Origin: an uncultured Candidatus Saccharibacteria bacterium | GTDB taxonomy: Bacteria > Patescibacteriota > Minisyncoccia > UBA6257 > 2-01-FULL-56-20 | Length of the DNA: 64,000 nucleotides | Reading direction: 5' to 3' | NCBI GenBank assembly: GCA_964387675.1 | Contig: CAYLWL010000001.1 | Location: forward strand, 74,819-138,818 | In this document: one piece after another, positions 1 to 64,000 of the stretch | How positions within the stretch are numbered: position 1 is the stretch's first letter | Layout: the number at the start of each line of letters is the position of its first letter | The notes under the pieces: model-generated | The model's database searches: none | Told to the model about the DNA's origin: nothing | Seen by the model: only the letters and a program-made list of their open reading frames with translations | Program-made: the position numbers and the translations under genes

Positions 1-89
1 TTTTCGAACCAGTTCAAAAATCTCCTCGTTGCTGATTTTGTTGGCGTCTAAAAATTTAAGGGCGCGCGACGTGAACGATACGTTCCAGT

Positions 90-284
90 TCATGCCGCAA
101 TCTTGTATGTTCTGTGTGCCCCACGAGACGGTTTCCCATAGAGACGTTCTATTTCCCTTTGCTCTTTTAGTGAAACGTGTTGCGAAACAAGAGCTTGAAG
201 CTTCATAATCTCGGTTTTGAAAGCTTCTTTGACGCCCTCTTTGATAAGGGTTTTCAGTTGTCGCTCGCTTAACTTTGGAATCAT
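90..284 (-). CDS. hypothetical small protein (64 aa), divergent from gpmI
   Basis: Intact ORF on the minus strand; no recognisable domain. The larger antisense ORF 297..1292 is rejected as a shadow of gpmI. Confidence 0.25.
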   Translation of the reverse strand: MIPKLSERQLKTLIKEGVKEAFKTEIMKLQALVSQHVSLKEQREIERLYGKPSRGAHRTYKIAA

Positions 285-377
285 AGTACGTTAACTTTAA
301 GCTCGTATTGAGAATCTGTCAACCTCTCTGAAAATTTCGTGGACCACTATTTTGTTTTTTCTGTTAGAATTAAACTC

Positions 378-1913
378 ATGACAAAGAAAACCGTAATTCT
401 CGTGGTGCTCGACGGCTGGGGCATCGGACGCGAAGACGAATCGAACCCGATCCACGTCGCAAACCCCAAGAGCTTTTCGTGGCTCAAGGAAAACTTTCCG
501 ATGACGAGCTTGCGGGCCTCGGGCATCGCCATCGGACTCCCGTGGGGAGAAGTCGGCAACAGCGAGGTGGGGCACCTGACCCTTGGCGCCGGAAAAGTGC
601 TCTATCAGTACTATCCGAAAATCATGATGGCCATTCAGGACAAAACGTTTTTCGGCAACCCCGCGCTCAAGGGCGCATTCGAGCACGCCAAAAAGAATAA
701 TTCCGCGGTGAACCTTGTGGGGCTTTTGAGCAAAGGCAACGTGCATGCCTCGCTCGACCATGTGCGCGCGCTCCTCGAGATGGCTACACGCGAGGGGGTT
801 TCGAACGTGAAACTCCATCTCTTCGCGGACGGAAAAGACAGCCCCCCGAAGACCGTGCAAAGTTTTCTTAAAGAAATCCCCCAAGACAAACTCGCGACGC
901 TCGTCGGCCGCTATTACGCCATGGATCGCAACCAGAACTGGCGGCTCACGGAAACCTGCTACCAAAATATGACAGGGGGAAGCGGCACGGTTGTCGCCGA
1001 TCCGAATCCCTCCATCGAAGCGACTTTTAAGAAAGGACTCACGGAAGAATACCTGCCGCCGCTCCGTTTCGGCGAAGGGAAAACAATCGCGGAGAACGAC
1101 GCCGTCATCTTCTTCAATTTCCGGGAAGACAGCATGCGGCAGCTTGCGGAGGCCTTCGTCGTGAAGAGCTTCGACAAGTTCGCAGTTAAAAACTTTCAGA
1201 ATCTCCATATCGCAACCATGACCAACTACGAAGAAAAATTTACCGTGCCGGTCGCCTTCGCGGCGGATACGGTGGAGCGACCCCTCGGCCAACTATTGAG
1301 CGATGCGGGGAAAAATCAGATGCGGCTCGCGGAGACATACAAATACGCCCACATCACGTACTTCTTCAACGGCTATCGGGAACAGCCGTTCAAAAACGAA
1401 TACCGAGCCCTGATTCCTTCTCTCTCCACGCCGCGCCCGGAAGAACACCCCGAGATGATGGCCGGGCCGATCACCGACCGGCTCATCGACGCGATTCAGG
1501 AACTTGCTTTCGATTTCATTCTCGTAAACTATTCGAACGGCGACACGATGGCACACACCTCGAGCTACGACGCTGGCCTCAAGGCAGTCCAGATCATCGA
1601 CCGAGAAATGGAAAAGTTGCTCAAGGTTGCCGTAAGCGACAAGATCGCGCTTCTCGTCACCTCCGACCACGGCAACGTGGAAGAAATGATAAATCCCGCG
1701 ACGGCACTCCCCGAGAGCCAACACGACGCAAACCCGGTTCCATTTTATCTTGTCGCTCCGGAATTCAGAGGCCGAAAGTTCGCGAATTGGAAAAACCTGG
1801 CCAACGAGACCATGGGCTCCCTCGCCGACGTCGCCCCGACCGTTCTCGAACTCATGGGAATAAAAAAGCCGGAAGAAATGACCGGCAGAAGTTTGCTTGA
1901 GGGGCTGATGTAG
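378..1913 (+). CDS. gpmI: 2,3-bisphosphoglycerate-independent phosphoglycerate mutase
   Basis: N-terminus 'MTKKTVILVVLDGWGIG' and full-length similarity to the iPGM family. ATG at 378 is preferred over the GTG at 339 of the track ORF. Confidence 0.85.
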   Translation: MTKKTVILVVLDGWGIGREDESNPIHVANPKSFSWLKENFPMTSLRASGIAIGLPWGEVGNSEVGHLTLGAGKVLYQYYPKIMMAIQDKTFFGNPALKGAFEHAKKNNSAVNLVGLLSKGNVHASLDHVRALLEMATREGVSNVKLHLFADGKDSPPKTVQSFLKEIPQDKLATLVGRYYAMDRNQNWRLTETCYQNMTGGSGTVVADPNPSIEATFKKGLTEEYLPPLRFGEGKTIAENDAVIFFNFREDSMRQLAEAFVVKSFDKFAVKNFQNLHIATMTNYEEKFTVPVAFAADTVERPLGQLLSDAGKNQMRLAETYKYAHITYFFNGYREQPFKNEYRALIPSLSTPRPEEHPEMMAGPITDRLIDAIQELAFDFILVNYSNGDTMAHTSSYDAGLKAVQIIDREMEKLLKVAVSDKIALLVTSDHGNVEEMINPATALPESQHDANPVPFYLVAPEFRGRKFANWKNLANETMGSLADVAPTVLELMGIKKPEEMTGRSLLEGLM

Positions 1914-1963
1914 GGAGTAACATGCGACAAGTGACAGGGGACATGGGCGGGTTATAATATAAA

Positions 1964-2317
1964 TTGATGAAGTTTTTGGCGAAAATCGTAGTCGCGATTC
2001 TTGCGAACGCAATCGCGCTCGTGGCGGCCGCTACCTATATTTCCGGATTCAACCTGGACGGCGATTTCAAAAAAATCGTCGGGATTGCGATTATACTCAC
2101 CGTTCTCAATTTTGTTCTGAAGCCGATTTTGAAGCTCGTCTTCGGTCCTGTTATCGTGCTTACGCTGGGCCTGGGAATCATACTGGTGAACGCATTGGTT
2201 CTTTATGTTCTTGACATTATCGCAAAAAACCTTACCATTGAAACAATTCCCGCCCTCTTCTACGCCACGATTTTAGTGGGCGTCGTGAACTTCGTGTTCC
2301 ATCTGGCAACAAAGTAG
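1964..2317 (+). CDS. DUF360 / phage-holin-4-like small membrane protein
   Basis: 117 aa with 3-4 hydrophobic helices, YvlD/DUF360-like pattern. Its TAG stop at 2315-2317 lies inside the terminal inverted repeat of a family-1 element. Confidence 0.5.
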   Translation: MMKFLAKIVVAILANAIALVAAATYISGFNLDGDFKKIVGIAIILTVLNFVLKPILKLVFGPVIVLTLGLGIILVNALVLYVLDIIAKNLTIETIPALFYATILVGVVNFVFHLATK

Positions 2318-2410
2318 TAATCGCGAATAATGCTAATTGATTAAAAATAACGCGAATTATTAGATTATTAGCGTTATTTGCTGGCATTCGCGTTATTAGC
2401 GAACACTCCC
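2313..2410. repeat. Family-1 palindromic MITE-like element, copy 1 (AATAACGCGAAT / ATTCGCGTTATT sub-repeats; TIR ~GGAGTARTCGCGAATAAC)
   Basis: Seen in sequence. Shares terminal inverted repeats and internal motifs with copies at 5561-5677, 21429-21518 and 59576-59668. Sits between the DUF360 stop and the secG start. Confidence 0.7.
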
Positions 2411-2632
2411 ATGATAATCCCCATTCTCCAAATCATACTATCAATCGTCATCGTGGTTTTAATCTTGCTCCAAGAGCGATCCGCGGGGCTTTCCGGCATT
2501 ATGGGCGGCGAAGGCGGCGGTGGCGGTTTTTATCAGACAAGGCGAGGATTGGAAAAGGTGATTTTTCGGGCGACCGTGGTGTTGTGCGTGATTTTCGTGG
2601 GGCTTGCCGTCTTCCAGCTCGTGGCACGTTAG
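2411..2632 (+). CDS. secG: preprotein translocase subunit SecG
   Basis: 'MIIPILQIILSIVIVVLILLQ' followed by a Gly-rich loop and a second TM, which is the SecG architecture. The start at 2411 avoids translating the repeat element (the track ORF starts at 2378). Confidence 0.65.
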   Translation: MIIPILQIILSIVIVVLILLQERSAGLSGIMGGEGGGGGFYQTRRGLEKVIFRATVVLCVIFVGLAVFQLVAR

Positions 2633-2707
2633 AACCCATCTCAAAAGCATGCTTCAAGCCGAAGATACTTTCGAGATGGGTTCTAGTCTCCTCACCTCAC
2701 ATTCGAG

Positions 2708-4357
2708 ATGACAAAGATAAGAAAAATCTTTTTTGCGCTTACTGGGCGGGAGCGGGTGGTATTTTTATCCGCGGCGGCTTTGGCGATTGTGAGCGGCATA
2801 ATCCTTACCGGCTTGGGCTTCGCCCAAAACACGAGAGTCGTCCCGGCCTCGGGCGGAGAATACACGGAGGGCTTCCTCGAACAGCCGATCTATATAAACC
2901 CCGTCATCGCCTCTCTTGTTGTCGACAAAAGCATCGTGAAGCTTGTCTTTGAGAACATCCGCGGCATCGCCGAGAAAATAGAAACGTCGCCCGACGGCAG
3001 AATCTGGAATATCAGAATAAAAGAAAACTTGGAGTGGCACGACGGCGAAAGATTGACCACCGACGACGTCGTATTCACCATCCAAAAAATCCAGGACCCG
3101 GAAAGCTCGTCGCCGCTCGAAAAAATATGGCGCGGAGTGTCGGTGAAAAGGGTGAGTGGCCTTGAACTCCAATTGAGCTTGGTGAACGCGGACCCCTTCT
3201 TTCGGGAAACGCTCAACACTCTTTACGTCCTGCCGAAGCATCTCTTCTCGGAAATACCTCCGGCAAACTGGCGGCTTTCCGATTACAACCTGAAACCTGT
3301 CGGCGCCGGCCCCTACAAGTTTTCCTCTTACGAGAAGAAGCCCGACGGATTCATCGGCCTCTACCGGCTGGAGCAGTGGAACGACTACCCGGGAGAAAAA
3401 CCGCTGATCGGCAACTTCACCCTCAAGTTCTTCTCCGATCTTCAGGGTGTCATTGGAGATTTCAATTCCGGCCAGATCGACGGCATAGCCGGGCTTGAAC
3501 CCGATGCCGTGAGCCAAATAAAAAGACCTCACGAAACCTTCTCTTTTTATCTTCCGAGCTACTACGCGGTCTTTTTGAACCAAAGCAAGAGCATACCGCT
3601 CAAGGACTTGTCGGTGAGAAGGGCTCTTAGCGCGTCGGTTGGCAGGGCAGGCCTCGTCGAGAGCGCCCTCGGCGGACGAGGCAAACCGGCCCTTGGGCCG
3701 ATTCCCGCGGAGACGCCGTATTTTGACGAAAGCATATCCTCGTCAACGGAATCCATCGAATCGCTTGGAGACGCGCTCGACAGAGCCGGCTGGAAAATGA
3801 ACGACCAGGGGGTCCGGGAAAAAACGATAAAAAATACGAAGCTCCCGCTCGAACTGAATCTTACCGTCCCGCAGATAACATTCCTTACGAAAACCGCTGA
3901 AGTCCTTGCAAAAACATGGCAGCCGCTTGGTTTCAAAATCAACATCAACACGCCGGGGCTCGAAGAGATCGCAAAGAACACCATCACGAACCGGGACTAC
4001 GAAATGCTCGTCTTCGGCAATGTCCTCAATAAAAATCTCGACCTTTTTTCTTTCTGGCATTCTTCGGGCAGATTCAATCCCGGCCTGAATCTTGCGCTCT
4101 ACAACAATAAAAAGGCGGATGCCTTGATCGAGTCCATTCGGCTCGACTCAAACGAAGAAAGCCGCGCGAAGAAGCTCCGCGACCTCCAGACAATAATCAC
4201 GAGCGACTATCCGGCGGTATTCCTTTATTCGCCGGAATACACCTATATCACGACCAAAAACCTTCAGGGAGTTTCGGCGGGTCTCGTTGCCGACCCGTCC
4301 GACCGTTTTGTTGACGCGAAACAGTGGTATGTGAAAACGGCGCGAGTTCTAAAATAG
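2708..4357 (+). CDS. ABC transporter substrate-binding protein, family 5 (peptide/nickel type)
   Basis: 549 aa with an N-terminal TM/signal and a length and motif pattern typical of SBP_bac_5. Confidence 0.5.
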   Translation: MTKIRKIFFALTGRERVVFLSAAALAIVSGIILTGLGFAQNTRVVPASGGEYTEGFLEQPIYINPVIASLVVDKSIVKLVFENIRGIAEKIETSPDGRIWNIRIKENLEWHDGERLTTDDVVFTIQKIQDPESSSPLEKIWRGVSVKRVSGLELQLSLVNADPFFRETLNTLYVLPKHLFSEIPPANWRLSDYNLKPVGAGPYKFSSYEKKPDGFIGLYRLEQWNDYPGEKPLIGNFTLKFFSDLQGVIGDFNSGQIDGIAGLEPDAVSQIKRPHETFSFYLPSYYAVFLNQSKSIPLKDLSVRRALSASVGRAGLVESALGGRGKPALGPIPAETPYFDESISSSTESIESLGDALDRAGWKMNDQGVREKTIKNTKLPLELNLTVPQITFLTKTAEVLAKTWQPLGFKININTPGLEEIAKNTITNRDYEMLVFGNVLNKNLDLFSFWHSSGRFNPGLNLALYNNKKADALIESIRLDSNEESRAKKLRDLQTIITSDYPAVFLYSPEYTYITTKNLQGVSAGLVADPSDRFVDAKQWYVKTARVLK

Positions 4358-4475
4358 TATCTAGAATTTAGAACCTAGTATCCAGGATTTAGCGGCCTGG
4401 TGCGCTTGCGGTTTTTTTAATATTGGTTTAACCTATATTCTAGATTCTAGTTACTAAATTCTAGATTCTGATCAA

Positions 4476-4745
4476 ATGCCTATCATCCAATCGGCCAAAA
4501 AGGCCCTGCGGCAAAACATAAAAAGGCGGGAAAGAAACCTGGCGAAGAAGGAGGTATATAAAAAAGCGGTGAAAACGTTTCGAAAACTCGTTACCGATAA
4601 GAAAACGGAAGAGGCCAAAAAACAGTTAGGGGTTGCGTACAAAGCGCTCGATAAAGCCGCGAAAACCGGCGTCATCAAGAAGAACAAGGCAAGCAGGTTG
4701 AAATCGAGATTATCGAGGATCCTGCGAAAGAGTCAGGTCCAGTAA
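4476..4745 (+). CDS. rpsT: 30S ribosomal protein S20
   Basis: 'MPIIQSAKKALRQNIKRRERN...' is a basic 89-aa S20-like sequence. Confidence 0.8.
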   Translation: MPIIQSAKKALRQNIKRRERNLAKKEVYKKAVKTFRKLVTDKKTEEAKKQLGVAYKALDKAAKTGVIKKNKASRLKSRLSRILRKSQVQ

Positions 4746-5555
4746 GGACTCCTCGTATTCCATTCTTCCCGATTTCACCATCGCGTCATACTCCGCCATC
4801 CGCGAAACTTTTTCGCGCTCGCGGCGAGCATCGCCGGACCGCCACTGCGACGCCAGAATATTGAAGACCTTCGCTCCCGGCTCGTTCTGCGCGAAGAGTT
4901 TCGCAAGCGACGAGAGCCGATACGCGACATTCGAACTTCGGAGACCGCTCATCACCGCCCAATAATCGGGCAGTACTTCAATGCTCATCGCTTCGAGATC
5001 GGACTTTGTAATTTTGCTCTTGCCAAAGTTGCTCAATTTTTCAAGCTCCGTGATCAATCCCCAAGTGTTATTTTGATAGACCAAAGCAAGAACACCGAGG
5101 GCCGACGTGTCGACTTCGACGCCAAGCCGCCCTGCTTCTTTCTCAATATACGCGTTCCACTCCGACCCCGTAAGATAATCAAAACTCTGCGAAACGACTG
5201 CCTGCGGTGAGCCGCGTCGAACCGGCCTCGACAATAAAAAGCCGGCCCTTTTTGTCGGTTTGTCTTTCTCTGAAAGAAGGATGGTTGTTTTTTTGTCGTT
5301 CATGGCCGCCTCGAGCTCTTTTGCCAATCCCGATTCGGAACCTCCCCCGAAGACCCCTTCTACGACCGCGAGTTTCATCGCTCCGAAAACCGACTGGGCG
5401 CGCATAAATTCTTTCAGATCGGCGAGCGCGTCTTTTTCTTGGAGGTCAAAAAAACCCACGCCGAGATTGGAGCGTTTTTTTTTGAACTCCGCAATGATCG
5501 ATTTCTTTTTTTGTTCCCGCCGATACTCATCGGGGCCGTAGAGAAAGATAATCAT
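4710..5555 (-). CDS. holA: DNA polymerase III delta subunit-like
   Basis: N-terminus 'MIIFLYGPDEYRREQ' and ~280 aa length match HolA-like proteins. The call rests on N-terminal motif and length only. Confidence 0.45.
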   Translation of the reverse strand: MIIFLYGPDEYRREQKKKSIIAEFKKKRSNLGVGFFDLQEKDALADLKEFMRAQSVFGAMKLAVVEGVFGGGSESGLAKELEAAMNDKKTTILLSEKDKPTKRAGFLLSRPVRRGSPQAVVSQSFDYLTGSEWNAYIEKEAGRLGVEVDTSALGVLALVYQNNTWGLITELEKLSNFGKSKITKSDLEAMSIEVLPDYWAVMSGLRSSNVAYRLSSLAKLFAQNEPGAKVFNILASQWRSGDARREREKVSRMAEYDAMVKSGRMEYEESLLDLTLSQDPR

Positions 5556-5560
5556 GTTAA

Positions 5561-5677
5561 GGAGTATTCGCGAATAACTCGAATCTTTAAATTAATAATG
5601 CGAATCATTAGGGTTGTTTAAGTCCGTGTATTCGCGTTATTGGCGGTTCGTTCATTCGCGTTATTCGCGACTACTCC
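5561..5677. repeat. Family-1 palindromic MITE-like element, copy 2
   Basis: TIRs 'GGAGTATTCGCGAATAAC' and 'GTTATTCGCGACTACTCC'. Its right TIR contains the TAG stop (complement) of the histidine kinase gene. Its left end abuts the holA-like start codon. Confidence 0.7.
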
Positions 5678-6999
5678 ATTGCCACTTCGTGTTTCGGCAC
5701 AAGATTTGGATCCGTGGGCAACGTAAAGTGAAACGCGCTTCCCCTGCCAAGCTCCGACTCCGCCCAAACTCGCCCGCCATGGGCCTGGATGATATTTTTC
5801 GCGATGTAGAGCCCAAGACCGGATCCTTCGGTCTGGGATTTCAAAACATTCTCGGCGCGAAAGAACTTTGTGAAGAGCTTCTCGATATCTTCTTTGGGGA
5901 TGCCAAGCCCCGTGTCGCTCACGGCGATCTCGACGTACGGCCCATCGCTTCGTTGTTCTACTTTCACAACAACCTCTCCGTTTTCAACGTTATAGCGTAC
6001 GGCATTTTCCAAAATATTAACGAGGGCGATAGAGAGCTTCTTCGGATCAATGAGGATTTTTGGCAGGGGAGATTTCGGCCGGTCGAAATACACTTTTATG
6101 CCGCTCTTTCTCGCAAGGGCGGCCACTTGCGCCAACGGCGCGCTCACAAAATCGATGATGTCGGCTTCCTCGAACGCGTATCCAAAACGTCCCTCCTCGA
6201 CCCTGGCGATATCAAGAAGGTCCTCGACGATTCTTTTGAGCTGACGGGCCGAAACAAGGGCGCTCTCCACGATGGTCTTATTCGTATCACCGAACGACTG
6301 GTCTCCCGCCAAAGATTCGATCGCCCAGTTGAGTTCCGTGATCGGAGTGCGAAGCTGGTGTGACGCAATCGTAAGAAACTCTGTTTTTGACTTCATTAAC
6401 GACTCCTCCCGTGTTCTGTTTTTGATGATTTTCATAAAACCGATCTGGGCGCCAGAACTATCGGCAACGATGGAGGTGGAGACCCTGAGTTCCAAAATCG
6501 GGTCCGAGAAAGACAAGTCAACCACTTGGGGATATTGTCCGGGCGTGGAACGATTAATGACCGACGGGGCAAGAGACGGAAAAATCACTTGAGCCAGCAA
6601 TTTGAACGAAGGATCTTCCACGCCTTTGGGCTCCAGACGGCGGCCGGAAACGCTTCCCCTCTCCAGGTGAAAGAGTTTTTCCGCCGCCGGATTAAAAAGA
6701 AGAATCTGGAAGTTGTTATCGTAGACCACGAGCGCGTCCTCCAGGTTCAAAAAAACGCTTTTGAGTTCGTTTTTCTCTATTTTCGTTCCCCGTTCGATCT
6801 TTGCCGCCCGGTAAGCGCCAAAAAAAACCAAAATTCCAAGAACCACAATCAAGCCCGCCTGAACGAAAAACACCCCTCTTGGTGAAGAAATATACGAACT
6901 CGCAAGCAGAGCGACGAGGAAGGCGGCAACAAGCCAAGCGATCCTCAATTCCGGCCACAATATTATTTCTCGTATTTTTCCCACATCCATACTTTTCAT
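5671..6999 (-). CDS. sensor histidine kinase (TM - PAS - HisKA - HATPase_c)
   Basis: H-box 'HQLRTPITELNWAIESL' and ATPase motifs 'GLGLYIAKNIIQAHGGRVWAE'. Start placed at 'MKSMDVGK...' (TM follows); the longer track ORF would overlap the upstream gene by >100 nt. Confidence 0.75.
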   Translation of the reverse strand: MKSMDVGKIREIILWPELRIAWLVAAFLVALLASSYISSPRGVFFVQAGLIVVLGILVFFGAYRAAKIERGTKIEKNELKSVFLNLEDALVVYDNNFQILLFNPAAEKLFHLERGSVSGRRLEPKGVEDPSFKLLAQVIFPSLAPSVINRSTPGQYPQVVDLSFSDPILELRVSTSIVADSSGAQIGFMKIIKNRTREESLMKSKTEFLTIASHQLRTPITELNWAIESLAGDQSFGDTNKTIVESALVSARQLKRIVEDLLDIARVEEGRFGYAFEEADIIDFVSAPLAQVAALARKSGIKVYFDRPKSPLPKILIDPKKLSIALVNILENAVRYNVENGEVVVKVEQRSDGPYVEIAVSDTGLGIPKEDIEKLFTKFFRAENVLKSQTEGSGLGLYIAKNIIQAHGGRVWAESELGRGSAFHFTLPTDPNLVPKHEVAME

Positions 7000-7012
7000 C
7001 GTATCATGAATT

Positions 7013-7942
7013 CTATAAAATCCTCTGATCTCTTTTTCTGGGCTTTTGCGCGACACGGGCGCTACCCTCAGTCCCTTCTTGCGCCGCCTCGGCTCTCGCG
7101 GCAAGGGTCTTAAATCCCAATTTTTCAAAATAGTTCTTTATTTCGGGAAAATTGTCTTTGGCCTCCAATTCTTCAAGATCGCGGATGGCGACGGGAACGT
7201 CCCTTTTTAAGGTGACCAGGTCTTTCGAGCGAAGCGCTTCTTTTTGAAAGGGTCCTAGTTTCAATTCGATTCTCGGATATTCTTTTAGTTTTTCATACGC
7301 CTCCTCGACGCTCCCGAACTTCTTGAGTATCTCTGCGGCTGTTTTCGGTCCGATGCCGGGAACTCCCTTGATATTGTCGGACGGGTCGCCGACGAGCGCT
7401 TTGTAGTCGATGATCTGGCTGGGGTTTAGGCCATAACGCTCCCGAACCGCGTTGTCGTCGTATGTAACGGTGTCCGTGATCCCCTTTTTGAACGCACGGA
7501 CGACGACGCGCTCTCCGTCCACGAGCTGGAGCGTGTCCATGTCTCCGGTCAAAATGACCACCCTGATATCGTCATCGCGCTTGAACTTCTCCGCGAGCGT
7601 GGCGATCAGATCATCCGCTTCAAATCCCGGCTTTTCGAATGTCTTGATGCCGAACGCCTCAAAGAGGCGATGCGCTTCGATGATCTGAGAAATAAGCTCG
7701 CTCGGAGCGGGCGGACGCTGGGCTTTATATTCTTCGAACTTTTCTTTTCTAAATGTCGGCTCCGGCCTATCGAAAAGCGCCGCCGCGTAGTCCGGTTTTT
7801 CTTCACGCCGCAACTTTAGCAGGATGCTCGCCAGGCCATAGATCGCCTGTACCGGTTTTCCGTCGGGACTCGTGAGCGGCGGCAGAGCATGGAACGATCG
7901 GTGGATTATAGAATTGGCATCGACGAGGAACAACGTTTTCAT
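7013..7942 (-). CDS. 5'-3' exonuclease (stand-alone PolI N-terminal / FEN-like domain)
   Basis: 'MKTLFLVDANSIIHRSFHALP' and a helix-hairpin-helix region. 309 aa with no polymerase domain. Confidence 0.8.
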   Translation of the reverse strand: MKTLFLVDANSIIHRSFHALPPLTSPDGKPVQAIYGLASILLKLRREEKPDYAAALFDRPEPTFRKEKFEEYKAQRPPAPSELISQIIEAHRLFEAFGIKTFEKPGFEADDLIATLAEKFKRDDDIRVVILTGDMDTLQLVDGERVVVRAFKKGITDTVTYDDNAVRERYGLNPSQIIDYKALVGDPSDNIKGVPGIGPKTAAEILKKFGSVEEAYEKLKEYPRIELKLGPFQKEALRSKDLVTLKRDVPVAIRDLEELEAKDNFPEIKNYFEKLGFKTLAARAEAAQEGTEGSARVAQKPRKRDQRIL

Positions 7943-8046
7943 TTATGAGATTCCTTATAATTAATTTTACAACGCTTTCCGTCTGCGGTATAAATCTCAA
8001 TCGACGAGTGGGTGAATGAGGTTGCAAAGTAGGAAAAATGGCTGCC

Positions 8047-8499
8047 TCAAGCGAGGCGGCACTTTATTTTCCGCTCGTTTTCTTTTTTGCCGTGGCTGAA
8101 TTTGACCCAGATCGTATCTTTCGGCAGCAACTTTTTGACTTTTTCCGCCCATTCTATAAGGATTATGTTTCGCGGGTCGGAAACGGTTTTTTTGAAATCA
8201 AATATCTCCAGATCGCGGTGATGCTTGAGACGGTAGCTATCGATGTGGTACGCATACTTAAGGCCCTTGTGGCCGACGGGGTGTCGTTTTATGAGAACGA
8301 ATGTCGGACTCGTAACCTTGCTCCGCGCGCCAAGCGCCTTCAAAAAACCCTGAACAAACGTGGTTTTTCCGGCACCGAGGTCTCCCACGAAGCCGATAAC
8401 CACGGCGTGCGGGCGAGGCCGTAGCTTTACAACTTTTTGAGCGAACTTCGCGGCCAGCTTTTTAGTTTCTTCCGAAGAAGAGGTTGTGTAATTCTTCAT
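8047..8499 (-). CDS. tsaE: tRNA threonylcarbamoyladenosine biosynthesis protein TsaE
   Basis: P-loop 'GDLGAGKTTFVQG' and 'SPTFVLI' motif. Confidence 0.8.
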   Translation of the reverse strand: MKNYTTSSSEETKKLAAKFAQKVVKLRPRPHAVVIGFVGDLGAGKTTFVQGFLKALGARSKVTSPTFVLIKRHPVGHKGLKYAYHIDSYRLKHHRDLEIFDFKKTVSDPRNIILIEWAEKVKKLLPKDTIWVKFSHGKKENERKIKCRLA

Positions 8500-9049
8500 T
8501 TCTTTTTATGAGAAACAGCGCGATAGCGGCGAGTACGATGCCAGTTCCGAGCGCGAGAAAAACTATCCCATGGAACCCCGGCGGTTGATTCAACGGCTCG
8601 CCCGTCGGATGCGCATTTTTCACCATACCCGTGTCGAGCGATATTTTATTCTGCGCGCCCGGGGTGGGGTCGGACCACGCGAAACCCTGCCCGTTCGTCA
8701 ATCGAGAGAAACTTCTCCCTTCCGGCGCGGACCCGAGAAACGATGATTGATCGATCAACGTTCCGCCGGCATCGTACAACGATACGCTCTCGTCGCTGTT
8801 TTTCAAAACGAACTTCGTTTTTGTTCTTTGTAAAACAAGATATTCTCCCGGACCGATCTGCCCGCTTAAAATCACCTTACTATCACCACCCGTCTTCACT
8901 TGCCAACCAGAAACATCAACTCCGCTTGTTTCGCTGTTCCACAATTCAATCCATTCACCCGCCGAAGTTTTGCCGGGCAAAATTTTGGCGGGCGAGCCCG
9001 CCGCGTCCGCGCCCGTGGGGTTCGGCAACCATTCGTTGATAACGACCAT
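8462..9049 (-). CDS. lamin-tail-domain (LTD) protein with C-terminal TM anchor
   Basis: 'INEWLPNPTGADAAG...EWIELWN...DVSGWQV' is the LTD signature. A hydrophobic helix sits near the C-terminus. Confidence 0.6.
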   Translation of the reverse strand: MVVINEWLPNPTGADAAGSPAKILPGKTSAGEWIELWNSETSGVDVSGWQVKTGGDSKVILSGQIGPGEYLVLQRTKTKFVLKNSDESVSLYDAGGTLIDQSSFLGSAPEGRSFSRLTNGQGFAWSDPTPGAQNKISLDTGMVKNAHPTGEPLNQPPGFHGIVFLALGTGIVLAAIALFLIKRNEELHNLFFGRN

Positions 9050-9050
9050 C

Positions 9051-10043
9051 TTAAATCAGTTCTCCTTTGCTCTTGATCCCCAAATGTTCGTAGGCGGCCG
9101 GGAGCGCGATCCTGCCGGACGGAGATCTCTGGAGAAATCCCAAGGTCATAAGATACGGCTCGTAAATATCCTCAATCACCCCCCTGTCTTCGGAAAGCGC
9201 CGCGGAGATGGTGTTGATTCCGACCGGCCCCCCGTTGAACTTTTGTATGATGACTTCGAGCAATTTCCTGTCCTGCGGCTCAAGGCCGAGAGAGTCGATT
9301 TCCAGCATCTCCAGGGTCTTTTTGGCAACCTGCTCGTCAATACTCTTTTTCCCTTGCACCTCGGCATAGTCGCGAGCGCGCTTCATAAGCCGGTTCGCGA
9401 CCCGCGGCGTTCCCCGGGATGCCTTCGCAAGAACGGCCACCGAAGACGGATCAACGTTCATATTTAAAATGTTCGCCGACCGGCCGATGATTTTTTTGAT
9501 ATCTTCGAGGTCGTAGTACCCGAGCCGGAACGTGGCGCCGAATCTTGACCGCAGGGGCTGAGACAGCAAATTTTCCCTCGTCGTCGCGGCGATAAGCGTA
9601 AAAGCCGGCAAATCCAAGCTGATGGTTCTCGCGCTCGGACCTTTGCCGACGACGAGATGAAGTTTTCTCGACTCCATCGCGGGGTAAAGAACTTCTTCGA
9701 TCAAAGGATTTATTCTGTGGGCCTCGTCAATAAAGAGCACCTCTCCGGGATCGAGGTTCGTGAGAATAGCAGCCAAATCGCCGGTCTTCTCGAGAGCCGG
9801 GCCAGAGGTGGTCTTCACGCGCGAGCCCAATTCTTTCGAGACGATATAGGCAAGCGTGGTTTTCCCCAAGCCGGCAGGACCGGAAAAAAGCATATGATCC
9901 GCCGACTCTTTTCTTTTTTTCGCCGCATCAATCAAGACCCGAAGGTTGTTCTTGACCTTCGCTTGACCGACGTATTCATCCCATCGGATCGGCCGCAATG
10001 TTTGATCGATGCTTAGGTCCTCTTTGGCAATTGTTTGTTTCAT
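9051..10043 (-). CDS. ruvB: Holliday junction branch migration ATPase RuvB
   Basis: Walker A 'GPAGLGKTTLA' and RuvB N/C domains. Confidence 0.9.
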   Translation of the reverse strand: MKQTIAKEDLSIDQTLRPIRWDEYVGQAKVKNNLRVLIDAAKKRKESADHMLFSGPAGLGKTTLAYIVSKELGSRVKTTSGPALEKTGDLAAILTNLDPGEVLFIDEAHRINPLIEEVLYPAMESRKLHLVVGKGPSARTISLDLPAFTLIAATTRENLLSQPLRSRFGATFRLGYYDLEDIKKIIGRSANILNMNVDPSSVAVLAKASRGTPRVANRLMKRARDYAEVQGKKSIDEQVAKKTLEMLEIDSLGLEPQDRKLLEVIIQKFNGGPVGINTISAALSEDRGVIEDIYEPYLMTLGFLQRSPSGRIALPAAYEHLGIKSKGELI

Positions 10044-10288
10044 GTGTTTTACGGCTCTTTGGTTTTGATCATAGCAGGTATTGACAGAATATTGCTTTTA
10101 TGCTAGCATTACGTCAGTACTGTTATTCTCAATAGTTGCCTCAAACCTGGGGGCGGGAATTATTTTTAGCACCTAAGGATGGTCAAGTTCCGGCTCGTCC
10201 ACTCCTCAAAGTGATTCTAACCTCTTTTAAATTTTATTTAAAAGGGAACTTTGATCCTTCACGGGATTTGCCCCCAGATTTGAGACAG

Positions 10289-11965
10289 CTACCATTCGAT
10301 TTGTCCGGTTATATTTTCAATCTCCTCGAAGCTTGTTTCTCCTCGCAGAACTTTGAGCACGCCGTCTTCCTGCATCGTCACCATACCTCTTCGTTCGGCG
10401 AGTTTTGTGAGCGAAACTTCCGACGGCTCTTTGAGGACCACCTCTTCGAAATCCGGCCCTCCTTCCAAAAATTCGAAAACGCCGATCCGACCTTTATAAC
10501 CGAAATCGTTGCACCGGTTACAACTGCCCGCTTCGTACACGGTGAACTTTTGATATTTGCTCTTGTCTACGCGCGGCGGAAGTTTTTCCAGGAATTTTTT
10601 TATTTTGGATTTTAGCTCTGGGGTTTGGTTTACTGTTTTTTTGCAGTCGGGGCATAACTTCCGCACTAATCTTTGGGCAATAATAAGATTCAGGGCCGGA
10701 CCGATGCTCACCGGCTTCACGCCCAAATTGATCAGCCGAGGGACAGCGCCGACGGCGTCGTTCGTGTGGAGCGTGGAAAGCACCAAGTGGCCGGTGAGGG
10801 CCGATTGCATGGCGATATCGGCCGTCTCCAAATCCCTCACCTCCCCCACTAAAATAACGTCGGGGTCCTGGCGCACGATGGCTCGGAGCCCCTTCGCGAA
10901 CGTATAGCCGGCTTCCGTGTCAACCTGGGTTTGCTCGATTCCCAGAAGCCGATACTCGATAGGGTCTTCAAGGGTGATGATTTTCACCTTCGGATCGTTC
11001 AGTTCTCCGAGAAAAGCGTAGAGGGTGGTGGTTTTTCCCGATCCGGTTGGACCGGTATTCAAAATCAATCCGTTCGGCTTTGAGAGCTCTTTCTCGACGA
11101 TCGCCATGTCGTCTTCTCGGATCCCCAAAACCGCGATGCCAATGCTTGCCACGTCGGGATCAAGAATCCTCATTACGATATTCTCGCCGAATTCCGAAGG
11201 AATAACCGAAACCCTGATTTCGATTTCTTTGTTCCCGAAGCCGATCGTAAATCTGCCGTCTTGCGCCTCATCTCGCACGTTAATCTTCATTCCCGCGAGC
11301 AGTTTGATTCGGGAAACAAGCGCGTCGTAATTCTTGGGCGGCAGTTCGTTGAAAACGTCGTGGAGCAGGCCATCGACCCTTAATCGGACTTTCGCCTTTT
11401 TTTCTTCCGCCTCGAAATGAATATCCGATGCCTTGAGGGCGAACGCGGACGCGAGCACTCTTTCTATCAGATCGACTGGCGTGGTTTTGAAAAAGTCCAA
11501 ACCCGCGACTTCCTGTTTTGCGGCGGCAAGATTCACGATTCTCTTGACGAGCTCCTCCAACCTTTTTTGGGCGATACTCACTTTTCCCGTGATGTCGCCG
11601 GTGGATTCTTTTATGAACTTGTACTGATGCCAAACCTCTTGCAGTCCGGAAAGCGACGCTATGAAAATCTTGATGTCGTATTTTTTATCATGTAAATCGT
11701 CGATGGCTTTTTTGGTTGCGGGGAGCCGCGGGTCGGCTACGGCGAGAGCGATCTTTTTCGCATTCACCTGGATGCTTGCCGCCAGGGCTTTTTTGGCGTC
11801 ATCTTCTTTCAAAAACTTCAGAGCGTCGCTCGAAACCGGCACTTTGGAAAAATCCGCATACGGAAGGCCGAGTTCGCGCGCCAAACGCTCGGCGGCGCGT
11901 TCTTCGCCCTCCCTTCGGAGCAGATCCAGCTTCTGGATGAGGTTTGTTTGTTTTGGAGGAACCAT
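10289..11965 (-). CDS. pilB: type IV pilus / type II secretion assembly ATPase (PilB/GspE family)
   Basis: T2SSE_N-like N-terminus, Walker A 'GPTGSGKTTT', Asp/His boxes and a C-terminal tetracysteine motif. Its ATG is embedded in the family-2 element arm 'TTCTAACGGGATG'. Confidence 0.8.
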   Translation of the reverse strand: MVPPKQTNLIQKLDLLRREGEERAAERLARELGLPYADFSKVPVSSDALKFLKEDDAKKALAASIQVNAKKIALAVADPRLPATKKAIDDLHDKKYDIKIFIASLSGLQEVWHQYKFIKESTGDITGKVSIAQKRLEELVKRIVNLAAAKQEVAGLDFFKTTPVDLIERVLASAFALKASDIHFEAEEKKAKVRLRVDGLLHDVFNELPPKNYDALVSRIKLLAGMKINVRDEAQDGRFTIGFGNKEIEIRVSVIPSEFGENIVMRILDPDVASIGIAVLGIREDDMAIVEKELSKPNGLILNTGPTGSGKTTTLYAFLGELNDPKVKIITLEDPIEYRLLGIEQTQVDTEAGYTFAKGLRAIVRQDPDVILVGEVRDLETADIAMQSALTGHLVLSTLHTNDAVGAVPRLINLGVKPVSIGPALNLIIAQRLVRKLCPDCKKTVNQTPELKSKIKKFLEKLPPRVDKSKYQKFTVYEAGSCNRCNDFGYKGRIGVFEFLEGGPDFEEVVLKEPSEVSLTKLAERRGMVTMQEDGVLKVLRGETSFEEIENITGQIEW

Positions 11966-12080
11966 CCCGTTAGAAGCAAGTCGCGATCTGCGATTTGTAA
12001 GGTTTATTTAGTTTATGGCAACGACGATGCATATTTGAAGATTCTATGATTTCCGGGCGCGATCGCGGCTTCTAACGGGA
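11963..12080. repeat. Family-2 hairpin element, copy A (arms CCCGTTAGAAGC ... GCTTCTAACGGG)
   Basis: Perfect 12-bp inverted arms about 90 nt apart, extended by a GC-rich imperfect stem. One arm is fused to the pilB start codon. Confidence 0.7.
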
Positions 12081-12207
12081 CTATGTGATTTGATTGTATT
12101 CCCGAAACCTCGATAATTCAAGCCATTTGCCGGAGAAACTTGACGAAACGGTACTTGTGGTATATAATTTAGGCAGTACAATTCGATTTCTGGTCAGGAG
12201 AGTGTGT

Positions 12208-12882
12208 ATGCGTAGCATGATGATTGCAGTTCTCGCAGTTGTTCTCTTTCTCGTCGCGACGGACGCCGTTGCTCAAGCGAGCTTCTCGCAACGGGCGTGG
12301 CTCCACGGAACGAAGGTCGTGGTCTTCAATGCGACCTACGACTGCACTCCGCTCAGGCTCTTGCTCGATGACAAAACAATCGACAAGGTCCTGAAGTGCG
12401 GGGATCCCTGGAGCGCAAGCTTCGGCGGAGGGCTGCCGATCGTCTACACGAGCAACCAGCAGATTTCGCTCGTGATCACGGCCAAGGGTTGTGATACCAA
12501 TCCGACGCGGCTCGTCGTTGTGCCGCCGGACTGGGCAAGGGACGAGTCGTTTCTCGGGGCGCTGACCATGACCGACGAGTATCTGAACTCGCGGCCGTCG
12601 CGGCCGGAACTCAAGAAGCGCGTTGAGGAGATCAAGAAGTTCCTCGATCACCAACTCGGCGGAAAGCGGATGAAGGGCGAAATCAGCGACTGGTTCAAGG
12701 CCGCAAAAAAGATCGGCCTCGCCTTCACTGGACTCGACTGCAACGGCCCCGACATCGAAGGCGTGCGGGTCGACTTCAACGTCGACTCGTACAACGAGTC
12801 GCACCGAGCGATCGCGATCTACATCCGCGGCGACCGCGCTCGCGGCTACGTGATGGAGCCGCCGCGCTGGATCGCGTGGTAG
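12208..12882 (+). CDS. hypothetical secreted protein (GC-rich island)
   Basis: Start at 'AGGAG'-N7-ATG with signal peptide 'MRSMMIAVLAVVLFLVATDAVAQA'. Local GC is markedly higher than the flanks. A strong terminator follows. Confidence 0.5.
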   Translation: MRSMMIAVLAVVLFLVATDAVAQASFSQRAWLHGTKVVVFNATYDCTPLRLLLDDKTIDKVLKCGDPWSASFGGGLPIVYTSNQQISLVITAKGCDTNPTRLVVVPPDWARDESFLGALTMTDEYLNSRPSRPELKKRVEEIKKFLDHQLGGKRMKGEISDWFKAAKKIGLAFTGLDCNGPDIEGVRVDFNVDSYNESHRAIAIYIRGDRARGYVMEPPRWIAW

Positions 12883-12893
12883 ATGGTAAGTAA

Positions 12894-12925
12894 GGCCCCG
12901 ACTTCGGTCGGGGCCATTCTTTTTA
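12894..12925 (+). terminator. rho-independent terminator
   Basis: 'GGCCCCGACttcgGTCGGGGCC' followed by a T-run. Confidence 0.8.
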
Positions 12926-12968
12926 TAAAATACTAGATTCTAGATTCTAGATTCTATATTCTTAATAT

Positions 12969-13556
12969 ATGTCCGGGCACTCCCATTGGGCGGGAATCAA
13001 GCATAAAAAAGGCGTTGCGGACCAAAAACGCGGGGTGGCTTTTTCAAAACTCTTGGCGGCAATTTCTGCCACCGCAAAGTCCGAATCAAATCCGGACTTT
13101 AATCCGCGCCTCCGGACCGCCATCGAGAAAGCAAAGGAACAAAGCGTCCCTGCAGAAAACATCGAACGGGCCGTGAAGCGCGCCTCCGACTCGGCCGACG
13201 ACCTCGAAGAGCTGACTTTTGAATGCTACGGGCCGGGAGGAGTTGCAATCATCGTGGAAGCAATCAGCGACAGCAGAAACAGAACGGTGGCGGAGATTAA
13301 AAAGGTGTTGAGCGACTTTGGCGGAAAGTGGGCGGAGTCCGGAAGCGTCCGCTGGGCCTTCAATCGGGGCGCGGATGAACGCGGACGAGACGCGGACCCG
13401 CTTCGCCGAAACTTCAGCGAGGCGAGTCAACGCGGAACATGGAGGCCAAAGTTTACGCAAGAGATCGGCGAAGAGGAAAAAAACAAACTAAAAGAACTCA
13501 TCGGGGCGCTCGAAGAACACGACGACGTTCAAAAAGTTTATACCAATGCGAGATAA
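12969..13556 (+). CDS. yebC: YebC/PmpR family DNA-binding regulator
   Basis: 'MSGHSHWAGIKHKKG' and C-terminal 'DDVQKVYTN'. At 195 aa it is shorter than typical, so an internal deletion is possible. Confidence 0.75.
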   Translation: MSGHSHWAGIKHKKGVADQKRGVAFSKLLAAISATAKSESNPDFNPRLRTAIEKAKEQSVPAENIERAVKRASDSADDLEELTFECYGPGGVAIIVEAISDSRNRTVAEIKKVLSDFGGKWAESGSVRWAFNRGADERGRDADPLRRNFSEASQRGTWRPKFTQEIGEEEKNKLKELIGALEEHDDVQKVYTNAR

Positions 13557-13595
13557 GTCGTATTCTACTTTCTACATTCTACTTTCTACATTCTC

Positions 13596-14087
13596 ATGGT
13601 CATCCTAGGTATCGACCCCGGCACAAGAAGAATCGGATACGGGGTTATCAAAAAGTCATCCGCGGAACTCAAATTGCTTGACGCCGGACTGCTCGCCATA
13701 AAAAGCAAAGACGACTTCGGCGCGATGAAAGAAATGAAACAACAGATCGATGCGGTCATAAAAAAGTTCAAGCCGGAAGCGCTCTCTATCGAAAAGGTAT
13801 ATTTTGTGAAAAATCGGAAAACGGGCATAAAAGTCGCCGAGGCGCGGGGGATCATAATTTCTTGCGCCCTCACCCTGGGTCTGCGGGTAGAAGAATACGG
13901 CCCAAACGAGGTGAAAGCGGCTCTTACCGGCTATGGCTTTGCCGACAAGAAAGCCGTGCTTAAAATGGTGCGAATTATCCTCAAAGAACCGGGTCTCAAG
14001 GTTATCGACGACGCAAGCGACGCCCTGGCGCTCGCCATTGTTGCTGGGTATAAGTATGGGGTTGACAGCCGAGCAACTCACCTATAA
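13596..14087 (+). CDS. ruvC: crossover junction endodeoxyribonuclease RuvC
   Basis: 'ILGIDPGTRRIGYGVI' RNase-H-fold resolvase. Confidence 0.85.
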   Translation: MVILGIDPGTRRIGYGVIKKSSAELKLLDAGLLAIKSKDDFGAMKEMKQQIDAVIKKFKPEALSIEKVYFVKNRKTGIKVAEARGIIISCALTLGLRVEEYGPNEVKAALTGYGFADKKAVLKMVRIILKEPGLKVIDDASDALALAIVAGYKYGVDSRATHL

Positions 14088-14156
14088 TCTTCTAAAAAAC
14101 GACTCAACGAGTCGACGTTGAAACAATGAAAAAGGTCGTTAAGATACGAGCAAACC

Positions 14157-14339
14157 ATGGTTGAGGAATTTCAAAAAATTGACCTGGGGTTGAAGGCGAT
14201 GAGCGACCCGCCTCGACTCGCCGTTTTCGGCGAGGCGGGCGACGACAGCGACGCCCTCGAAGAGGATGACGACGTGGACGAAGACCCGGACGATGAAGAC
14301 GATTCGGATTCTGGCGAAGAAGAAGCCGGCTTGGAATAA
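14157..14339 (+). CDS. small acidic hypothetical protein (60 aa, D/E-rich)
   Basis: Intact ORF followed by a clean terminator. Confidence 0.3.
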   Translation: MVEEFQKIDLGLKAMSDPPRLAVFGEAGDDSDALEEDDDVDEDPDDEDDSDSGEEEAGLE

Positions 14340-14359
14340 TAGGGTCTGAAAAACAAAAC

Positions 14360-14398
14360 GGCTCTCGACGCACTTCCTTGTGTCGAGGGCCGTTTTTG
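14360..14398 (+). terminator. rho-independent terminator
   Basis: 'GGCTCTCGAC...GTCGAGGGCC' followed by 'GTTTTTG'. Confidence 0.6.
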
Positions 14399-14405
14399 CA
14401 TAATA

Positions 14406-16850
14406 ATGAATGCGATGGAGGTGATAAAAAAGTTTTTGTTGTGGGTCGCGGCCGCCGTCGTTTTTGGCGGGCTATTTTCTTTTCTCTACGCCGTCTATCT
14501 TTCCCGCAATCTTCCGACAATCGACGAGATATCCGCGCGACAAGTGAGCCAGTCAACCAAGATATACGACCGGACCGGAACCGTCCTTTTGTACGAAATC
14601 AGCAAAGGGGAAACGAGAACCGTTGTCCCGCTCGCGGAAATTCCAAAATTTTTGCAGGACGCGACAATCGTAACCGAGGATGAGAAGTTTTACGAAGAAT
14701 CCGCGTTCGACGTCAAAGCGATCATACGAGCGCTCTTCGTAAACGCGCTCCATGGAAAAATACTCCAAGGGGGCTCGACGATAACCCAGCAACTGGCGAA
14801 AAACGCGTTTCTAACTTCCGAACAAACGATTACAAGAAAAGTAAAGGAGCTTCTCTTGGCCATCCGGCTCAACCGGCACTACTCCAAAGACCAAATTCTC
14901 GCGCTGTACCTCAACGAAATTCCCTACGGGCCGACGATTTACGGCGTGGAGGCGGCAAGCGAGTCCTACTTCAATAAATCGGTAAAAGATCTTACCCTGG
15001 CCGAATCCGCGCTTCTTGCCGCCTTGCCGAAAGCTCCGACCTATTATTCGCCCTGGGGCAGCCACGGCAAAGAACTGCTGGGCAGAAAAGATTTTATTCT
15101 GAAAAAGATGCTCTCTTTGGGAAAAATAAAAAAGTCGGAATTCGAAGAAGCAAGTAAGTTCAAGTTCAGTTTTGCTCCGCAGCGCCACGGGATAAAAGCT
15201 CCTCATTTCGTCATGGAAGTTCAGGAGTATCTCGCGCGGAAATACGGGGAAGAAAAAACGAGAACGGGCGGCCTAAGGGTTGTTTCTACGCTTGATTGGA
15301 ATCTGCAACAAGCCGCGGAGAAAGCGGTGGAGGACGGCGCAAAAAACAACGAAAAACTGTATAACGGCAAAAATGCCGCCCTTGTCGCCGAAGATCCGAA
15401 GACCGGCCAGATACTCGCGATGGTGGGGTCAAGAGATTATTTCGACGCCGAAAACGAGGGTACGTTCAATGTGGCAACCCAAGGACTGCGCCAACCGGGA
15501 TCAACGCTGAAGCCGTTTGTATATTACACGGCGTTTACCAAAGGATATTCTCCGGATACTGTTGTCTTTGATGTTCCGACTGAATTTGCCGCCAAAAACC
15601 CCGCTTGCCCCCCTTCCCTGGACTTCAAAAACTCCAATAACGAATGTTTCCACCCGGAAAACTTCGACGATAAGTTTCGCGGGCCGGTCGCCTTGCGCCA
15701 GGCGCTTGCCCAATCGATCAATATCCCCGCGGTGAAGATGCTGTACCTCGCCGGACTCAACGATTCGGTAAAAAATGCTTATACCTTTGGCATGGGCACC
15801 CTTACAAGCCCAAATCTCTACGGCCTGTCTCTTGTTTTAGGAGGGGGGGCCGTCAAATTGATTGATCTCGTAGGAGCTTATTCCGCGCTCGCGCAAAACG
15901 GAGTGAAACATCCCCAAGTAATCACCCTAGAAGTGAAAGACCACAGCGGCAGTACGCTTGAATCCTACGAAGACCGCGGCAACGTCGTCGCGGATTCTCA
16001 AGCGGCCAGATTGATCAATAATATTCTTTCCGACTCGAATTCGAGGAGTGGATTATTTCAAAACAGTTTATATCTCACAGTTTTCCCGGATCGGGATGTC
16101 GCGCTCAAAACCGGCACCAGCAACGACTATCGCGACGCATGGACCGTAGGATACACACCCTCTCTCGTAGTCGGCGTCTGGGCGGGGAATAACGACAATT
16201 CCCCGATGCAAAGACACGGATCGAGTATTTTAGCCGCCGTCCCGATTTGGAACGCTTTCTTTGCGGAAGCGATAAAAAATCTCCCCCTCGAAACGTTTAC
16301 CCGGCCCGATCCCGTCTATCCGCAAAAAAGCATATTGCGCGGGGACTATTCGAGCGGAAAGCAAATCCACTCGATACTCTATTATGTCGACAAAAAAGAC
16401 CCTCTCGGCCCGCAGCCGGCCGACCCCGGCCTTGATCCGCAATTCGAGAATTGGGAAACGGGAGTTGTCGATTGGGCAAAAAAGAATATTCCCGATTTCC
16501 AGGACTATAACAAACCGATAATGGAAACAGAAAACCAACTTCTCCAAAAATCAAACGGACCTCGGCCACAAGTAACAATACAAGCGCCAGCTCCGGGAAG
16601 TTTCATAGGAGAAGGCATAGACATATCCGCTCGCCTGGAATCCGGCGCCGGCTTAAAAAGAGCAATCATATATTGGAACGGCCGCGGTGTCCAAGAATTT
16701 TCTTTGAATCCGGCTTCTTTGTATGAGTTGCGGTGGTCATTCGCGCCGCCGGAACCGCAGGCGCAAAACCTTCTGGAAGTAGAAGCGTACGACGAAAAAA
16801 ACTTTTCGGGTAAATCCGGAGTTATTGTATATCACGAGAACACTCTCTAG
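14406..16850 (+). CDS. mrcA: penicillin-binding protein 1A (bifunctional transglycosylase/transpeptidase)
   Basis: N-terminal TM, GT51 motifs ('ITQQLAKN', 'RKVKE') and transpeptidase 'STLKP' / 'KTGT'. Confidence 0.85.
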   Translation: MNAMEVIKKFLLWVAAAVVFGGLFSFLYAVYLSRNLPTIDEISARQVSQSTKIYDRTGTVLLYEISKGETRTVVPLAEIPKFLQDATIVTEDEKFYEESAFDVKAIIRALFVNALHGKILQGGSTITQQLAKNAFLTSEQTITRKVKELLLAIRLNRHYSKDQILALYLNEIPYGPTIYGVEAASESYFNKSVKDLTLAESALLAALPKAPTYYSPWGSHGKELLGRKDFILKKMLSLGKIKKSEFEEASKFKFSFAPQRHGIKAPHFVMEVQEYLARKYGEEKTRTGGLRVVSTLDWNLQQAAEKAVEDGAKNNEKLYNGKNAALVAEDPKTGQILAMVGSRDYFDAENEGTFNVATQGLRQPGSTLKPFVYYTAFTKGYSPDTVVFDVPTEFAAKNPACPPSLDFKNSNNECFHPENFDDKFRGPVALRQALAQSINIPAVKMLYLAGLNDSVKNAYTFGMGTLTSPNLYGLSLVLGGGAVKLIDLVGAYSALAQNGVKHPQVITLEVKDHSGSTLESYEDRGNVVADSQAARLINNILSDSNSRSGLFQNSLYLTVFPDRDVALKTGTSNDYRDAWTVGYTPSLVVGVWAGNNDNSPMQRHGSSILAAVPIWNAFFAEAIKNLPLETFTRPDPVYPQKSILRGDYSSGKQIHSILYYVDKKDPLGPQPADPGLDPQFENWETGVVDWAKKNIPDFQDYNKPIMETENQLLQKSNGPRPQVTIQAPAPGSFIGEGIDISARLESGAGLKRAIIYWNGRGVQEFSLNPASLYELRWSFAPPEPQAQNLLEVEAYDEKNFSGKSGVIVYHENTL

Positions 16851-17959
16851 GCGGCGGCTATCGGCTTCAAGACATACACATACGAACCGTCCCCTACGGA
16901 TTTTATTTCGGCCGGCTCACTATCGCCGTTTATTCCCAAAAAAACATCTTCGGAGTTCAAAACGCTTAAAACATCGCTCATATACCTCCAGTTGAAAATA
17001 ACTTCTCTCGATTTTCCTTCAATCTTGGCCGGTAAGAGATAATTATTTTCTCCGAGCGACTGGTCGGAAGAAACGAGTTCGAGAACTTTCTTATTACCCT
17101 CGATTTTCAGTTTAATTTCATTTGTTTTTCCGCTAAAAATACCCACCAGCTTCAGCGCGTTCATCAGTTCCGTTCTCGATGTGACAATTTTAATACTACA
17201 GTCCTTCGGTATAATGGCATGATAATCGGGAAAATTTCCTTCAACGAGTCGCGAAAGAAGCTCGAATTGTTCTGTTTTGAAGAGAATTTGGCTATCGTCG
17301 TGATATATTTTGAGAACTTGATCGTCTTTTAAAACCCTCGCGAGTTCTCTGGTTGTTTTTAACGGGATAAGGAGTTTGAATATTTGTTGATGATTTGTGG
17401 TAAATTGGTCATCACTTATTGTTTTTTCGGATAATCGAAAACTGTCCGTGCCGACGATTTTTATATTACTCAAAGAAAAATCGAAAAGAATATTATTAAG
17501 CTCCGGTCGTATCTCTGAAAATTGAGTTGAGATAAGAATTTGATTGAGGGCGTTTTTGAAAATATCCGATTTTATCTCAATGTAATCGCTTTGATTTCTT
17601 ATTTTTGGCGTCAAAGGAAATTCATCTGCCGGAACTCCTTGTATTTTTGCTTCATAATTATCGGTTTTTATTTCCAGTTGATTTCCGATTTTTTCTATAT
17701 TAAGCCGTTCGTTTTGAATACTATTGACTACATGAGAAAAAGTATTCACCGGAACAGTAAATTTTCCGTTTTCTATCACTTTTCCGCTGATAAAGTACGT
17801 GACGGCTATTTCTAAATCTGTTGAGGTTAGTTTTATTTTATTATCTTGTGTATTAATGAGAGTATTTTTTAAAATTGGCAAACTGGTATTTACTGAACTT
17901 ATTCTTTCAATTACAGAAATTCCTTCTTTGAGATTATTTTTGATTACTATAAACTTCAT
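16847..17959 (-). CDS. dnaN: DNA polymerase III beta sliding clamp
   Basis: 370 aa directly downstream of dnaA with a beta-clamp N-terminus. The region is noticeably AT-rich. Confidence 0.75.
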   Translation of the reverse strand: MKFIVIKNNLKEGISVIERISSVNTSLPILKNTLINTQDNKIKLTSTDLEIAVTYFISGKVIENGKFTVPVNTFSHVVNSIQNERLNIEKIGNQLEIKTDNYEAKIQGVPADEFPLTPKIRNQSDYIEIKSDIFKNALNQILISTQFSEIRPELNNILFDFSLSNIKIVGTDSFRLSEKTISDDQFTTNHQQIFKLLIPLKTTRELARVLKDDQVLKIYHDDSQILFKTEQFELLSRLVEGNFPDYHAIIPKDCSIKIVTSRTELMNALKLVGIFSGKTNEIKLKIEGNKKVLELVSSDQSLGENNYLLPAKIEGKSREVIFNWRYMSDVLSVLNSEDVFLGINGDSEPAEIKSVGDGSYVYVLKPIAAA

Positions 17960-18078
17960 TTCTTATATAAATATTTATTGTTACTTTTATTGTTAGTGGT
18001 CTGTGTTTTTGTGTATAATTCTTATTCCATTAATGTTTACTGGGATATATTCAAAAAAATAGTTTTATATTCTGTGTA

Positions 18079-19434
18079 TTAGCTGTGGTAAATCGCTTCC
18101 TTAATCATTAATATCTTCTGATTAAGGTTTTGATTCTTATTGACTTCTTGATTGATTTTTTCGTAGGAGTGAATGGCGGTGGTGTGATCTCTCCCCATTT
18201 TTTCCCCAATATACGGATATGACAACTCGGAAATATCCCGCAATAAGTACATTGCTATCTGCCGCGGCTCCACAACCTCTTTCCTCCGGTTGTGACTCAC
18301 TAAATCTTCCAAAGAAATATTGAAGAAATCGGCCACTGCTTTGAGTATTTGGCTGTCACTCACATATCGAGAAGAAGATTGGAGGGTTTTATTAATGATC
18401 TCTTCCGCCGACTTTTCGTTAATATCGGTTTGTTTTCTGTCTTGAGTGAAGAGTATTTTCTTCAAAACACCCTCCAATTCACGGATATTTCTCTTTACTC
18501 TCTTCGCGATAAGGTCTATAACGGCGTCGTTGAGCTGTAAATTCGCCTCTTCCAGCTTGCTTTTTATGATTGCCACGCGCATTTCGTACTCGGGGTACCC
18601 AATATCTGCCGTAAGCCCCCCTTCGAATCGGGAACGGAGCCGTTCTTCGAGGGTGGGGATGGCTTGCGGCGGCCGGTCGGAGGAAATGATGATTTGTTTA
18701 TTCGCTTCGTATAAAGCATTGAACGTGTGGAAGAATTCTTGTTCTGTTTTTTCTTTTCCGCCGATGAATTGGATGTCGTCGATGATCAACACATCGATAT
18801 CTCGGTATTTCTTTTTCGTATCCTCCATCCTTTTATTTTTTATTCCCCACACGACGTCGCTGGTGAACTTTTCCGAAGAGACATACTTCGGTTTTATTTT
18901 ATTTCTGTACTTTAAGATTATTTCGTTGCCAATCGCCTGGATGAGGTGGGTTTTACCTAGGCCGACACCTCCGTAGATAAAGAAAGGGTTATACTTTTTT
19001 CCTATTTCCTGGACGATTGCCGAAGCGGCGGCGAAAGCCAGTTCGTTCGACGGCCCGACAATGAAGGATTTCAAAGTGTACCTTTGGTTCAGGTTCGTTT
19101 CCGGATCGACTTTGAAATCCAAATCGATTGAATTGTCTATTGTCGAAAGATCGTTGCTGATTGCTTTTGAGGGACTGAACACGCTTGTCGCGCTCGTTAC
19201 GGTAAACTCCAGTTTTTTCACCGAACTATCCATGTTTCTCAATATGCCAAGTATATTTTTGTGGTATTTGTTCTCCACCCATTCTTTCGCGAAGTTGTTC
19301 GGGAGGGAAATATAAAAAGTACCGCCCTTTTTATCGATTAATTTGCTGTTCTTGAGCCAGGTGGCGAAATTAGCCCTTGATAATTGCACCTCCATTTCTC
19401 CCAACGTTGATTGCCAAATTTGATCAAGTTCCAT
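18079..19434 (-). CDS. dnaA: chromosomal replication initiator DnaA
   Basis: Walker A 'GGVGLGKTHL', AAA+ and a C-terminal DnaA-box-binding domain. Start taken at 'MELDQIWQ' (the track ORF extends 9 codons further). Its ATG lies in the family-2 arm 'TTCTAACGGGATG'. Confidence 0.9.
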   Translation of the reverse strand: MELDQIWQSTLGEMEVQLSRANFATWLKNSKLIDKKGGTFYISLPNNFAKEWVENKYHKNILGILRNMDSSVKKLEFTVTSATSVFSPSKAISNDLSTIDNSIDLDFKVDPETNLNQRYTLKSFIVGPSNELAFAAASAIVQEIGKKYNPFFIYGGVGLGKTHLIQAIGNEIILKYRNKIKPKYVSSEKFTSDVVWGIKNKRMEDTKKKYRDIDVLIIDDIQFIGGKEKTEQEFFHTFNALYEANKQIIISSDRPPQAIPTLEERLRSRFEGGLTADIGYPEYEMRVAIIKSKLEEANLQLNDAVIDLIAKRVKRNIRELEGVLKKILFTQDRKQTDINEKSAEEIINKTLQSSSRYVSDSQILKAVADFFNISLEDLVSHNRRKEVVEPRQIAMYLLRDISELSYPYIGEKMGRDHTTAIHSYEKINQEVNKNQNLNQKILMIKEAIYHS

Positions 19435-19553
19435 CCCGTTAGAAATAGGACGCGGACGCAACCGTCCACCCCAATTTTAGTTTTTTTACGTGAATTATTG
19501 CCATTTCGAAGTAAGACATCTGGTTTTTGGCGCGTCCGCGATTTCTAACGGGA
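19432..19553. repeat. Family-2 hairpin element, copy B (arms CCCGTTAGAAAT ... ATTTCTAACGGG)
   Basis: The arms carry a compensatory AT-for-GC change relative to copies A and C, plus an extended stem 'CGCGGACGC/GCGTCCGCG'. One arm is fused to the dnaA ATG. Confidence 0.7.
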
Positions 19554-19719
19554 TCAATTTTTATTTTATGAAAGCGATAGATTCATTCTATTTTTTATCT
19601 GGACGAAGTCAAAGAGCGAGAATCGGCAACTTTGGGGATTACCTGTTAATAACTTTTTCAACCGAGACAAACCGGGTCTCGTTTGTACCCATCAACAGTA
19701 CCATGTTAGTATAGATGAT

Positions 19720-19854
19720 ATGTCGGTTACCTATCAACCGAAGAAAAAGAAGAGAAAAAGGGCGCACGGCTTCCTCGCGAGGCAAAGAAGGTCGTCGGGA
19801 CGCAATGTGCTCAAAAGAAGGCGCGCCAAAGGACGACGCCGGCTTACTGTCTAA
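19720..19854 (+). CDS. rpmH: 50S ribosomal protein L34
   Basis: 44-aa ORF '[44 protein letters not shown]'. It is absent from the ORF track because it is under 60 aa. Classic position between dnaA and rnpA. Confidence 0.8.
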
Positions 19855-19925
19855 TTTGTGGCTTTTAGGTTATAGGTTTTAGGATATGAAAACTGACACC
19901 TCATAGCTGAAACCGAGCACCTCGT

Positions 19926-20252
19926 TTGATGTTTCCCAGGAAATACAGACTTCCTATGCGCGAGAAGGTCGCCCTCCGAGAAACTTTCAGGACCCCGTAC
20001 TTTTTACTCAAAACGTCCTCCAGCGAAAGCGGACACAATAGATTCGGCATTATCGTTTCAAACGCGGCGGTAAAGAAATCCGTCCGCCGTCACCTTTGGA
20101 AAAGAAGGTTCGCCCATCATATCCGCCTATGGCCGAACATCAGGAAAGACATTTTGGTAATCGTTTCTCCGAACATAGAAAATGTATCCACGAAGGACTT
20201 AAAGAAAGAATTGGACAAGATGCTACAAAAGTTATTAATTACTAATTTCTAA
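19926..20252 (+). CDS. rnpA: ribonuclease P protein component
   Basis: Basic 108-aa protein directly after rpmH with an RnpA-like 'RLRK...F' pattern. Confidence 0.7.
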   Translation: MMFPRKYRLPMREKVALRETFRTPYFLLKTSSSESGHNRFGIIVSNAAVKKSVRRHLWKRRFAHHIRLWPNIRKDILVIVSPNIENVSTKDLKKELDKMLQKLLITNF

Positions 20253-20297
20253 ACAATACACAAACCCCAAACCCCGAATTTTAGAAATTTTAACACC

Positions 20298-21035
20298 ATG
20301 TTGTATCTCTACGACACGCTTCTCTATAATCCCCTTCTCAACGTCCTGATTTTCTTTTATAACACGATCGCGTTTGGAGATTTCGGTTTGGCGATAATAT
20401 TTTTCACAATTTTCGTGAGAATTATCCTCTTCCCGCTTTTCCAAAAGAGCGCCAGACATCAGATTGTGATGCAGCGGCTTCAGCCGGAATTGAAAAAAAT
20501 ACAAGAGAAGCATCGGAACAATCGTGAACACCAGGGCATAGAAATGATGGCGCTCTACAAAGAGAAGGGCATCAATCCGTTTTCCGGTTTTCTGTTTTTA
20601 CTGGTGCAGCTGCCGATTTTGATCGCGCTCTACCAAATTTTTTTAAACAGCCAAAGCAAAGATTTTTTGTCGGGACTGTACGGTTTTATGTTCCGCCCGG
20701 ACCACATCAACACATCGTTCGTGGGCTTGATTAATTTGGGGGGACAAAGTATTCTGATGGTGGGCCTTGCGGCTTTAGCCCAGTATTTCCAAGGGATTTT
20801 GACCCTCCCGAAGGCGGAAAAACACCGCGAGCCGACGCCGGCGGAGAAAATAAACCGCCAGATGATCATCGTGGCTCCGTTCATTACCCTTCTTATTTTT
20901 TACAATCTGCCGGCGGCCGTGAGTTTGTACTGGCTTATCGCGACCATTTTCTCCGCCGCTCAGCAGTTTATGATCAACAAACAAAACAAACGCGAACATG
21001 GACAACCCGGAATCATTCGTCAAAAAAATAATTGA
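20298..21035 (+). CDS. yidC: membrane protein insertase YidC (short form)
   Basis: Five-TM Oxa1/YidC core with 'FPLF..S' motifs. Confidence 0.8.
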   Translation: MLYLYDTLLYNPLLNVLIFFYNTIAFGDFGLAIIFFTIFVRIILFPLFQKSARHQIVMQRLQPELKKIQEKHRNNREHQGIEMMALYKEKGINPFSGFLFLLVQLPILIALYQIFLNSQSKDFLSGLYGFMFRPDHINTSFVGLINLGGQSILMVGLAALAQYFQGILTLPKAEKHREPTPAEKINRQMIIVAPFITLLIFYNLPAAVSLYWLIATIFSAAQQFMINKQNKREHGQPGIIRQKNN

Positions 21036-21441
21036 ATATATGGGCTTCAAGGATTATCGCCTGGAAATTAAACCGGAGCAGAAGAGAGGAGCAGTTTTTA
21101 TTTATGACAACCCGACTTTGGTGAAAGAAAATTTGCCGACTCTTGTGGACAGCTTGAATCACGTCGTGCAAATGGCGGTGAGAAAAAACGGCGAACAGGC
21201 GATTCTTTTCGACATCAATAATTACCGGCAAGAAAGAGAAAGCTTAATTACCGAACTCGCGAGGGCGGCGGCGAAAAAGGTCTTAATGACCAAAGAGAAA
21301 ATTTCTCTCCCGGCGATGAACTCTTACGAAAGAAGGTTGGTCCACATCGAGCTTTCGGTGCACCCGGAAGTTACGACCGAAAGCGCGGGAATGGGCAGGG
21401 AGAGATGCGTGATCATAAGGCCAATCGAGAGTAATCGCTAA
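20998..21441 (+). CDS. jag: Jag/SpoIIIJ-associated KH-R3H RNA-binding protein
   Basis: R3H motif 'SYERRLVHIELS'. Follows yidC as in rpmH-rnpA-yidC-jag clusters. Its stop lies inside a family-1 element. Confidence 0.7.
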   Translation: MDNPESFVKKIIEYMGFKDYRLEIKPEQKRGAVFIYDNPTLVKENLPTLVDSLNHVVQMAVRKNGEQAILFDINNYRQERESLITELARAAAKKVLMTKEKISLPAMNSYERRLVHIELSVHPEVTTESAGMGRERCVIIRPIESNR

Positions 21442-21518
21442 TCACGCGAATGGCGGCAAATAACGCTAATATGATTCGCGTTATTACCTAGCGATTAGCG
21501 TTATTCGTGATTACTCCC
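21429..21518. repeat. Family-1 palindromic MITE-like element, copy 3
   Basis: TIRs 'GAGTAATCGC...GTGATTACTCCC'. Supplies the TAA stop codons of both convergent genes (jag and 21501..22739). Confidence 0.7.
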
Positions 21519-22739
21519 AAGCGACACAGCGTAGACCTTGCTGTCCAACCTATTGACAAAGAATAAGTTTTGGCCAAACACCTTCAGGTTTGAGGCGTCG
21601 AAAAGTTGGCTCTCGTCGTTGAAGATAGGCATTATATTTCCTTGAGAAAGATCAATTTTGTAGAGATCGTCGGCGGTGAAAAGCGCTTTCTTGGAATAGT
21701 CATCGGGCAAGCGGGCTTTCGAGAACGCGTTCGCATCGCGCGGTACGGCGCAGTAGAGAACATCCGAAGAACCGGAAGCATTCGGTGAACTTGAGCTCGC
21801 GGCATCCGAGGTTTGCGGCATGGTTTGTTCCCTTCCGAACGCACATTTACTTGGCAGGGTGGCAAGACGGAGCCGTTTCACGACATTGCCGAGGGCATCG
21901 ATCAAACTCAATATGCCGCCGTGCCCGCTTCGTGCCGCGGAAAAAACCAAGCCGACGTTGGTAGATGTCTCGTTCCAAAAGGATTGGAGTCCCAGACCCT
22001 CAGATACCAAAGTTAATTTGCCCGACGCAGTGTCATACATCCACATGGCGCCCGTCACGGCGGCGCTGCTTTTCTCGACAAGGAGAATGTGGCTTTGTCT
22101 TACCCAGTTCAAACTGACGTCTTGAACGCGAAGTTTCGCGAGCTCTTGCGGTTTTGTCGTGGTCTTTGAGACGTTAAGCACCAACAATGACTTGTAATCG
22201 GCGCCCTCTTTGAAATACGCTATCTGATGGCTCGTAGGAGACCAAACAGCGGATTCTGCGCCGAGCGGGAGCGGTTGCCAGGACTTGGAGGCCACGTCGA
22301 AGACGCTTGCTTGCGGCGCCGACGGGTCGCCGAAAGAGGCCAATACTTTTTTTCCGTCATAAGAAAACTCCGCGGAAATAAGCCCGGCGATAACCGACGA
22401 ACTCAAAACGACCGGTTCGCCTTTCGTGACTTTTACGACTTGGCCATCGGGCTGTACGATAATGACGTTGTTTTCTCGATCGACGAAGAAATCGGCCGCG
22501 GGGTTTTGGGCTACAAGACCGAATGTGCCGGAAGCGGATGGCAGACCGGCTTGTTGCGGAGTTTGGGAGCCGGTCGGGGAGGCGGGATTTTGTTGGATAT
22601 TCTGATTTTGGGCGCCGGGCAGGGTTCCGCTCGTTGTTCCCGACGGCGCCGCGCCGGGCCGGTAGCGCAAATAATATCCTACGAGAACCACAAGGACAAT
22701 CGCGGCGATGATGATGAATAAATAAAGGAAACGACTCAT
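21501..22739 (-). CDS. membrane-anchored hypothetical protein (N-terminal TM, Pro/Gln-rich linker, possible beta-propeller)
   Basis: 412 aa; the domain assignment is inferred and weak. First gene of the T4SS-like block. Confidence 0.4.
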   Translation of the reverse strand: MSRFLYLFIIIAAIVLVVLVGYYLRYRPGAAPSGTTSGTLPGAQNQNIQQNPASPTGSQTPQQAGLPSASGTFGLVAQNPAADFFVDRENNVIIVQPDGQVVKVTKGEPVVLSSSVIAGLISAEFSYDGKKVLASFGDPSAPQASVFDVASKSWQPLPLGAESAVWSPTSHQIAYFKEGADYKSLLVLNVSKTTTKPQELAKLRVQDVSLNWVRQSHILLVEKSSAAVTGAMWMYDTASGKLTLVSEGLGLQSFWNETSTNVGLVFSAARSGHGGILSLIDALGNVVKRLRLATLPSKCAFGREQTMPQTSDAASSSSPNASGSSDVLYCAVPRDANAFSKARLPDDYSKKALFTADDLYKIDLSQGNIMPIFNDESQLFDASNLKVFGQNLFFVNRLDSKVYAVSLGSNHE

Positions 22740-22743
22740 GATT

Positions 22744-23124
22744 TTATCTCGCTGCCGGCGCGCCGGAAACGGGCGCGAGCGCCGGGAGCGACAGTTTAGT
22801 GATATCGGGGTTTATAATATTCAGTATAAAATACGCCCCGAAAAGAAGCAGTAAGCCGAAAATTGCCCCCTTGATCCATTCTTTGCCCTCGGTTTGCCCG
22901 GAAGGGTTTCCGGCGGCAGTCATATATTTTACGCCGCCGAAGACCATCGCTCCGAGCGCCAAGACCCCTGAAATCATCAGGGCGAAGTTGTAGAGTTGCG
23001 CTATGAACTCCGTGGGTTTCGGCTCTGCCGACAAGCCGGGGATGCCGACGCTTATGGTAACCGCTTGGGCCGTACCGGTTAAAGCGAGAAGTAAGAAGTA
23101 GGGAATAAGAAGTAGGAGCTTCAT
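22744..23124 (-). CDS. VirB2/TrbC-like pilin
   Basis: Signal peptide plus two hydrophobic helices separated by a short loop ('...ALMISGVLALGAMVFGGVKYMTAAGNP...AIFGLLLLFGAYFILNI'). Confidence 0.55.
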   Translation of the reverse strand: MKLLLLIPYFLLLALTGTAQAVTISVGIPGLSAEPKPTEFIAQLYNFALMISGVLALGAMVFGGVKYMTAAGNPSGQTEGKEWIKGAIFGLLLLFGAYFILNIINPDITKLSLPALAPVSGAPAAR

Positions 23125-23134
23125 GGCGTAGTGG

Positions 23135-23860
23135 TTATTTTACAAAAATAAGGTTTACTCCGGCGTTCGCAACTTCGGTAATACTCCCCGGAATCCCGGC
23201 CGTGAAGTTTACGTTGACCGGAGAGCCGGAGGGAGCGTCCGAATTAAGAGTCACCGTCAAGGACTCCGGACTCTCGAGATTTTGCGAAGATTGCCCGTTT
23301 ACAGACCAAGAAAAATTTAGTTGAGACGACTTTCCCACGTTGAAGAAGAACGGCCATCCTTTGAATCCGATTGAAGTCGAAGAAAATCTGCCGCGAGGGA
23401 ACGGCGACTCGATGACCGCTTCGGGAACCACGACCGGAATCTCGATTGTTTTTAAGACGGGATTTGCTTGATCCGATCCGTACGATGGCAGTTCCACCCG
23501 GAGATCAATGGTGTTTTGCGCGACGCTTGGAGCGTTGAAACTGATTTTTCGCAGACCTACACCCCCCGCGGTAAATTCGCTGTTTACGTACCAATACACT
23601 TGTTGGCCGGAGAGGTCGACGCGAGTTCCGTTGTCAATAAGCTCAACCGAAGCCGTGATGGGAGAATTGGCCGTGGGGAGCGCTTTTCCCGTAAACCAAG
23701 AAGGAACGTACGTATTTGTTTTCCAGGTAATCATAAGCCGTGGCCCTTCGACGCGGCTCAGGACAAGCCCGGATTGTTGAGCTCGCGCCGGCGCGAGAAA
23801 AATAAACAGGGCGGCCGTCACGGTAAGCGTTGTGAGTATAACTTTTTTGCGGTGCTTCAT
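23135..23860 (-). CDS. secreted hypothetical protein (T4SS-like locus)
   Basis: Signal peptide, Ser/Asn-rich, no recognisable domain. Confidence 0.4.
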   Translation of the reverse strand: MKHRKKVILTTLTVTAALFIFLAPARAQQSGLVLSRVEGPRLMITWKTNTYVPSWFTGKALPTANSPITASVELIDNGTRVDLSGQQVYWYVNSEFTAGGVGLRKISFNAPSVAQNTIDLRVELPSYGSDQANPVLKTIEIPVVVPEAVIESPFPRGRFSSTSIGFKGWPFFFNVGKSSQLNFSWSVNGQSSQNLESPESLTVTLNSDAPSGSPVNVNFTAGIPGSITEVANAGVNLIFVK

Positions 23861-23891
23861 ACTTTCGGCAGACTTCCTACTCCTCTTATTA

Positions 23892-24644
23892 TTATATCAC
23901 TTCGGGAGATTTTTCTTCGCCTTCTTCCTCTTCTTCGCTTTCCGGCTTTTCTTCCTCCCGGGGCGTTTCTTCGAAAAGTTTTTGAAGCTTTTCAAGAGGC
24001 GTGAGCTCTTCGCCGAGGGCCTCTTTGGATACCTCAGGTTTCTTGGCTTCTTTTTCGGCTTCGGGGACTTCGGATGGCTTTCGTTCCGGTGCATATTCGG
24101 TCGGTTCCGTGATTTCTCGCGGGGCAGTTTCTACAGCGGTTTTCCCGGCAGTAGCCCCGGCTTCGGCGACTTCCGTTTCGGCTCTGGCCGCTCCGGCCTT
24201 GACCCCCGTTGCCGTTTTTTCTCCCGCGGTAATTTCTCCAGTCGCCGATTCCACGGACGCCGCTTCTTCGCCAAGGGCTTTTTCGGCTCCTCCAACCTTG
24301 CCGGTTGCGAGCGCCGCAACGGCGGCGGCCTTGGGATGATTGACAAGCCATATTCCCAAAAGAACACCAATCGTTCTTCCGGGGATTCCTACAAACGAAG
24401 CAATCCCTGATATTGTTTGCACAAGAGCCGGCCCGCCAAAGACCCCTAGTTTTATGACGTACCAGAACATAAGGAGTGCCCAGACAAATCCGTCAACAAG
24501 CCACGCGAAGCCGTACAGTATTTCACCGATAACGGGGATGGCGAGACCAATGTCGGCAATGATCGTAAGCGCGTCGTTCGCGAGCGCGATCATAATCATC
24601 AGGACTATTTCTACCGTATTAAATTTCTTTCCTCCCTCCTCCAT
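23892..24644 (-). CDS. polytopic membrane protein with acidic Glu-rich C-terminal tail
   Basis: Three or four TM helices followed by a Glu/Lys/Pro low-complexity tail. Confidence 0.4.
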   Translation of the reverse strand: MEEGGKKFNTVEIVLMIMIALANDALTIIADIGLAIPVIGEILYGFAWLVDGFVWALLMFWYVIKLGVFGGPALVQTISGIASFVGIPGRTIGVLLGIWLVNHPKAAAVAALATGKVGGAEKALGEEAASVESATGEITAGEKTATGVKAGAARAETEVAEAGATAGKTAVETAPREITEPTEYAPERKPSEVPEAEKEAKKPEVSKEALGEELTPLEKLQKLFEETPREEEKPESEEEEEGEEKSPEVI

Positions 24645-24662
24645 TTTTTATTTCCTCAAGCC

Positions 24663-26402
24663 TTACCCGCTCTCCTCGAGTAGTTGCTGGGGATTCGTGG
24701 TAATCACTTTATCCTCGAAAAAAGAAGATACGATCTGGATCGCCACGTGTTTCTTGCCCGCGAAAAAGAGTCCGGTTCCGACCTCCGACCCCAGGAGAAA
24801 GTTTTTTTCGGCGTTCGTGAGGTCGAACGCTTTCGCCACGACATCAATCGTCGCCGGCGCCTGTTTCAATAAGAGCTGGAGCGAGGAATTGGTGATAATG
24901 GGCCGGCCGTAGGGAGAGCGCAAGAAGTCCTCAACGTCCTGGGTGATGGTCGAAACGCCGAGATAATACTTTCTCGCTCTTTTCACGAGGCCGAACAGGA
25001 ACGTGGCGCTGTCTTCGTTTTTCATCATCCACCACGCCTCGTCGATGATCAAAAGACGCCGTTTGAGTTCGGCTCGAATCAGGTTCCAGATAAAGTTCAA
25101 AATCACAAACATCGCGATCGGCCGCAGTTCTTCTTCAAGGTCGCGGATCGAGAAAATGATCAATCGGTTCGTGATGTCGATATTCGTTCTTTGGTTCAAA
25201 AATCCCGAAAAGCTCCCTTTCGTGAATTTATAGAGCCGTTCGGCCATCGTCCTCCCTCCTTCGATACTTCGCAGCACGGTTTCCAGGTCTTCGAGGAGCG
25301 GCGGCTCGGCTTGCGAAAAATCCTGATCGGCTACGATTTCTCTCGAAGCGTACGTTTCCGTGATCGCCCTGTCGAGGAGCGCGTCTTCTTCGGCCGTGAC
25401 TTTGCCTAACATTAACTTCACCAAACTCGCGAGGTTTACGATGTGCGAGCGGAGGACGTCCGATGGCGATTCGTCTTTCGGCACGATGGGAATGTCGAAC
25501 GGATTGATGTGCTCGTGGGACGAGAGAGAAATGTTGAAAACGCTTCCGCCCAGGGCCTCCGCCAGCTTGCGGTATTCGTTTTCCGGATCGATGACGATTA
25601 CGTTTTCCACGCCGATCATGAGCGATCGCATGATTTCGAGTTTGGTGGCATAGGACTTTCCCGATCCCGATTTCGCGAAGACGACTTGATTCGCGTTTTC
25701 CAGAGAAAACCGGTTGAATATGACCAAACTGTTGTTGTGAAGGTTCACGCCATAGAGAATTCCTTCATTCGACGAAAGGTCTTCGGATACGAAAGGAAAA
25801 AGGGAAGATATAGGTTGTGAATTCATAGGATTCCACACTTGGAGCTGGTCGTCGCCCAAAGGAAGGATCGAGCAAAACCCCTCCAATTGTTCGAAAAGCG
25901 CCGGCCTCGCGTAAATCAACTTTGATTCCGTGATTGATGTTAGTTTTCCTTCGAGGCGGGATAACTCCTCTTCGCTATCCGCGTAAATCGTGATATACAC
26001 GCCGAGGTTGAACAGTTTTTCTTCCGATTGCTGGAGCGTGTCGCGCAGTGTCTCCACGTCGCGGAGCGCCGTCTCGAGCATGGGATCTCTTACGAGTCCT
26101 TTATCCTGATTTTCCATAATTTGGGATTCCAGCTGGGCGGACTTTTTGCGCAGGTTCTTGAGAGCGGTGCCGGTGTCCACGGGATTCACGAAAATCGATA
26201 CGTCGAAAAGGTTGGGCAGATTGATCAGCTGTTCGGCCCATCCCGTCGAGAGGTAGCGGGGGTACGAGAACAAAAAGAAACTCTTGGCGAGTTTATCGCC
26301 GATTTTGAGATGAGAGGGGAGTACTTGGATTCCTGACGGAGCGATAATTTTTACTATCCCTTCGAAGCCGTTTTCTTTTTTTTCTTTTTCCTGCTCGGCC
26401 AT
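24663..26402 (-). CDS. VirB4/TrbE/CagE-family conjugative ATPase, C-terminal ATPase part
   Basis: Walker A 'KSGSGKS' and Walker B 'LLIIDEAWWMM'. Confidence 0.65.
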   Translation of the reverse strand: MAEQEKEKKENGFEGIVKIIAPSGIQVLPSHLKIGDKLAKSFFLFSYPRYLSTGWAEQLINLPNLFDVSIFVNPVDTGTALKNLRKKSAQLESQIMENQDKGLVRDPMLETALRDVETLRDTLQQSEEKLFNLGVYITIYADSEEELSRLEGKLTSITESKLIYARPALFEQLEGFCSILPLGDDQLQVWNPMNSQPISSLFPFVSEDLSSNEGILYGVNLHNNSLVIFNRFSLENANQVVFAKSGSGKSYATKLEIMRSLMIGVENVIVIDPENEYRKLAEALGGSVFNISLSSHEHINPFDIPIVPKDESPSDVLRSHIVNLASLVKLMLGKVTAEEDALLDRAITETYASREIVADQDFSQAEPPLLEDLETVLRSIEGGRTMAERLYKFTKGSFSGFLNQRTNIDITNRLIIFSIRDLEEELRPIAMFVILNFIWNLIRAELKRRLLIIDEAWWMMKNEDSATFLFGLVKRARKYYLGVSTITQDVEDFLRSPYGRPIITNSSLQLLLKQAPATIDVVAKAFDLTNAEKNFLLGSEVGTGLFFAGKKHVAIQIVSSFFEDKVITTNPQQLLEESG

Positions 26403-26413
26403 TTTAATTTTTT

Positions 26414-26443
26414 AGCTTTTAGCTTTTAGGTGTTAGCTTTTAG
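26414..26443. repeat. AGCTTTTAG iteron-like 30-bp repeat R1
   Basis: 'AGCTTTTAGCTTTTAGGTGTTAGCTTTTAG'. Near-identical copy at 27121-27150 and an inverted copy at 27584-27613. Confidence 0.7.
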
Positions 26444-26451
26444 CACTAAAA

Positions 26452-27114
26452 CTAGCGTTCCGGCAAAACAACTTTTTCTTTTTCGACCGTTCCCGGGTTG
26501 TAAAAGTTATAAAAAAGCTCGATCAGCTGTTCGTCGTTCAAGACGGTCGCTTCGAGGCCGATGACCAGAAGATTCTCCATCACCTGCCGCACCCGCTGTT
26601 TCAACTGCTCCAGGTTTTCTTCGAACGTGGCTTGCGTTTCTTTCTTCGCGCGCTCTTCCGCCGCCTTATTCTTTTTCTTCAAAAAAGGCAGGAGGCCTTC
26701 TATGCCGGTCGCGCTCGCGAGGACATTCGGAAAGAAAGGCACCACCAAAAAAAAGGATTTTTCCATAATGGGATTCTTCTCGATGAAGCCGGAAACGAAT
26801 TCGCGGTACTCTTCGGCCTGGTTCTGCAAAATAGGAGAGGTTTCTCTTTGCTGGAATTCTCGGAGCCCTTCCAGGTATTTGTCGATGTTGATCTTCCTCG
26901 AGTGGATGAGTATTTGCAGGGGGAAATCCAAGCTATTCAGAAGGTTCTGATACGCTTGCAGAACAATGTTTTGCTCCGTTTCCGATTTGAGGGCGAAATT
27001 AATGCCGCCCACCATGACTACTTGGCGCAAACTGCCATTTTTGAGGATAACCGTGCTGTCTTTGATATCCTTGATGGCGACGAGATCTTGGCTGTTGGCA
27101 AATTCTTTGGGCAT
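26452..27114 (-). CDS. VirB4-family N-terminal domain protein (split VirB4)
   Basis: N-terminus '...LVAIKDIKDSTVILKNGSLRQVVMVGGINFALKSETEQ...' resembles the VirB4/PrgJ N-terminal domain. The 49-bp gap to the C-terminal part contains repeat R1. Confidence 0.5.
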   Translation of the reverse strand: MPKEFANSQDLVAIKDIKDSTVILKNGSLRQVVMVGGINFALKSETEQNIVLQAYQNLLNSLDFPLQILIHSRKINIDKYLEGLREFQQRETSPILQNQAEEYREFVSGFIEKNPIMEKSFFLVVPFFPNVLASATGIEGLLPFLKKKNKAAEERAKKETQATFEENLEQLKQRVRQVMENLLVIGLEATVLNDEQLIELFYNFYNPGTVEKEKVVLPER

Positions 27115-27120
27115 GTAAAT

Positions 27121-27150
27121 AGCTTTTAGCTTTTAGGTGTGAGCTTTTAG
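27121..27150. repeat. AGCTTTTAG iteron-like repeat R2
   Basis: 'AGCTTTTAGCTTTTAGGTGTGAGCTTTTAG'. Confidence 0.7.
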
Positions 27151-27159
27151 TCCTTATAA

Positions 27160-27531
27160 TTATAACCCACCTTTAAGCTTCGTGCTTAGTTTTGTTATCA
27201 TGACGCTAAGCATTTTTTGAACTTCCTCTAAAAGAGAAACAACAGAGACGAAATCTAGGGTTGGATATAGTTTTTGAGAAATAATTACTTGGGTTTCCAA
27301 TTCCGCCGAAGACGCGTCTGCGATTCTTAGGAATTGTAAGTATTCCGGAAGGTCTTTTCTTCTCGATCCTTCGGCTATGTTTGACGGAATTGAAATTGCC
27401 GATCGTCTCATTTGAGAAATAAGGCCATATAATTCTTCTCGGGGGAATTGTTTGGTTAATTCGTATATTTTTTCAACCAAGCCAATCGATTTTTTCCAGA
27501 CTTCTAGGTCTTTGTACGATTTTATATACAT
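27160..27531 (-). CDS. four-helix-bundle protein (23S rRNA intervening-sequence / Avd-like family)
   Basis: '...KQFPREELYGLISQMRRSAISIPSNIAEGSRR...' matches the TIGR02436/PF05635 pattern. The gene is bracketed by R2 and the inverted R3. Confidence 0.65.
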   Translation of the reverse strand: MYIKSYKDLEVWKKSIGLVEKIYELTKQFPREELYGLISQMRRSAISIPSNIAEGSRRKDLPEYLQFLRIADASSAELETQVIISQKLYPTLDFVSVVSLLEEVQKMLSVMITKLSTKLKGGL

Positions 27532-27583
27532 TAAAAGCAGCTTTCAGCTGTTAGATGTTAGCTTTTAGTTTTTGTAATCGTAC

Positions 27584-27613
27584 CTAAAAGCTAAAAGCTA
27601 AAACCTAAAAGCT
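27584..27613. repeat. AGCTTTTAG iteron-like repeat R3 (inverted)
   Basis: Reverse complement is 'AGCTTTTAGGTTTTAGCTTTTAGCTTTTAG'. A partial direct copy lies at 27548-27573. Confidence 0.7.
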
Positions 27614-27614
27614 T

Positions 27615-28109
27615 TTATCGGTAGTCCACTCTCCGAGCCGCCTGCCGCTCCCCCGTCATTTTTTGGAATATCTGAAATCGCTGCCGTTGGGGTTTTTCTA
27701 TAAACTGCTCGCCGGATATCTTTGTTCCGGTTTGGAGTTTGGCCCACGCGTTGCGAAGCGCAAGTCCGGAGACCACGGATTCGAGAGACACCCCGCCGTT
27801 TTTCGCCTCTTCCGGTTTTTGCGCAGGCGCCGTTTCGGGCCGCCACACGTACGTCTGCGGTTGCCAATAGAACCTGATTGCCGAGAGGGCGGCGTGGCTC
27901 AGCGGCCTTCCTCCCACCTTCACGAGCGCGAGGGCGACCGCCGCGCCAAGAATAAAAACGGAGAGTAGCGCCCAGAGCCAGGGTTGAACCGTAAAATACA
28001 AAAGAAAACTGAACGCGCCGCCCGTTGCGACGTAAATAAACTGACGCATCGTGAACGGCCCGACGATTTTGTCTTCGGCCTCGATAAATTGTGGAACTTG
28101 GAATTGCAT
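27615..28109 (-). CDS. PrgI/VirB3-like small membrane protein
   Basis: 'MQFQVPQFIEAEDKIVGPFTMRQFIYV' then two TM helices, matching PrgI-family N-terminus. Sits upstream of VirB4 as in Gram-positive-type T4SS. The overlapping ORF 27598..28140 is rejected. Confidence 0.5.
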   Translation of the reverse strand: MQFQVPQFIEAEDKIVGPFTMRQFIYVATGGAFSFLLYFTVQPWLWALLSVFILGAAVALALVKVGGRPLSHAALSAIRFYWQPQTYVWRPETAPAQKPEEAKNGGVSLESVVSGLALRNAWAKLQTGTKISGEQFIEKPQRQRFQIFQKMTGERQAARRVDYR

Positions 28110-28164
28110 TTATGAGATACCAATATACGAATGCATACAAGTGATACTAATAATACTAATCGTA

Positions 28165-28563
28165 TTAATGCCCTTTTCCGACTCTTTTTACCGAGTGGAG
28201 GCGAAACCAAGCAGATATTGATTCTAGATCAAGTTTTTTGTGCACCACTTCAAGCGCGAAACTTTCTACTTTTCCCTCCTCCGCCTCAAACGTGTAACCA
28301 TTGTCATCAAGAAACACTATTGCCGCTGTTATGCCAGTCCTTTTATTTCCGTCAAAAAATGGATGACCCAGAATGATATTGCGCGCATAAACAGCCGCTT
28401 TTTCGAAAATAGTAGGGTATAATTCCGTGCCAAATGCTTTCTGCCCGGGAAGAAACTCCAGACTTAGAATTGTGTTTGTATCTCGTACGCCGTGCAGGCC
28501 GCCGGTTTCGTCAAGAACAAGTGAGTGAATCTGAAGAATATCTTTCGCAGATAAATATTCCAC
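28165..28563 (-). CDS. doc: Doc (death-on-curing) Fic-family toxin
   Basis: Fic motif 'HPFFDGNKRTG'. Confidence 0.8.
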   Translation of the reverse strand: MEYLSAKDILQIHSLVLDETGGLHGVRDTNTILSLEFLPGQKAFGTELYPTIFEKAAVYARNIILGHPFFDGNKRTGITAAIVFLDDNGYTFEAEEGKVESFALEVVHKKLDLESISAWFRLHSVKRVGKGH

Positions 28564-28565
28564 GG

Positions 28566-28805
28566 CTATTTTTTCGCGAGCGCTTGGAGATCTTTCCGAT
28601 ATCGATCAACGAAATTGAGCGTGAGGTATGCAATCCTTTCCTGGCGTTCTGCTATTTTATTGGATGGTCGAACGGAAAAAACACGCCGTTTTCGGTTAAC
28701 TTCTACTATTACCGAATCTCCGATATTAAGGCCGAGTTCTGCCAATGACTTTTTCGAGATGGTGACCGCGGCGGAAGAGCCGACCTTGAGGACTTTTTGA
28801 GTCAT
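28566..28805 (-). CDS. AbrB/MazE-fold antitoxin (Phd-like partner of Doc)
   Basis: 'LKVGSSAAVTISKKSLAELGLNIGDSV' SpoVT/AbrB swapped-hairpin motif. Ends 3 nt upstream of doc. Confidence 0.7.
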   Translation of the reverse strand: MTQKVLKVGSSAAVTISKKSLAELGLNIGDSVIVEVNRKRRVFSVRPSNKIAERQERIAYLTLNFVDRYRKDLQALAKK

Positions 28806-28853
28806 ATTCTTGATTATAATACTATTATAATACGTGGCCGTGTGTCAACCTCA

Positions 28854-30035
28854 TCAAGGTTGTACTGGCGGCGTTGGCGGTTTCGGGGGAAGTGGCGGTT
28901 TTGGTAGTATAGGTGGTTTAATCTCGCTGATTATCGGCGAGAGTGTTTTATGCTCATCAAGACCTCGAATGGCAGGTGCCGCTGGTGGTTTCGGGATGGT
29001 CGGAGACGTAAGCGGTTTCGGAACCGGAGGCAGAGAGGATGGCGTTTTGACTTCGCTTGTTGGGAGCTTGTCTTGGGCGGTTTCGAGGGGCTTGTTCGCC
29101 TGGGGTGTGGCTGGTCTGATTGCGGCGAGCTGTTTGAGAATATCGGATCCGCCAAGGGACGGCTTCGACGACTCAATAGCCGTGATTTCTTTTATTTCGC
29201 GCCCTGGCTTGCCCTCTGTAGCCTTAGCGAAGGAGGGGGCCGCGCCGGAAGGTTTATCCTGAGCCGCGCCGAAGGGCGTTTTGGACTCCGTGTAGTGCAC
29301 CACCCGCACCTGCTCCTTGTTACTTGTCACTTGTTGCCTGTTACTCGTCGAGGGTCCGAATTCAAGCACGGCCGGTTTCGTTGCTTCGGTTTTAAGTTTT
29401 ATTTCCGACAGTTTCGGCTGTGGCATTTCCAGTCGGAATTCTTTTTTGAGAGGAGCGGAAACCGGTTCTTCGTGAAGAATCATCGGCGGCGGTGTGCCGG
29501 GGCTTGGGACCGCCGGTTTGCCGGGCGGTACCGGAGAAATTGACGGAGTTAGTGGAGCGGGGGGCTTCTCGGCGCGGTTTATCACAGGCGGCATCGAAGG
29601 GCTTGGCGCAAACGGTTCGGCGGTTTTCGCCGCCGGAAGAAGCGGCGGTTTTATTTCCGTGACTGGTTTTAGCGGTTCGGTTTTACTTATCATAACGGGA
29701 GCGAAGGCGGACGGCGGCTCGTATATTTTTTCCAAGTCAGCCAAGAGCGGCTTAAAAACTCTTTCGTTTACGGCGTTGGCGATGGATGTCGCGATTTGAA
29801 TGTCCAAGCCGAGCGCGTCTTTTAATTCTTGCGCGAAGTCTCCCGCGTGGATAAAGCCCAAGAGCACATAGCCGGCAATTGCCGCGACGCGATAAATCTT
29901 TTCTTTTGGTACGTGCTCCGCTTCGCAGGTTCGCCAGAGGAAATCAGAATGTACGTCGGAATAGAGAGCCTCCTTTAATTTACTTGGTAGCGTGTCCCAC
30001 CGCGCCAACGCTTGATCTGGAGAAATCGTTATCAT
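28854..30035 (-). CDS. Pro-rich hypothetical protein (structured N-terminal domain plus long P/S/T/K-rich disordered region)
   Basis: 393 aa. Contains an in-frame GTGACA-family repeat coding 'QVTSNKEQ'. Confidence 0.4.
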   Translation of the reverse strand: MITISPDQALARWDTLPSKLKEALYSDVHSDFLWRTCEAEHVPKEKIYRVAAIAGYVLLGFIHAGDFAQELKDALGLDIQIATSIANAVNERVFKPLLADLEKIYEPPSAFAPVMISKTEPLKPVTEIKPPLLPAAKTAEPFAPSPSMPPVINRAEKPPAPLTPSISPVPPGKPAVPSPGTPPPMILHEEPVSAPLKKEFRLEMPQPKLSEIKLKTEATKPAVLEFGPSTSNRQQVTSNKEQVRVVHYTESKTPFGAAQDKPSGAAPSFAKATEGKPGREIKEITAIESSKPSLGGSDILKQLAAIRPATPQANKPLETAQDKLPTSEVKTPSSLPPVPKPLTSPTIPKPPAAPAIRGLDEHKTLSPIISEIKPPILPKPPLPPKPPTPPVQP

Positions 30036-32269
30036 GGATTTGTGGTATTGGCTGGACCTGTAGCGCTCGGGGTTGTCGCGCCTCCTCCCGTAGATGAAAA
30101 TCCGAAAGCATTATTGGCGAAAGCTCTGTCGAAAGCGTCGGCGGCAAAGGCCATCCGATTAAGCCGTTCTTGTTGCTCCGTCGATCCCGGGGCGGTTGTG
30201 TTTTCTATATTGTCTAGTTCCTTGTCGATCTCTGCTTTATAAACTACGTTGAAATTTTTCAGTGTGGGCGATTTCATTTTATTGAGCATGTTCGGCACGA
30301 GCTGCTGGGCATACACCGCAAGTTGTTTTGCGAGAACTTGCGCCATTCTTTGTGAGGCGGTCGGAGAAAAGACCTCATTCATATTCATTTTAGCGACGTC
30401 ACTCTTGTTCAGTTTTTCTACGAATTCTTTTGTGGCTTTGTTGAGGGCGTCGAACGCTCTCACGGTTGCTCCGGTCGCGTCCCTTATTTCTGCGGTCATC
30501 GGATTTCTTCCCTCCCTCTCCGCTTTCGCCATCGCTCTTTCGGAGTCCCTCATCGTTTTATCGCCTCCAAACGCTTTGTTTATATCAGAAGATAGTTTTC
30601 CTTGCCCGTATGCGGTGAAATCTCGTTGGTGAGAATCTATCCAATCCTTAGCGGTTTGATTTCCGATCGTGTCGGTTTCTTTAAGTTCTTCGTCGCGAAC
30701 CTGCGCGGCAAGGTTGGCGAATATTGCTTCTTTTTTCATCGAACCGCGAAGGTTCTTTCTCCGTTCCTCCGGATTGTCGGGCACATTCTTCGCCGCTTGC
30801 CTGACATACTCTTCGTTGGTGCCAATTCCGGCAAGCATTCTGCCCGTAGCGGCCAAGGGACGCAATCTGCTCTCTCGCAAGCGATCAATAATACCTCTCT
30901 GCCCCTCGCCAAATTTTCTTTCCCCCGCAGCCCTTAGCGCCGCTCTTCCGCCAATCTTTCCCTGTTTGAACGCAAATCCTTGTATCGCTCCGCCGGCGGA
31001 TTTTGCGAGTCCCATCGTCACGCCCGCGCCAGCGACGGAAAGGGCATTGGCCGCGACTAATCCGCCCAAAGAAAGGCCGGTGAGCAGAATTATGTCACCT
31101 AATGACTGAATAAAGCCAAGATCTTGTCCAGACTGTTGCGCGAGAGAAATAGCTGGAGCGTTAACAGCTTCTTTCACGTGAGCCGCTACGTTTCCCGAGC
31201 GGCTCTGGGATACGGCGATGGCGAGGTATAGGAAAAATACGACGGTCGGCGCGAAGAATGTCCATCGTATGAAATTACTCCACCACTTGTCCCAATGAGA
31301 TTTAAACTTCGGAAAAATCCAAAGAAGCCAAACAAGGGGCATGATGATCAAAAGTATTCCGAGATAGATGTAGCGTATAAAGAGCATAACCGCAAGCGCC
31401 ATGAACGTAAGGGCAATAATTGCGTTGAATACGATTACAAATACTAATCCTAAGAGATTTTGAAAAAACTTATCTCCTTGATTTTTATCTACATTCGTAA
31501 AGTAATTCACAAGGGCAGTAGAGGCGGCTCCAATTGCGGCTGTGCCCGCGCAAACCCCCGCTACTCCAACCGGCCCCGCCGCGAGCCCCAACCACCATGT
31601 AGCCGCACATGTTCCTACGACGCTGGCGGTTGTGAGTTTGGACCCTATGGAGCTGGCGAGCGATGAGGGGGTGGTACTGCTTGATCTGGAAAGCAGTACT
31701 TGAGGCTTAAATCCTATGACTAACTGATTCACGAACGCTCCGTTCGCATCAGAACCCGAACCGGGGAATGGTTTCATAAAGAAAGTGGTTAGGCTGTCGG
31801 AGAATCCAACTATTGAGCCAGCAATGACCAGGCTGAAGTTTACGAAAATAGCGGCCACCACTAGTTTCCAGAGAATTTGTTTTACTCCATAGGTTTGGCT
31901 TCGGAGAATTGTTGCGATGGCTATTATAATAATCGCAAGGACAAAGCCAAGGTTAGCTAAGGCGAGCGTTACGCCGAAACCGGTCGTTACCGCCGTCGAG
32001 TTAATTAGACCAGGGGTAAGAGAAAGTGCGAATTGTGTCAGCCACGCTCCGAGCGATACAAACCAACTCGTAATAGTACCAGCCGCATAAGTTACGAAAT
32101 ACAAAGCGCAATAAACCAGAGAATTGCTACCGAAAACACAGCTTAAAAGAGAACCGCCGCTGTTATTTGAATTAGTTTGAGCTTGAGTGGGTGACGGCAT
32201 CGCGGCCGAAAGAAACAGAATCACGAGAATTCCCGACACCATTAACTTTTTTGTTTTCCAGTTGGTCAT
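30032..32269 (-). CDS. VirB6/TrbL-like polytopic membrane protein
   Basis: Signal/TM then at least 6 TM helices and a long charged C-terminal region. Start chosen at 'MTNWKTKKLMVSGILVILF' (28 nt after the upstream stop); the track ORF extends to 32413. Confidence 0.4.
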   Translation of the reverse strand: MTNWKTKKLMVSGILVILFLSAAMPSPTQAQTNSNNSGGSLLSCVFGSNSLVYCALYFVTYAAGTITSWFVSLGAWLTQFALSLTPGLINSTAVTTGFGVTLALANLGFVLAIIIIAIATILRSQTYGVKQILWKLVVAAIFVNFSLVIAGSIVGFSDSLTTFFMKPFPGSGSDANGAFVNQLVIGFKPQVLLSRSSSTTPSSLASSIGSKLTTASVVGTCAATWWLGLAAGPVGVAGVCAGTAAIGAASTALVNYFTNVDKNQGDKFFQNLLGLVFVIVFNAIIALTFMALAVMLFIRYIYLGILLIIMPLVWLLWIFPKFKSHWDKWWSNFIRWTFFAPTVVFFLYLAIAVSQSRSGNVAAHVKEAVNAPAISLAQQSGQDLGFIQSLGDIILLTGLSLGGLVAANALSVAGAGVTMGLAKSAGGAIQGFAFKQGKIGGRAALRAAGERKFGEGQRGIIDRLRESRLRPLAATGRMLAGIGTNEEYVRQAAKNVPDNPEERRKNLRGSMKKEAIFANLAAQVRDEELKETDTIGNQTAKDWIDSHQRDFTAYGQGKLSSDINKAFGGDKTMRDSERAMAKAEREGRNPMTAEIRDATGATVRAFDALNKATKEFVEKLNKSDVAKMNMNEVFSPTASQRMAQVLAKQLAVYAQQLVPNMLNKMKSPTLKNFNVVYKAEIDKELDNIENTTAPGSTEQQERLNRMAFAADAFDRAFANNAFGFSSTGGGATTPSATGPANTTNP

Positions 32270-32297
32270 TTGTATTATTGTTGCGACTGCGATTCTC

Positions 32298-34259
32298 TTA
32301 AGGGTTATTAATATTGTCCCTCGACCCCCCTGGATAATCGCCGCTGAAATCACCCGGAACTTCATCGAGTAAGTCCCCGGCGCCGGGGCCGCTCTCGCCC
32401 GGTGGCACTTCACTCGGATTCTGCGGGGTTACCTCTCCCGGCGGAGGCGGCTCATTGCCGCTCACTCTGTCCCTTGTATTGAGTTCGGCAAGTCCGCGCA
32501 CTCCCGCGAGGACCAGCCGGTTGAGGGTAGAGTTCACAAACGCGGAAACGAGTCCCACGACATCTTGAGCGTTTACGATGTTGTGGAGCGGGGCGCCGAT
32601 GGCGCCCGCAACGGCATCGCCGGCCACTTGTCCCGGCGTCGTGTCCTTATCTTCTTCACACGACGGCCTGTCGGACAAGCTGATACATCGGCTGAAGTCG
32701 TAGTTTGGCGATTCTCCTGTTTCCCTGGCGACAAGATCTGCGTTTTCCGTTACGGAATCGACACAGGACTGCCGCGGGCTCGGTCCGAATTTTACGCACA
32801 CCTTAGTCGCGAGGAACCCGCCGCTTGATTCGGCGCTACTTTTTGCGGCTTCTTTCTTCGCTAACCGCTCCGCTTCAATTTGTTGTGTTGTTTCGAACAA
32901 GCTTCCGAAATAGTTTCCGCTCGGGAGTATGAGAGCCCCATATCCCACCCAGCCGCCCTGGTTGAAGTCGTTGTAGAAGTTTTTCACGTTTTGCACCACC
33001 TGTTCGAGCATACATGTTTGAAGAGGATTGGATAAGTAGACGTTGCTTAGTTGAAGCTTGATGAGGGGTCCGAGCGACTGGCAAAGACCGGGAATTTTTG
33101 CCTGGATAGCGTTCGACACGGCGTCTTTTTCCGTTTGGCGGAGAAATCCCCGCCAGTTCGTGATAAACTGGGGCTTGCCTCCGCCCTGAATCCAATTGAC
33201 TGTCTGCTGCATGATCCGGTTGACGAGCTGATTTTTAAGGGTTTGGAGAATCACGCTCTCGATATGCTTCCTCACCCACTCCCACACCATACGCGCGACG
33301 GTTATGGCCGCATCGACGCCGAAAAAGGCATGGGCGGATTTTATTTCAAAGAGACCCGCGAGCGCGAGCAACGCGTTTTCGCTCGATGAAGAGTTTCCGC
33401 TGATTGACGCGGCCTTCTTCGCCTCGTTTTCAAGATTTCTGAAAATCGACGAAATGTTCTGCTCCGCATTTTGCAGGGCGAGCATCTGCGAAAGGGGGTC
33501 GTCCGAGTTTACGGCGCCGACGGCCTGTTTTTCATACGCCACGAGCATGAGAAAGTTTTTGTGGAAATTCACGAGCGGCGCGGGAACCGGCAGTTTTTTG
33601 AGAGCGATGTCCGCTTCGTCAAAAGTGACCGAGAGCGCGTTGATCGTCCCCGGAGAGGCATCCCCCCTTTGGAGAGTGTTCTGAACTTCCGAGCTGCCGA
33701 TTCCGCCGCTCACGATTTTGCCGAATGAATCCAAGTAATTTTGAATATCGTTCGAAGAATAATTGTTTATGATTTTTATATCGGCGTCGGCAACGTGAAC
33801 ATTCCAGCCGGTCGGCGCCGCGCCGGTTCCTTTGCCCGCAATGGCTTCTGCGATCGTCGCGTCAAGATCGGGCGAAGCGACCGACAGTTGCCCCGCCTCG
33901 TTTTGCGATGGCCCCCCGGGGTTTTGTTTTACGACGCTCCGCACAATGGTCGCCGCGAGACGGTCGGTGAGGTTTGCCGATGCGGAGATGGGCGGCAGAC
34001 CGTCATCTTGCGAGTTGGCAATATTCGCGTCGCCGATCGGATTGCCTCTCGGAATCGGCTCCACAAAGACGTTGTCGGGAACTTTGACCTTGCTATGAAC
34101 GGAGTCGAGGAGCACGGCATTTTTACCTTGTTGCCGATCTCCGGCAACCCTCGTATTGCCATTACTCAAAAATCCCGAGAACAAAAACACCGAAGAGCTT
34201 GTGATGGCGGAAAAAACGAGAAATCCCGTAATAAGTTTTTTTATGGTTATCTCGGACAT
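32298..34259 (-). CDS. large membrane-anchored secreted hypothetical protein (T4SS-like locus)
   Basis: Start at 'MSEITIKKLITGFLVFSAI' (TM). 650+ aa with a Gly/Pro-rich C-terminus and no known domain. Confidence 0.4.
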   Translation of the reverse strand: MSEITIKKLITGFLVFSAITSSSVFLFSGFLSNGNTRVAGDRQQGKNAVLLDSVHSKVKVPDNVFVEPIPRGNPIGDANIANSQDDGLPPISASANLTDRLAATIVRSVVKQNPGGPSQNEAGQLSVASPDLDATIAEAIAGKGTGAAPTGWNVHVADADIKIINNYSSNDIQNYLDSFGKIVSGGIGSSEVQNTLQRGDASPGTINALSVTFDEADIALKKLPVPAPLVNFHKNFLMLVAYEKQAVGAVNSDDPLSQMLALQNAEQNISSIFRNLENEAKKAASISGNSSSSENALLALAGLFEIKSAHAFFGVDAAITVARMVWEWVRKHIESVILQTLKNQLVNRIMQQTVNWIQGGGKPQFITNWRGFLRQTEKDAVSNAIQAKIPGLCQSLGPLIKLQLSNVYLSNPLQTCMLEQVVQNVKNFYNDFNQGGWVGYGALILPSGNYFGSLFETTQQIEAERLAKKEAAKSSAESSGGFLATKVCVKFGPSPRQSCVDSVTENADLVARETGESPNYDFSRCISLSDRPSCEEDKDTTPGQVAGDAVAGAIGAPLHNIVNAQDVVGLVSAFVNSTLNRLVLAGVRGLAELNTRDRVSGNEPPPPGEVTPQNPSEVPPGESGPGAGDLLDEVPGDFSGDYPGGSRDNINNP

Positions 34260-34344
34260 CGGTTGACAGAAATCCCCTATTCTTATCATTATAGCTCATA
34301 TAAATTAAAGATATTGCGAGTTATCCCCAGGTTACTCACGGCCA

Positions 34345-35196
34345 TCATGAGGCCATGGCGCGGGCTATCCGAACTATATCTTCTACGCTCAAGTTCTGTG
34401 GTCTGCTTTTGGGGTCTACGCCCATTTTTATTAGGGTTTCGGCGATGCTTTCTTTGCTTTCTGGCTTACCGGTGGTTTTGCGGCTTCGGTCTTGACACCT
34501 GATACTTGACACCTGACACATATTATTGAGAATCGTTTTCCTCGGCTGGGCAAAAAGAATTTTCACGGTTTTATAGTAAAGTTGCTCCCTGACGCCTGAC
34601 ACATGACACTTGACGCTTAGTTTGACGATCGCCGAATCGACTTCCGGCTGTGGGTCGAAATCTTTTCTTGGGATGAGGCCGATCAATTGCGGGTCTGCCC
34701 AAAATTGGACGATCGCGGCCAAACGATTCATTCGCGGGGGCGCGGCGCAAATTCTTTCCGCGACTTCTTTCTGGATAGTGAAGACGCACAACTCTGGCTT
34801 CGTTGACAATTCGCTCAATATTCTCAAAAGTTTTCCGGTAATGTAGTAGGGAATATTGCCGACAATCTTATATTCAGATTTAAGATTTATGAATTTTGAT
34901 TTAAGAATGCTTAAGGCGTCACCGTTTAGAATTTCTATATCTTTAATTCCTAAATCATAAATCCTACTTCTTAAATCATTCGCAAGCTTTGGATCTTTTT
35001 CAATCGCAATAACTTTTATCGGCGGCGAGCCGTTTTTTTCTAAAAGCTCACAGCTAAAACCTAAAAGCTCTTCAGTCAGCTCTCCGTGCCCCGGGCCGAT
35101 CTCGACGATGGTGTCGCCGGGTTTCAATTCCACGGCACCGACGATTTTTCGAATCGCCGATCTATTTTGCAAGAAATGTTGGCCCAGCCGCTTCAT
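34345..35196 (-). CDS. rsmA: 16S rRNA (adenine1518/1519-N6)-dimethyltransferase RsmA/KsgA
   Basis: 'LGQHFLQNRSAIRKIV...IVEIGPGHGELT'. The C-terminal region carries two in-frame TGACAC-repeat insertions coding Cys/Gln/Val/Ser-rich peptides. Confidence 0.8.
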   Translation of the reverse strand: MKRLGQHFLQNRSAIRKIVGAVELKPGDTIVEIGPGHGELTEELLGFSCELLEKNGSPPIKVIAIEKDPKLANDLRSRIYDLGIKDIEILNGDALSILKSKFINLKSEYKIVGNIPYYITGKLLRILSELSTKPELCVFTIQKEVAERICAAPPRMNRLAAIVQFWADPQLIGLIPRKDFDPQPEVDSAIVKLSVKCHVSGVREQLYYKTVKILFAQPRKTILNNMCQVSSIRCQDRSRKTTGKPESKESIAETLIKMGVDPKSRPQNLSVEDIVRIARAMAS

Positions 35197-35235
35197 ATAG
35201 GAATTAAAAACTACGAGTAAACAATTATCAATTAT

Positions 35236-35279
35236 GTTGTTTGCTTGGCACTATGCTATAGCATAGTGCCAAGCAAACA
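35236..35279. terminator. perfect 20-bp palindromic hairpin (bidirectional terminator candidate)
   Basis: 'TTGTTTGCTTGGCACTATGC tata GCATAGTGCCAAGCAAACAA' between the helicase stop and the rsmA start. Confidence 0.55.
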
Positions 35280-35286
35280 AGCCTAG

Positions 35287-37143
35287 CTAATCAAGCGTTA
35301 CATAATCTTCCTCGAAAGAAGTGACGTCGGTTGCGTTTTGACCTTCAAAAACAGTGAGCTCTTCCGGAATTTCGGAAATAAATCTCGACGGCGTATTGTG
35401 GAAACCGATGCAGAGCTCGCGCTTTGCCCGCGTCATCGCGACGTACATCAGTCGCCGCTCTTCTTCCATTTGATACTCGTTTTCCATAGACATCGCGTGA
35501 GGCAGGAGCCCTTCGGAACAGCCGGCGATAAAAACGCGGTCAAACTCCAATCCTTTTGCCAAATGGATCGTCATGAGATGTGTTTCATTTTCGCCGTCTC
35601 TTGTCCCTTGTCCCTTGTTACTTGTTACACTATCGGCGGGCTGCATCAGCGTGATTTCTTCTAAAAACCGACCCACATCATCGAATCGCTTCGCGAAATT
35701 CAAAAGCTCCCCTATGTTTTCTTGTTTTTCCTCGTAATTCTCGAAGTTTCTTTCGAGATACCCAAGATAATCCGTGGCCTCGAGAAACGATTCGATCCAT
35801 TGAACCGGCTTCAGCTTTTTGCTTTTCGCGAGCCGTATCGTTTCTTCGAATCCGCTAAGTTTTTTCTTGGAGAAGTTCTTTTCGAGCCGATCGAAGCTGA
35901 TTTCGTCTTTATTGGTCGCGTAACGGAGCGCGGCAATGACGTCTTTGATTTCTTTCCGCTCGTAAAACCTCAAGCCGCCGAAAATTCGGTACGGTATTTT
36001 ATTTCTAATGAGCGCTTGCTCGATCGCTCTCGACTGGGCGTTCGTTCTGTATAGAACCGCAGTCGTTTGTTCATTGGAAATTGGAAATCGGAAATTGGAA
36101 ATTTGCTTTGCGATCCATTCCGCCTCATTGTTTTCGTCCGCCGCTCCGAAAACTTTTATCGATTCCCCCTTCTGATTTTTCGTCCAAAGGTTTTTCGGCC
36201 GCCGGTAATTATTATTACTCGCCACACTCGAGGCCCCCTTGATGATATTCGCGGTTGACCGATAGTTTTCTTCCAAGAACCGTATTTGGGCGCCCGGCCA
36301 GTCCTTTTCAAATCCCAGAAATATTTTGAGATCCGCGTATCGCCATCCGTAAATCAATTGTTCGTCATCGCCCACCACGCTGATATTTTTGTGTTCTCCG
36401 GCCAGGAGATTGACGAGCTCGTACTGTTTTGGATTGACGTCTTGATACTCGTCGACGAGGATCGCCTCGAACCTGCTTCGATGTTTTTCGAGCGCCTCGG
36501 GATGTTTTTGGAAAAGAGATACGACTTTCTCTATGAGGTCGTCGAAATCGAAGGCGTTATTTTCTTTGAGCCGCGATTCGTAGAGAGCATATACTTCGAG
36601 CGCCAGTTTGTCTTTTTGCTTTTCGGATAGCCGTAGTTTTTGGAGCGCCGAGTCGGTATTTTTTATTTCGGAGATTCTTCTCGCGAAAAACGACGGCTTT
36701 TCTTGGCTTGCGGCTGAGGAATCATCGTCGCCGCCGTTCCATAGTTTTTTCTTCACGATCTTTTTTATGAGATCGAACGAATCATGGTCGTCGAAAATGA
36801 CGAAGCGCGCATTGCGGCCGAGGAGGCGCGCCTCCTGCCGCAGGATGTTCGCCCCCAAGCCATGGAAAGTGCCGATAAACGCTCCTTGACACTTGACACT
36901 TGCCTGCCCGCCGTAGCCCCGGCGAAGGAGGGACGCTTGACACCTCGTAAACATCTCCCGCGCCGCCTTATTGGTAAACGTTATGGCGCAGATTTTATGC
37001 GCCGGGACCCCGGATTCTATGAGGTTGATGAGCCGGGCGGTCAGGGTGGTCGTTTTCCCGGTCCCGGCTCCGGCTACTATTAAAAGGGGTCCGCCGGGGG
37101 CTTTTGCCGCCTCTTCTTGCTGGGGATTCAATTTATGTGACAT
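35287..37143 (-). CDS. UvrD/PcrA/Rep-family ATP-dependent DNA helicase
   Basis: 'LLIVAGAGTGKTTTL', 'TFHG' and 'VDEYQD' motifs. Start placed at 'MSHKLNPQQ'. Contains three in-frame repeat insertions. Confidence 0.8.
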   Translation of the reverse strand: MSHKLNPQQEEAAKAPGGPLLIVAGAGTGKTTTLTARLINLIESGVPAHKICAITFTNKAAREMFTRCQASLLRRGYGGQASVKCQGAFIGTFHGLGANILRQEARLLGRNARFVIFDDHDSFDLIKKIVKKKLWNGGDDDSSAASQEKPSFFARRISEIKNTDSALQKLRLSEKQKDKLALEVYALYESRLKENNAFDFDDLIEKVVSLFQKHPEALEKHRSRFEAILVDEYQDVNPKQYELVNLLAGEHKNISVVGDDEQLIYGWRYADLKIFLGFEKDWPGAQIRFLEENYRSTANIIKGASSVASNNNYRRPKNLWTKNQKGESIKVFGAADENNEAEWIAKQISNFRFPISNEQTTAVLYRTNAQSRAIEQALIRNKIPYRIFGGLRFYERKEIKDVIAALRYATNKDEISFDRLEKNFSKKKLSGFEETIRLAKSKKLKPVQWIESFLEATDYLGYLERNFENYEEKQENIGELLNFAKRFDDVGRFLEEITLMQPADSVTSNKGQGTRDGENETHLMTIHLAKGLEFDRVFIAGCSEGLLPHAMSMENEYQMEEERRLMYVAMTRAKRELCIGFHNTPSRFISEIPEELTVFEGQNATDVTSFEEDYVTLD

Positions 37144-37162
37144 GTGACAAGCAACAAGTAAC

Positions 37163-38302
37163 ATGGAACACGTAACAACAGATAATGCGGGGAGGGGGAA
37201 CTTTTCTTTGCCCTTCGTCCTTGTCACTTGTTACTTGTCCCATGTCTCATCGTTATGCTATAGTTTACCTATTAGTAAGATTTTAAGCCAAATAAAGTCA
37301 AATAACGACCATAAGCCATTGAAAGTGGCCGTTTTTTTGATTGCCGGGCTTGCGTTCTGCTCCTTTTTCTATGATCCGGGCACCGGCCTATTAGGCGGCG
37401 AGAGGGGTATCTTTGGCGGACCCGTAGACCAGGTTTTTACCCCTGGCAACATCATCCTCGAAACGGCCTCGGCATTTGGCGAGGGATCTCCCACGGGAGG
37501 CGCCTCGCTCCACAACACGGCTCTTGAATCAAGCGTTTTTCCCGGCTCGTTGAGTGATAGAGAGTCGGGTTTTGGCCAGACCTCCTCTCGCGAGGGGCTT
37601 TTAGTGTATCGGGTTCAGAAAGGCGATACGCTCTCCGGAATTTCTTCTTATTTCGGCGTATCTTTGGATACGATCGTGAACGCGAACCCGAACGTCAAGG
37701 CGAGGTATCTGGTTCCGGGGGATGAGCTCAAGATTCTGCCCACCTCCGGAAGCGTGTATCTCACTCGGGATGGCGACACGATGGAATCGATTTCGGATTA
37801 TTTCAATGTGCCGCAGGACAGCTTGTTGAAATTTAACAGATCCGTCAATTTCAACTCTCTCGAAGCGGGCGTTTCCGTTGTCATCCCCGGAGTGAAGGGG
37901 TATGCCCAAAGCAAGAACTCGCTTCCGAACTTGAACAGCAACTTCATCATTCCCGCGCAGGGCTTTAATTGGGGCAAACTTCATCACTATAACGCGGTGG
38001 ACATCGCAAACTCCTGCGGAACGCCGGTTGTGGCTTCTGCCGAAGGGCTTGTAATCCCCGACAACAGTTTCGGAGACGGAAGGGGCGGCTGGAGCGGCGG
38101 TTACGGGAATTTCGTCTTGATAGAGCACCCGTTTGGCGACTCCGTTCGCACTCGCTATGCTCATTTGTCCAAAGTATTAGTTGATATTGGTGACTATGTT
38201 AAACAGGGCGAGGAGATAGGTGTTATGGGAGATAGCGGGGACTCTACGGGTTGCCACCTCCATTTCGAGGTGTACGGGGCGCAGAATCCATTTGTCCGGT
38301 AG
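37163..38302 (+). CDS. M23-family metallopeptidase with two LysM domains
   Basis: LysM 'YRVQKGDTLSGISSYFGV' and 'TRDGDTMESISDYFNV'; M23 motifs 'HYNAVD' and 'GCHLHFEV'. The true start is probably internal (TTG 37318 or GTG 37324) because the first ~50 codons overlap the helicase leader and repeat DNA. Confidence 0.75.
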   Translation: MEHVTTDNAGRGNFSLPFVLVTCYLSHVSSLCYSLPISKILSQIKSNNDHKPLKVAVFLIAGLAFCSFFYDPGTGLLGGERGIFGGPVDQVFTPGNIILETASAFGEGSPTGGASLHNTALESSVFPGSLSDRESGFGQTSSREGLLVYRVQKGDTLSGISSYFGVSLDTIVNANPNVKARYLVPGDELKILPTSGSVYLTRDGDTMESISDYFNVPQDSLLKFNRSVNFNSLEAGVSVVIPGVKGYAQSKNSLPNLNSNFIIPAQGFNWGKLHHYNAVDIANSCGTPVVASAEGLVIPDNSFGDGRGGWSGGYGNFVLIEHPFGDSVRTRYAHLSKVLVDIGDYVKQGEEIGVMGDSGDSTGCHLHFEVYGAQNPFVR

Positions 38303-38421
38303 TGAAATTCGGCCATCGTTCAGTAGCGAAGCTTGCCGAATTTCTACTATCCGGACGTTTGTGAAGTAGGGTTCAGAATATATCAGAATATAATAGAATT
38401 CGTGGATATCGCAAAAGAAAG

Positions 38422-38447
38422 CACCCCTAGCGCAGGGGTGGTTTTTT
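38422..38447. terminator. hairpin followed by T-run
   Basis: 'CACCCCtagcgcaGGGGTG' followed by 'GTTTTTTG', placed between convergent genes. Confidence 0.5.
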
Positions 38448-39320
38448 GTTTAAGAACATAAGTTCCATCAGGATTTCTTTCCTTTCGAGGCCGCGGAGCA
38501 GAAGTTGCTCCCGGGTGAAGCTTTTATGGGGTTCCGGCGCCTTGTCGGCTATCTCTCTCAAGGTTTTATTGTCCGGGCCTCGGGACAAGAGTATATTTGC
38601 CAGTTCTTCTTCAAATGGCTCGCCGATTGTGCCGAGAAGCCTGGCCAACACAAAATCTTCAGGGTTAAACGCAAGAAGTCGATCGAATGCCATCCTCTTA
38701 AACGGCTCCTGGAGGCCTCCGGAGGATCTAAGGAGCCAAGCCAAATTATCCTCGTTCGGATTAGTGGCCAGATAGATACTCCAGACCTCCAGCTTGTACT
38801 TTTCGGGGATATTGTAGCTGTACAGCAGATTTGGAATCTCCCAGCTCTCAAAGTAGGAAGAACGGCCCATAATCGCATTGAGCGCTTTTCTTTGGTATTT
38901 TTCTGAACCGTTTTCCAACACTCTTGCGAGGGCGGAAGCTTTGCCGTTGTCTTTGAGCCAGTTCCACGCATTTCCCGCCAGTGGCTCGGGCCCCCACGAA
39001 ACTAAGTACGAGGCGGCCCAACCCCCATATCTTTTTTCCTCCTCGGTTGTTGCATACTGTGTCCTTCCCAGGATTTCTTCGTTACACCAGATTTTGTATG
39101 GTTCTGCATTGTTGCAAACCCTGTCCAATTCGTCCAGCGTCGGCATCGTGTCGAGAAACGCCCTCCAGATCAGTTGAGGATTGTATTGTAATTTTCTGGC
39201 CAACTCTTCCATTTGAGCCGATTGCTCCGGCGTTTGGGCCCTTGCCGCTCCGAAGAAACAAAACAAACAAAGCAACATGAAAGCGATTGCTCTTTTCACA
39301 ACTTCTCCCCAAGGAATCAA
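38427..39320 (-). CDS. hypothetical secreted protein
   Basis: Signal peptide 'MLLCLFCFFGAARAQ', Trp-rich, no recognisable domain. Confidence 0.4.
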   Translation of the reverse strand: MIPWGEVVKRAIAFMLLCLFCFFGAARAQTPEQSAQMEELARKLQYNPQLIWRAFLDTMPTLDELDRVCNNAEPYKIWCNEEILGRTQYATTEEEKRYGGWAASYLVSWGPEPLAGNAWNWLKDNGKASALARVLENGSEKYQRKALNAIMGRSSYFESWEIPNLLYSYNIPEKYKLEVWSIYLATNPNEDNLAWLLRSSGGLQEPFKRMAFDRLLAFNPEDFVLARLLGTIGEPFEEELANILLSRGPDNKTLREIADKAPEPHKSFTREQLLLRGLERKEILMELMFLNKKPPLR

Positions 39321-39385
39321 GTAATTCTGGGATTAGGGTATTACGGGGCGTGGTTGTTTGTCAATCGTCGCGCACCGTCGTGGGC

Positions 39386-39631
39386 CTACTTTGGATGCTT
39401 CCTGATGGAAAGCAAGACATAGGTGTTGCCCTCAATCAGAAAATAAAAACGGATTTCTCGGTCAACCCGCGCCTGCCAGATACCGCGCGACTCGTCATAT
39501 TTTTTTGCCCTTAGCGACGGGTGGCGAATGCTACGAGAGAGATATTCAACTTGCTTATAAAACTTTGTTCTCGTTGCGAGCGGGAAATTTTTAAGTTCAG
39601 ATTTGAATCCGGGGTAGTACCCAACATTCAT
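39386..39631 (-). CDS. RelE/ParE-superfamily toxin, paralog 1
   Basis: 81 aa '...[43 protein letters not shown]', ~60% identical to the protein at 47041..47286. Overlaps its upstream partner by 4 nt. Confidence 0.6.
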   Translation of the reverse strand: MNVGYYPGFKSELKNFPLATRTKFYKQVEYLSRSIRHPSLRAKKYDESRGIWQARVDREIRFYFLIEGNTYVLLSIRKHPK

Positions 39632-39843
39632 CGCTCGAGAGATTTTTTCAGCGCTTTTATCGAGCCGAATGGTCCGACGACGCTTCCACTTTTCACGTTC
39701 TTGATGGCCTCGTCTAGTTTGCGGTCAAAACCGCCCCCCTGTCTTTTTCTTGCAATACGCAAAACCGTTTCGTACTCCCGACGGGGGATGATTATTAAAT
39801 CGTCGTTTTTCATTAGTTTTTTCGGGATCGTTATTGTCGCCAT
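39628..39843 (-). CDS. antitoxin partner of the RelE-like toxin (paralog 1)
   Basis: 71 aa with a 4-nt overlap with the toxin. Shares the C-terminal 'GPFGSIKALKK' motif with 46805..47044. Confidence 0.5.
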   Translation of the reverse strand: MATITIPKKLMKNDDLIIIPRREYETVLRIARKRQGGGFDRKLDEAIKNVKSGSVVGPFGSIKALKKSLER

Positions 39844-39946
39844 ATTATGTATTATAGCGTCACCAATCCAGCCGTCAAATTTTGTTGACTTTCACGATCC
39901 GCCAGTTACACTAATTACAGTTCTGGTAACACTGGAGGTAGCCAGA

Positions 39947-40246
39947 ATGTCATACCATATCGTAGATTTTCATGCTGATGGGGGCCAGATGTGCGTACCG
40001 GGTCGTCGTTCGTTCACCGACCCCGAAGAAGCAGGGCAGTTTGCGGAGAAAATGCGTCGAGAACCAGGTCACGTTTGCGGCCCCAATTCTGTCAAGGAAT
40101 ATACCTCGGAAACCGATCTTGGAAATGAGGGCGCTGTCTATCCGGGGGTAGCGAACCCTGAAGATGTAGCGAACATCTCGCCTCTAACGCCATCCACGTC
40201 CGTGGGTGGCTTTTTTTATCTCCAACATTTACACCTCTTCCCTTAG
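39947..40246 (+). CDS. hypothetical protein (~100 aa)
   Basis: GGAGGT RBS 8 nt upstream of ATG 39947. The upstream part of track ORF 39521..40246 is antisense to the TA pair and is rejected. Confidence 0.3.
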   Translation: MSYHIVDFHADGGQMCVPGRRSFTDPEEAGQFAEKMRREPGHVCGPNSVKEYTSETDLGNEGAVYPGVANPEDVANISPLTPSTSVGGFFYLQHLHLFP

Positions 40247-41770
40247 TCGATAACTGAACGCCTCGGCTAGATGCTCCTCCGAGACCTTCTCCGCGCGTTC
40301 CAAATCCGCGATCGTCCTGGCGGTTTTGAGCAATCGGTAGTAGCCGCGCGGCGAAAGGCGTGTTTTATCGAGCGTTTCCAGGAATTTTTCCGCGCCCGGC
40401 TCAATCCTGACCATATCTTCTGTCTGGCGAGAGCTCATTTCCGAATTCGTGGTTATTTTATGACTCTTCGCTGACGTTTTATGGAATCTTTCGGCCTGGA
40501 TTTCCCTTGCCAACTCGATTTTGCGCTTGATTTCCGGACTTATGGCCTCCGTTTTGCCTTTTCCCCGAAGGTCCGCGATATTTATTCGCTGGACCCTTAT
40601 TTGGAGGTCTATCCTGTCAAGCAATGGCCCGGAAATCCTTTTTTGATAACGAATCACCTCGTATGCCGAGCAACGGCACTCTTTTTCCGGGTCGCCATAA
40701 TAGCCGCAAGGGCAAGGGTTCATCGCGGCAATGAGCGTGAACTTCGCAGGGAATACGAGGGTTCCTTTGGCCCTTGCCACGTGGACCATGCCGGACTCCA
40801 TTGGCTGTCTGAGGGATTCGAGGATATTTTTCTGGAATTCTGGAAGCTCGTCAAGAAAAAGCACTCCCCGGTGCGCCAAACTTATTTCTCCCGGCTTCGG
40901 GTCGGTTCCCCCTCCAATGACGGCCACAATTGAAGCGGTTTGGTGCGGAGATCTGAAGGGTCGTTGGCTTATGAGCCCGGGAAGAGCAAGGCCCGCGGAA
41001 CTATAAATCTTTGTAATCTCTATTGCTTCGTCTCTCGTGAGGTTCGGCAAAATACCGATTACCGCCTGGGCAAGCAAGCTTTTTCCTACCCCGGGAGGGC
41101 CAACCATCAGGAGATTATGACCTCCGGCGGCGGCAATAGTGAGGGCGCGCTTGGCATTCTCTTGGCTTTTTATTTCCGAAAAATCCGGCGACCGGATTTC
41201 TTCTGATTCTATCGGCGCGAATGTTTCCGGCTTGATTAACTTCTTTTCTTCCAGAAAATCTATGGCGTCTTGGAGGGTTTCGAGTGGTATTACTGAAAGT
41301 CCGGCAACAACCGATGCCTCGTTTGCGTTTTGGTTGGGCAGTAATAAGTATTCAAATCCTGCTTTTTGAGCCATCTCCGCGATGTTAAGCGCTCCGTTTA
41401 CTGGTCTCAATCGTCCGTCAAGCGCCAACTCTCCGAGAAATACTTTGTTTTTGGCGTCGAATTCCTTGATTTGCTTTGTTGCGAGCAAGTAACCGATCGC
41501 AATGGCAAGATCGTATTGAGAGCCGGTTTTCTTGACGTCGGCGGGGGCGAGATTGATGGTAATCTTCCTGTTTTCCCTGTTCGGCGGCTTGACGCCGGAG
41601 TTTTTGAGGGCAGAGTTGACGCGTTCTTTGGCTTCGTTCAGCGCCTTGTCTGCCAACCCGACGATGTTAAAAGAATGAAGGCCGACGTTTAAGTCGACCT
41701 CCACTTCGATTAACTTCGCCTTTATTCCTTCAAGCTCCGCCGAGTATACCCGAGCCAAATTCTTCGACAT
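40229..41770 (-). CDS. comM: YifB/ComM-family Mg-chelatase-like AAA+ ATPase
   Basis: N-terminal Lon-like domain and Walker A 'GPPGVGKSLLAQA'. Confidence 0.85.
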   Translation of the reverse strand: MSKNLARVYSAELEGIKAKLIEVEVDLNVGLHSFNIVGLADKALNEAKERVNSALKNSGVKPPNRENRKITINLAPADVKKTGSQYDLAIAIGYLLATKQIKEFDAKNKVFLGELALDGRLRPVNGALNIAEMAQKAGFEYLLLPNQNANEASVVAGLSVIPLETLQDAIDFLEEKKLIKPETFAPIESEEIRSPDFSEIKSQENAKRALTIAAAGGHNLLMVGPPGVGKSLLAQAVIGILPNLTRDEAIEITKIYSSAGLALPGLISQRPFRSPHQTASIVAVIGGGTDPKPGEISLAHRGVLFLDELPEFQKNILESLRQPMESGMVHVARAKGTLVFPAKFTLIAAMNPCPCGYYGDPEKECRCSAYEVIRYQKRISGPLLDRIDLQIRVQRINIADLRGKGKTEAISPEIKRKIELAREIQAERFHKTSAKSHKITTNSEMSSRQTEDMVRIEPGAEKFLETLDKTRLSPRGYYRLLKTARTIADLERAEKVSEEHLAEAFSYRLREEV

Positions 41771-41782
41771 CCCTTTTCTTTT

Positions 41783-42115
41783 TTATTTTATCTTGCAATT
41801 CTGGCAATATCTCGATTCGGGAGAGACGTCTAAAACCGCTTCGCTTATTGCCCCGCCGCATTTTTCACATACAGCGTACTTTCCTTCTACGATTTTATTG
41901 AGGGCGGCATCTATTTCGTTGATCCGTTCTCTTGCGACTTGTCCCAGTGAAAGCTGATTGACCAGGCTTTCTGCCTCGTTGGTTTCTTCATCTTCGTGTT
42001 GACCGACATCGCTGCCAAAATCTTCCGGAGATTCTTCCTTTAAGAGTTCATCAATGAGCCGGAGTCGCTCTTTTTCGAGTTTTTCTTTGTATTCTTGAAG
42101 TTTATTTTGGTCCAT
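41783..42115 (-). CDS. DksA/TraR-family C4 zinc-finger protein
   Basis: C-terminal 'CEKCGGAI...CQNCK' with an N-terminal coiled coil. Confidence 0.7.
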   Translation of the reverse strand: MDQNKLQEYKEKLEKERLRLIDELLKEESPEDFGSDVGQHEDEETNEAESLVNQLSLGQVARERINEIDAALNKIVEGKYAVCEKCGGAISEAVLDVSPESRYCQNCKIK

Positions 42116-42538
42116 GGCCAGTTTTGACTTTAAGGGTATTGGTTTATGGCCCAGTAGTCAATGGGTTTAATATTCAAACGACTACCATCGAGCATCTTGG
42201 TCGTGTCAAGCCGCCAAGAATCCGCAAACGACAACACCCGTTCTTTTTAATTAAGTTTAAGACAACAGATTGCGGCAAAGCGGCAATAGTGCGGCAACGC
42301 CGATACGGCAACTCTATTTTACTATGTTTTTCGACTTTTGCCGCACCACTCTTACTATACGACAAACACTTATGTTTATACCCAAGAAAACCTGAAAAAC
42401 TCGACCGTCAAGCAAAACATAGCATTTTTACTTTCCAGACGTTTGTCGAGAAACGCAACGGAAAATAAAGGAGACGTTCTATGGCGAAACACTTTCGAGG
42501 GGTTTATCGATAAACGTCATGCTTATATTTCTCGTTAG

Positions 42539-42934
42539 GTGTTAAGATACATAGTATTAATCATGATAAGAAGTAATATCTTTGTTGGAAAAACAGGCGA
42601 AGATCTTGCGTGTGAATATCTTGTTAATAAGGGATATAAGATTATCGATAGGAACTACCGGACCAAATGGGACGAAATAGACATAATTTCTAAAGCAAAA
42701 GACGGAACACTCGTTTTTGTTGAGGTTAAGACGTTAAATGCTGTTTTGGGCGGCCTTGTGCCGGAAGACAATCTAACTGGCGACAAGCACAGAAAGATTA
42801 GCCGCGCCTGCCAGCTTTTTGCCAATCAAAGAGCCGATTTAATAAAAGAGGACAAGGGTTGGCGAATTGATCTTGTGGCTATCTCGATAGATGAGAATGA
42901 CCGGTCGGAAATCAAGCAATATGAGAATATTTGA
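42539..42934 (+). CDS. yraN: YraN-family (UPF0102) endonuclease
   Basis: 'GEDLACEYLVNKGYKIIDRNYR...EIDII...VFVEVK'. The true start is possibly at M 42563. Confidence 0.7.
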   Translation: MLRYIVLIMIRSNIFVGKTGEDLACEYLVNKGYKIIDRNYRTKWDEIDIISKAKDGTLVFVEVKTLNAVLGGLVPEDNLTGDKHRKISRACQLFANQRADLIKEDKGWRIDLVAISIDENDRSEIKQYENI

Positions 42935-43167
42935 ACCCCCGCTCCTTTTTTCAATTCAACCGACCCCCTCATTTTTTTGACTTTCTTAAATTTATCATAA
43001 AGAAAGAAGGACAGTATGAAATTATTGAAACCCACAGACCGGTTGAGTGGTATAAGAAAATTTTTGAGGATGCTGGGTTAAAGATTATAGGAATTTTCTT
43101 TACTCCAGAATATGAACTCAATGGTTACAAAATTGAGAATTACATATATTTTAAGTTACAAAAATAG
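42931..43167 (+). CDS. hypothetical 78-aa protein (possible C-terminal remnant of a methyltransferase)
   Basis: Weak resemblance to MTase C-termini; no N-terminal domain. Confidence 0.25.
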   Translation: MNPRSFFQFNRPPHFFDFLKFIIKKEGQYEIIETHRPVEWYKKIFEDAGLKIIGIFFTPEYELNGYKIENYIYFKLQK

Positions 43168-43312
43168 GGAGCCTCATTTTTAATTTTATCGCCAGTCAGC
43201 CCAAATGTGTATCCGACGGAGCAGAATATGGAGCTGATTCTCGAGCCGTGCCCGTTCTTTGGCCAACCGTTCTCGTTCCAAGGAATGCTCCCGTATTTAT
43301 TTGCCTGCTTTT

Positions 43313-43343
43313 TGACTTTTTATAGGGGACTATAGTATAGTGA
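43313..43343 (+). promoter_or_regulatory. sigma70-like promoter for nusA (TTGACT-N18-TATAGT)
   Basis: Exact -35 and near-consensus -10 hexamers about 120 nt upstream of nusA. Confidence 0.5.
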
Positions 43344-43384
43344 AATTATGACGATCCGCTTTTAAGGCGGATTTCTTCATAATA

Positions 43385-43448
43385 GTAATCACTAAATTAC
43401 GAATCTAAAACGAATTACGAATTCGTAATTCGTTGCTCAATTCGTAAT
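43385..43448. promoter_or_regulatory. palindromic operator-like array in the nusA leader (AATTACGAAT units)
   Basis: A perfect 22-bp palindrome 'CGAATTACGAATTCGTAATTCG' with additional half-sites on either side. Confidence 0.45.
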
Positions 43449-43461
43449 TCGAGAACACTCA

Positions 43462-44706
43462 ATGATCAATATCAAGGAATTAAGCAAAGCGCTCAAACAG
43501 GTTGCCGAAGAAAAAGGCCTTAAGCCGGAAGAGGTGCTGGAAGCCATCGAGTCCTCGATAGCTGCTGCTTACAAAAAAGAATACGCCGAGCGCGGAGCGG
43601 TGGTGAAGTGCAAGCTCGACATGAAAACCGGAGAGTTGAAGTTTTGGCAGGTTAAAACCGTCGTCGATGAAACAACCGTCCGTTTTGTCGAGGAGAAAAC
43701 GGAAGAAGAGATCCAAAAAGAGGAACAGGAGGGGAAAAAAGAAGAGCCGGCGCCTGTCGTAGATTCGGAAGAACTCAAGCTTCCTCGTTATAATTCAGAG
43801 CGGCATATCTTGTTTGAAGAAGCGAAGAAAATAAAGTCCGACACCGAGCTGGGAGAAGAATTGATTTTTCCTCTTGAAACCCATGACGAGTTTGGAAGAA
43901 TCGCCGCGCAAACCGCGAAGCAGGTCGTGTTGCAAAAGCTAAGGGAATCAGAAAGGGATTCGATTTTGAAAGAGTGGCATGATAAAGAAGGACAAATTGT
44001 GAGCGGCGTTGTCCAGAGGTTCGAGCGGGGGCATGTGTATGTTGATCTCGTACGGACGATCGGAGTGATGTTCGCGAACGAATCTATCCCGGGCGAACAC
44101 TACCGGGCAGGCGAGCGTTTGCGATTCCTTGTTCTTGCCGTTCAAGAGGACTCGCGGCTTCCGGGCATCGTCCTTTCTCGTTCGCATCCGAGATTCGTGG
44201 TGGAGCTGTTTCGGATGGAGGTGCCGGAGCTTGCCGAGGGTGCCGTGGAAATAAAGGCGATTGCGAGAGAGCCGGGAAACCGCACAAAGCTTGCCGTTGT
44301 TTCTCATGTCGACGGAGTCGATCCCGTGGGAGCTCTCGTTGGCCAGCGCGGGACGAGAGTGATGGCGGTTAATAATGAGTTGGGCAATGAAAAGATAGAT
44401 ATTGCCGAGTGGTCCGAAGATCCGGAAAAGTTTATTGGGAACGCCCTTTCTCCCGCGAAAGTGCGGTCGGTTGAAGTATTGCCTCGACGCGAGGCGAGAG
44501 TGTATGTGCCCGAAGACCAATTGAGCTTGGCTATCGGCAAAGGAGGACAAAATGTTCGGCTTGCGGCAAAACTCACCGGATGGAAGATAGACGTTCGTTC
44601 GCAGACGCGGCCGAGCGAAGTGCAAGAAGGAGGAGTTGCCGCCGCCCTTGGAGAAGAAGAGCCGGCAAAAGAAAGTTTTGAAGAGAAGGGAGACGTGGCA
44701 ATGTGA
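43462..44706 (+). CDS. nusA: transcription termination/antitermination factor NusA
   Basis: NusA N-terminal domain, S1 and two KH domains; 414 aa. Confidence 0.85.
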   Translation: MINIKELSKALKQVAEEKGLKPEEVLEAIESSIAAAYKKEYAERGAVVKCKLDMKTGELKFWQVKTVVDETTVRFVEEKTEEEIQKEEQEGKKEEPAPVVDSEELKLPRYNSERHILFEEAKKIKSDTELGEELIFPLETHDEFGRIAAQTAKQVVLQKLRESERDSILKEWHDKEGQIVSGVVQRFERGHVYVDLVRTIGVMFANESIPGEHYRAGERLRFLVLAVQEDSRLPGIVLSRSHPRFVVELFRMEVPELAEGAVEIKAIAREPGNRTKLAVVSHVDGVDPVGALVGQRGTRVMAVNNELGNEKIDIAEWSEDPEKFIGNALSPAKVRSVEVLPRREARVYVPEDQLSLAIGKGGQNVRLAAKLTGWKIDVRSQTRPSEVQEGGVAAALGEEEPAKESFEEKGDVAM

Positions 44707-44762
44707 GTTCGTATGAGATAGAATAGAAAGATCTAACTCCTTTCAATTTTTAACGAAGCATT

Positions 44763-46784
44763 ATGGAACCAATTTTATTCTCAATCGTGAGCAGTGTCGT
44801 GGCGATCGTTTTCGCGCTGGTTTTGGTTTGGAAAATCAGCCGGTATCCCGCGGGCGACTCGAAAATGCAGGAGATCGCCCGCGCCATTCAAGTCGGGGCT
44901 CGGGCATATCTGAACCGGCAGTATAGAACTATCGCCGTCGCCGCGATTGTCGTCGCGATTCTTGTGGGATACTTCTTGAATATCACGACGATGGCGGGAT
45001 TTTTGGTGGGCGCGGTGTTCTCCGCGGTCGCCGGGTACATCGGGATGAGTATTTCGGTGCGCGCGAACGTCAAAACGGCCGAAGCCGCGAAGTCCGGCTT
45101 GCCGAAGGCGCTCAAAGTTGCTTTTGAGGGCGGATCGGTCACCGGCCTCCTTGTGGTGGGGCTTGCGCTTCTTTCGGTAACGGTTTTCTACTGGGCGACG
45201 CACGACATCAAGGCGCTTATTGGTTTGGGATTCGGCGGAAGCTTGATCTCCGTTTTTGCGCGGCTCGGCGGAGGAATTTTTACAAAAGGAGCCGACGTGG
45301 GAGCCGATCTCGTTGGAAAAGTGGAAGCGGGAATTCCGGAAGACGATCCGCGGAATCCCGCCGTTATTGCCGATAACGTGGGCGATAACGTGAGCGATTG
45401 CGCCGGTATGGCCGCCGATCTTTTTGAAACATACGCGGTCACCGCGATCGCGGCGATGATTTTGGGCAATTTAACTTTTCCGGGATCCACCTCGGCGATT
45501 CTTTTGCCAATTATGATAGGCGCTTTTTCGGTTATCGCTTCGGTTTTAGGAATTTTATTCGTTCGGTTAGGCAAAACCAAAGGTGATGCTGGGCGAACGC
45601 CCAGCATCATGGGCGCTCTTTACAAAGGATTGGCCGCGTCCGGTATTTTCGCGGTCATTGGATTTGCGATACTAAGTTCTGGTTATACAGCGTCCAAAAG
45701 TGGATTTCCGAACACTTTGGGATTCGAGGGATTGTTCTATCCCATGCTCATCGGTATCGCGGTAACCGCGCTCATTGTTTTGATAACAGAATATTATACT
45801 TCCAAAAAATTCAGACCGGTTCGCTCAATTGCCGAGTCGTCTACCACCGGCCATGGCACAAACATCATCACCGGTCTTTCGGTCGGCATGGAAGCGACCG
45901 CGCTCCCCATCGTCGTCATAGTTGCCGGCATTTTATCCGCGTATGCGGTGAGCGGGATATACGGCATTGCGCTTGCGGTTATGAGTATGTTGGGCATGAC
46001 CGGGATTGTCGTGGCGATTGATTCTTTTGGACCAATAACGGACAACGCGGGCGGAATCGCGGAGATGGCGGGGCTTCCGGATTCGGTTCGCGAAGTAACG
46101 GACGCGCTGGACGCGGTGGGGAATACCACAAAAGCGATTACGAAAGGATACGCCATCGGTTCGGCGGGGCTTGCGGCGGTGGTTTTATTCGCTTCGTATG
46201 CCGAAGAGCTTCACGGTCGTCTTGGCCAGTTGATTTTCGATCTTACTGATCCAAAAGTTATCGTCGGTCTTCTTATCGGCGGCATGATTCCGTATCTCTT
46301 TGCTTCCATTTCGATGAGAGCCGTGAGTAAGGCCGCGGGAAGCGTGGTGAAAGAGGTGAGAAGGCAGTTCAAAGAAATTCCCGGAATTATGGAAAGGAAG
46401 GCAAAGCCCGATTACGCGAAGTGCGTTGATATCGTAACCTCCGCCGCGATAAAAGAAATGACGGTGCCGGCGCTGCTTCCGGTCGTGGTTCCGATTATCG
46501 TGGCTTTCGCGTTGGGGCCGATCGCGCTCGGCGGGGTATTGATGGGATCGATTGTTACGGGAATTTTCGTGGCGATTTCCATGACCTCCGGCGGCGCGGC
46601 GTGGGACAACGCGAAAAAGTATATTGAAGAGGGGAATCTGGGCGGCAAAGGATCGGAAGCCCACAAAGCGGCCGTCACTGGCGACACGGTGGGGGATCCA
46701 TACAAAGACACGGCCGGGCCAGCCATTAATCCCGTTATTAAAATCATAAATATAATTGCGCTTTTGTTGGTGCCGTTTTTATAG
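44763..46784 (+). CDS. hppA: membrane-bound proton/sodium-translocating pyrophosphatase
   Basis: 673 aa polytopic protein with the '[15 protein letters not shown]' signature. Confidence 0.9.
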
Positions 46785-46804
46785 CATACTATTGATTTTC
46801 TCTG

Positions 46805-47044
46805 ATGTCGGTGGTAAGCTACGACTATAAGTTGTCATACAGAAATATGCCCGAGCTCACCGTAACAAAAACAAAAGACTACCTTATCTTGAAAATCCCG
46901 TTGCGTGCGGCGCAACGCGGGAAATTTGCTCTTTCTCCGAAAACGGAAAGAATTATTGCCGAGGGGCTGAAGGCGTATTCGCAAGGCCGCTTTGCGGGTC
47001 CTTTTGACGCCAAAGAGGCGATCGCCTATCTTCGTAGGCGATGA
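46805..47044 (+). CDS. antitoxin partner (paralog 2)
   Basis: 79 aa with a 4-nt overlap with the toxin. The 'GPFDAKEAIAYL' motif is shared with 39628..39843. Confidence 0.5.
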   Translation: MSVVSYDYKLSYRNMPELTVTKTKDYLILKIPLRAAQRGKFALSPKTERIIAEGLKAYSQGRFAGPFDAKEAIAYLRRR

Positions 47045-47286
47045 AAGTTGTTTTTACCGAGCCGCTTCTCCGCTGCCTTAAGAAGTTGCCGCAAGAGACA
47101 AAGAAAAAGTTTGAGAAACAAATTAAGTTTCTTTTGAAAGACATTCGCCACCCGTCGCTTCGTGCTAAGAAATATGATGAAGAGAGAGATATGTGGCAAG
47201 CGAGGGTCGACGACTTTTATCGGTTTTATTTTACGATTGAGACCAGTGCGTATATCATTTTGGCGGTAACTAAGCACCCAAAGTAA
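47041..47286 (+). CDS. RelE/ParE-superfamily toxin, paralog 2
   Basis: '[33 protein letters not shown]...KHPK'. Confidence 0.6.
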
Positions 47287-47290
47287 ACCC

Positions 47291-47887
47291 ATGGAAAAAC
47301 TCAATCAATACCTAATCCCAACAGTTATCGAAAAATCGCAGTATGGCGAGCGGGCGTATGATATTTACTCGCGTTTGCTCAAAGAGCGGATTATTTTCCT
47401 TGGCGGGCCGATACACGACGCCGTGGCGAACACGGTGATCGCCCAACTCTTGTTTTTGGAGCACGAAGATCCGAAGAAAGACATCAGGATCTATTTGAAC
47501 ACGCCGGGGGGATCGGTGACGGCCGGAATGGCGATTTATGACACGATGCAGTATGTAAAGCCGGATGTTTCCACTATTTGCGTGGGCATCGCGGCTTCGA
47601 TGGGCGCGTTTCTTTTGGCCTCCGGCAAAAAGGGGAAGAGATTTGCTTTGCCGAACTCCGAAATCCTTCTGCACCAGGTGATGGGCGGCGCCGAGGGGCA
47701 GGCGGTGGAGGTGGAGATCGCGGCGAAGCAGATTTTGCGCACGAAAGATAAACTCAATAAGCTTTTGGCGAGGCACACGGGGCAGTCGCTCGCAAAAGTG
47801 GAAAAGGACACAGATCGCGACTTTTGGTTGAGCGCGGATGAGGCGAAGGCGTACGGATTAGTAGACGAGATCATTAAAAATAAATAA
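47291..47887 (+). CDS. clpP: ATP-dependent Clp protease proteolytic subunit
   Basis: '[14 protein letters not shown]' active-site Ser region and 'HQ' His motif. Confidence 0.9.
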
Positions 47888-47896
47888 TCTCAAAAA

Positions 47897-47939
47897 ACCT
47901 TTCCATTATAACATAATATTATGTTATAATGGAAAGGTT
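47897..47939. terminator. perfect ~21-bp palindrome after clpP
   Basis: 'ACCTTTCCATTATAACATAAT/ATTATGTTATAATGGAAAGGT'. Confidence 0.5.
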
Positions 47940-48091
47940 GCGGGGCAGATGATTATGGCCGCCACGAGGCGTGTTCGATGAGACTCACCGCAGGCGGCTT
48001 TTTAATTCGCGACAGAACTTTTCGATAGTTGTTTTCTTGCTCGTGCTGTGCCATGGCGCAGAACAAGAATCCGACCCACCGACCCTGTTGG

Positions 48092-48127
48092 GCCGCACGT
48101 AACTGTGCGGCCCCATTTTTTTATCAT
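48092..48127 (+). promoter_or_regulatory. intrinsic terminator/attenuator hairpin in the tyrS 5' leader (T-box-like candidate)
   Basis: 'GGGCCGCACgtaactGTGCGGCCC' followed by 'CATTTTTTT', 20 nt upstream of the tyrS ATG. It is preceded by ~150 nt containing further hairpins. Confidence 0.5.
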
Positions 48128-48146
48128 CGTGCTAGAATAATTTGTA

Positions 48147-49337
48147 ATGACTTCAAAAGAGGAGAAAATACAAAATCTTTTGACTCGCAACGTCGAGGAA
48201 GTTATTGACCGCGCCCACCTGGAGAAAGAACTAAAGAGCGGCAAAAAACTTCGAGTGAAGCTGGGGATCGACCCTACCGGCGGGAATCTGCACATAGGCC
48301 ACGCAGTAACGTATTGGAAGCTGAAGGAGTTTCAGGCCCTTGGCCACAAACTCGTCATTATCATCGGCGACTTTACGGCACAAATTGGCGACCCTTCGGA
48401 TAAACTTGAAAAACGGCCGTTCTTATCTAAAGCGCAAGTCGAAAAAAACTTGAAGAATTACTTGCCCCAAATAGGGAAAATAGTTGACATCAGAAAAGCA
48501 GAAGTTCATCGTAACAGCGAGTGGCTTGCGGGTCTTAACTTCCGCGAAACGGCAGAACTTGCGGAATCTTTCAGCTTTCAACAAATAGTAAAACGACGGA
48601 ATTTTCAAGAAAGGATAGCAAGAGACGAGGATATCACTTTGCGCGAGCTTATGTATCCGCTGATGCAGGGATATGATTCCGTTGCCGTGAAAGCCGACGT
48701 GGAGCTTGGCGGAAGCGATCAACTTTTCAATCTTACGGCGGGAAGGCGCGTACAAAAACATTACGGCCAAAAGCCGCAGGATATCATGACGATGAAGATG
48801 TTGGTCGGTCTTGACGGACGGAAGATGTCCAAGAGCTGGGGCAACGTGATCAATATCGCGGACTCGGCCGATGAACAATTCGGGAAGGTGATGTCGATGC
48901 ACGACGACTACATAATGAATTACCTCGAGTTGGCCACTGATTTGTCTATGGACGAGATCAAGAAACTCGGCGCCGAACTTAAAAAGGGGACTAATCCGAA
49001 AAAAATAAAAGAAAAGTTGGCGTTCGAGATTGTCCGGCGTTACCACGGCGAAAAATCCGCGCGTGATGCCCGCGATACTTTTGGCAAGCTTTTCTCGAAA
49101 AAAGAAATCCCGGCGGATGTTCCCGCGCTCAAACTTCCCTCGAAACATATTTCCATAAGAGAGGTTGTTTTATCATCCGGCGTCGCGAAAAGCAAAAGCG
49201 AGGCGCGGCGGCTCATCGAGCAGGGCGCCGTTGAGGTGAACGGCTCCGTGATAAACAATCCGGCAGAAACGATTCTCTTCAAAGGCGGAGAGATTTTGAA
49301 AGTCGGCAAGAGGAAGTTTTTCCGAGTGAAAGTTTAA
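48147..49337 (+). CDS. tyrS: tyrosine--tRNA ligase (with C-terminal S4 domain)
   Basis: 'HIGH' region 'GNLHIGHAV', 'KMSKS', and 'GGSDQ'. Confidence 0.85.
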   Translation: MTSKEEKIQNLLTRNVEEVIDRAHLEKELKSGKKLRVKLGIDPTGGNLHIGHAVTYWKLKEFQALGHKLVIIIGDFTAQIGDPSDKLEKRPFLSKAQVEKNLKNYLPQIGKIVDIRKAEVHRNSEWLAGLNFRETAELAESFSFQQIVKRRNFQERIARDEDITLRELMYPLMQGYDSVAVKADVELGGSDQLFNLTAGRRVQKHYGQKPQDIMTMKMLVGLDGRKMSKSWGNVINIADSADEQFGKVMSMHDDYIMNYLELATDLSMDEIKKLGAELKKGTNPKKIKEKLAFEIVRRYHGEKSARDARDTFGKLFSKKEIPADVPALKLPSKHISIREVVLSSGVAKSKSEARRLIEQGAVEVNGSVINNPAETILFKGGEILKVGKRKFFRVKV

Positions 49338-49726
49338 TTCCCTATTTCGGGAATGTCACGGTGTCCAGTTTGTTTATCGTCGCATATCTGGCATTTTTGC
49401 GAGGAAAATTTTGCTTAATGGATAAAATGTTTCAAGGAGCGAGCCTTTCTGTCTTTGAGAAGCTCTCGGACCCAGCCGCAGCTTGGTCTCCGACCGCAGT
49501 CGGAGTGCGGCTGGGGAGAGGCAGGCGATATTTAGCCGCTGGAGCTAAATAGACGCCGGTTCTCAAAGATAGAAAGGCGAGCGAAAGTTATCCACAGCCC
49601 CACGTTTGACGACCAGCGTCACGGAGTTAAGATTAAATCAGCTCACGGACAACTTCATACTTAATTTTTACGCGCAGCATACATGCCGCGCAAACGTTTC
49701 GGTCGCCTCAGGCGACCACCTACACG

Positions 49727-49762
49727 ACGGCCTTCCCCTGGAAGGCCGCCTCTTTTTATTTT
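49727..49762 (+). terminator. rho-independent terminator on plus strand, ~390 nt after tyrS
   Basis: 'GGCCTTCCCCTGGAAGGCC' followed by 'GCCTCTTTTTATTTT'. It bounds a structured noncoding region. Confidence 0.6.
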
Positions 49763-49821
49763 CACTTCATCATTCATCCTCGCCGCAAGTTGTGAGGTGC
49801 TCTGGAAAGTGAAAATAAAAA

Positions 49822-49861
49822 AGCGCCGCGTCCGGATGGGTCCGGGCGGCGCGCGAAGACG
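49822..49861 (-). terminator. rho-independent terminator for gene 49880..50482
   Basis: The minus strand reads 'GCGCCGCCCGGACCCATCCGGACGCGGCGC' followed by 'TTTTTTATTTT'. Confidence 0.65.
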
Positions 49862-49879
49862 GATCGGTCTTGGGTCCTC

Positions 49880-50482
49880 CTACGAGCGACCGTCGTCGGA
49901 GCTGTCGACGACCTCCAATCCCGCCGATCTAGGATGCTCCGTCTGGTACTTCTTGACGGCCTCCTTGATCCGGTCGATGAGTCCGGGCTCGACATCCGCG
50001 GCGATCTGTTCCTGGACCACGGGATCGTCGAGATCCTGGTCGCGCAAGAGGAGAACCGCGGCGGCGATTTTCTGCTCGTCGGGCATCGCCGCGATCCTGT
50101 TGCGAATGGCCTCGGCTCCCGCGGCGCTCACGTCGTGGCTGGAGACGAGGTTTTCGATGCTCCTCTCGAGAGCGACTTGGCTCGCGAAGCCGTACGAACC
50201 GCTGAAGTCGTTGATCACCGCCTCTTCTTTGGTCGTTGGCAGGCCGCTCTCGCCGAGGAGCTGATGAGTGAGCCGAGCGCGGTCCGCCTCGTTGATCGCG
50301 CCCTCGTGGACGAGCGCGCCGAGTACTTCTCTTCCTTCCTCGTTTGTGGGCCGTGTTTTTCTGGCGCCGTCTATGACGTACCAACGATACGTCACTCGTG
50401 CCAGAGCTAGTCGCAGATTATCATGGGTTCCGTGATAAGTCAATTTTTTTTGGAGTATCTTTACGACTTCACTCGAACTCAT
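49880..50482 (-). CDS. hypothetical protein (GC-rich island)
   Basis: 200 aa with no known domain. Local GC is about 60%, well above the surroundings. Terminators lie on both sides. Confidence 0.45.
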   Translation of the reverse strand: MSSSEVVKILQKKLTYHGTHDNLRLALARVTYRWYVIDGARKTRPTNEEGREVLGALVHEGAINEADRARLTHQLLGESGLPTTKEEAVINDFSGSYGFASQVALERSIENLVSSHDVSAAGAEAIRNRIAAMPDEQKIAAAVLLLRDQDLDDPVVQEQIAADVEPGLIDRIKEAVKKYQTEHPRSAGLEVVDSSDDGRS

Positions 50483-50717
50483 TTTATGCGAAATTCCTGA
50501 AAAAATCCAATCGCTCCGCCCCGCCGCCAGCCGCCGAGTACGGCGGCCTGCCTCGCAGAAAAACTTTCTTTACAATTTTGATTTTGCGCGCGTCAGTTTT
50601 TTCTCTAAAAGGAAAAGGTGATTTTTCTACGAGGTAGTGCCGCTTGGCGGCACGGCGGCGGGGCGGCTTCCTTTTGTCGGGAATTTTTGATAAAGTAGGT
50701 TCGAGCTGAGTTGTATA

Positions 50718-50791
50718 TGGAGCGGGATACCGGAATCGAACCGGCGTCTACTCCTTGGAAGAGAGTCGTACTGCCACTGTACTAATCCCGC
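50718..50791 (-). tRNA. tRNA-Gly (anticodon UCC)
   Basis: Cloverleaf folded by hand: acceptor GCGGGAT/ATCCCGC, anticodon loop CTTCCAA, T-arm GGTTCGATTCC, CCA encoded. Confidence 0.85.
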
Positions 50792-50861
50792 TTGCAGGTG
50801 TCCCGCCTCCGGCGGGACCTTCGCCAATTGCTATTCTATGAATCCTAAATCCTCAATCGTA

Positions 50862-50895
50862 AATCTTCAAGCAAAAGCGAAGGCCGGCTCCTGGA
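50862..50895 (-). terminator. hairpin terminator candidate after gene 50908..52311
   Basis: The minus strand reads 'AGCCGGCTCCAGGAGCCGGCC' followed by a T-rich tract. Confidence 0.4.
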
Positions 50896-50907
50896 GCCGG
50901 CTATTTA

Positions 50908-52311
50908 CTATCTCGTGATGTTCACCGCAATACTGTATTCGTCAGAATTTCCTGCCGCGTCTTTTACTTTGGTCTGTATGGAATGCCGCCCTTCGGAAAG
51001 AGAGCCGGCGTCTATAGTGAGGGAAACACCTTTTTGGTCTCCGGGAGCGATTCTTTGGCAGAAGACACCGTCCAGTTCTACGTCCAGTTGCGTAACGGCA
51101 ACGTTGTCTCCGAGAAGAACATTCACTTTGATTTTTTGCCGCAGCGTATCATATTGCACCGGCGGGACAATCAAGACGTGGGGCGACACGGCATCGACGT
51201 CTTTCGATCCGCCGTACAGTTCCCAAATCTTCTGTCGGGTAATGTCTATGTAGAGCCACGGAGAGTCGCCCCAGGAGTCTCTCTCTTGGACTTGATGACA
51301 TGGTTCTGTCCAACATCTTGCATCTGGCGTGCTCGACAGATGGCCATCCTTGAGGAAGTGGCTCATCGGAACCGCGGGATACATACCACTACCCTCCGCG
51401 TATTCGTTCCAGGATTCGACGTAAACGCGGTCAATGCTGTCCTTGTGGGCTATGATTTCGTCCCATCCCGCTTTGTAGGACTCGGCATTGTTTCGGGGTA
51501 AAAACCTCCGCGACGGGTAGCTTCTATCTGGAGGCCAAAAACCGACAAGCAAGTCTGCGCCCCTGCCGCTCCGCTGAACTGGTTCTGGTCCGGTGAAAAG
51601 GTAATTAATTTCGTCGGGGCCTCCACTAATCCAGTTTGGATGCACGCTCCAGAACGCTTCGAATCCGAAATCTAACAGCAGTTCCCCGCTTAAGTACCGG
51701 AAAAAATCAGAAGGTACGTAATTATCTTTGAGAGGGACATACCAGACGGCCACGAGAACTTTGCGGTCTATGCTGGCAAGTTGACTGGCGTCTAAGAGTC
51801 TGCCACTCGACTGGGCGCCGTAAAAGACCTCCAGATACATCTCGAACCATTTTTTGATGACTTGATAGAAATCCTCTCTTCCCCTAGCGGTGCGCAGATC
51901 TTTCTCCTCGGAATACGAGAGAAAGCTGGCCGATTCAAAAAATGGTACGATTTTAGGAGTCGAAAGCATTTTTCTTCTGTTATCACTTATCGCCAACAGG
52001 TGATTTTTCTGTTGAAGATCGTTGTGGTAAGAAACCTGGAACAGCTCCATATTGAAACCAGCTTGTCGCATTAGCCTTTCTTGGCTTTTCCAGAAATCTA
52101 CACCTCCGTCCCACGCTCGCCTTCCCTCGATTGGAATCCAAGGAGAAGTCCACTGGCCGGAATTTGCCGTGAACCAGTGAAACACCACCGGACCGATGAG
52201 TTTTTCGGTCGGGTTGGCGCCGGTTTCCGTTCGTCGAATTTGCCCTTCCGAGAATAGCGGCGGCGAGAAAATGGCAAGAGTTGTCAGCCACAGTACTATG
52301 GCCTTCCTCAT
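50908..52311 (-). CDS. secreted hypothetical protein (Trp-rich, possible glycoside-hydrolase-like fold plus C-terminal Ig-like domain)
   Basis: Signal peptide, 467 aa. The domain guess is weak. Confidence 0.4.
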   Translation of the reverse strand: MRKAIVLWLTTLAIFSPPLFSEGQIRRTETGANPTEKLIGPVVFHWFTANSGQWTSPWIPIEGRRAWDGGVDFWKSQERLMRQAGFNMELFQVSYHNDLQQKNHLLAISDNRRKMLSTPKIVPFFESASFLSYSEEKDLRTARGREDFYQVIKKWFEMYLEVFYGAQSSGRLLDASQLASIDRKVLVAVWYVPLKDNYVPSDFFRYLSGELLLDFGFEAFWSVHPNWISGGPDEINYLFTGPEPVQRSGRGADLLVGFWPPDRSYPSRRFLPRNNAESYKAGWDEIIAHKDSIDRVYVESWNEYAEGSGMYPAVPMSHFLKDGHLSSTPDARCWTEPCHQVQERDSWGDSPWLYIDITRQKIWELYGGSKDVDAVSPHVLIVPPVQYDTLRQKIKVNVLLGDNVAVTQLDVELDGVFCQRIAPGDQKGVSLTIDAGSLSEGRHSIQTKVKDAAGNSDEYSIAVNITR

Positions 52312-52427
52312 TATCCCTCCGTATTTCTTAACAAGATCCTATATATTGCGATATACGATATATCTGCCCCTGTCAATGAACTTGCGCGTAATTCATTTTT
52401 TATGGCCCTTGCTTCTCCTCGTCAAAT

Positions 52428-53042
52428 TTGCTAGAAATAATTGAACAAATGGCTCGCAAGGCAATCCTATTCTTCATTTTCGTGCTTGTGGTCGGCGGCG
52501 GCTACGCCTTCTATCATTTTTGGTCTTCCCCGGGCGCCATCTCTCCCGATTTCAACGAATCGCGGCTTCAGGGCGCGCTCATTGCGCAGAATATCGTTAC
52601 GCTTTCCAACCAGTCCGCGCTTGATTTGTCGAAGATCGGCGAGCTCGACAGAAGCGGAAAATTCACCGAAGCCCTTAATTTGACGGCCGACGCGGTGCGT
52701 CAAAGCCAAGAAATCAGAGATCAGGCGGTTGCGTTATCGAGCGAAACGGAACGGATGACAAAGTCGCTCTCGAGCATCGATTCGTTCGAGGCCCGTCAGG
52801 CGGTTTTGGAATCGATCGCGAACCGGCTGGCCCTGATCAGTCGGCTGATCAACTACAGCGGCTACTTGGGCCAACTGCTCGATGTTCTGCACAATCGTTT
52901 CAACGGGAAGTTTTCAAAGGGCCAAGCCGCGCAAATTTCCAACTTGGTTGAATCCATAAACGGAGAAGTGAGGGCGATCAATAACTTCAACCAACAAGCG
53001 AGCCAGGCGATGGATCGGTTTGATAAGACAGTGAATAGGTAG
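52428..53042 (+). CDS. membrane-anchored coiled-coil hypothetical protein
   Basis: N-terminal TM then Gln/Ser-rich helical region. Confidence 0.4.
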   Translation: MLEIIEQMARKAILFFIFVLVVGGGYAFYHFWSSPGAISPDFNESRLQGALIAQNIVTLSNQSALDLSKIGELDRSGKFTEALNLTADAVRQSQEIRDQAVALSSETERMTKSLSSIDSFEARQAVLESIANRLALISRLINYSGYLGQLLDVLHNRFNGKFSKGQAAQISNLVESINGEVRAINNFNQQASQAMDRFDKTVNR

Positions 53043-53296
53043 ATGGTTCCACCGCATTGCTCCTCGGAAACAAAACAGAGAAGACGACCATCGCAAGTCA
53101 TTTGGCTACCGCTCGCGTCCCCAGCGAGGACGCTCGCTGGCGCTTCTTCCTCGCTCTCCTTCGACACGGCTCAGGAACCATGCCCGCTCGGTCGAAGAGC
53201 CGCGCCGAATGACTTGCGACGGTCGTCTCCGGCGCGAGAGGAACCTCGGGGCAACGCGGGAGGGCTTTGTCTTGGTGGTTGAGGGGTTGGTAGAAG

Positions 53297-53371
53297 GGGC
53301 GCATAGCTCAATGGCAGAGCACCGAGCTTATACCTCGGCGGTTCTAGGTTCGAATCCTAGTGCGCCCACCA
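53297..53371 (+). tRNA. tRNA-Ile (anticodon UAU)
   Basis: Acceptor GGGCGCA/TGCGCCC, D-arm GCTCAATGGCAGAGC, anticodon stem CCGAG/CTCGG with loop CTTATAC, T-arm CTAGGTTCGAATCCTAG, CCA encoded. Confidence 0.8.
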
Positions 53372-54893
53372 GTATTAAACTTTCAGAAATTTTGCCAATG
53401 GATTTTGCCGCGCGAAGCGCGGAAAGGTATGGAAACACTGGCTCGCCGCGCACGGCGCGGCTCGCCAAGCGCAGGTTCGAGCCAAAGATTTCTTTGGCGG
53501 CAACCTTTTTCTCTTGAAGGTTGCTATCCCTTGCGATTTTGACGAGGTTTGAAGCGACTTTTATCCAGTTTTGGAAGGGTTCGAGCCAATCATTCTGCTT
53601 TTGTTCAATCCGCGTCATTTTCTCGTCCAGCGACTTCTTTTCAGACAACAAGATAGCTTTCTGTTCTCGGTATATTTCTCGCTCAATATCCTGTTCCAAA
53701 TAGCCATCCAGAAGTCGCTGGAGCTTCGTTTGTATCGCGCGGATTTTGATTTGGCTTTCTTGAACAAAAGCAGAAACGGATTGGGCGGATACCGCTTTGT
53801 CTTTTTCTGCCATTGCTAAAAGTTTTTCCGCCCAATCCGCGCGCAAAGAAAATTTTTGAAGCAGAGAGGAAATTTGTTTGTCCAGTTCCTCTTGGCGAAT
53901 ACAGGGTTCGAGACACTTTATTGATTTGTTTTTCTTGGTGCAATGATAGTAAATATAATCGTGGACATTTCCATTTTTCTGCTTCTTAACCCTGTATTCG
54001 CCAGTTATGGACATTCCACAAGTGCCGCACTTCAGTAGCCCGCACAAATGTTGCGGCTCATACTTTGTTTTGTGGTGCGGCCTTCCTCTCTGCTTCAAAA
54101 CTTCCTGAACTTTATCAAAAATTTTCTTTGCGACGATTGGCTCATACTTTCCTTCGTGGAGTTCACCGCTGTATTTGAATAGTCCGGTGTAAAAAGGATT
54201 TGAGAGGATAAAAGTCGCCCTCGTCTTGTGGATTCTCTTTCCACCGCGGGATAGTATCCCGCGGTGCGCCAAAAAGTCCGAAATGTCCTCTAACCGTGAA
54301 TTGCCCTCGGCGTAAAGTTCAAAAGCCCCGCGAATAACTTTTGCTTTCTTCCTATCCACTACCACTGTTTTTGTGCGGCTGTCGTTGATATAGCCGATGG
54401 GCGCGGGGCCGGGATATTCTCCGCGCTTTACTTTTTGGCGCAAACCGCGCTTTGTGTTTTCGGAAAGAGAATCCACATAGTATTTGCTTTGCCCAAATAC
54501 AATGTTCAACATAAATTTTCCTTGCGGCGTATTTTCAAACCACAGCGTTGGAAATTTCAAGCTCGCAAGTTTTTCAGTGTCCAAAAGATAAATGATACGC
54601 CCGCCGTCCACAGAATTGCGCGCCAATCTGTCCGCGTGCCAAGCCAAAATTCCGTTGGCCTCGCCTCGTTCTATCTTGTCCAGCATCTCGTTAAATATCG
54701 GCCTACCCGGAATTTTGGCTGATTGTTTTTCAATAAGGACATCAACGATATTCAAATTTTCTTGTTTTGCAAAGGCGCGCAATTCCGCGATCTGGTCTTC
54801 AATCGAGCGCACTTGTTTATCCTCCACATCGGTGGACTTGCGGGCGTAAAGGAAAAATTTATGTTGTTCCATATTCATAGTTTTATTGGGCAA
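53328..54893 (-). CDS. large serine recombinase (resolvase N-domain plus recombinase domain plus zinc ribbon)
   Basis: 'FLYARKSTDVEDKQVRSIEDQ' catalytic Ser region and 'CGLLKCGTCG' zinc motif. The 3' end reads through IR-A into the tRNA, so the true stop is uncertain. Confidence 0.8.
   Translation of the reverse strand: MPNKTMNMEQHKFFLYARKSTDVEDKQVRSIEDQIAELRAFAKQENLNIVDVLIEKQSAKIPGRPIFNEMLDKIERGEANGILAWHADRLARNSVDGGRIIYLLDTEKLASLKFPTLWFENTPQGKFMLNIVFGQSKYYVDSLSENTKRGLRQKVKRGEYPGPAPIGYINDSRTKTVVVDRKKAKVIRGAFELYAEGNSRLEDISDFLAHRGILSRGGKRIHKTRATFILSNPFYTGLFKYSGELHEGKYEPIVAKKIFDKVQEVLKQRGRPHHKTKYEPQHLCGLLKCGTCGMSITGEYRVKKQKNGNVHDYIYYHCTKKNKSIKCLEPCIRQEELDKQISSLLQKFSLRADWAEKLLAMAEKDKAVSAQSVSAFVQESQIKIRAIQTKLQRLLDGYLEQDIEREIYREQKAILLSEKKSLDEKMTRIEQKQNDWLEPFQNWIKVASNLVKIARDSNLQEKKVAAKEIFGSNLRLASRAVRGEPVFPYLSALRAAKSIGKISESLILVGALGFEPRTAEV
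53368..53480. repeat. IR-A (113 bp), left inverted repeat flanking the recombinase; starts within the tRNA-Ile 3' end
   Basis: Near-perfect reverse complement of 54921-55033. Confidence 0.8.
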
Positions 54894-54920
54894 AGCAAAT
54901 ACTTAAAATCGCAAGGGATT

Positions 54921-55033
54921 TCGAACCTGCGCTTGGCGAGCCGCGCCGTGCGCGGCGAGCCAGTGTTTCCATACCTTTCCGCGCTTCGCGCGGCAAAATC
55001 CATTGGCAAAATTTCTGAAAGTTTAATACTGGT
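54921..55033. repeat. IR-A' (inverted copy of IR-A)
   Basis: Reverse complement of 53368-53480, including 'CACCAGTATTAAAC' derived from the tRNA 3' end. Confidence 0.8.
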
Positions 55034-55182
55034 GCGTTTGTTTGACGAAATCCGAACCTTTTTTGAACAGAACTGACCGCCTCCGCTTCGCTCCAGCGGA
55101 ACGCTCGGGCGCGGCGGAATTCCCCCCTTGAACCCCCCTTCCGCCGCGCCCTCGCAAGAGGCCAGAATTTTTTCGCCGCCAA
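55034..55182. repeat. IR-B (GC-rich ~150 bp), left inverted repeat flanking the cargo genes
   Basis: Near-perfect reverse complement of 56766-56911. Confidence 0.8.
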
Positions 55183-55260
55183 TCCAATTAAGAAATGATT
55201 AAGCATAGTTATACTATAGTATAACCGTTGTCCAACAAAACAACAAGTGATAAACTGTGT

Positions 55261-55476
55261 ATGAAGAATATGCAAGAAATATCAAAGAAATTAGGCGAGA
55301 ACTTGAAAAAGGTTCGCGCCAAGAAAAAATTGTCGCAAGGAGCTTTAGCGCGGCTTTTAGAGGTTGATAAGGGCTATGTAAGCAACATTGAGAGTGGTAA
55401 GAAAAATCCTACCCTTGCGACAATTCAACGATTAGCTGACGCGCTCGGTGTGACGGCTGATGAACTATTGAAATAA
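55261..55476 (+). CDS. XRE-family helix-turn-helix transcriptional regulator
   Basis: 'LSQGALARLLEVDKGYVSNIESGKKNPTLATIQRLADALGV'. AT-rich cargo. Confidence 0.75.
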   Translation: MKNMQEISKKLGENLKKVRAKKKLSQGALARLLEVDKGYVSNIESGKKNPTLATIQRLADALGVTADELLK

Positions 55477-55477
55477 T

Positions 55478-55966
55478 ATGGTTTACTTTCGCGAACAAGA
55501 AAAATTTAGAGCGCGCGCAGAAGAATTATTTTTGAAAGAGCAAAAAAGAATTTTGCGCGTTGTTCCAAAGGCAGATATTCAGCACATCGGAAGCACTGCG
55601 GTTCCCGGCTCTCTAACAAAGGGCGACCTTGATATTCAGGTTAGAGTTAAAGAAAAAGATTTTGATAAAGCGCAAAATGCTCTTTCAAAAATGTATAAAC
55701 CAAATAAAGGAAATCCTTCCACGAAAACGTATGCGAGCTTTAAGGATGACAGTACAAAAATTCCTCTTGGGGTTCAGCTAACAGTTATTGGTTCTAAAGA
55801 GGATAATTTTACGACTTTGAGAGATATTTTGATACGCGATAAAAAACATCTGAAAGAATATAACTCCCTGAAAAAGCGGTACCAAGGAAAATCAATGCAA
55901 GAATACCGAAAAGCTAAAGGAAAGCTTGTTGGAAAAATTTTGAAATCAAAAACCAAGAGAGTATGA
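55478..55966 (+). CDS. GrpB/UPF0157-family nucleotidyltransferase-fold protein
   Basis: 'HIGSTAVPG...KGDLDIQV'. Confidence 0.6.
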   Translation: MVYFREQEKFRARAEELFLKEQKRILRVVPKADIQHIGSTAVPGSLTKGDLDIQVRVKEKDFDKAQNALSKMYKPNKGNPSTKTYASFKDDSTKIPLGVQLTVIGSKEDNFTTLRDILIRDKKHLKEYNSLKKRYQGKSMQEYRKAKGKLVGKILKSKTKRV

Positions 55967-56754
55967 AAAAGGATATTAACCTACGAACAACTTTCAATAA
56001 CGAAGCGGAGCTATATCGTGTAATCAGGCCGCGCTATCCAGAAGAACTTTTTGTCGCACTCGTTAAAAATGCTCAATTGCAAAGCGATGCGAAGTTGTTA
56101 GAAATTGGCCCGGGAACGGGCCAAGCGACAGAACCGCTTGCAAGGCGCGGCTACGACATAACCGCAATTGAGCTTGGTGCCGATCTTGCTGAAGTCGCAC
56201 AAAAAGTTTTGGCAAGGTATGCAAACGTAAAAATAATCACAGGCGCATTTGAGGATGTCGAACTTCAATTAGAATCTTTTGATTTAGTTTATGCGGCAAC
56301 TGCTTTTCACTGGATAAAGCCGGAAGTAAAATTTTTCAAGCCGCATAAACTTTTAAAAAAGGGTGGACACTTAGCAATTATTGGTACAAATCATGTTTCC
56401 GATGAGAAGGGCGACGAATTTTTCTTTGCCTCACAACCTATTTATAAAAAGTACAAACCCGGTGGGAAGCATGACGATAATTTCCGTTTGAAGCGCGCCG
56501 ATGAATTGAAAGCGGACGAAGTAGACGAAAATCTTTTTGCCCCTGTTTTCTTCCACGCTTTCCCGCTCGTTGTACCTTTTTCTGCGAAAGAATACGCTCA
56601 ATTGTTGAATACCTACTCACCAACTATATCAATGGAGCCAGATCAACGAGCGGGATTTTTGGAAGAAATAGAAAAGCTGATCGAAGAAAAATTCGTCGGT
56701 AGTATTCAAAAACACTTCGCGATGACTTTGACGATGGCGAAGAAAAAGAGCTAA
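55963..56754 (+). CDS. class I SAM-dependent methyltransferase
   Basis: Motif I 'LLEIGPGTGQAT', 263 aa. Confidence 0.7.
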   Translation: MKKDINLRTTFNNEAELYRVIRPRYPEELFVALVKNAQLQSDAKLLEIGPGTGQATEPLARRGYDITAIELGADLAEVAQKVLARYANVKIITGAFEDVELQLESFDLVYAATAFHWIKPEVKFFKPHKLLKKGGHLAIIGTNHVSDEKGDEFFFASQPIYKKYKPGGKHDDNFRLKRADELKADEVDENLFAPVFFHAFPLVVPFSAKEYAQLLNTYSPTISMEPDQRAGFLEEIEKLIEEKFVGSIQKHFAMTLTMAKKKS

Positions 56755-56765
56755 TATATTTCTGT

Positions 56766-56911
56766 TTGGCGGCGAAAAAATTCTGGCCTCCCGCGAGGGC
56801 GCGGCGGAAGGGGGGTTCAAGGGGGGAATTCCGCCGCGCCCGAGCGTTCCGCTGGAGCGAAGCGGAGGCGGTCAGTTCTGTTCAAAAAAGGTTCGGATTT
56901 CGTCAAACAAA
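56766..56911. repeat. IR-B' (inverted copy of IR-B)
   Basis: Reverse complement of 55034-55182 with a few substitutions. It is followed by A2 (56912-57080), a divergent (about 70% identical) copy of IR-A. Confidence 0.8.
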
Positions 56912-57270
56912 CGCACCAAAACCATACTTTTCGGTTTTTTGGAAGCCAAAATGCGGGACGCGCGAAGCGCGTCCCAAGGATTCCCGTCGAATTTCCCAAA
57001 CGAATTCAGAATTTTTGGCGCGCTGGCGCGCACCTGTCTTTCGCCGAGGAGGAGGTTCGAGCCAAAGATTTCTTTGGCTTTGACCTTTTTTGCAAGCAGG
57101 TCATCATCAGAAGCAATTTTGTCCAATGATTGTGCGTCTTTTATCCATTCTTTCATCGGTTCGAGCCAATCATTCTGCTTGTGTGAAAAAGAGGTCATTT
57201 CTTCTTGGAGAGACTTCTTTTCAGATAACAACTTTGCTTTTTGATTTCGATAATCTTGCTCGTCAATCAC
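56872..57270 (-). pseudogene. truncated second copy of the serine recombinase (C-terminal ~130 codons only)
   Basis: 'YRNQKAKLLSEKKSL...KQNDWLEP...AKEIFGSNL' aligns with the C-terminus of 53328..54893. The N-terminal portion is replaced by the IS200-like element. Confidence 0.65.
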
Positions 57271-57274
57271 TTGG

Positions 57275-57855
57275 TCTAACCTCGCGGGAGCTCCCCGCCT
57301 GTAAAGGCGGGGGTGTGAGCAGGGTCCCGCATCTTCCCGTACAATGAAAATGAATGAAACTACACAAACAAGCCCACGCGGTGTACAAAACCCAGTACCA
57401 TATTGTCTGGGTGACCAGATTCCGCCGAGCTATTTTGAACGAAGGGGTTCAGGCCTACCTCAAGCTGAAGCTCGCGGAGGCGAGGAAATACTACCCCGAC
57501 TGGTACTACGAGGAAATCGGCGTGGCAAGGGATCATCTCCGTCTGCATATGGTCATCCCGCCGAAATACAGCGCGAGCTTTGTCATCGAGACGCTCAAGA
57601 AAAATACGAGCAGGCACCTCCGCGAGCGGTTTCCATTCCTCGACGAGGTGTATTGGGATCGCGGCGGAATCTGGTCCAAGGGATACTTCGTCTCAACCGT
57701 GGGAGCGAACGAAGCGGTTATCAAACGCTACGTTGCCATGCAAGGTCGGGAAGATGCGGGACAAGCGAAGCTTGAATTCCGCTAAGTACCACGGCTGTAA
57801 AGCCATGGGTATCTATTGCACGAGGCCAGTTTCGCTGGCCTCGTGCTGATCTGCC
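57275..57855 (+). mobile_element. IS200/IS605-family insertion sequence (tnpA only)
   Basis: LE hairpin 'CCCCGCCTGTAAAGGCGGGGG' at about 57295, RE hairpin 'CACGAGGCCAGTTTCGCTGGCCTCGTG' at about 57813. Boundaries are approximate. Confidence 0.6.
57354..57785 (+). CDS. tnpA: IS200/IS605-family Y1 (HUH) transposase TnpA
   Basis: 'YHIVWVTRFRR', 'HLRLHMVIPP', 'GYFVSTVG' and 'KRYVAMQ'. Confidence 0.85.
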   Translation: MKLHKQAHAVYKTQYHIVWVTRFRRAILNEGVQAYLKLKLAEARKYYPDWYYEEIGVARDHLRLHMVIPPKYSASFVIETLKKNTSRHLRERFPFLDEVYWDRGGIWSKGYFVSTVGANEAVIKRYVAMQGREDAGQAKLEFR

Positions 57856-57918
57856 GCCGCCTTTTTGAAAAAATTGCCACCGGATTTCGTGCCGGTCAAA
57901 GACTGGCGCGCCGCCTAA

Positions 57919-58572
57919 TTAGTCCGTAAGCGAGGCTTTAGTGAGGATAACTAAATATTTCTCAAAATAACCCCCGTCTTCTTCGGCATCAAATTTTTTA
58001 TGTTCTACCCTTAAGCCAAATGAAGCCGCGGCTTCAAAGAATGCTTTATATTTCCTCAAAAATTCTTCCTCCGACTCTGCTTTAAAAGGATATAGCTTTG
58101 CCTCACCGCCCACTTTCAAGACACGGGCAATTTCCGATAGCCAGTTCAATACTTGTTGTTTATGTTCTTGCCTTAATTTCTGATGCATATCCTGCTTTTC
58201 TTCCGCCCATTCTAAATAACTTGGTTCTGAAAATCGAGAAACAGAATATAATCCGAAAATTCTGTCAAATGTTTTATCTTTGAATGGTAATGCTTCGGCT
58301 TCACCAGCAACAGATTTTCTTTGCCAATCTGGCAGACGAGTAACTTTTTGCCTCATTTTGGTTTTATAGTACTCTGGATTTAGAGATACAACATTAGTAT
58401 TTTGATCAGCCAATTCTCTCGATAGGTTTTCATTTTCCCCTGAACCCAAATCGAGAACTTTTTTTCCAGCTAACTCGCCGCGTTTAAAATCCAAAGCCTT
58501 CTCGTAATCTGAAAGGCTCCTGCCTGTAGGTATGGTGGTTTTTTCGGTTGTGCCCTCCCAATATTTTTCCAT
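57919..58572 (-). CDS. class I SAM-dependent methyltransferase
   Basis: Motif I 'VLDLGSGEN' with downstream 'FDRIF'. Confidence 0.6.
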   Translation of the reverse strand: MEKYWEGTTEKTTIPTGRSLSDYEKALDFKRGELAGKKVLDLGSGENENLSRELADQNTNVVSLNPEYYKTKMRQKVTRLPDWQRKSVAGEAEALPFKDKTFDRIFGLYSVSRFSEPSYLEWAEEKQDMHQKLRQEHKQQVLNWLSEIARVLKVGGEAKLYPFKAESEEEFLRKYKAFFEAAASFGLRVEHKKFDAEEDGGYFEKYLVILTKASLTD

Positions 58573-58789
58573 ATTCTAAGGCGTTTATGATTTATTAAAT
58601 TTTAGCGGTTTTTATATCGAAAAGAAAGGGCCCGCGAAATCTCGAATTGAGATAGTCACGGGCCCAGATGCCAGATGAGAGAATAGCCGAACTTTACGGA
58701 ACTCTGGCGAGTTCCGCGAACTCGTTGCAAGCCCGCGAACCATTAGCACCACCTCGGCGTAGTTCCAATCTTGCTGATATACGGGTTAT

Positions 58790-58818
58790 TGACGCCCGTT
58801 CGTTTTTGAGATACGATA
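58790..58818 (+). promoter_or_regulatory. sigma70-like promoter (TTGACG-N17-TACGAT) inside direct repeat DR-L
   Basis: A second similar promoter (TTGACT-N18-TATGCT) lies at 59504-59533 inside DR-R. Confidence 0.45.
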
Positions 58819-58863
58819 AACGTAATTAAAGAGTCGCTTATTCCTAAAAGTTCATTCGGATCA
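58790..58863. repeat. DR-L: ~75-bp direct repeat (promoter plus leader 'TTAAAGAGTCRCTTATTCCTAAAA') upstream of the 2-gene cassette
   Basis: About 75% identical to 59504-59575. Confidence 0.6.
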
Positions 58864-59067
58864 ATGAAAACTAACCTCAACAATATTGATTTAGGGAAAA
58901 TAGCGAAAGAGCTCCGACGTTTTGAGGAACAGTGGGTTGCTATTTCCGAAAACAACGAAATCGTGGCGAGCGGGAATACCTATGGAGAAACCGTGGATAG
59001 GGTGAAGAATCCCGACGAGGTGATTCTTTTTAAGGTGCCTGCTTTGGACTATTCTCTTGCTCCATAA
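58864..59067 (+). CDS. small DUF5678-like protein (67 aa)
   Basis: '...QWVAISENNEIVASGNTYGETVDRV...VILFKVP'. The family assignment is tentative. Confidence 0.4.
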   Translation: MKTNLNNIDLGKIAKELRRFEEQWVAISENNEIVASGNTYGETVDRVKNPDEVILFKVPALDYSLAP

Positions 59068-59072
59068 AGGGG

Positions 59073-59492
59073 ATGAAGTTTCGGTATCAGAAGTTTATTA
59101 TCGGAGGCCATGATCCCCACAAGCCGCTTATCGCGAGGCCGTATATTCCAGTTTCTCTTTTGGGAAAGAATAGAAAGACCCGTAGCCCCTATTACGCCTT
59201 GCTCGACTCTGGTGCGGACCGGATCATTTTCCCTGCGGACTTGGCAGTTGAAATTGGTATCAACGATATCACCACGGGGAATCTTGAGCCAACCGTCGGT
59301 ATCGCAAACCAAAAAGCAGATGTATTTTATCACCACCTTGCCCTTCAGGTAATGGGAGATCAAAGAATTTTGCCTTCAGAAGTCGGGTTTTCCAAGGAGA
59401 TATATCTGCCGATACTAGGCCGATCTTTCTTTGCGCATTTTAAGGCAGTAATCTTTACCGAGGCAAAAGAAGAGGTTGAACTGAAAAACTGA
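59073..59492 (+). CDS. retropepsin-like aspartic protease
   Basis: Active-site motif 'LLDSGADRIIFP' (D-S/T-G-A). 139 aa, starts 6 nt after the preceding gene. Confidence 0.6.
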   Translation: MKFRYQKFIIGGHDPHKPLIARPYIPVSLLGKNRKTRSPYYALLDSGADRIIFPADLAVEIGINDITTGNLEPTVGIANQKADVFYHHLALQVMGDQRILPSEVGFSKEIYLPILGRSFFAHFKAVIFTEAKEEVELKN

Positions 59493-59503
59493 ACAGTTCG
59501 ATA

Positions 59504-59575
59504 TTTGACTCTCCCGTTGGTTTCGGTATATGCTTACGACATCGTTAAAGAGTCACTTATTCCTAAAAAACTCAT
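59504..59575. repeat. DR-R (second copy of the promoter/leader repeat)
   Basis: See DR-L. Confidence 0.6.
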
Positions 59576-59668
59576 GGGAGCAATCGCTAATAACGCGAAT
59601 AAAAGCAAATAACGCAGATAATAATTCGCGTTATTAATTAAAAGATTCGAGTTATTCGCGACTACTCC
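59576..59668. repeat. Family-1 palindromic MITE-like element, copy 4
   Basis: TIRs 'GGGAGCAATCGCTAATAACGCGAAT' and 'GATTCGAGTTATTCGCGACTACTCC'. Confidence 0.7.
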
Positions 59669-59699
59669 AAATTTATGAAGAATTTAGGTTTTAAATTAA

Positions 59700-61223
59700 A
59701 TGATCGAAACGGCACTATACATCATTGCCGGCCTTTTGGTCGGTTTTACGCTAGGGTATCTCGTTCGCAGGTTCGTTGCGATAAAACAACTCGGATCGAT
59801 CGAGGATAAAATCCGGAGGTCGGCCGAAGAAGCGGAAACCCGGGCGAAAGAAATCATCATCGAGGCGAAGGAAAAAGGTGCCTCGCTTTTGGTTGAGGCG
59901 AAGAACGAAGAAAGGCAAAGACGGAAAGAGATAGAGTCGCTTGAATCGCGCCTGATGGGCCGCGAGGACGCGCTCGACAAAAAACTCGCCTCCGTGAGCG
60001 CCGAAGAAAAAGACGTCCGCGCCAAAGCCGACGCCTTGAAGCAGAGAGAGGAGGAATTCAACGCGCTGGAAACAGAGATGCAGTCGAAACTCGAATCCGT
60101 AGGCCGCCTTACCGCGAGCGAGGCCCGGGAAGAATTGTTCAAGCAGATCAAAGAAGCAAGAAATCAGGACCTCACGAGATTAATAGAGAAAATCGACAAA
60201 GAGAACAGGGAAGAGGTCGAGAAGAAGTCGATGGAGATCATCACAACCGCCCTCCAGCGATATTCCCGATCACATGTTTCGGAGATCACGACTACCGCTT
60301 TCCATCTTGCCGATGAAGAATTGAAGGGCAAGATTATCGGCCGCGAAGGGAGAAATATCAGGGCTCTCGAGAAAGCGACCGGAGTCGAGTTCGTGATCGA
60401 CGAGACGCCGGACACGATTATCATTTCTTCGTTTGATCCGTACCGGCGGGAAATAGCGCGGATGGCGCTTGATAAGCTGATCAAAGACGGCCGCATCCAG
60501 CCGGCGAAGGTCGAGGAAAAAGTGGAAGAGGCGAAGTCGGAGCTTACGGAGCGCACGAGAGAGATCGGGGCCGCCGCCGCGGAAGAAGTCGGCGTGTTCG
60601 ACTTGCCGAAAGAGATTTTACAGCTCGTGGGGAGGTTGCATTTTCGAACGAGTTTCGGCCAAAATGTGTTGACCCATTCGATCGAGATGGCGCATATCGC
60701 GACTATGATGGCCGGCGAACTTGGTTTGAATGTTGACATCGCGAAGCGCGGGGCGTTACTCCACGACATCGGCAAGGCCATCGACCACGAGGTGGAAGGG
60801 ACGCACGTGGAGCTGGGCCGCAAGATTCTGAAGAAATACGGGATCAACGAGAAAGTGATCGAAGCGATGCAATCCCACCACGAGGACTACCCCTACGCCA
60901 TTCCGGAAGCGTACGTCGTGACCGCCGCGGACATCTTGTCCGCCGCGCGCCCGGGAGCTCGCCGCGGGACTGTGGAAAACTATATTAAGCGTTTGGCCGA
61001 CCTCGAGCGCATCGCCACCGACTTTCCGGGCGTCAAAAACGCTTATGCCATATCGGCCGGAAGGGAACTCCGGGTGTTCGTGATCCCCGAGAAGATCGAC
61101 GACTTCCGGGCGCTCGAGCTTGCCCGCGAGATTGCCAACAGGATCCAATCCGAGTTAAAATACCCGGGAGAGATTAAAGTCAATGTCATCCGGGAAATGA
61201 GGGCGGTCGAGTACGCCCGGTAA
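59700..61223 (+). CDS. rny: ribonuclease Y
   Basis: N-terminal TM, coiled coil, KH domain ('IIGREGRNIRALE') and HD domain ('HSIEMAHIA...LLHDIGKA'). Confidence 0.9.
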   Translation: MIETALYIIAGLLVGFTLGYLVRRFVAIKQLGSIEDKIRRSAEEAETRAKEIIIEAKEKGASLLVEAKNEERQRRKEIESLESRLMGREDALDKKLASVSAEEKDVRAKADALKQREEEFNALETEMQSKLESVGRLTASEAREELFKQIKEARNQDLTRLIEKIDKENREEVEKKSMEIITTALQRYSRSHVSEITTTAFHLADEELKGKIIGREGRNIRALEKATGVEFVIDETPDTIIISSFDPYRREIARMALDKLIKDGRIQPAKVEEKVEEAKSELTERTREIGAAAAEEVGVFDLPKEILQLVGRLHFRTSFGQNVLTHSIEMAHIATMMAGELGLNVDIAKRGALLHDIGKAIDHEVEGTHVELGRKILKKYGINEKVIEAMQSHHEDYPYAIPEAYVVTAADILSAARPGARRGTVENYIKRLADLERIATDFPGVKNAYAISAGRELRVFVIPEKIDDFRALELAREIANRIQSELKYPGEIKVNVIREMRAVEYAR

Positions 61224-61227
61224 AAAG

Positions 61228-61294
61228 CGTCAAGTATCAAGTGTCATGTATCAAGAGTTTTTATCATGACACCTGACACCTGACACCTGACACA
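61228..61294. repeat. TGACAC/GTGTCA repeat hairpin between rny and the downstream gene
   Basis: 'GTCAAGTATCAAGTGTCATG...CATGACACCTGACACCTGACACCTGACAC' is an inverted arrangement ending at the ATG of the next gene. Confidence 0.6.
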
Positions 61295-62641
61295 ATGTTG
61301 TTAAAACTATCTAAATTCTTTCTCTACGCTTCGGTATTTGCCGTTTTGATCGTGATGATTTCGGCCTTTTTCCCGTTTATCGGCGGAAAGGATTATTATT
61401 TCAGATTCACGGTTGAGTTGGCTTTGATTTGTTTCGTGCTTTGGTGGGGATTCGTGGCAGAGCCCGGCGCCGCGCGCAAGATGGCAAAAGCATCTTTCGC
61501 GAAGCCGATGTTCATAGCCGTTTCGCTTTTTGTTCTTGTGTTCCTTTTGGCGTCGGCATTCGCGTATGATCCCGTTTCGGCTTTTTGGTCTAATTATGAG
61601 CGGGGAGAAGGGGGGTTTCAGATGATTCACTATTACGCTTTCTTCGTGCTCCTTTCTCTTTTATTCACGACGAAAGAAGATTGGGCGATGTTAATGAAGG
61701 TTTCGGTCATGGCGGCGGTTTTCATGATCCTCTATGGCGTTCTTGCGAATCTTGGTTTGGTGAAAACGTTCATCAGCGTATATCAAGAAGGAACGCCGCC
61801 GGCGGGCGTTTGGAGCCGGTTGACGCAAGGAAGGTTCCAGGGGTCGTTGGGAAACCCGGCGTATGTGGCTCCATATCTTTTATTTTCGCTTTTTTATCTT
61901 GCGTATCTTTGGGTGAGTAGGTCGGCGAAGACCGTATTGAGCGGTCTGGGGTACGGCGGATTGGCTTTGGTCTTCTTGTTCTTGTTTGTTTTAAGCCAGA
62001 CGAGAGGCGCCTTTGTCGGTTTGGGAACCGCGGTCTTCGTTTTTTTGGCATATCTTGCTTGGCACTCGAAGGATTTGAGAAAATGGCTTCTGTCGATTCT
62101 CGTCGTATGCGTGGCGCTCGTCTCGGGATTGATCTATTATCACGACTCGGCTTTTGTGAAGAAGCTGCCGGGCGGCAGAATCTTCGACATATCGATTTCT
62201 GATCAAACAGTCACGACCCGTTTGTGGACGTGGGGATCCGCGTGGGAGGGGTTCAAAGAGAGACCGATTTTGGGATGGGGGCCGGAAAACTTCAGCGCCG
62301 TGTTCGACAAATATTTCAATCCGGGCCACTACGTTCCGGGCAAAAACACGGAAACGTGGTTCGACCGGGCGCATAGCTTGTACTTCGACGCCCTTGTTGA
62401 GACCGGCGCTCTGGGATTCCTGTCATACTTCGGGATTTTCGCGGTGCTTTTTTGGCAACTGGCCCGCTTCTCCGCGAACAACGTTCGAAGCGCCGTCGTT
62501 CAAAAAGGGTTGATCATCGCGCTTTCTCTGGGATACCTGGTGCAGGGACTTGCCATTTTCGACGTACTGCCCATTTATATCAATCTTTTCTTGTTTTTCG
62601 CGTTCAGCAACTTTTATGTAAACCAATATGAATCCCGTTAG
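61295..62641 (+). CDS. O-antigen ligase/polymerase-family membrane protein (Wzy_C)
   Basis: About 12 TM helices with the 'SQTRGAFVGLG' motif region. The TAG stop lies in the family-2 element arm. Confidence 0.65.
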   Translation: MLLKLSKFFLYASVFAVLIVMISAFFPFIGGKDYYFRFTVELALICFVLWWGFVAEPGAARKMAKASFAKPMFIAVSLFVLVFLLASAFAYDPVSAFWSNYERGEGGFQMIHYYAFFVLLSLLFTTKEDWAMLMKVSVMAAVFMILYGVLANLGLVKTFISVYQEGTPPAGVWSRLTQGRFQGSLGNPAYVAPYLLFSLFYLAYLWVSRSAKTVLSGLGYGGLALVFLFLFVLSQTRGAFVGLGTAVFVFLAYLAWHSKDLRKWLLSILVVCVALVSGLIYYHDSAFVKKLPGGRIFDISISDQTVTTRLWTWGSAWEGFKERPILGWGPENFSAVFDKYFNPGHYVPGKNTETWFDRAHSLYFDALVETGALGFLSYFGIFAVLFWQLARFSANNVRSAVVQKGLIIALSLGYLVQGLAIFDVLPIYINLFLFFAFSNFYVNQYESR

Positions 62642-62746
62642 AAGCCGCGATCACTCTGCCAAATAAAAAAGTTTACCATATGTATAGTCGTCACCATAAA
62701 ATAATCTGCAGATTTGCGAAGATTGCGATCTGCTTCTAACGGGATG
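62633..62746. repeat. Family-2 hairpin element, copy C
   Basis: Arms 'TCCCGTTAGAAGC' (contains the upstream TAG stop) and 'GCTTCTAACGGGATG' (contains the downstream ATG). Confidence 0.7.
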
Positions 62747-63373
62747 AATCAGCCACTCGCTAGGAAAGCGTGCGCGGTCTTACTCTCCGCCTTTATTCTT
62801 CTCGGCGCCTATTACGGCAGTTTTTTGCCGATGAGAAAGTCGCAGATTTTTATCTCGGCGATGAGGGATCTGCGCTCCGTGACCTCCGTTGCCGAATTCA
62901 AGAATGTTTTTGCCCGTCCGCTGGGCGTTCCTTCTCCTATCGGTCAGGAAGAGCTGGTTCGCAACGGCGCGAACACGGTGCTCAACGTTCTTCAGCAGAC
63001 CGACAAGCCGGAGGTCATAGCGGAGCTTATGGACTTCGTCGAGAGCTCGTATCGGCCGATCATCGAACGGGGTCGAGGCATGAGCTTCGAGCAGAATTTA
63101 TATATTATGGGAACGTTGAACGAACTGGCATTTATCAAGACCCAGGACAACAAATATTTCGCCGCCGCCAAAAGTTATTACAGCGAAGGACTCAAGCTCG
63201 GTCCAAAGCGGCCGCAATTCCTCTACGGCCTCTTCGACATTTACCGGATAGAGGGAAATGTTGAGGCCACCAAGGAAATTGCCGCGCAGATACTTTCGCA
63301 ATGGCCCGAAGATCAGCGCACCAAAGACGCCCTCGACGAGTTCATGCAGAAGATATTGACGGTTAAGAAATAA
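62744..63373 (+). CDS. membrane-anchored hypothetical protein (helical, possibly TPR-like)
   Basis: Start at the ATG inside the family-2 arm; N-terminal TM. Confidence 0.4.
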   Translation: MNQPLARKACAVLLSAFILLGAYYGSFLPMRKSQIFISAMRDLRSVTSVAEFKNVFARPLGVPSPIGQEELVRNGANTVLNVLQQTDKPEVIAELMDFVESSYRPIIERGRGMSFEQNLYIMGTLNELAFIKTQDNKYFAAAKSYYSEGLKLGPKRPQFLYGLFDIYRIEGNVEATKEIAAQILSQWPEDQRTKDALDEFMQKILTVKK

Positions 63374-63391
63374 GGTGATAGAATAGGGGGA

Positions 63392-64000
63392 ATGAAAAAA
63401 GCGCTGATAACCGGGGTTACCGGCCAGGACGGTTCATATCTTGCCGAGTTTCTTCTCGAAAAAGGATACGACGTTCATGGCATTATACGCCGGGCTTCCA
63501 CATTCAATACGGGCAGAATCGACCACATCTACAAAGATCCGCACAATGAAGGGTCTCGTTTTCATCTTCATTACGGCGATCTGGCTGACGCGAACACCGT
63601 GCGCAGTTTAATTTATAAGATTCAGCCGGACGAATTCTACAATCTTGGCGCGCAGTCCCATGTTCGGGTTTCTTTCGATATTCCGGAATACACCGCGAAT
63701 GTGACGGGCGTCGGCACGCTCCGGGTTCTCGAAGCGATCAAGGATTTTGAGGAGCACACCGGAAAAAAGGTAAAATTCTACCAGGCATCCTCTTCGGAAA
63801 TGTTCGGGGCAACGCCCCCGCCGCAGAACGAGAAAACCCCGTTCCATCCGAGGAGTCCGTACGGCGTTTCGAAGGTGTTTTCTTTTTACGCGACCCAGAA
63901 TTATCGGGAGGCGTACGGAATGTTCGCGGTCAACGGCATTTTGTTTAATCACGAATCGGAACGGCGCGGGGAAACGTTCGTAACGAAAAAAATCACGAAA
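63392..64000 (+). CDS. gmd: GDP-mannose 4,6-dehydratase (5' partial; runs off the window)
   Basis: '[47 protein letters not shown]' with an SDR Rossmann fold. No stop before the window end. Confidence 0.85.

Follow-up and report, generated by a model that had tools for sequence, protein, structure and literature searches.

Short inverted repeats at gene junctions of CPR bacteria as probable derivatives of a cassette encoding a GxxExxY nuclease

The dispersed repeat described here as Family-1 is probably a derivative of a selfish cassette that occupies gene junctions in many CPR bacteria, and it stands apart from MITEs, Correia elements, RPEs, REP sequences and the intervening sequences (IVS) of rRNA, because a defining feature of each of these was tested for and is missing. 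Four copies lie in the DNA stretch that was analysed, hereafter the window, which comprises 64,000 nt from an uncultured Candidatus Saccharibacteria bacterium (CAYLWL010000001.1:74819-138818, GCA_964387675.1). These four copies are probably ORF-less remains, in the form of arm doublets, of an IVS-like or REPIN-like nuclease cassette. All of the copies named in the preliminary description are present where it had placed them, with limits refined here to 2314-2409, 5561-5677, 21428-21517 and 59577-59668 for copies 1 to 4, and their eight half-elements align as one and the same arm. The window holds these eight arms of about 45 nt and no more, arranged as four inverted pairs, with the following neighbours (E values are from the profile search described below).

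1964-2317, holin-like ORF; stop TAG at 2315-2317, which is positions 2-4 of the copy 1 left arm
2314-2357, plus strand, copy 1 left arm, GTAGTAATCGCGAATAATGCTAAT-TGATTAAA-AATAACGCGAAT; T-rich spacer, 3-prime type; E 1.4e-10
2367-2409, minus strand, copy 1 right arm, GGAGTGTTCGCTAATAACGCGAAT-GCCAGCA-AATAACGCTAAT; ..GCA spacer, 5-prime type; E 2.7e-10
2411, ATG of secG, 1 nt from the outer end of the copy 1 right arm
4710-5555, minus strand, holA (TIGR01128); start at 5555, 5 nt from the outer end of the copy 2 left arm
5561-5605, plus strand, copy 2 left arm; E 7e-10
5606-5629, plus strand, copy 2 interior, CATTAGGGTTGTTTAAGTCCGTGT; possible relic of the last GxxExxY codons, collinear with the following arm
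5630-5677, minus strand, copy 2 right arm, GGAGTAGTCGCGAATAACGCGAAT-GAACGAACCGCC-AATAACGCGAAT; E 1.6e-9
5671-7128, minus strand, histidine kinase ORF; its stop is the TAG of GGAGTAG, positions 5-7 of the copy 2 right arm
20998-21441, jag; reads 14 nt into the copy 3 left arm and ends CGC-TAA, with the stop at arm positions 12-14
21428-21470, plus strand, copy 3 left arm; E 8.5e-9
21474-21517, minus strand, copy 3 right arm; E 6.8e-11
21501-22739, minus strand, 412-aa ORF convergent with jag; reads 17 nt into the copy 3 right arm and ends GAA-TAA, with the stop at positions 15-17
59505-59534, plus strand, sigma-70-like promoter, TTGACT-18-TATGCT, upstream of copy 4
59577-59619, plus strand, copy 4 left arm, GGAGCAATCGCTAATAACGCGAAT-AAAAGCA-AATAACGCAGAT; 5-prime type; E 2.3e-8
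59624-59668, minus strand, copy 4 right arm; 3-prime type; E 2.7e-9
59700, start of RNase Y (rny), 31 nt beyond the copy 4 right arm

A single arm has the form RGAGTAATCGCGAATAAYGCGAAT-N6-12-AATAAYGCGAAT, and the consensus of the eight aligned half-elements is GGAGTA(R)TCGCGAATAACGCGAAT, a spacer N6-12 and an inner AATAACGCGAAT. Each copy thus runs from the outer GGAGTA(R)TCGCGAATAACGCGAAT through a spacer of 6-12 nt and the inner AATAACGCGAAT to a centre of 3-24 nt, after which the same layout returns as its reverse complement. The arms of the four window pairs measure 43-48 nt, and each Family-1 arm consists of three copies of a CGCGAAT-type sub-repeat. With up to 2 mismatches, the 12-mer AATAACGCGAAT has 24 matches in the window, where 10.7 +/- 3.1 are expected and none of 100 shuffles reaches 24; 16 of the 24 lie inside the four elements, always as 2 forward and 2 reverse matches, 19-24 nt apart. 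With a profile derived solely from the arms of other genomes, nhmmer finds precisely the eight window arms (E 7e-11 to 2e-8); the next-best match (E 0.02) lies inside copy 1, and everything outside the four elements has an E of 0.5 or worse. On both strands, all four copies fold better than shuffled sequences (dG -23 to -47 kcal/mol, z -2.7 to -7.0). At gathering score, a search of the whole window with Rfam 15 returned two tRNAs only and no match at the repeats, and, with relaxed settings, nothing but a chance match to mir-155 (18.6 bits against a threshold of 56) appeared in 2280-2440. All four copies are situated between protein-coding genes or in the rny leader, and none is inside an rRNA gene. 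As a separate observation, the window holds at least five arm families in total; besides Family-1, at least four are represented at gene junctions by arms without an ORF, and a 23S_rRNA_IVP gene (27160-27531, minus strand) has AGCTTTT-type arms on either side.

Outside the window, a degenerate 23-mer of the arm was compared with a species-representative genome collection, and the matches listed comprise at least 115 stretches from about 55 assemblies. All but one of these listed matches belong to CPR/Patescibacteria lineages (Liptonbacteria, Wolfebacteria, Harrisonbacteria, Colwellbacteria, Parcubacteria, Paceibacteria and similar) or to unclassified MAGs; the lone exception among them, a cyanobacterium, is an obvious chance match. 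The loci among the matches listed hold 232 arms, with 153 in inverted pairs (mostly 85-120 nt) and 77 solo, and 75 inverted pairs among these matches are in loci from other genomes. Tandem arrays occur at loci L012, L041, L073 and L075, and nested or truncated copies at L047, L030 and L086. Solo arms are found 3-25 nt upstream of rpsM, rplP, rpsG, tsf, dnaK, nusG, glyA, metG, a tRNA and the 5' end of 16S rRNA, with one foreign copy just upstream of the 16S gene at L008. The repeat unit is a directional arm of about 45 nt that also occurs solo, in tandem and nested, and not a fixed MITE bounded by terminal inverted repeats (TIRs).

Within a pair, the two arms differ systematically. Their agreement is below chance at position 7 (0.39 vs 0.55), position 12 (0.22 vs 0.45) and position 21 (0.35 vs 0.49), and the spacers fall into conserved flavours, namely ..GGCA/AGCA, AGAGGT or a T-rich form like TTGGATTC. 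Because positions 7, 12 and 21 disagree beyond chance, the arms of a pair are considered to be of two types, and a plain model of a selected hairpin is therefore insufficient. Compensatory covariation between the arms was also considered and was rejected, since the opposite was seen at these three positions.

The comparison with relatives shows that the element comes and goes. No relatives were found when orthologous loci were sought among metagenome contigs with the SBP protein; they were obtained through a search for homologous proteins, followed by retrieval of the contigs that encode them. The synteny iPGM-holin-secG-SBP is kept in L118, L119 and L121 (SBP identity 73, 61 and 60%, respectively), and in all three the holin stop is separated from the secG ATG by 10-15 nt of unrelated sequence that contains no arm, whereas the window has copy 1 at this site. 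The rny leader, which is conserved in L024 and L119, reads TTAAAGAGTCAC..CCTAAAAAACTCA-(element)-ATGAAGAATTTAGG in the window. In the general pattern TTAAAGAGTCAC..CCTAAAAAAYTCA-X-ATGRAGAATTTAGG, the place of X is taken by the element both in the window and in L024, whose rny is 69% identical and whose copy 4 site is thus occupied too, and by a 21-nt unrelated stretch in L119. The promoter upstream of copy 4 has an equivalent in L024 (TTGACC-N18-TATCAT), and its position indicates that copy 4 belongs to the rny 5' UTR.

Presence and absence between relatives are therefore documented by empty sites for copy 1 (L118, L119, L121) and copy 4 (L119). The preliminary description had named conservation at orthologous positions, with no empty sites anywhere, as the observation that would speak against a mobile element; the orthologous junctions include empty ones. 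Judged from the contigs compared, the Family-1 repeat is no fixed regulatory site. At these junctions the native spacer is replaced by the element, not split, which suggests that recombination or gene conversion, instead of transposition, could be the route of entry. Other sites are old and retained: copy 4 is shared with L024, and a site between an aaRS gene and a CTP_transf-like gene holds a nuclease cassette in two Liptonbacteria (L209, and L206-L208, which represent another species). Retention of this kind is equally compatible with a host function.

According to the preliminary description, the terminal repeat, through GGAGTAG or GGAGTAA, supplies the stop codon of the adjacent gene in three copies. 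It is correct that ORFs next to copies 1, 2 and 3 end inside the arms, but the GGAGTAR heptamer is not the source of the stops in copy 3. Similarly, copy 3 does stop both convergent genes, with a TAA supplied by each arm; these codons, however, lie at arm positions 12-14 and 15-17, outside the heptamer. Copy 4 supplies no stop codon to any gene. The reported proximity of element ends to start codons is confirmed by secG (ATG at 1 nt) and holA (start at 5 nt). In contrast, the proposed remodelling of gene termini finds no support where a comparison could be made, since the C-termini and stop positions of the holin-like protein and the kinase are those of relatives without the element. The holin-like protein ends in ..ATK (stop) both in the window and in the element-free L118, and the kinase C-terminus ..AME (stop) ends where its L085 orthologue does (..PIE, stop). 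In copies 1 and 2, the arm end thus coincides with the ancestral last codon and stop, and both proteins are left unremodelled.

More generally, among 230 arms taken from the matches listed in other genomes, 67 have an outward-facing, ATG-led ORF that begins within 2 nt of the arm (20 at 0 nt, 38 at 1 nt and 9 at 2 nt). Where an ORF approaches an arm with its 3' end, the stop mostly falls in the interval from 1 nt ahead of the arm to 7 nt within it; a minority end at arm positions 12-17 or deeper. At its junctions the element is in effect the whole intergenic region. In relatives without it, neighbouring genes are 0-15 nt apart (0-2 nt at the L085 and L116 junctions), and the precise abutment of arms and gene ends is largely explained by the survival of junction insertions only, where genes sit so close together. 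Arms of the A/C type (..GCA/AGGT) abut stops rather than starts 71:41, and T-rich B-type arms abut starts rather than stops 36:29. This bias relative to host gene ends is only moderate; its direction is consistent with a cassette laid out as stop-5' arm-ORF-3' arm-ATG.

Such cassettes exist. Among the matches listed, the only gene found between inverted Family-1 arms encodes a GxxExxY protein (TIGR04256 / PF13366 PDDEXK_3), and all six inverted pairs with an interior of 380-520 nt enclose a GxxExxY ORF of about 130 aa (L033, L048, L073, L078, L080 and L105). The L105 gene is a pseudogene with two in-frame stops. At L117, only a 26-aa C-terminal relic of GxxExxY (E 3e-11) remains between the arms, and this site, just after the same pilB-like gene, is orthologous to that of the intact L033 cassette. 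The spacer of the cassette 5' arm carries a Shine-Dalgarno sequence (e.g., AAGGAGGTGATAATG in L124), and the ATG is in or just before the inner 12-mer; the presence of both inside the 5' arm indicates that arm and nuclease gene form one unit.

A cassette is also carried by GCA_016204365.1, a Candidatus Liptonbacteria MAG from groundwater whose SecG and SBP are 100% identical to those of the window. The 64-kb DNA runs past JACQKV010000018.1 downstream of secG, and it may be a separate assembly of the same organism. In GCA_016204365.1, an intact GxxExxY gene (P0158, L209 1501-1893) lies between the aaRS and CTP_transf-like genes mentioned above; the arms of this cassette carry the window variants, including AATAACGCGAAT, and its 3' arm ATTCGCGTTATTTAATTAAAGATTCGAGTTATTCGCGATTACTCC runs directly into the next ATG. 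When compared with about 227 non-window arms, the copy 2 left arm and the copy 4 right arm are both closest to this 3' arm (37/45 and 38/45, respectively), and the two score 39 against each other. For copies 1 and 3, arms from other genomes match at least as well as those of the GCA_016204365.1 cassette. In addition, the 24-nt interior of copy 2 aligns best, locally and in collinear position, with nt 369-384 of the L209 ORF, which is 393 nt long, and AGGGTTGTT is invariant in three sequences. A score as high anywhere in the ORF was reached by 52 of 2000 shuffles (p about 0.03), so that the identification of this centre as a relic of the last GxxExxY codons is suggestive.

The cargo protein belongs to the PD-(D/E)XK nuclease family, and structure prediction gives it a Cas4-like fold. 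Its AF2 model has a pLDDT of 89.9, and the best fold match in the PDB is Cas4 SSO0001 (E 2e-5), followed by lambda-exonuclease and MGME1; at the sequence level, the GxxExxY profile matches no PDB entry. Residues D74, E84 and K86 are invariant in 45 homologues (D..E.K motif). A profile of the six cassette proteins finds 4167 GxxExxY homologues at E<=1e-10, and the same profile retrieved 80 metagenomic loci, 76 of which had enough flank to be analysed (150 nt on each side). A significant inverted repeat spans the GxxExxY gene at 56 of these 76 loci, compared with 9 of 76 in direct orientation, and three or more sub-repeats occur in 28-31 of the 76 flanks vs 2 of 76 inside genes. These arms are made up of 3-4 short sub-repeats, which are specific to each family (..ACGAAT, ..ACAAAT, ..ACGGAT, ..CAGAT, ..CTAAT), and arm similarity follows GxxExxY protein similarity (rho 0.43; equalled in none of 500 permutations).

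For the movement of the element and the processing of its RNA, we infer the following course. In a complete cassette, the 5' arm follows the stop of a host gene, and a GxxExxY gene of about 130 aa separates it from the 3' arm, after which the next host gene begins with its ATG; the cassette usually has the same orientation as the host operon. Loss of the ORF would leave the two arms as an imperfect palindrome of about 90 nt, and further loss would leave solo arms. In the course of evolution, gene junctions would acquire and lose copies, which displace the short native spacer, and junction copies would be co-transcribed with the flanking genes. By analogy with RAYT-REP/REPIN systems, the GxxExxY nuclease may recognise the sub-repeats of its cognate arms and be what spreads or maintains these arms. 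By a second analogy, RNase III may cut the transcribed hairpin, as it does that of 23S rRNA intervening sequences, and such cutting, or the nuclease itself, could make insertions in operons and leaders tolerable. A TAA at arm positions 5-7 and 15-17 would, in addition, end any ORF that enters an arm. No RNase III gene signature was detected within the 64-kb window.

The main rival is that the arm is a host operator, promoter or processing hairpin kept by selection at junctions, where GxxExxY is just one of the genes controlled and gain or loss occurs through recombination between copies. As a complete account this seems improbable to us, although it may be partly true as exaptation. The frequency with which ATG-led ORFs begin at 0, 1 or 2 nt from an arm, the solo arms shortly upstream of ribosomal-protein and other housekeeping genes, a tRNA and 16S rRNA, and the conservation of some sites between species are all what such a module would produce; moreover, AATAAT resembles a -10 hexamer, and the conserved mismatches between arms argue for more specificity than a plain hairpin has. 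However, the empty orthologous junctions work without the element, a canonical sigma-70 promoter is already present upstream of copy 4, the -35/-10 geometry is, by inspection, unfit in either orientation, and close abutment is expected wherever neighbouring genes touch, as at L085 and L116. Between arms, the GxxExxY pseudogene and relics have the appearance of a decaying selfish element. A promoter role would also make no sense for copy 3, which is located between convergent 3' ends, or for the arms of copies 1 and 2 of which one in each faces the 3' end of a gene. Three narrower roles were tried and dropped: a promoter as the main function (AATAAT is a fair -10, but there is no -35 at 16-18 nt), an outward promoter (no hexamer that retains -11A and -7T is suitably spaced from the ATG), and a Shine-Dalgarno role of the terminal GGAG, which has the wrong orientation, the abutting gene seeing CTCC.

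It is still less probable that GxxExxY is a homing-type invader of pre-existing arm doublets, of which those without a gene would be the uninvaded sites. The gene is always central in its arm pair, the predicted nuclease fold would suit a homing role and the arm families are specific to protein clades, all of which such an invader could explain. It would not be expected to have its Shine-Dalgarno sequence and start codon inside the 5' arm; the L105 pseudogene, the L117 relic and the candidate relic in copy 2 point in the direction from cassette to doublet; and the spread of the doublets themselves would be left without an explanation.

A classical MITE, that is, what remains of a DDE (or similar) transposon after internal deletion, moved in trans by a cut-and-paste mechanism that creates target-site duplications, shares with Family-1 the short, non-coding, multicopy form, the inverted ends and the empty sites in relatives, and is nevertheless very unlikely, given that no target-site duplication of 2-8 nt occurs at any offset in 74 inverted pairs, that the sole cargo between arms is the 130-aa PD-(D/E)XK protein and not a known transposase, that arms are also solo and in tandem, and that the native spacer is replaced rather than split. 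The 74 pairs were examined for k=2-8 at offsets from -8 to +3 against shuffles, and the observed values were close to the shuffled expectation, contrary to the target-site duplication that the MITE-like label had implied; nor was any other footprint of the origin of copies detected in these pairs. A TA duplication inside GGAG-TA-AT was considered separately and gave no signal, the TA being inseparable from the palindrome itself. What survives of that label is a dispersed, non-coding, palindromic repeat with empty sites; it has neither a known transposase nor a fixed unit bounded by TIRs, and the partners with the same ends (L209 and others) encode the GxxExxY PD-(D/E)XK protein, which has no known transposase activity.

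The derivation of Family-1 from a nuclease cassette can be compared with several known systems. As in REP/REPIN-RAYT systems, one or a few protein genes flanked by inverted repeats coexist with dispersed, gene-less intergenic hairpin doublets; a flanked gene in L209 and four gene-less doublets in the window form this arrangement. Solo, tandem and doublet repeats, the lack of a target-site duplication and a protein gene held at a conserved locus in relatives (L209 vs L206-208) are further points in common. However, RAYT is a Y1 HUH transposase of the IS200/IS605-like type, whereas the Family-1 protein matches only PF13366 / TIGR04256. Unlike a REP sequence, a single Family-1 arm consists of three direct sub-repeats and is not in itself a palindrome, and Family-1 fills whole gene junctions and abuts start and stop codons.

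Correia elements and RPEs, to which the preliminary description had likened Family-1, are also short, palindromic, multicopy elements near or inside gene ends that are co-transcribed as hairpins. Beyond the short palindromic repeat, no other defining feature is common, and the likeness is one of analogy only. The Correia element of Neisseria has a TA target duplication and a 26-bp TIR; Family-1 has neither a TA nor any other target-site duplication, and its end GGAGTAATCGCG is not known to be related to the Correia TIR. RPEs sit in frame inside ORFs, which Family-1 copies do not, and, unlike the Correia and RPE MITEs, Family-1 has two distinct arm types and an associated gene that encodes no known transposase.

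The third comparison is with the rRNA IVS. In Coxiella burnetii, the 23S IVS is described as selfish; RNase III cuts its inverted-repeat stem, and a Shine-Dalgarno sequence with three tandem heptamers lies ahead of its small S23p ORF, which is decaying (PMC4990558). In CPR bacteria, rRNA genes contain 23S_rRNA_IVP ORFs as well as short ORF-less insertions at IVS positions (PMC11270868). Like Family-1 cassettes, rRNA IVS combine a small ORF within an inverted-repeat stem with ORF decay, ORF-less versions and a sporadic distribution, and the 5' Shine-Dalgarno sequence and tandem short repeats before the ATG in Coxiella have their counterpart in the GxxExxY cassettes. The two differ in location (rRNA helices, 23S helix 25 or 45, vs protein-gene junctions and an mRNA leader) and in the ORF, which encodes a four-helix-bundle S23p protein in rRNA IVS and the predicted PD-(D/E)XK nuclease GxxExxY in Family-1. 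Family-1, unlike rRNA IVS, has many dispersed ORF-less copies per genome. The rRNA IVS stem is excised by RNase III without religation; for the Family-1 copies, of which the fold was computed, such excision may take place.

A wider reading is possible, and we offer it tentatively, as the less probable part of our interpretation. GxxExxY genes and their arms would constitute a large, undescribed class of cassettes, a Cas4-like counterpart of RAYT-REPIN systems, with sub-repeats that the nuclease recognises and ORF-less doublets that it spreads or maintains. Together with the 23S_rRNA_IVP cassettes, they would be elements of the same kind as the rRNA IVS, and excision of the stem from the transcript would allow them to colonise junctions, leaders and rRNA. 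In the literature that was searched, an incomplete library that leaves room for a prior description elsewhere, the genomic context of GxxExxY / PDDEXK_3 is not described. The arm sequence gave only chance primer matches in this incomplete library, so that an earlier description may likewise exist, and nothing relevant was found there that links MITEs or REPINs with CPR bacteria.

If this wider reading is true, it would provide the large, uncharacterised GxxExxY family with its first concrete context and with a testable substrate, namely its own flanking arms. It would also link the rRNA intervening sequences, the "IVS proteins" encoded outside rRNA and the dispersed intergenic hairpin repeats, and would offer an approach to the long-standing problem of the spread of IVS-type elements. 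In streamlined CPR genomes, such elements would then make up much of the scarce intergenic DNA, with consequences for the annotation of gene ends, for operon models and for assembly breaks in CPR genomics.

A 23S_rRNA_IVP gene and its arms, whose building units are AGCTTTT-type heptamer repeats, make up a second type of cassette, which is built like that of GxxExxY (a PF13366 nuclease gene between two inverted arms of tandem sub-repeats):

27121-27613: 23S_rRNA_IVP cassette, gene plus arms, with AGCTTTT-type heptamer repeats
27160-27531, minus strand: 23S_rRNA_IVP/four-helix-bundle gene, 123 aa (PF05635, E 4.5e-34)
26400-26453, 35040-35072, 19853-19892: AGCTTTT-type arms of the same family, without an ORF, at other gene junctions

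On the 5' side of the gene, an arm doublet ends 7 nt short of the IVP ATG, and on the 3' side a single arm ends 6 nt short of the ATG of the following gene. One ORF-less arm lies immediately 5' of the start of a TraG-like gene (26402). Next to the cassette, this P-loop_TraG gene and weak TraC-like genes (24663-27114) suggest a segment for type IV secretion or conjugation.

Further palindromes and arms in the window are composed of other sub-repeats:

43400-43462: TACGAAT-type palindrome, just 5' of nusA
4356-4469, 12930-12971, 13562-13603: TCTAGAA/ATTCTAG-type and ATTCTAC-type arms
61225-61294, 34490-34617, 1915-1946, 29308-29346, 35599-35625, 37137-37252: palindromes or arms of one family, composed of GTGTCAG/TGACACC heptamers

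The palindrome upstream of nusA has the sub-repeat TACGAATTACGAAT in common with the flanks of GxxExxY genes in three metagenomic loci (L130, L136, and L141). The arms at 12930-12971 and 13562-13603 are found immediately 5' of yebC and between yebC and ruvC, and the copy at 61225-61294 makes up the entire junction from the RNase Y stop to the ATG of a Wzy_C-like gene.

Upstream of rny (RNase Y), a leader motif, TTAAAGAGTC[AG]C..TTCCTAAAA, is conserved in three species:

Window, ~58845-58880 and 59545-59575
L024, ~3670-3705
L119, ~3650-3720

The window holds a second occurrence ~700 nt upstream. Strong structure is predicted for a 245-nt stretch without genes (10044-10288) that is flanked by ruvB and the gene for the T2SS-E ATPase; an Rfam search returned no match for it, even at E<=1.

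Two pairs of inverted repeats lie in the region of a large serine recombinase:

53328-54893, minus strand: serine recombinase gene, within 53297-55034
53367-53480 / 54921-55034: 114-nt perfect inverted repeats enclosing it
55007-56941: second inverted pair (176 nt, 93% complementary), with GrpB and methyltransferase genes inside

This region (53297-55034, 55007-56941) may represent a segment that is invertible or has been integrated; tRNA-Ile(TAT) adjoins the recombinase segment.

In other genomes, some Family-1 arms (~45 nt, directional) are interrupted by a ~20-nt GC-rich, CCTGCCGGCAGGCAGG-like palindrome that splits their 12-mers (L023 ~6373-6392, L036 ~7720-7740, L110 ~4350-4380, L014 ~2270-2290), and this palindrome seems to represent a very small insertion element in its own right in CPR genomes. 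The SBP (solute-binding protein)/rpsT junction, filled in the window by the palindrome at 4356-4469, holds a DUF218 gene in the relative L118. At the kinase/next-gene junction, the site of Family-1 copy 2 in the window, the relative L085 carries a palindrome (2855-2942) whose sub-repeats (GAAGCACGAAATCC.. / ATCTGAAATTTGAA..) belong to another family. As L085 and copy 2 illustrate, arms of more than one family make use of the same gene junctions.

Follow-up and report, generated by a model that had tools for sequence, protein, structure and literature searches.

Probable MITE-like palindromic elements at the start codons of pilB, dnaA and a third gene in a Candidatus Saccharibacteria contig

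Why should the same palindrome end exactly at the start codons of three unrelated genes, among them dnaA? In the window analysed here, the whole 64,000-nt stretch of DNA from an uncultured Candidatus Saccharibacteria bacterium, a sequence-only reading had pointed to three such elements, and all three are found where it placed them, with exact arms and each touching a start codon (Table 1). Copies A, B and C have the same exact 10-nt arms (CCCGTTAGAA / TTCTAACGGG) and form palindromes of 110-118 bp. Counted on both strands, CCCGTTAGAA has six exact occurrences in the window against 0.16 expected from shuffles (0 of 100 shuffles reached six), and the six occurrences are three inverted pairs with a spacing of 90-98 nt. 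The genes adjoining the copies at an ATG are real ones: copies A and B adjoin pilB and dnaA, respectively, both encoded on the minus strand, and copy C adjoins a plus-strand gene of 209 aa. These ATGs are their true starts, because the Pfam domain DnaA_N begins at residue 5 of DnaA, all PilB homologues compared have the N-terminus MVPPKQ, and the NCBI annotation gives the same lengths for all three (451 aa for DnaA, 558 for PilB and 209). The earlier description placed the start codon at the distal arm of every copy, but the genes at copies A and B lie on the minus strand and adjoin the low-coordinate arm.

The loops had been called unrelated, which is not wholly true: in copies A and C the motif ATATG.AT.GTCGT..CCATAAA is shared in the same orientation relative to the gene. 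Copy B does carry AT instead of GC at stem positions 11-12 in both arms, as well as a stem extension of its own (CGCGGACGC/GCGTCCGCG, with a 4-nt bulge); in copy A the extended stem is GC plus CGCGATC/GATCGCG. As RNA, copies A, B and C fold better than shuffled sequence (z = -4.4, -5.1 and -3.4, respectively). The compensatory changes are real, but alone they are no proof of selection on RNA, because matched inverted repeats of transposon subfamilies also yield them. The arms are flanked by short direct repeats, which are absent from the earlier description. A scan of the whole window against Rfam at the gathering threshold returned two tRNAs only, permissive covariance-model scans of copies B and C gave nothing meaningful, and no published description of the element was found in the literature.

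Table 1. Elements, start codons and flanking signals at the three loci (positions in the window)
Feature	Position	Strand	Remarks
Copy A, 114-bp palindromic element	11966..12079	(-), relative to pilB	arms 11966-11975 and 12070-12079
ATG of pilB/GspE	11963..11965 (CAT)	(-)	abuts arm; ORF 10289-11965, 558-aa T2SSE/PilB
Distal flank CATAGT	12080..12085	(-)	decayed copy of duplicated ATGGT
-10-like box TACAAT	12093..12098	(-)	7 nt upstream of distal flank
Copy B, 118-bp element	19435..19552	(-)	arms 19435-19444 and 19543-19552
ATG of dnaA	19432..19434 (CAT)	(-)	abuts arm; ORF 18079-19434, 451 aa
Distal flank ATTGAT	19553..19558	(-)	old ATGGA start, then outermost element T (19553)
Copy C, 110-bp element	62634..62743	(+)	arms 62634-62643 and 62734-62743
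Proximal ATGAAT, rebuilt start	62744..62749	(+)	ATG 62744-62746; 209-aa gene 62744-63373
Distal ATGAAT	62628..62633	(+)	other half of perfect 6-nt direct repeat; old start codon
TAG within 5' arm	62639..62641	(+)	now stop of upstream Wzy_C gene (61295-62641)

Comparison with relatives gives a history for each locus. Upstream of dnaA, four relatives (L121-L124, DnaA identity 76-86%) are without the element, and their empty sites match the sequence predicted for the time before insertion. The junction reads ...ATATAAAAATGGACTTGGATCAA in L121 and ...AAAATAAAAATTGAT, then 118 bp of element, then ATGGAACTTGATCAA in the window. The old dnaA start has mutated from ATG to ATT (L121 has ATGGAC), and the T at 19553 pairs with the A of the rebuilt ATG. 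On this comparison the dnaA insertion is lineage-specific. The dnaA transcript is probably not leaderless, since a conserved TAGAAT box lies ~26 nt upstream of the gene. A 460-aa version of DnaA (P0002) is a gene-caller product, N-terminally extended by reading through the arm.

At pilB, the orthologous site holds the same element family in the sister genome L129 and is empty in L131, in agreement with the predicted pre-insertion sequence. The gene is not on the relative's contig around dnaA, and the empty site came from a separate homologue search. L129 retains AATGGT at the distal flank, and between it and the window the arms and second stem are nearly unchanged and the loop has diverged; the pilB insertion is older, and the window shares it with the sister genome. 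In L130 a different palindrome occupies the pilB start codon. The TACAAT box has equivalents in all three genomes (TAGAAT in L129, TACAAT in L130, and TATCAT-N7-ATG at the empty site of L131) and is the probable pilB promoter, from which the transcript would begin at the foot of the hairpin.

At copy C the old ATG now opens a 12-codon uORF (MNPVRSRDHSAK), and the arm supplies the TAG that terminates the upstream Wzy_C ORF, as had been proposed. The orthologous site in L134 is empty, with the Wzy_C and 209-aa genes overlapping by 11 nt as predicted, and to judge from this site the two genes overlapped before insertion. The same family is present at this site in L133, and a different palindrome in L132; the insertion at the 209-aa gene is lineage-specific. 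Empty sites of the kind the sequence-only reading had envisaged are therefore available for each locus, in four relatives for dnaA and in one each for pilB and the third gene.

The three copies belong to a much larger family. A scan of a species-representative genome collection found the same arms at more than 120 loci at the least, the hosts among the matches listed being mostly Patescibacteria, with some Omnitrophota, Planctomycetota and Deltaproteobacteria. The family statistics given here refer to the 132 copies among the matches listed, 82 of which open an ORF of at least 60 codons and make up the oriented copies, and such counts overstate the number of independent events because copies within subfamilies share ancestry. 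The terminal inverted repeats, (T/C)CCCGTTAGAA, consist of the exact 10-nt core and an outer pair that is either T:A (77 copies among the matches listed) or C:G (50 copies); beyond the core, two further stem pairs covary in the listed matches. A large subfamily has a 7-bp GC-rich second stem after a fixed 4-nt bulge, and the loop is free to vary. Elements among the matches listed are 98-139 bp in size and have internal ORFs of only 6-40 codons without conserved sequence. Their loops range from 6 to ~270 nt, with minimal palindromes of 27 bp and tandem mini-palindromes as well, and at one locus (L117) an element is nested within another. Against the transposon reading, deletion derivatives of a single insertion sequence would not usually show such a loop range or palindromes as small as 27 bp.

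A search of 134 loci for arms 300-3500 bp apart with extended inverted-repeat similarity revealed neither a transposase nor an autonomous element bounded by these ends; the wide-spaced arm pairs in these loci were only pairs of separate small elements. Ends starting with CC together with a 4-5-bp duplication recall the IS1380 family. A blastn search of the plasmid collection with copy C gave no match, and viral contigs contained only two matches to the element, so that phages are not the main carrier. A metagenome search with a pattern of L130-type arms (CCCTCACCC...GGGTGAGGG) mostly matched an unrelated high-GC REP-like repeat, with a few low-GC matches.

A perfect 4-nt direct repeat flanks 82 of the 132 copies among the matches listed, compared to 8.7% when the flanks of different copies are paired, and it is still present in 24 of the 34 listed copies that have no start codon. 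The repeats are most often TGAA (37 among the matches listed), followed by TAAA (12), TGGA (9) and TGAG (9). They contain bases of the recipient gene, such as GGA for dnaA and GGT for pilB, and are therefore real duplications and not a copy of donor sequence. For the same reason, that the duplicated bases belong to the recipient gene, template switching from one start region to another was rejected as a substitute for transposition. Registers vary within 3-5 nt (ATGGT|CCCG, ATGAA-T|CCCG and ATGGA-AT|CCCG are all seen), and this lack of uniformity counts against the transposon explanation. Read as target duplications, the flanks show a staggered cut, usually of 4 bp (range 3-5) and most often at A^TGAA, i.e. 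inside the start codon, and on this reading the start codon is rebuilt from the final base of the element and the duplicated TG.. that follows it, as ATG where this base is A and as GTG where it is the G of the C:G variant. Where GTG has been rebuilt, the old codon is mostly still ATG (e.g. L011, L013, L027, L067), and the distal first base is A in 69 and G in 3 of the 82 oriented copies among the matches listed.

ATG or GTG stands directly against the arm in 98 of the 132 listed copies, with an ORF of at least 60 codons from there in 82. In at least six further copies, which have a TATG duplication, the ATG is offset by 2 nt. About 80% of the copies among the matches listed sit on start codons. 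Neutral intergenic copies are almost absent in Patescibacteria among these matches. The information in the target motif is too small to account for placement at start codons in ~80% of copies, which leaves either active targeting or positive selection of the position. The downstream genes are diverse housekeeping genes: among 78 of them in the matches listed, no Pfam family occurs more than four times. Of the 82 oriented copies listed, 42 have a -10-like box at a distance of 3-9 nt upstream of the old ATG, as against 15% at random positions, and a Shine-Dalgarno motif is found in only 7 of the 82. A peak of TANNNT at a fixed distance from the ATG was sought in either orientation and not found, and an internal outward promoter was rejected as a reading. 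TAAA duplications among the matches listed are not associated with stop codons. Again among the matches listed, the TAG of the arm serves as the stop of a long incoming ORF on 12 element sides, and the distal ATGA does so on 9.

The three hairpins are probably copies of a non-autonomous, MITE-like transposon that inserts at start codons, the genes behind them being expressed when a ribosome opens the hairpin. The MITE-like part of this reading follows from the duplications, the empty orthologous sites, the many copies in many genomes and the unrelated downstream genes. Insertion leaves the coding sequence untouched, with the rebuilt codon directly against the 3' arm, and the old ATG stays at the 5' foot of the hairpin, beside the former promoter or where the upstream gene ends. 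In the mRNA the element would then form a long hairpin, with the AU of the start codon paired at its foot, and a ribosome that opens it may expose the rebuilt AUG or be handed over to it. Such a ribosome could have initiated at the old AUG, with which a leaderless transcript would often begin, or could be finishing the upstream gene at the arm's TAG or at an ATGA overlap. In many copies a short ORF spans the entire element and would lead the ribosome to a TAA 4 nt before the AUG. The route by hand-over would not be universal, because two thirds of the short ORFs stop within the loop and the old ATG has mutated in copies A and B, to ATA and ATT respectively. Selection for this arrangement may explain why the surviving copies lie at start codons in a single orientation and keep the frame open. 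It counts against the expression model that the AUG has no Shine-Dalgarno sequence and lies at the base of a stem longer than 20 bp.

An alternative is that the hairpin and decoy start form a domesticated translation-control module, kept because the host benefits, and that mobility explains its spread only. The benefit might be a 5' stem-loop that stabilises leaderless mRNAs, or tuning of initiation by a short-ORF/reinitiation switch or a thermometer. Several features, which speak for the transposon reading with its hand-over as well as for the module, are specific to the sense strand and hint at selection at the level of RNA or translation. Among the matches listed, a second stem was detected in 31 copies, and in 30 of these it lies, with its 4-nt bulge, on the 3' strand; reverse-complemented elements gave the bulge once, so that the orientation is biased 30 to 1. 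Read in the frame of the old ATG, the interior is free of stops in 27 of the 82 listed copies, compared to 8.6 +/- 2.7 (maximum 17) for shuffled interiors and to 5-13 copies for each of the other five frames, and this frame ends in TAA-N4-ATG. Listed elements with lengths of 0, 1 and 2 mod 3 number 23, 35 and 24, so that the 1 mod 3 class is modestly overrepresented; in that class 20 of 35 are open and terminate at the arm's TAA, and in the in-frame class the frame is open in only 2 of 23. The imperfect arms of oriented copies in the matches listed contain four G:U pairs and no A:C pairs, and the sense strand folds better than the antisense strand by 1.1 kcal/mol (p = 0.036). The module would also fit the conservation of arms and second stem beside a diverged loop at pilB, the occupation of the same start sites by different palindrome families in relatives, and the near absence of neutral intergenic copies in Patescibacteria among the matches listed. 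Against it, these genes lack the element in close relatives, no function is common to the genes downstream, one subfamily is present in both orientations, the majority of short ORFs stop within the loop and the old ATG is missing from some copies, and we consider it unlikely. The related proposal of the sequence-only reading, a conserved structured 5' leader of essential genes, does not survive the four relatives whose dnaA lacks the element and the lack of a downstream regulon. A wider version of the transposon reading is likewise less likely than not: the class would actively home to starts and stay harmless by rebuilding the codon, the short ORFs would lead from the old AUG to a TAA 4 nt ahead of the new one and serve reinitiation, and the strategy would be common to several Patescibacteria families with unrelated arms. 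Families sharing the strategy are suggested by L130 and L132, where other palindromes occupy the same start codons.

Other enzymes could move a hairpin of this kind. The elements might be REP/REPIN-like and mobilised in trans by a single-copy HUH enzyme (RAYT-type) or another single-strand DNA enzyme and not by a DDE transposase, which would suit conservation confined to the foot of the hairpin, loops of 6-270 nt with minimal 27-bp and tandem mini-palindromes, and the failure to find an insertion sequence with the same ends in the 134 loci. To our knowledge, 3-5-bp flanking duplications are not expected from HUH single-strand transposition, and those observed here contain recipient-specific bases; the elements also lack the GTAG or CGTC tag described for REP superfamilies (PMC3733652), and no RAYT gene was encountered. 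This origin is quite improbable. Even more far-fetched is an integron attC-like recombination site, although GTTAGAA/TTCTAAC resemble the GTTRRRY/RYYYAAC cores: each box fits the core consensus at 6 of 7 positions, the hairpin has a bulge and a variable loop, and the hosts include Deltaproteobacteria and Planctomycetota, which are known to carry integrons. The order of the boxes is inverted, however (GTTRRR...YYYAAC and not RYYYAAC...GTTRRRY, with GTT/AAC at the outer end of the stem), the copies stand singly ahead of core genes (dnaA, for example) and do not form cassette arrays, and flanking duplications are present.

The MITE-like reading bears on how essential genes can coexist with mobile DNA. 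Mobile elements inside essential genes are normally expected to be lethal, but dnaA, pilB and dozens of housekeeping genes are left intact despite insertion at the start codon, because the element end and the target duplication recreate that codon. With identical ends across classes of Patescibacteria and in other phyla, the family would therefore mark horizontal transfer, mostly among uncultured organisms. For annotation the consequence is immediate, as gene callers already output proteins extended N-terminally through the arm. Messenger RNAs without Shine-Dalgarno, many of them probably leaderless, gain a 110-nt 5' hairpin and a decoy AUG, which makes the element a natural experiment on how these ribosomes find a start codon.

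The sequence-only reading had suggested a MITE like the Correia or RPE elements that donates start codons. The kind of element stands, given the duplications, empty sites and copies, but only the first base of the codon is donated, and membership in either family is not borne out. Correia elements (CREE) are ~100-150 bp long, with terminal inverted repeats, short target duplications, many copies and no transposase of their own; they are co-transcribed with their neighbours as long RNA hairpins and can supply expression signals or stop codons. The present family is alike in size class, inverted repeats, duplications, multicopy state, lack of a transposase of its own and supply of signals, and would likewise be co-transcribed with adjacent genes as a long RNA hairpin. 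Correia elements duplicate TA, have 26-bp inverted repeats and are known only from Neisseria, whereas the present family is unrelated in sequence, duplicates 3-5 bp, most often TGAA, is found in many Patescibacteria classes as well as in other phyla, and sits on a start codon in ~80% of copies among the matches listed, rebuilding the codon. The RPE of Rickettsia insert in frame and are translated within the protein. Both are palindromic mobile elements tolerated inside the gene boundaries of small genomes without destroying the gene, but the present element remains outside the protein. REPIN/REP sequences, which have RAYT transposases, are likewise hairpin repeats of ~100 nt, multicopy and conserved at two inverted ends; the present elements differ in having duplicated flanks and no GTAG/CGTC tag, and in lying at start codons and not at extragenic sites after genes. 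In the MS2 coat/replicase pair and in erm leader peptides, an upstream ribosome unmasks a downstream start buried in a long-range helix, and programmed bypassing, as in T4 gene 60 and the mitochondrial byps, involves a hairpin with the same sequence on either side; the resemblance to these systems may serve only as a pointer to how the genes are expressed. Introner elements of algae and fungi are DNA transposons that create introns, their ends and target duplication recreating a splice site. The logic is the same here, with a start codon rebuilt so that insertion is harmless, but introners are eukaryotic, depend on splicing and are unrelated in sequence, and the likeness is best read as one of working principle, not of ancestry.

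The exact sequence CCCGTTAGAA occurs six times in the window when both strands are counted, against 0.16 occurrences expected, and these six pair up as three inverted pairs with an arm-to-arm spacing of 90–98 nt. They are the arms, or terminal inverted repeats, of three palindromic elements, copies A, B and C, which lie where the sequence-only reading had placed them and which, as it had claimed, all touch the start codon of a real gene: pilB, dnaA and a third gene, respectively (see table). The annotated starts are genuine, given that the Pfam DnaA_N alignment begins at DnaA residue 5, that the N-terminus MVPPKQ is common to PilB homologues, and that the NCBI models of the same genome have identical starts. 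At copy C the upstream Wzy_C gene does terminate at the TAG inside the arm. RNA folding gives long hairpins for all three copies (z-scores −3.4 to −5.1), and the predicted foot of the stem extends to the AU of the AUG. The loops had been described as unrelated, which is wrong for A and C: both contain one interior motif, oriented alike with respect to the gene.

The window contains other repeats as well. A second palindromic family with GGAGTAGTCGCGAATAAC(G/T)CGAAT arms is intergenic, with an ATG abutting the CTCCC end at 2411 and 59569 and 5 nt off at 5555. There are also intergenic inverted and direct repeats of the short tandem units TTCTAGA, TTTTAGC, CTTGACAC and CTTGTYAC, often within ~10 nt of gene starts. 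Finally, the gene of a large serine recombinase overlaps perfect inverted repeats at both ends; this region adjoins a tRNA gene, and could represent an integrated element or an invertible one.

Coordinates of features in the window and, with L-numbers, in loci from elsewhere
Feature	Position	Strand	Remark
pilB/GspE, copy A	10289-11965	minus	ATG abuts low-coordinate arm
dnaA, copy B	18079-19434	minus	ATG abuts low-coordinate arm
209-aa gene (third gene), copy C	62744-63373	plus	
rpmH	start 19720 (19700-19722)		
Recombinase region	53297-56941		
tRNA gene	53297-53368		
Serine recombinase	53328-54893	minus	521 aa; Resolvase, Recombinase, Zn_ribbon_recom
Inverted repeats, 114 nt	53367-53480, 54921-55034		perfect
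Inverted repeats, 176 nt	55007-55182, 56766-56941		GrpB and methyltransferase genes between
Second palindromic family	2316-2414, 5561-5678, 21429-21518, 59572-59669		
Tandem-unit repeats	4356-4469, 12930-12971, 13562-13603; 26403-26454, 27117-27159, 27535-27613, 35038-35072		
Tandem-unit repeats, continued	34490-34618, 61225-61294; 29315-29341, 35597-35626, 37153-37252		
Palindrome at pilB	L130:883-1000		
Palindrome at third gene	L132:669-800		
Intein	L132:1448-2230		775 aa, Intein_splicing
Nested insertion	L117:7265-7574		GTGTAC/GCGTAC flanks
Mini-palindrome clusters	L125:6246-6579, L126:8384-8717		viral contigs

Copies A to C belong to a widespread family and are not a local feature. In a scan of one genome per species for both arms 75–105 nt apart, at least 120 loci matched. 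Among the 80 matches listed, about 57 are from Patescibacteria of many classes (Saccharibacteria, Paceibacteria groups, Berkelbacteria, Kazan, Levyibacteriota and others), 17 are from Omnitrophota, Planctomycetota, Deltaproteobacteria, Edwardsbacteria or Stahlbacteria, and one more is on a small contig labelled Gammaproteobacteria, taxon labels on small MAG contigs being possibly wrong. Viral contigs gave two matches and the plasmid search none; Rfam has no such family, and a literature search found no description of such an element. The two viral contigs contain tandem clusters of 26-bp mini-palindromes, ACCGTTAGAAC-N4-GTTCTAACGG, whose core is the arm core. Metagenome loci L135–L254 hold a very common REP-like repeat of high-GC contigs, CCCTCACCCCGGCCCTCTCCC...GGGAGAGGGCCGGGGTGAGGG, which has no relation to the start-codon element.

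The window and the scanned loci together provide 132 complete copies, and as these are related by descent, the counts overstate their independence. An ATG or GTG immediately adjoins one of the arms in 98 of the 132, and 82 copies start an ORF of 60 codons or more at this position; in six or more others the ATG lies two bases in. In gene-oriented copies the far flank, at the 5' foot of the hairpin, reads ATGAAT (A69 T68 G58 A57 A58 T68, n=82) and the near flank, against the 3' arm, ATGAAN, and the two form a direct repeat. The arm-adjacent bases add one pair to the stem (T:A in 77 copies, C:G in 50). The four bases beyond them match perfectly as a direct repeat in 82/132 copies, compared with 8.7% when flanks from different copies are paired, and also in 24 of the 34 copies without a start codon; the repeats read TGAA (37), TAAA (12), TGGA (9), TGAG (9), TATG (4) and TCAA (3). 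The proposed donation of start codons thereby holds for the codon's first base, which the element gives, and fails for the TG, which comes from the duplicated target. Where the rebuilt start is GTG, the far copy is mostly still ATG (L011, L013, L027, L067, L098, L105), which fits a C:G-ended variant having entered an ATG. Further in, stem positions 11 (GC 37, AT 33, CG 5) and 12 (TA 47, CG 27, AT 4) covary, and 31 of 82 copies have a 7-bp second stem in three main complementary versions (CGCGATC, CGCGGTC, CGCGGAC), preceded in 30 of the 31 by a constant 4-nt bulge on the 3' strand. The loops, 6 to ~270 nt long, mostly show no relation between genomes, and the family includes minimal palindromes of 27 bp. 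One member is nested within another, with flanks of its own (L117).

Comparison with relatives shows both empty and filled sites. At dnaA the element is absent in four relatives with 76–86% DnaA identity; the empty site in L121 reads ATATAAAAATGGACTTGGATCAA and the window AAAATAAAAATTGAT, 118 bp, ATGGAACTTGATCAA, which is a TGGA duplication whose old (pre-insertion) ATG later mutated to ATT. The old ATG is lost in copies A and B alike. At pilB, L131 (70% identity) is empty (TATCAT-N7-ATGGTA), and L129 (79%) has a member of this family there too, its far flank still AATGGT, so the pilB insertion is older; arms and second stem are nearly identical in L129 and the window, and the loop has diverged. 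At the third gene, L134 (68%) is empty with an 11-nt overlap of the two genes, as the ATGAAT repeat predicted, and L133 (63%) has an element of this family whose second stem differs. The same start codons are occupied by palindromes whose arms are quite unlike these, with the ATG duplicated, at pilB in L130 (CCCTCACCCTTCGAAG...) and at the third gene in L132 (CCAGGCAGTGAAAATTCGACT...). Start codons are therefore recurrent insertion sites, and for more than one family, and the habit may be common to several palindrome families. In the sister genome L132, an epimerase/GDP-mannose dehydratase gene downstream of the third gene contains an intein.

The duplicated bases are the recipient gene's own, which argues for a staggered cut over copying from a donor locus. 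No autonomous partner element was found among 134 loci. Downstream of the copies lie housekeeping genes with no relation to one another (ATP synthase, ClpP, PGK, FtsW, topoisomerase, tRNA synthetases, SecDF, L1, NusA, PilC). Of the two explanations offered by the sequence-only reading, a conserved gene-specific leader is refuted by the empty sites and these unrelated genes; the same observations, with the target duplication, support a MITE.

Many target genes look leaderless, since 42 of 82 copies have a −10-like hexamer 3–9 nt (mostly 6–7) upstream of the old ATG (15% at random positions, 31% before other long ORFs) and only 7 of 82 a Shine-Dalgarno motif. Over all loci, only ~11% of long ORFs have such a motif before the first ATG. 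With TACAAT-N7 before its far flank, pilB is among the leaderless-looking genes, and dnaA probably has a short leader, judging from a conserved TAGAAT box ~26 nt upstream. Other targets are operon-internal: the stop codon of a long upstream ORF is the TAG of the arm on 12 element sides, and on 9 it is the TGA within the far ATGA. In the window rpmH also has a leaderless look, with TATAGA, 4 nt (TGAT) and then ATG, and no Shine-Dalgarno motif.

Several features are signs that selection may act on the sense strand. Second-stem subfamilies keep a single orientation relative to the gene throughout; one other subfamily is present in both. In 27 of 82 copies no stop interrupts the frame of the old ATG anywhere in the interior; the remaining five frames give 5–13 and 1000 interior shuffles 8.6 ± 2.7 (maximum 17). 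Open frames are concentrated in elements of length 1 mod 3 (20/35), and there run as far as the TAA in the 3' arm, 4 nt short of the rebuilt ATG; of the 23 elements in the in-frame class (0 mod 3), only two have an open frame. The short-ORF peptides show no conservation outside their stem-encoded parts. Among imperfect arms, G:U pairs number four and A:C pairs none, and folding is slightly more favourable for the sense than for the antisense strand (p = 0.036). No internal promoter is evident within the elements. A ribosome that began at the old AUG, or alternatively one completing the upstream gene, could open the mRNA hairpin and so expose the rebuilt AUG, or could be handed over to it.

About 80% of copies are on start codons, few are found at neutral intergenic positions, and the target motif is low in information. 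Their placement reflects either active targeting or a position favoured by selection. The element itself is mobile, non-coding, bounded by inverted repeats and target-duplicating, it rebuilds the start codon, and in kind it is a MITE. The defining features of Correia elements, RPEs, REPINs and attC sites were tested and are not those of this family. It resembles the eukaryotic introner elements in that insertion is harmless because the element end and the target duplication together recreate the needed signal.

Follow-up and report, generated by a model that had tools for sequence, protein, structure and literature searches.

A dnaA-proximal type IV secretion locus of Paceibacteria with VirB4 encoded in two open reading frames

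The window, a stretch of 64,000 nucleotides, encodes the core of a type IV secretion system (T4SS) in a block of genes abutting the dnaA/dnaN origin region. The block very probably represents a vertically inherited, origin-proximal T4SS of a Paceibacteria cell, one that belongs to a Patescibacteria-specific clade descended from monoderm MPF-FATA conjugation machinery and most likely has a role in the host-dependent lifestyle. The initial annotation had described 13 co-oriented minus-strand genes at 21501-34289, and a check of the ORFs found every one of them in place (Table 1). Its view of the block as a single T4SS-like locus holds for the core components but not for three of the 13 genes, a MazE/AbrB-Doc pair and a gene in a 23S-rRNA-intervening-sequence-protein (IVP) cassette, which are insertions outside the secretion apparatus. 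Two starts allow alternatives: the first block gene may begin at an ATG at 34259, and the VirB6-like gene has a possible GTG start at 32413, the ATG at 32269 yielding a signal peptide and leaving 28 nt to the upstream gene. The window belongs to a Candidatus Liptonbacteria (Paceibacteria) MAG, from which the 100% identical proteins come, and the homologues listed are all from Patescibacteria or metagenomes.

Table 1. Features of the T4SS block and its surroundings (window coordinates)
Coordinates	Strand	Feature	Basis
37163..38302	+	Cell-wall hydrolase with LysM and Peptidase_M23 domains, outside the block and divergently oriented to uvrD	Pfam
32298..34289	-	First block gene: N-terminally membrane-anchored, Cys-containing envelope protein, mostly helical, 653-663 aa	
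30032..32269	-	VirB6/TrbL-like polytopic membrane protein, 745 aa	Hydropathy, orthologue Pfam matches
28854..30035	-	393-aa protein: conserved ~105-aa N-terminal domain and long Pro-rich tail	Sequence, hydropathy
28566..28805	-	MazE/AbrB-type antitoxin	Pfam MazE_antitoxin 4.3e-5, 23.8 bits, just below the 24.7-bit cut-off
28165..28563	-	Fic/Doc toxin	Pfam Fic 1.6e-15
27615..28109	-	PrgI/VirB3-like protein, 164 aa, two-TM hairpin	Pfam, hydropathy
27160..27531	-	IVP gene, in cassette 27118..27616	PF05635 4.5e-34
26452..27114	-	VirB4 N-terminal domain (VirB4-N), separate 220-aa polypeptide ("TrsD-like" of the literature)	NCBIfam
26403..26451	-	49-nt spacer between the VirB4 ORFs	Repeat composition
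24663..26402	-	VirB4 ATPase proper (VirB4-C), 579 aa, middle and C-terminal P-loop domains	NCBIfam, Pfam, PDB
23892..24644	-	Small polytopic membrane protein, 250 aa	Hydropathy, position
23135..23860	-	Secreted tandem Ig/FN3-like protein, 241 aa, two beta-sandwich domains, signal peptide (ARA-QQ)	
22744..23124	-	VirB2-like T4SS pilin, 126 aa: signal peptide and two hydrophobic helices	Pfam, hydropathy
21501..22739	-	Last block gene: TolB-like beta-propeller protein, 412 aa	Orthologue profile versus PDB

VirB4, its membrane partners and the pilin

The larger VirB4 ORF retains intact Walker A (GSGKS) and Walker B (LLIIDEAW) motifs, exceeds the cut-off of the NCBIfam conju_CD1110 equivalog (396 versus 325 bits) over profile positions 189-734 of 752, and matches Pfam P-loop_TraG (2e-26). 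Of solved structures, that of the C-terminal domain of VirB4, PDB 4AG5, is nearest (E=8e-39). The possibility that the VirB4-like ORFs are instead HerA/FtsK-type ATPases, raised in the initial annotation, is not borne out by this structure or by the equivalog score, against which DUF87 reached 33 bits. VirB4-N matches VirB4_plasma (1e-11), VirB4_CagE (4e-10), TrsD (7e-7) and positions 13-105 of CD1110 among the NCBIfam models, all below the full-length cut-offs. Sister lineages have fused 792-aa VirB4s with which both ORFs are colinear: in one of these (P0023), residues 1-218 are 56% identical to VirB4-N and residues 220-790 are 81% identical to VirB4-C. VirB4-C has at least 8000 homologues, 75-90% identical among the matches listed, and a length of ~578 aa is shared by 117 of the best 120. 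The VirB4-N gene was found in 80 of 83 related loci, and VirB4 is split in 73 of 80, with the fused forms scattered among the split ones. The division of VirB4 into an N-domain ORF and a Walker A/B ORF, as proposed earlier, is real and conserved as a two-gene arrangement.

The junction between the two ORFs is typically 1-5 nt long, with a median spacer of 4 nt in 70 split relatives. The spacer in the window is built from the CTAAAAG heptamer unit that also forms the flanks of the IVP cassette, and possibly represents a single arm left on its own or the scar of an insertion; in one locus (L026) an IVP gene sits inside the VirB4 spacer. Judged by eye, the longer spacers among those shown are repeat-rich or palindromic.

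The other core components proposed in the initial annotation, a TrbC/VirB2-like pilin, a PrgI/VirB3-like protein and a VirB6-like polytopic protein, were all supported, the last through its orthologues only; overall, the HMM evidence lies well above what chance would give. The pilin exceeds the curated cut-off of PF18895 T4SS_pilin (E=1.1e-12; 48 versus 26.6 bits), also matches the NCBIfam Mbov_0395 pilin-like model (1.9e-4), and was detected in 56 of 83 loci. The PrgI/VirB3-like protein, the membrane partner of VirB4, likewise passes the PF12666 cut-off (E=1.8e-10; 41.7 versus 27 bits), has its TM segments at residues 36-63 by hydropathy, and is encoded directly upstream of VirB4-N in 76 of the 83 loci. 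Hydropathy gives the VirB6-like protein a signal peptide or TM segment, ~7-8 TM segments and a hydrophilic C-terminal extension of ~330 aa, as in the "extended VirB6" type. Its own direct match, to the NCBIfam CD3337/EF1877 mobilome membrane protein, is weak (E=4e-4); it reached no curated threshold in Pfam or NCBIfam, and a PDB search and plasmid tblastn gave no match. Among its 41 syntenic orthologues, PF04610 TrbL was matched by seven (best 1.9e-7) and TrbL_4 by two.

Accessory and inserted genes

The initial annotation had predicted several secreted or membrane-anchored proteins, and four of them could be described further, as an anchored TolB-like propeller, a secreted tandem Ig-like protein, a polytopic protein and the anchored product of the first gene. 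Conservation in this 653-aa protein marks out a core (WIQGGGKPQF...CTL...GGW...TTPG...NAQD), and a hydrophobic segment inside the protein has "AHA" at its end. It matched nothing in Pfam, NCBIfam or the PDB sequences, and its AF2 model is poor (pLDDT 57), with no Foldseek match. In 24 loci a syntenic orthologue immediately precedes the VirB6-like gene, and the family is large and unannotated (6056 representatives at 50% clustering). Six of 62 members have sub-threshold matches to PF13605 DUF4141 (best 7.1e-5), located just before the WIQGGG core in the one inspected; in the conjugative transposons of Bacteroides, DUF4141 proteins adjoin traJ and lie not far from traG (PMC10434189). The 653-aa protein might, speculatively, be a T4SS stalk or VirB5/TraI-like component.

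The product of 23892..24644 belongs to no Pfam family and consists of a ~110-aa core with 3-4 TM segments and, after it, a long tail that is acidic and rich in Ala/Glu; most loci have a 2-4-TM ORF of ~100-330 aa right after VirB4-C, with the common motif IPxxG...K-G...LP..T. In the TolB-like protein an N-terminal TM segment (residues 4-22, hydropathy) and a low-complexity linker precede the propeller. A profile of its 31 orthologues matches the TolB beta-propeller in the PDB (1e-11), and the gene occupies the same position in 33 loci. The tandem Ig-like protein is not NTF2-like. The Pro-rich protein is an accessory component found in only part of the lineage, with same-position orthologues in 22 loci; its tail is probably disordered, hydropathy revealed neither a clear TM segment nor a signal peptide, and Pfam and PDB searches gave no match.

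Within the block, neither a VirB8-like nor a VirB1-like protein was identified. Outside it, the hydrolase gene beyond uvrD (Peptidase_M23 4e-25, LysM 2e-17) has the same position in loci L001, L003 and a few others. LysM/Peptidase_M23 domains occur on some VirB1 homologues, and Paceibacteria have VirB1 homologues near virB4 (PMC12102498); this hydrolase is tentatively a possible functional analogue of VirB1.

The MazE-Doc pair was present in none of the 83 related loci, and a promoter-like site (TTGACA-N16/18, 28848-28819) lies just upstream of it. The IVP cassette is bracketed as a hairpin by inverted arms of CTAAAAG heptamers (27118-27150 and 27584-27616; 33 nt, 85% complementary, 19 nt perfect; RNA fold z=-4.7). 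Relatives have no such cassette at this position, and similar ones occur elsewhere in their locus. Polar effects of the pair and the cassette on the interrupted operon are possible. The initial annotation mentioned neither these inserted genes nor the dnaA/dnaN adjacency, nor that hydropathy gives the Pro-rich protein no TM segment and no signal peptide.

Gene order and related systems

The block is flanked by uvrD-ksgA on one side and jag-yidC-rnpA-rpmH-dnaA-dnaN on the other. A comparison of related genomes, suggested with the initial annotation, showed that gene order is kept in ~80 Paceibacteria species: 83 loci share all or part of the order uvrD-ksgA-[653 aa]-VirB6-(Pro-rich)-PrgI-VirB4N-VirB4C-(3TM)-Ig-pilin-TolB-like-jag-yidC-rnpA-dnaA-dnaN, with a median VirB4-C identity of 59%. 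No relaxase, coupling protein (T4CP) or integrase was found flanking the block, and no element boundaries or integrase around it in the ~80 species; it is an operon with a fixed place on the chromosome near the origin, and not an island. The reported lack of relaxase, VirD4, VirB9, VirB10 and VirB11 was confirmed among the scanned ORFs of the window (nearly all of at least ~200 aa).

In these features the locus matches the T4SS of the Patescibacteria clade (MPF-FATA-derived, pilin-bearing, relaxase-free and dnaA-proximal), a kind already described in 2023-2025. Among 3,035 Patescibacteria genomes, 2,417 have a VirB4, which in most cases falls into a single clade within MPF-FATA, with TrsD, PrgI, VirB2 and VirB6 as neighbours and rare relaxases, and Paceibacteria loci lie close to dnaA, dnaN, rnpA and ksgA (Quiñonero-Coronel 2025, PMC12102498). 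Shared with that clade are VirB4, a separate TrsD-like N-terminal protein, PrgI/VirB3, VirB6, VirB2-like pilin(s), and a chromosomal location, in Paceibacteria beside those same genes, with no relaxase or T4CP nearby. For its epibiotic growth, S. epibionticum requires the co-linear genes SEML1_0008-0010 (VirB4, an upstream hypothetical protein and PrgI) and the pilin array; neither a relaxase nor a coupling protein associated with this T4SS was recognised (Wang 2023, PMC10633639). The order PrgI, N-part, VirB4 is that of SEML1_0010/0009/0008; however, SEML1_0006-0019 includes a six-gene pilin array, whereas the window locus has a single pilin gene. It further differs from the clade in that no NTF2/VirB8-like protein was detected, in its Paceibacteria-specific accessory genes (653-aa helical, 3-TM, tandem-Ig and TolB-like propeller) and in its inserted genes.

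Like the MPF-FATA systems (pCF10 Prg/Pcf, pIP501 Tra, pGO1 Trs, C. difficile CTn2 CD1110-type), the block has a VirB4 above the CD1110 equivalog cut-off, a PrgI-family VirB3, a TrsD-like N-domain protein as in pGO1 and a VirB6-like protein weakly matching CD3337/EF1877, and has no VirB7, VirB9 or VirB10 outer-membrane core. In contrast to them, it is not on a mobile element, possesses a VirB2-like pilin, which the Gram-positive systems do not, and lacks a relaxase, a T4CP (PcfC or TcpA type), a PrgB-type adhesin and a recognisable PrgK/TraG-type VirB1 or PrgL/TraM-type VirB8. With diderm VirB/Trw systems (A. tumefaciens VirB, R388 Trw; PDB 7O41) it shares the VirB2-VirB3-VirB4-VirB6 inner-membrane and pilus-assembly module, and its VirB4 C-domain gives a weak alignment with TrwK (E=8e-4); unlike them, it has no VirB5 or VirB7-VirB11, a VirB4 of two polypeptides and a monoderm envelope. 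H. pylori ComB is a T4SS without coupling protein or relaxase, put to non-conjugative use, and B. pertussis Ptl and Brucella VirB resemble it and the window block in lacking both (PMC12102498). However, those three are diderm systems with a VirB7/9/10 core, and their sequence kinship with the block is only at the level of the VirB4 superfamily. Such T4CP-less systems serve protein export or DNA uptake, not conjugation.

Possible functions of the locus

Within the host-interaction reading, the block could be an inward T4SS, like H. pylori ComB or archaeal Ced, that feeds host DNA or RNA to a nucleotide-auxotrophic cell. This sub-case is unlikely: the missing relaxase and T4CP recall ComB, but its VirB7, VirB9 and VirB10 are absent, and VirB4-C is weakly similar to CedB (5.8e-12) and CedD, but its 45 bits against a CedB cut-off of 700 exclude membership of Ced. 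A 2026 preprint (bioRxiv 10.64898/2026.06.21.733656) on a Minisyncoccota parasite that feeds on RNA connects VirB4 with "macromolecule transfer" and reads tubular structures at the parasite-host interface as possible T4SS pili; on the other hand, the block has no nuclease or DNA-binding component. In S. epibionticum, deletion of comEC abolishes competence and leaves viability intact, whereas the T4SS is essential, so that its essentiality does not act through ComEC-dependent uptake (PMC12857230).

That the block is a functional conjugation system, served by a relaxase, oriT and coupling protein from other parts of the genome, is very improbable. This would suit the place of VirB4 in the CD1110 (Firmicutes ICE) model family and, our search having covered 64 kb, the frequent occurrence of T4CP homologues in Patescibacteria, usually far from virB4, yet just 103 of the 3,035 Patescibacteria genomes were found to have a relaxase, and the distant T4CP of S. 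epibionticum is non-essential while its T4SS genes are essential (PMC12102498). The position between uvrD-ksgA and the dnaA region across species, with no sign of an element, also argues against it. Decay of a mobile element, suggested by VirB4 ORFs in different frames around a repeat-filled spacer and by two insertions within the operon, is largely refuted and barely credible given the recurrent two-ORF VirB4 with its short junction, colinearity, constant length and intact motifs, the essentiality of both equivalent genes in S. epibionticum (PMC10633639) and the remaining ORFs, which are full length relative to orthologues.

Beyond the published descriptions, the present analysis adds the distribution of split and fused VirB4, the TolB-like and tandem-Ig identities, the family with a weak DUF4141-like motif and the three inserted genes. 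Given the constant place of the operon among housekeeping genes, with no relaxase or coupling protein in its neighbourhood, a role in the host-dependent lifestyle rather than in conjugation is most likely, in agreement with the non-conjugative host-interaction T4SS that the initial annotation proposed for CPR bacteria and with the literature (PMC10633639, PMC12102498). Going by what is established for T4SSs, the two-polypeptide VirB4 (TrsD-like N-domain and ATPase) of such a system would dock on the membrane through the PrgI/VirB3 hairpin, with the extended VirB6-like protein as membrane channel and pilus-assembly platform. Once the signal peptide of the VirB2-like pilin has been processed, VirB4 would pull the pilin out of the membrane and pass it into a pilus or conduit. 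The 653-aa helical, small 3-TM, tandem-Ig and TolB-like proteins, perhaps together with the LysM-M23 hydrolase, would make up or decorate the wall-spanning portion that touches the partner cell. The assembled system would probably attach to the host cell and move macromolecules to or from it.

Gene order and chromosomal setting

[quoted passage not shown] For VirB4 and for the 653-aa and 241-aa proteins, identical (100%) counterparts exist in a Candidatus Liptonbacteria MAG. Upstream of the block, on the same strand, lie uvrD and, immediately adjacent, ksgA; downstream are jag, yidC, rnpA and rpmH on the plus strand, followed by dnaA and dnaN on the minus strand, with dnaA 2 kb from the block end. 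These housekeeping neighbours place the locus on the chromosome, next to the replication origin.

The window proteins were mapped by tblastn onto 83 loci around VirB4 homologues from ~80 species (Liptonbacteria, Harrisonbacteria, Jorgensenbacteria, Kaiserbacteria, Taylorbacteria, Zambryskibacteria, Azambacteria, Nealsonbacteria and others). The same order recurred across this set: uvrD-ksgA-653 aa-VirB6-(Pro-rich)-PrgI-VirB4N-VirB4C, continued by (3TM)-Ig-pilin-TolB-like-jag-yidC-(rnpA)-dnaA-dnaN. Component counts are given in the table out of 83 loci, many of which end at contig ends. Rather than an island, the block is an operon that keeps its place and is inherited vertically.

Features of the locus, its surroundings and related loci (unprefixed coordinates refer to the window; L numbers denote relatives' loci fetched around VirB4 homologues)
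Feature	Coordinates	Strand	Basis or remark	Loci with a match (of 83)
PilB/GspE-type ATPase	10289-11965	minus	T2SSE, E=8e-117
rpmH (L34)	19720-19854		44-aa ORF
rpmH-rnpA spacer element	19856-19930		imperfect, hairpin-like
rnpA	19926-20252
dnaA				50
TolB-like beta-propeller protein	21501-22739	minus	N-terminal TM anchor; profile of 31 orthologues, 1e-11
VirB2-like T4SS pilin	22744-23124	minus	PF18895, E=1.1e-12, 48 bits vs 26.6 gathering score	56
241-aa secreted protein	23135-23860	minus	Ig-like
Small 2-4-TM protein	23892-24644	minus	positional, after VirB4; local version with acidic tail
VirB4 ATPase, C-part (VirB4-C)	24663-26402	minus	NCBIfam, Pfam and PDB matches
VirB4-N/VirB4-C spacer	26403-26451		49 nt
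VirB4 N-part (VirB4-N)	26452-27114	minus	N-terminal positions of VirB4 models; TrsD family	80
IVP gene (PF05635)	27160-27531		cassette 27118-27616; arms 27118-27150, 27584-27616
PrgI/VirB3-family protein	27615-28109	minus	PF12666, E=1.8e-10, 41.7 bits vs 27	76
MazE/AbrB-type antitoxin and Fic/Doc toxin	28165-28805		between Pro-rich gene and prgI
Pro-rich protein	28854-30035	minus	conserved ~105-aa domain, Pro-rich tail; no clear TM segment
VirB6/TrbL-like polytopic protein, 745 aa	30032-32269	minus	hydropathy and syntenic orthologues	48
653-aa protein	32298-34289	minus	one TM anchor, mainly helical; strongly conserved Cys-containing core
ksgA	34345-35196	minus	heptamer-family run at 35040-35068
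uvrD	35287-37227	minus
LysM + Peptidase_M23 hydrolase	37163-38302	plus	divergent from uvrD; position kept in several relatives
tRNA-Ile(TAT)	53297-53371
Large serine recombinase	53328-54893	minus	Resolvase + Recombinase + Zn-ribbon
Extended pilins in relatives	L047:13187-14158, L051:13600-14763, L010:12776-13840, L032:13163-13789
IVP cassettes in relatives	L013:8319-8729, L015:10067-10472, L026:7423-7887, L026:9530-9998, L056:8845-9268
Large inserts at the VirB4-N/VirB4-C junction	L005:9897-9995, L035:5168-5271, L050:9346-9417, L071:9795-9902, L040, L042, L061

Nearly all ORFs of at least ~200 aa in the 64-kb window were scanned against Pfam. In line with the initial reading of the locus, none of them encoded a relaxase, VirD4/TcpA, VirB9, VirB10 or VirB11; the same scan yielded housekeeping genes, a PilB-type ATPase and one serine recombinase. 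The PilB/GspE ATPase, ~10 kb from the block, suggests that this genome also encodes a type IV pilus or T2SS-like system distinct from the T4SS. The recombinase, the only one in the window, overlaps the 3' end of tRNA-Ile(TAT), and after it (54000-60000) GC drops to 0.43-0.48 and methyltransferase and GrpB genes occur; these features probably mark a small integrated element with no relation to the T4SS. A mobile-element context for the block was rejected on the same housekeeping flanks in ~80 species and on the distance of this sole recombinase, 19 kb off.

The two-gene VirB4 ATPase and its envelope partners

VirB4-C scored 396 bits against the NCBIfam equivalog conju_CD1110 (cut-off 325; profile positions 189-734 of 752), matched Pfam P-loop_TraG at 2e-26, and has as its nearest solved structure PDB 4AG5, a VirB4 C-terminal domain (8e-39). 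Its Walker A (GSGKS) and Walker B (IIDEAW) motifs are both intact. VirB4-N matched TrsD (7e-7) and the N-terminal positions of VirB4 models (up to 1e-11), and no other model region. The initial reading of one VirB4 in two ORFs is thereby confirmed, and a HerA/FtsK-type ATPase, named there as the refuting case, was rejected: the DUF87/HerA central domain reached 32.8 bits, far below the VirB4 equivalog, and the neighbours are PrgI, pilin and VirB6.

The two ORFs are colinear with P0023, a fused VirB4 homologue of 792 aa, VirB4-N corresponding to residues 1-218 (56% identity) and VirB4-C to residues 220-790 (81% identity). VirB4 is split in 73 and fused in 7 of the 80 loci holding both parts, and 117 of the 120 closest database homologues have the split-form length. 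Fused (~790 aa) and split (~215 + 578 aa) forms are interleaved among close relatives (loci L001/L002, L011, L016, L024, L027 and L028 against the other loci): L001, the closest locus to the window, carries a fused VirB4, and the nearest relatives of L016 are split. This scatter implies several independent fusion or fission events, and VirB4 fission/fusion appears evolutionarily labile. The junction of split genes is usually 1-5 nt or overlapping (median 4 nt), which fits translational coupling. Since the split genes are colinear with fused forms, common among the loci and joined by coupled-type junctions, we regard the split VirB4 as a functional two-polypeptide form, not decay. A sequencing frameshift or recoding was ruled out by the occurrence of the split in 73 of 80 species, in varied frames and with mostly 1-5-nt junctions. 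The N-part is named 'TrsD homologue' in the literature (PMC12102498), and S. epibionticum has a like order of PrgI (SEML1_0010), a hypothetical protein (0009) and the VirB4 ATPase (0008), all three essential (PMC10633639).

The VirB2-like pilin and the PrgI/VirB3-like protein proposed initially both matched their Pfam families above the gathering score. The pilin gene lies 1.5 kb downstream of virB4; PrgI is a two-TM hairpin whose gene adjoins the VirB4 genes in 76 of the 83 loci. Many relatives have a pilin with a long Cys-rich extension (100-300 aa) at the C-terminus or, in some cases, the N-terminus, which might be exposed on the surface of the pilus; the window pilin is minimal (126 aa).

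For the VirB6-like ORF a GTG start at 32413 is formally possible; the ATG at 32269 chosen initially is preferable because it gives the protein a typical signal peptide and sets the gene 28 nt apart from its upstream neighbour. Hydropathy indicates a signal/TM segment, ~7-8 further TM segments and a hydrophilic C-terminal third, a layout known as the 'extended VirB6' architecture (PMC12857230). The protein itself had no Pfam match and only a weak one, at 4e-4, to the NCBIfam CD3337/EF1877 mobilome membrane family, so that its initial designation as VirB6-like finds no threshold-passing match in its own sequence and rests on its orthologues: among 41 aligned syntenic orthologues, PF04610 TrbL was matched in 7 (best 1.9e-7) and TrbL_4 in 2. 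The assignment is supported by orthology rather than by direct detection. When the TM region was compared by tblastn with 72,556 plasmids, nothing matched.

The 653-aa protein belongs to a family of 6056 representatives at 50% clustering, which has no annotation and whose gene sits beside VirB6. Its AF2 model, built on an 18-sequence alignment, was poor (pLDDT 57, pTM 0.42); Foldseek against the PDB returned nothing with E<0.3, and no fold was assignable. PDB-sequence profile searches with three alignments of the family (18, 18 and 62 sequences) and with the VirB6-like, Ig-like and Pro-rich families gave coiled-coil noise or nothing, and against NCBIfam, 62 members of the 653-aa family showed scattered chance matches only. 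Sub-threshold Pfam DUF4141 matches occurred in 6 of the 62 members; the one inspected covers ~30 residues, just before the WIQGGG core and directly after the final 'AHA' of a hydrophobic stretch. DUF4141 protein genes adjoin traJ, near traG, in Bacteroides conjugative transposons (PMC10434189), and the likeness, only a lead, hints at a T4SS-related module. The family has an internal hydrophobic stretch, at residues ~295-315 of the window protein, with a nearly invariant A-x-A end (AHA in the window), followed in most members by V-x-D-P. The A-x-A looks like an internal signal-peptidase-type site, and the protein might therefore be cut into two parts.

A gene for a small 2-4-TM protein directly follows VirB4 in most loci; this 3-TM family showed no consistent Pfam match and corresponds to no Pfam family. 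The fold of the 241-aa secreted protein, two Ig-like sandwiches, is not NTF2 and rules it out as the missing VirB8, and no candidate in the block matched a VirB8-like NTF2-fold protein of the PrgL, TraM or TcpC type. The tandem-Ig protein, the TolB-like propeller and the conserved 3-TM protein are lineage-specific parts. LysM and Peptidase_M23 domains occur in some VirB1 homologues, and VirB1 homologues are found near virB4 in Paceibacteria (PMC12102498); the LysM-Peptidase_M23 hydrolase is a possible peptidoglycan-remodelling partner of the T4SS, analogous to VirB1.

Insertions and heptamer repeats

The MazE-Doc pair was found in none of the 83 related loci. A promoter-like site belongs to the pair itself, and a promoter/terminator scan did not rise above shuffled expectation. 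The IVP gene occupies the loop of a long stem made by inverted arms of CTAAAAG heptamers, 33 nt long and 85% complementary, with a perfect stretch of 19 nt (RNA fold z=-4.7). Such an arrangement is classical for rRNA intervening sequences, here within a protein-coding operon. Both arms carry stops in all three frames, owing to a repeat period of 7 with TAA or TAG in every unit.

Relatives have IVP genes at different intergenic spots of the T4SS locus, each flanked by inverted repeats of 21-42 nt whose short tandem units differ by cassette (AGCCACT, CTAGCAGCAT, GTTAGTTG, ACCAACAA); no such inverted arms were seen in L063. One of the insertions in L026 separates the two VirB4 ORFs. These observations suggest a family of mobile hairpin-bracketed IVP cassettes. 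The window's own VirB4-N/VirB4-C spacer is a solo copy of the CTAAAAG-type unit of the IVP arms, and in ~15 species the junction holds an insert of 58-460 nt. Judged by eye, several of these inserts seem palindromic or composed of short tandem units, resembling 'empty' IVP-cassette stems; the junction looks like an insertion hotspot.

Heptamer-type sequence also occurs outside the block. ksgA contains an in-frame run (coding strand: AGCTTTTAGGTTTTAGCTGTGAGCTTTTAG) translated as ELLGFSCELLEKN. The variable loop in which it lies exceeds that of other orthologues, L005 excepted, by ~3-10 residues, and the run may be a repeat insertion tolerated by the gene. The spacer between rnpA and rpmH, the latter below the size of the ORF lists, contains an imperfect hairpin-like element, GGCTTTTAGGTTATAGGTTTTAGG ... 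CTGACACCTCATAGCTGAAACC.

Relation to known systems and proposed role

Every VirB4 homologue listed (75-100% identity) is from Patescibacteria or a metagenome; among curated models CD1110, of the MPF-FATA type (the monoderm conjugation class), fits best. VirB4 occurs in 2,417 of 3,035 Patescibacteria genomes, mostly as one clade within MPF-FATA, and relaxases in only 103 of the 3,035; TrsD, PrgI/VirB3, VirB6 and VirB2-like pilins occur in the neighbourhood of virB4; VirB8 and VirB1 are seldom found (Quiñonero-Coronel et al. 2025, PMC12102498). The window shares with this clade a TrsD-like VirB4 N-domain protein beside virB4, a nearby pilin (PF18895) and, like Paceibacteria, proximity to dnaA, dnaN, rnpA and ksgA with no associated relaxase or coupling protein (T4CP) within its 64 kb (PMC12102498). 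Judged by sequence, the locus agrees feature by feature with the Patescibacteria-clade T4SS and is probably an ordinary member of this recently described system, listed as a new T4SS subgroup in a 2025 review (PMC12857230). In S. epibionticum the T4SS genes and the pilin array are essential for epibiotic growth, and the system has a Gram-positive-like composition and unusual pilins, with no recognisable coupling protein or relaxase (Wang et al. 2023, PMC10633639). The T4SS itself is thus already known, and what novelty is left concerns its unannotated accessory proteins and the hairpin-bracketed IVP cassettes. Archaeal Ced DNA import was rejected, with CedB at 45 bits against 700, CedD at 17.8 against 600 and no CedA-like genes identified.

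By analogy with established T4SS biology, VirB4, as N and C polypeptides, would dock through VirB3/PrgI onto a VirB6 platform and dislocate the processed VirB2 pilin from the membrane into a polymerised pilus or conduit; the lineage-specific envelope proteins would probably build the part that spans the wall and makes contact, or decorate it. The lack of a relaxase or T4CP in the 64-kb window, together with the constant housekeeping flanks, favours a role in host interaction, by export of effectors or by import of host macromolecules, over conjugation, and the match to the published Patescibacteria-clade T4SS supports the minimal, non-conjugative, host-interaction system first proposed for the locus.

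That the T4SS is of an import-only kind seems unlikely. We are similarly doubtful that the 653-aa, 3-TM, tandem-Ig and TolB-like proteins replace VirB1, VirB5 and VirB8 and, with VirB2, VirB3, VirB4 and VirB6, build a wall-spanning pilus that serves as an essential feeding organ, taking up macromolecules of the host, nucleic acids for example, a reading that draws on the internal A-x-A site and the DUF4141/TraI-like motif of the 653-aa protein; if true, a T4SS would have been repurposed from conjugation to nutrient acquisition. A true conjugation system is very improbable given the fixed flanks, and an MPF-FATA ICE or plasmid was rejected with neither relaxase nor coupling protein among the scanned ORFs. 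Decay into a remnant is barely credible, the split VirB4 being a conserved functional form.

The block leaves the current picture unchanged and does not by itself make the question of cargo and direction more testable. Few machines have been shown to be essential to these ultra-small bacteria in their life as epibionts, and the Patescibacteria T4SS is one of them. The window offers a clean Paceibacteria example of it, in which the gains in annotation, namely the lability of VirB4, the accessory parts and the 6000-member family by VirB6, could guide structural and genetic work.
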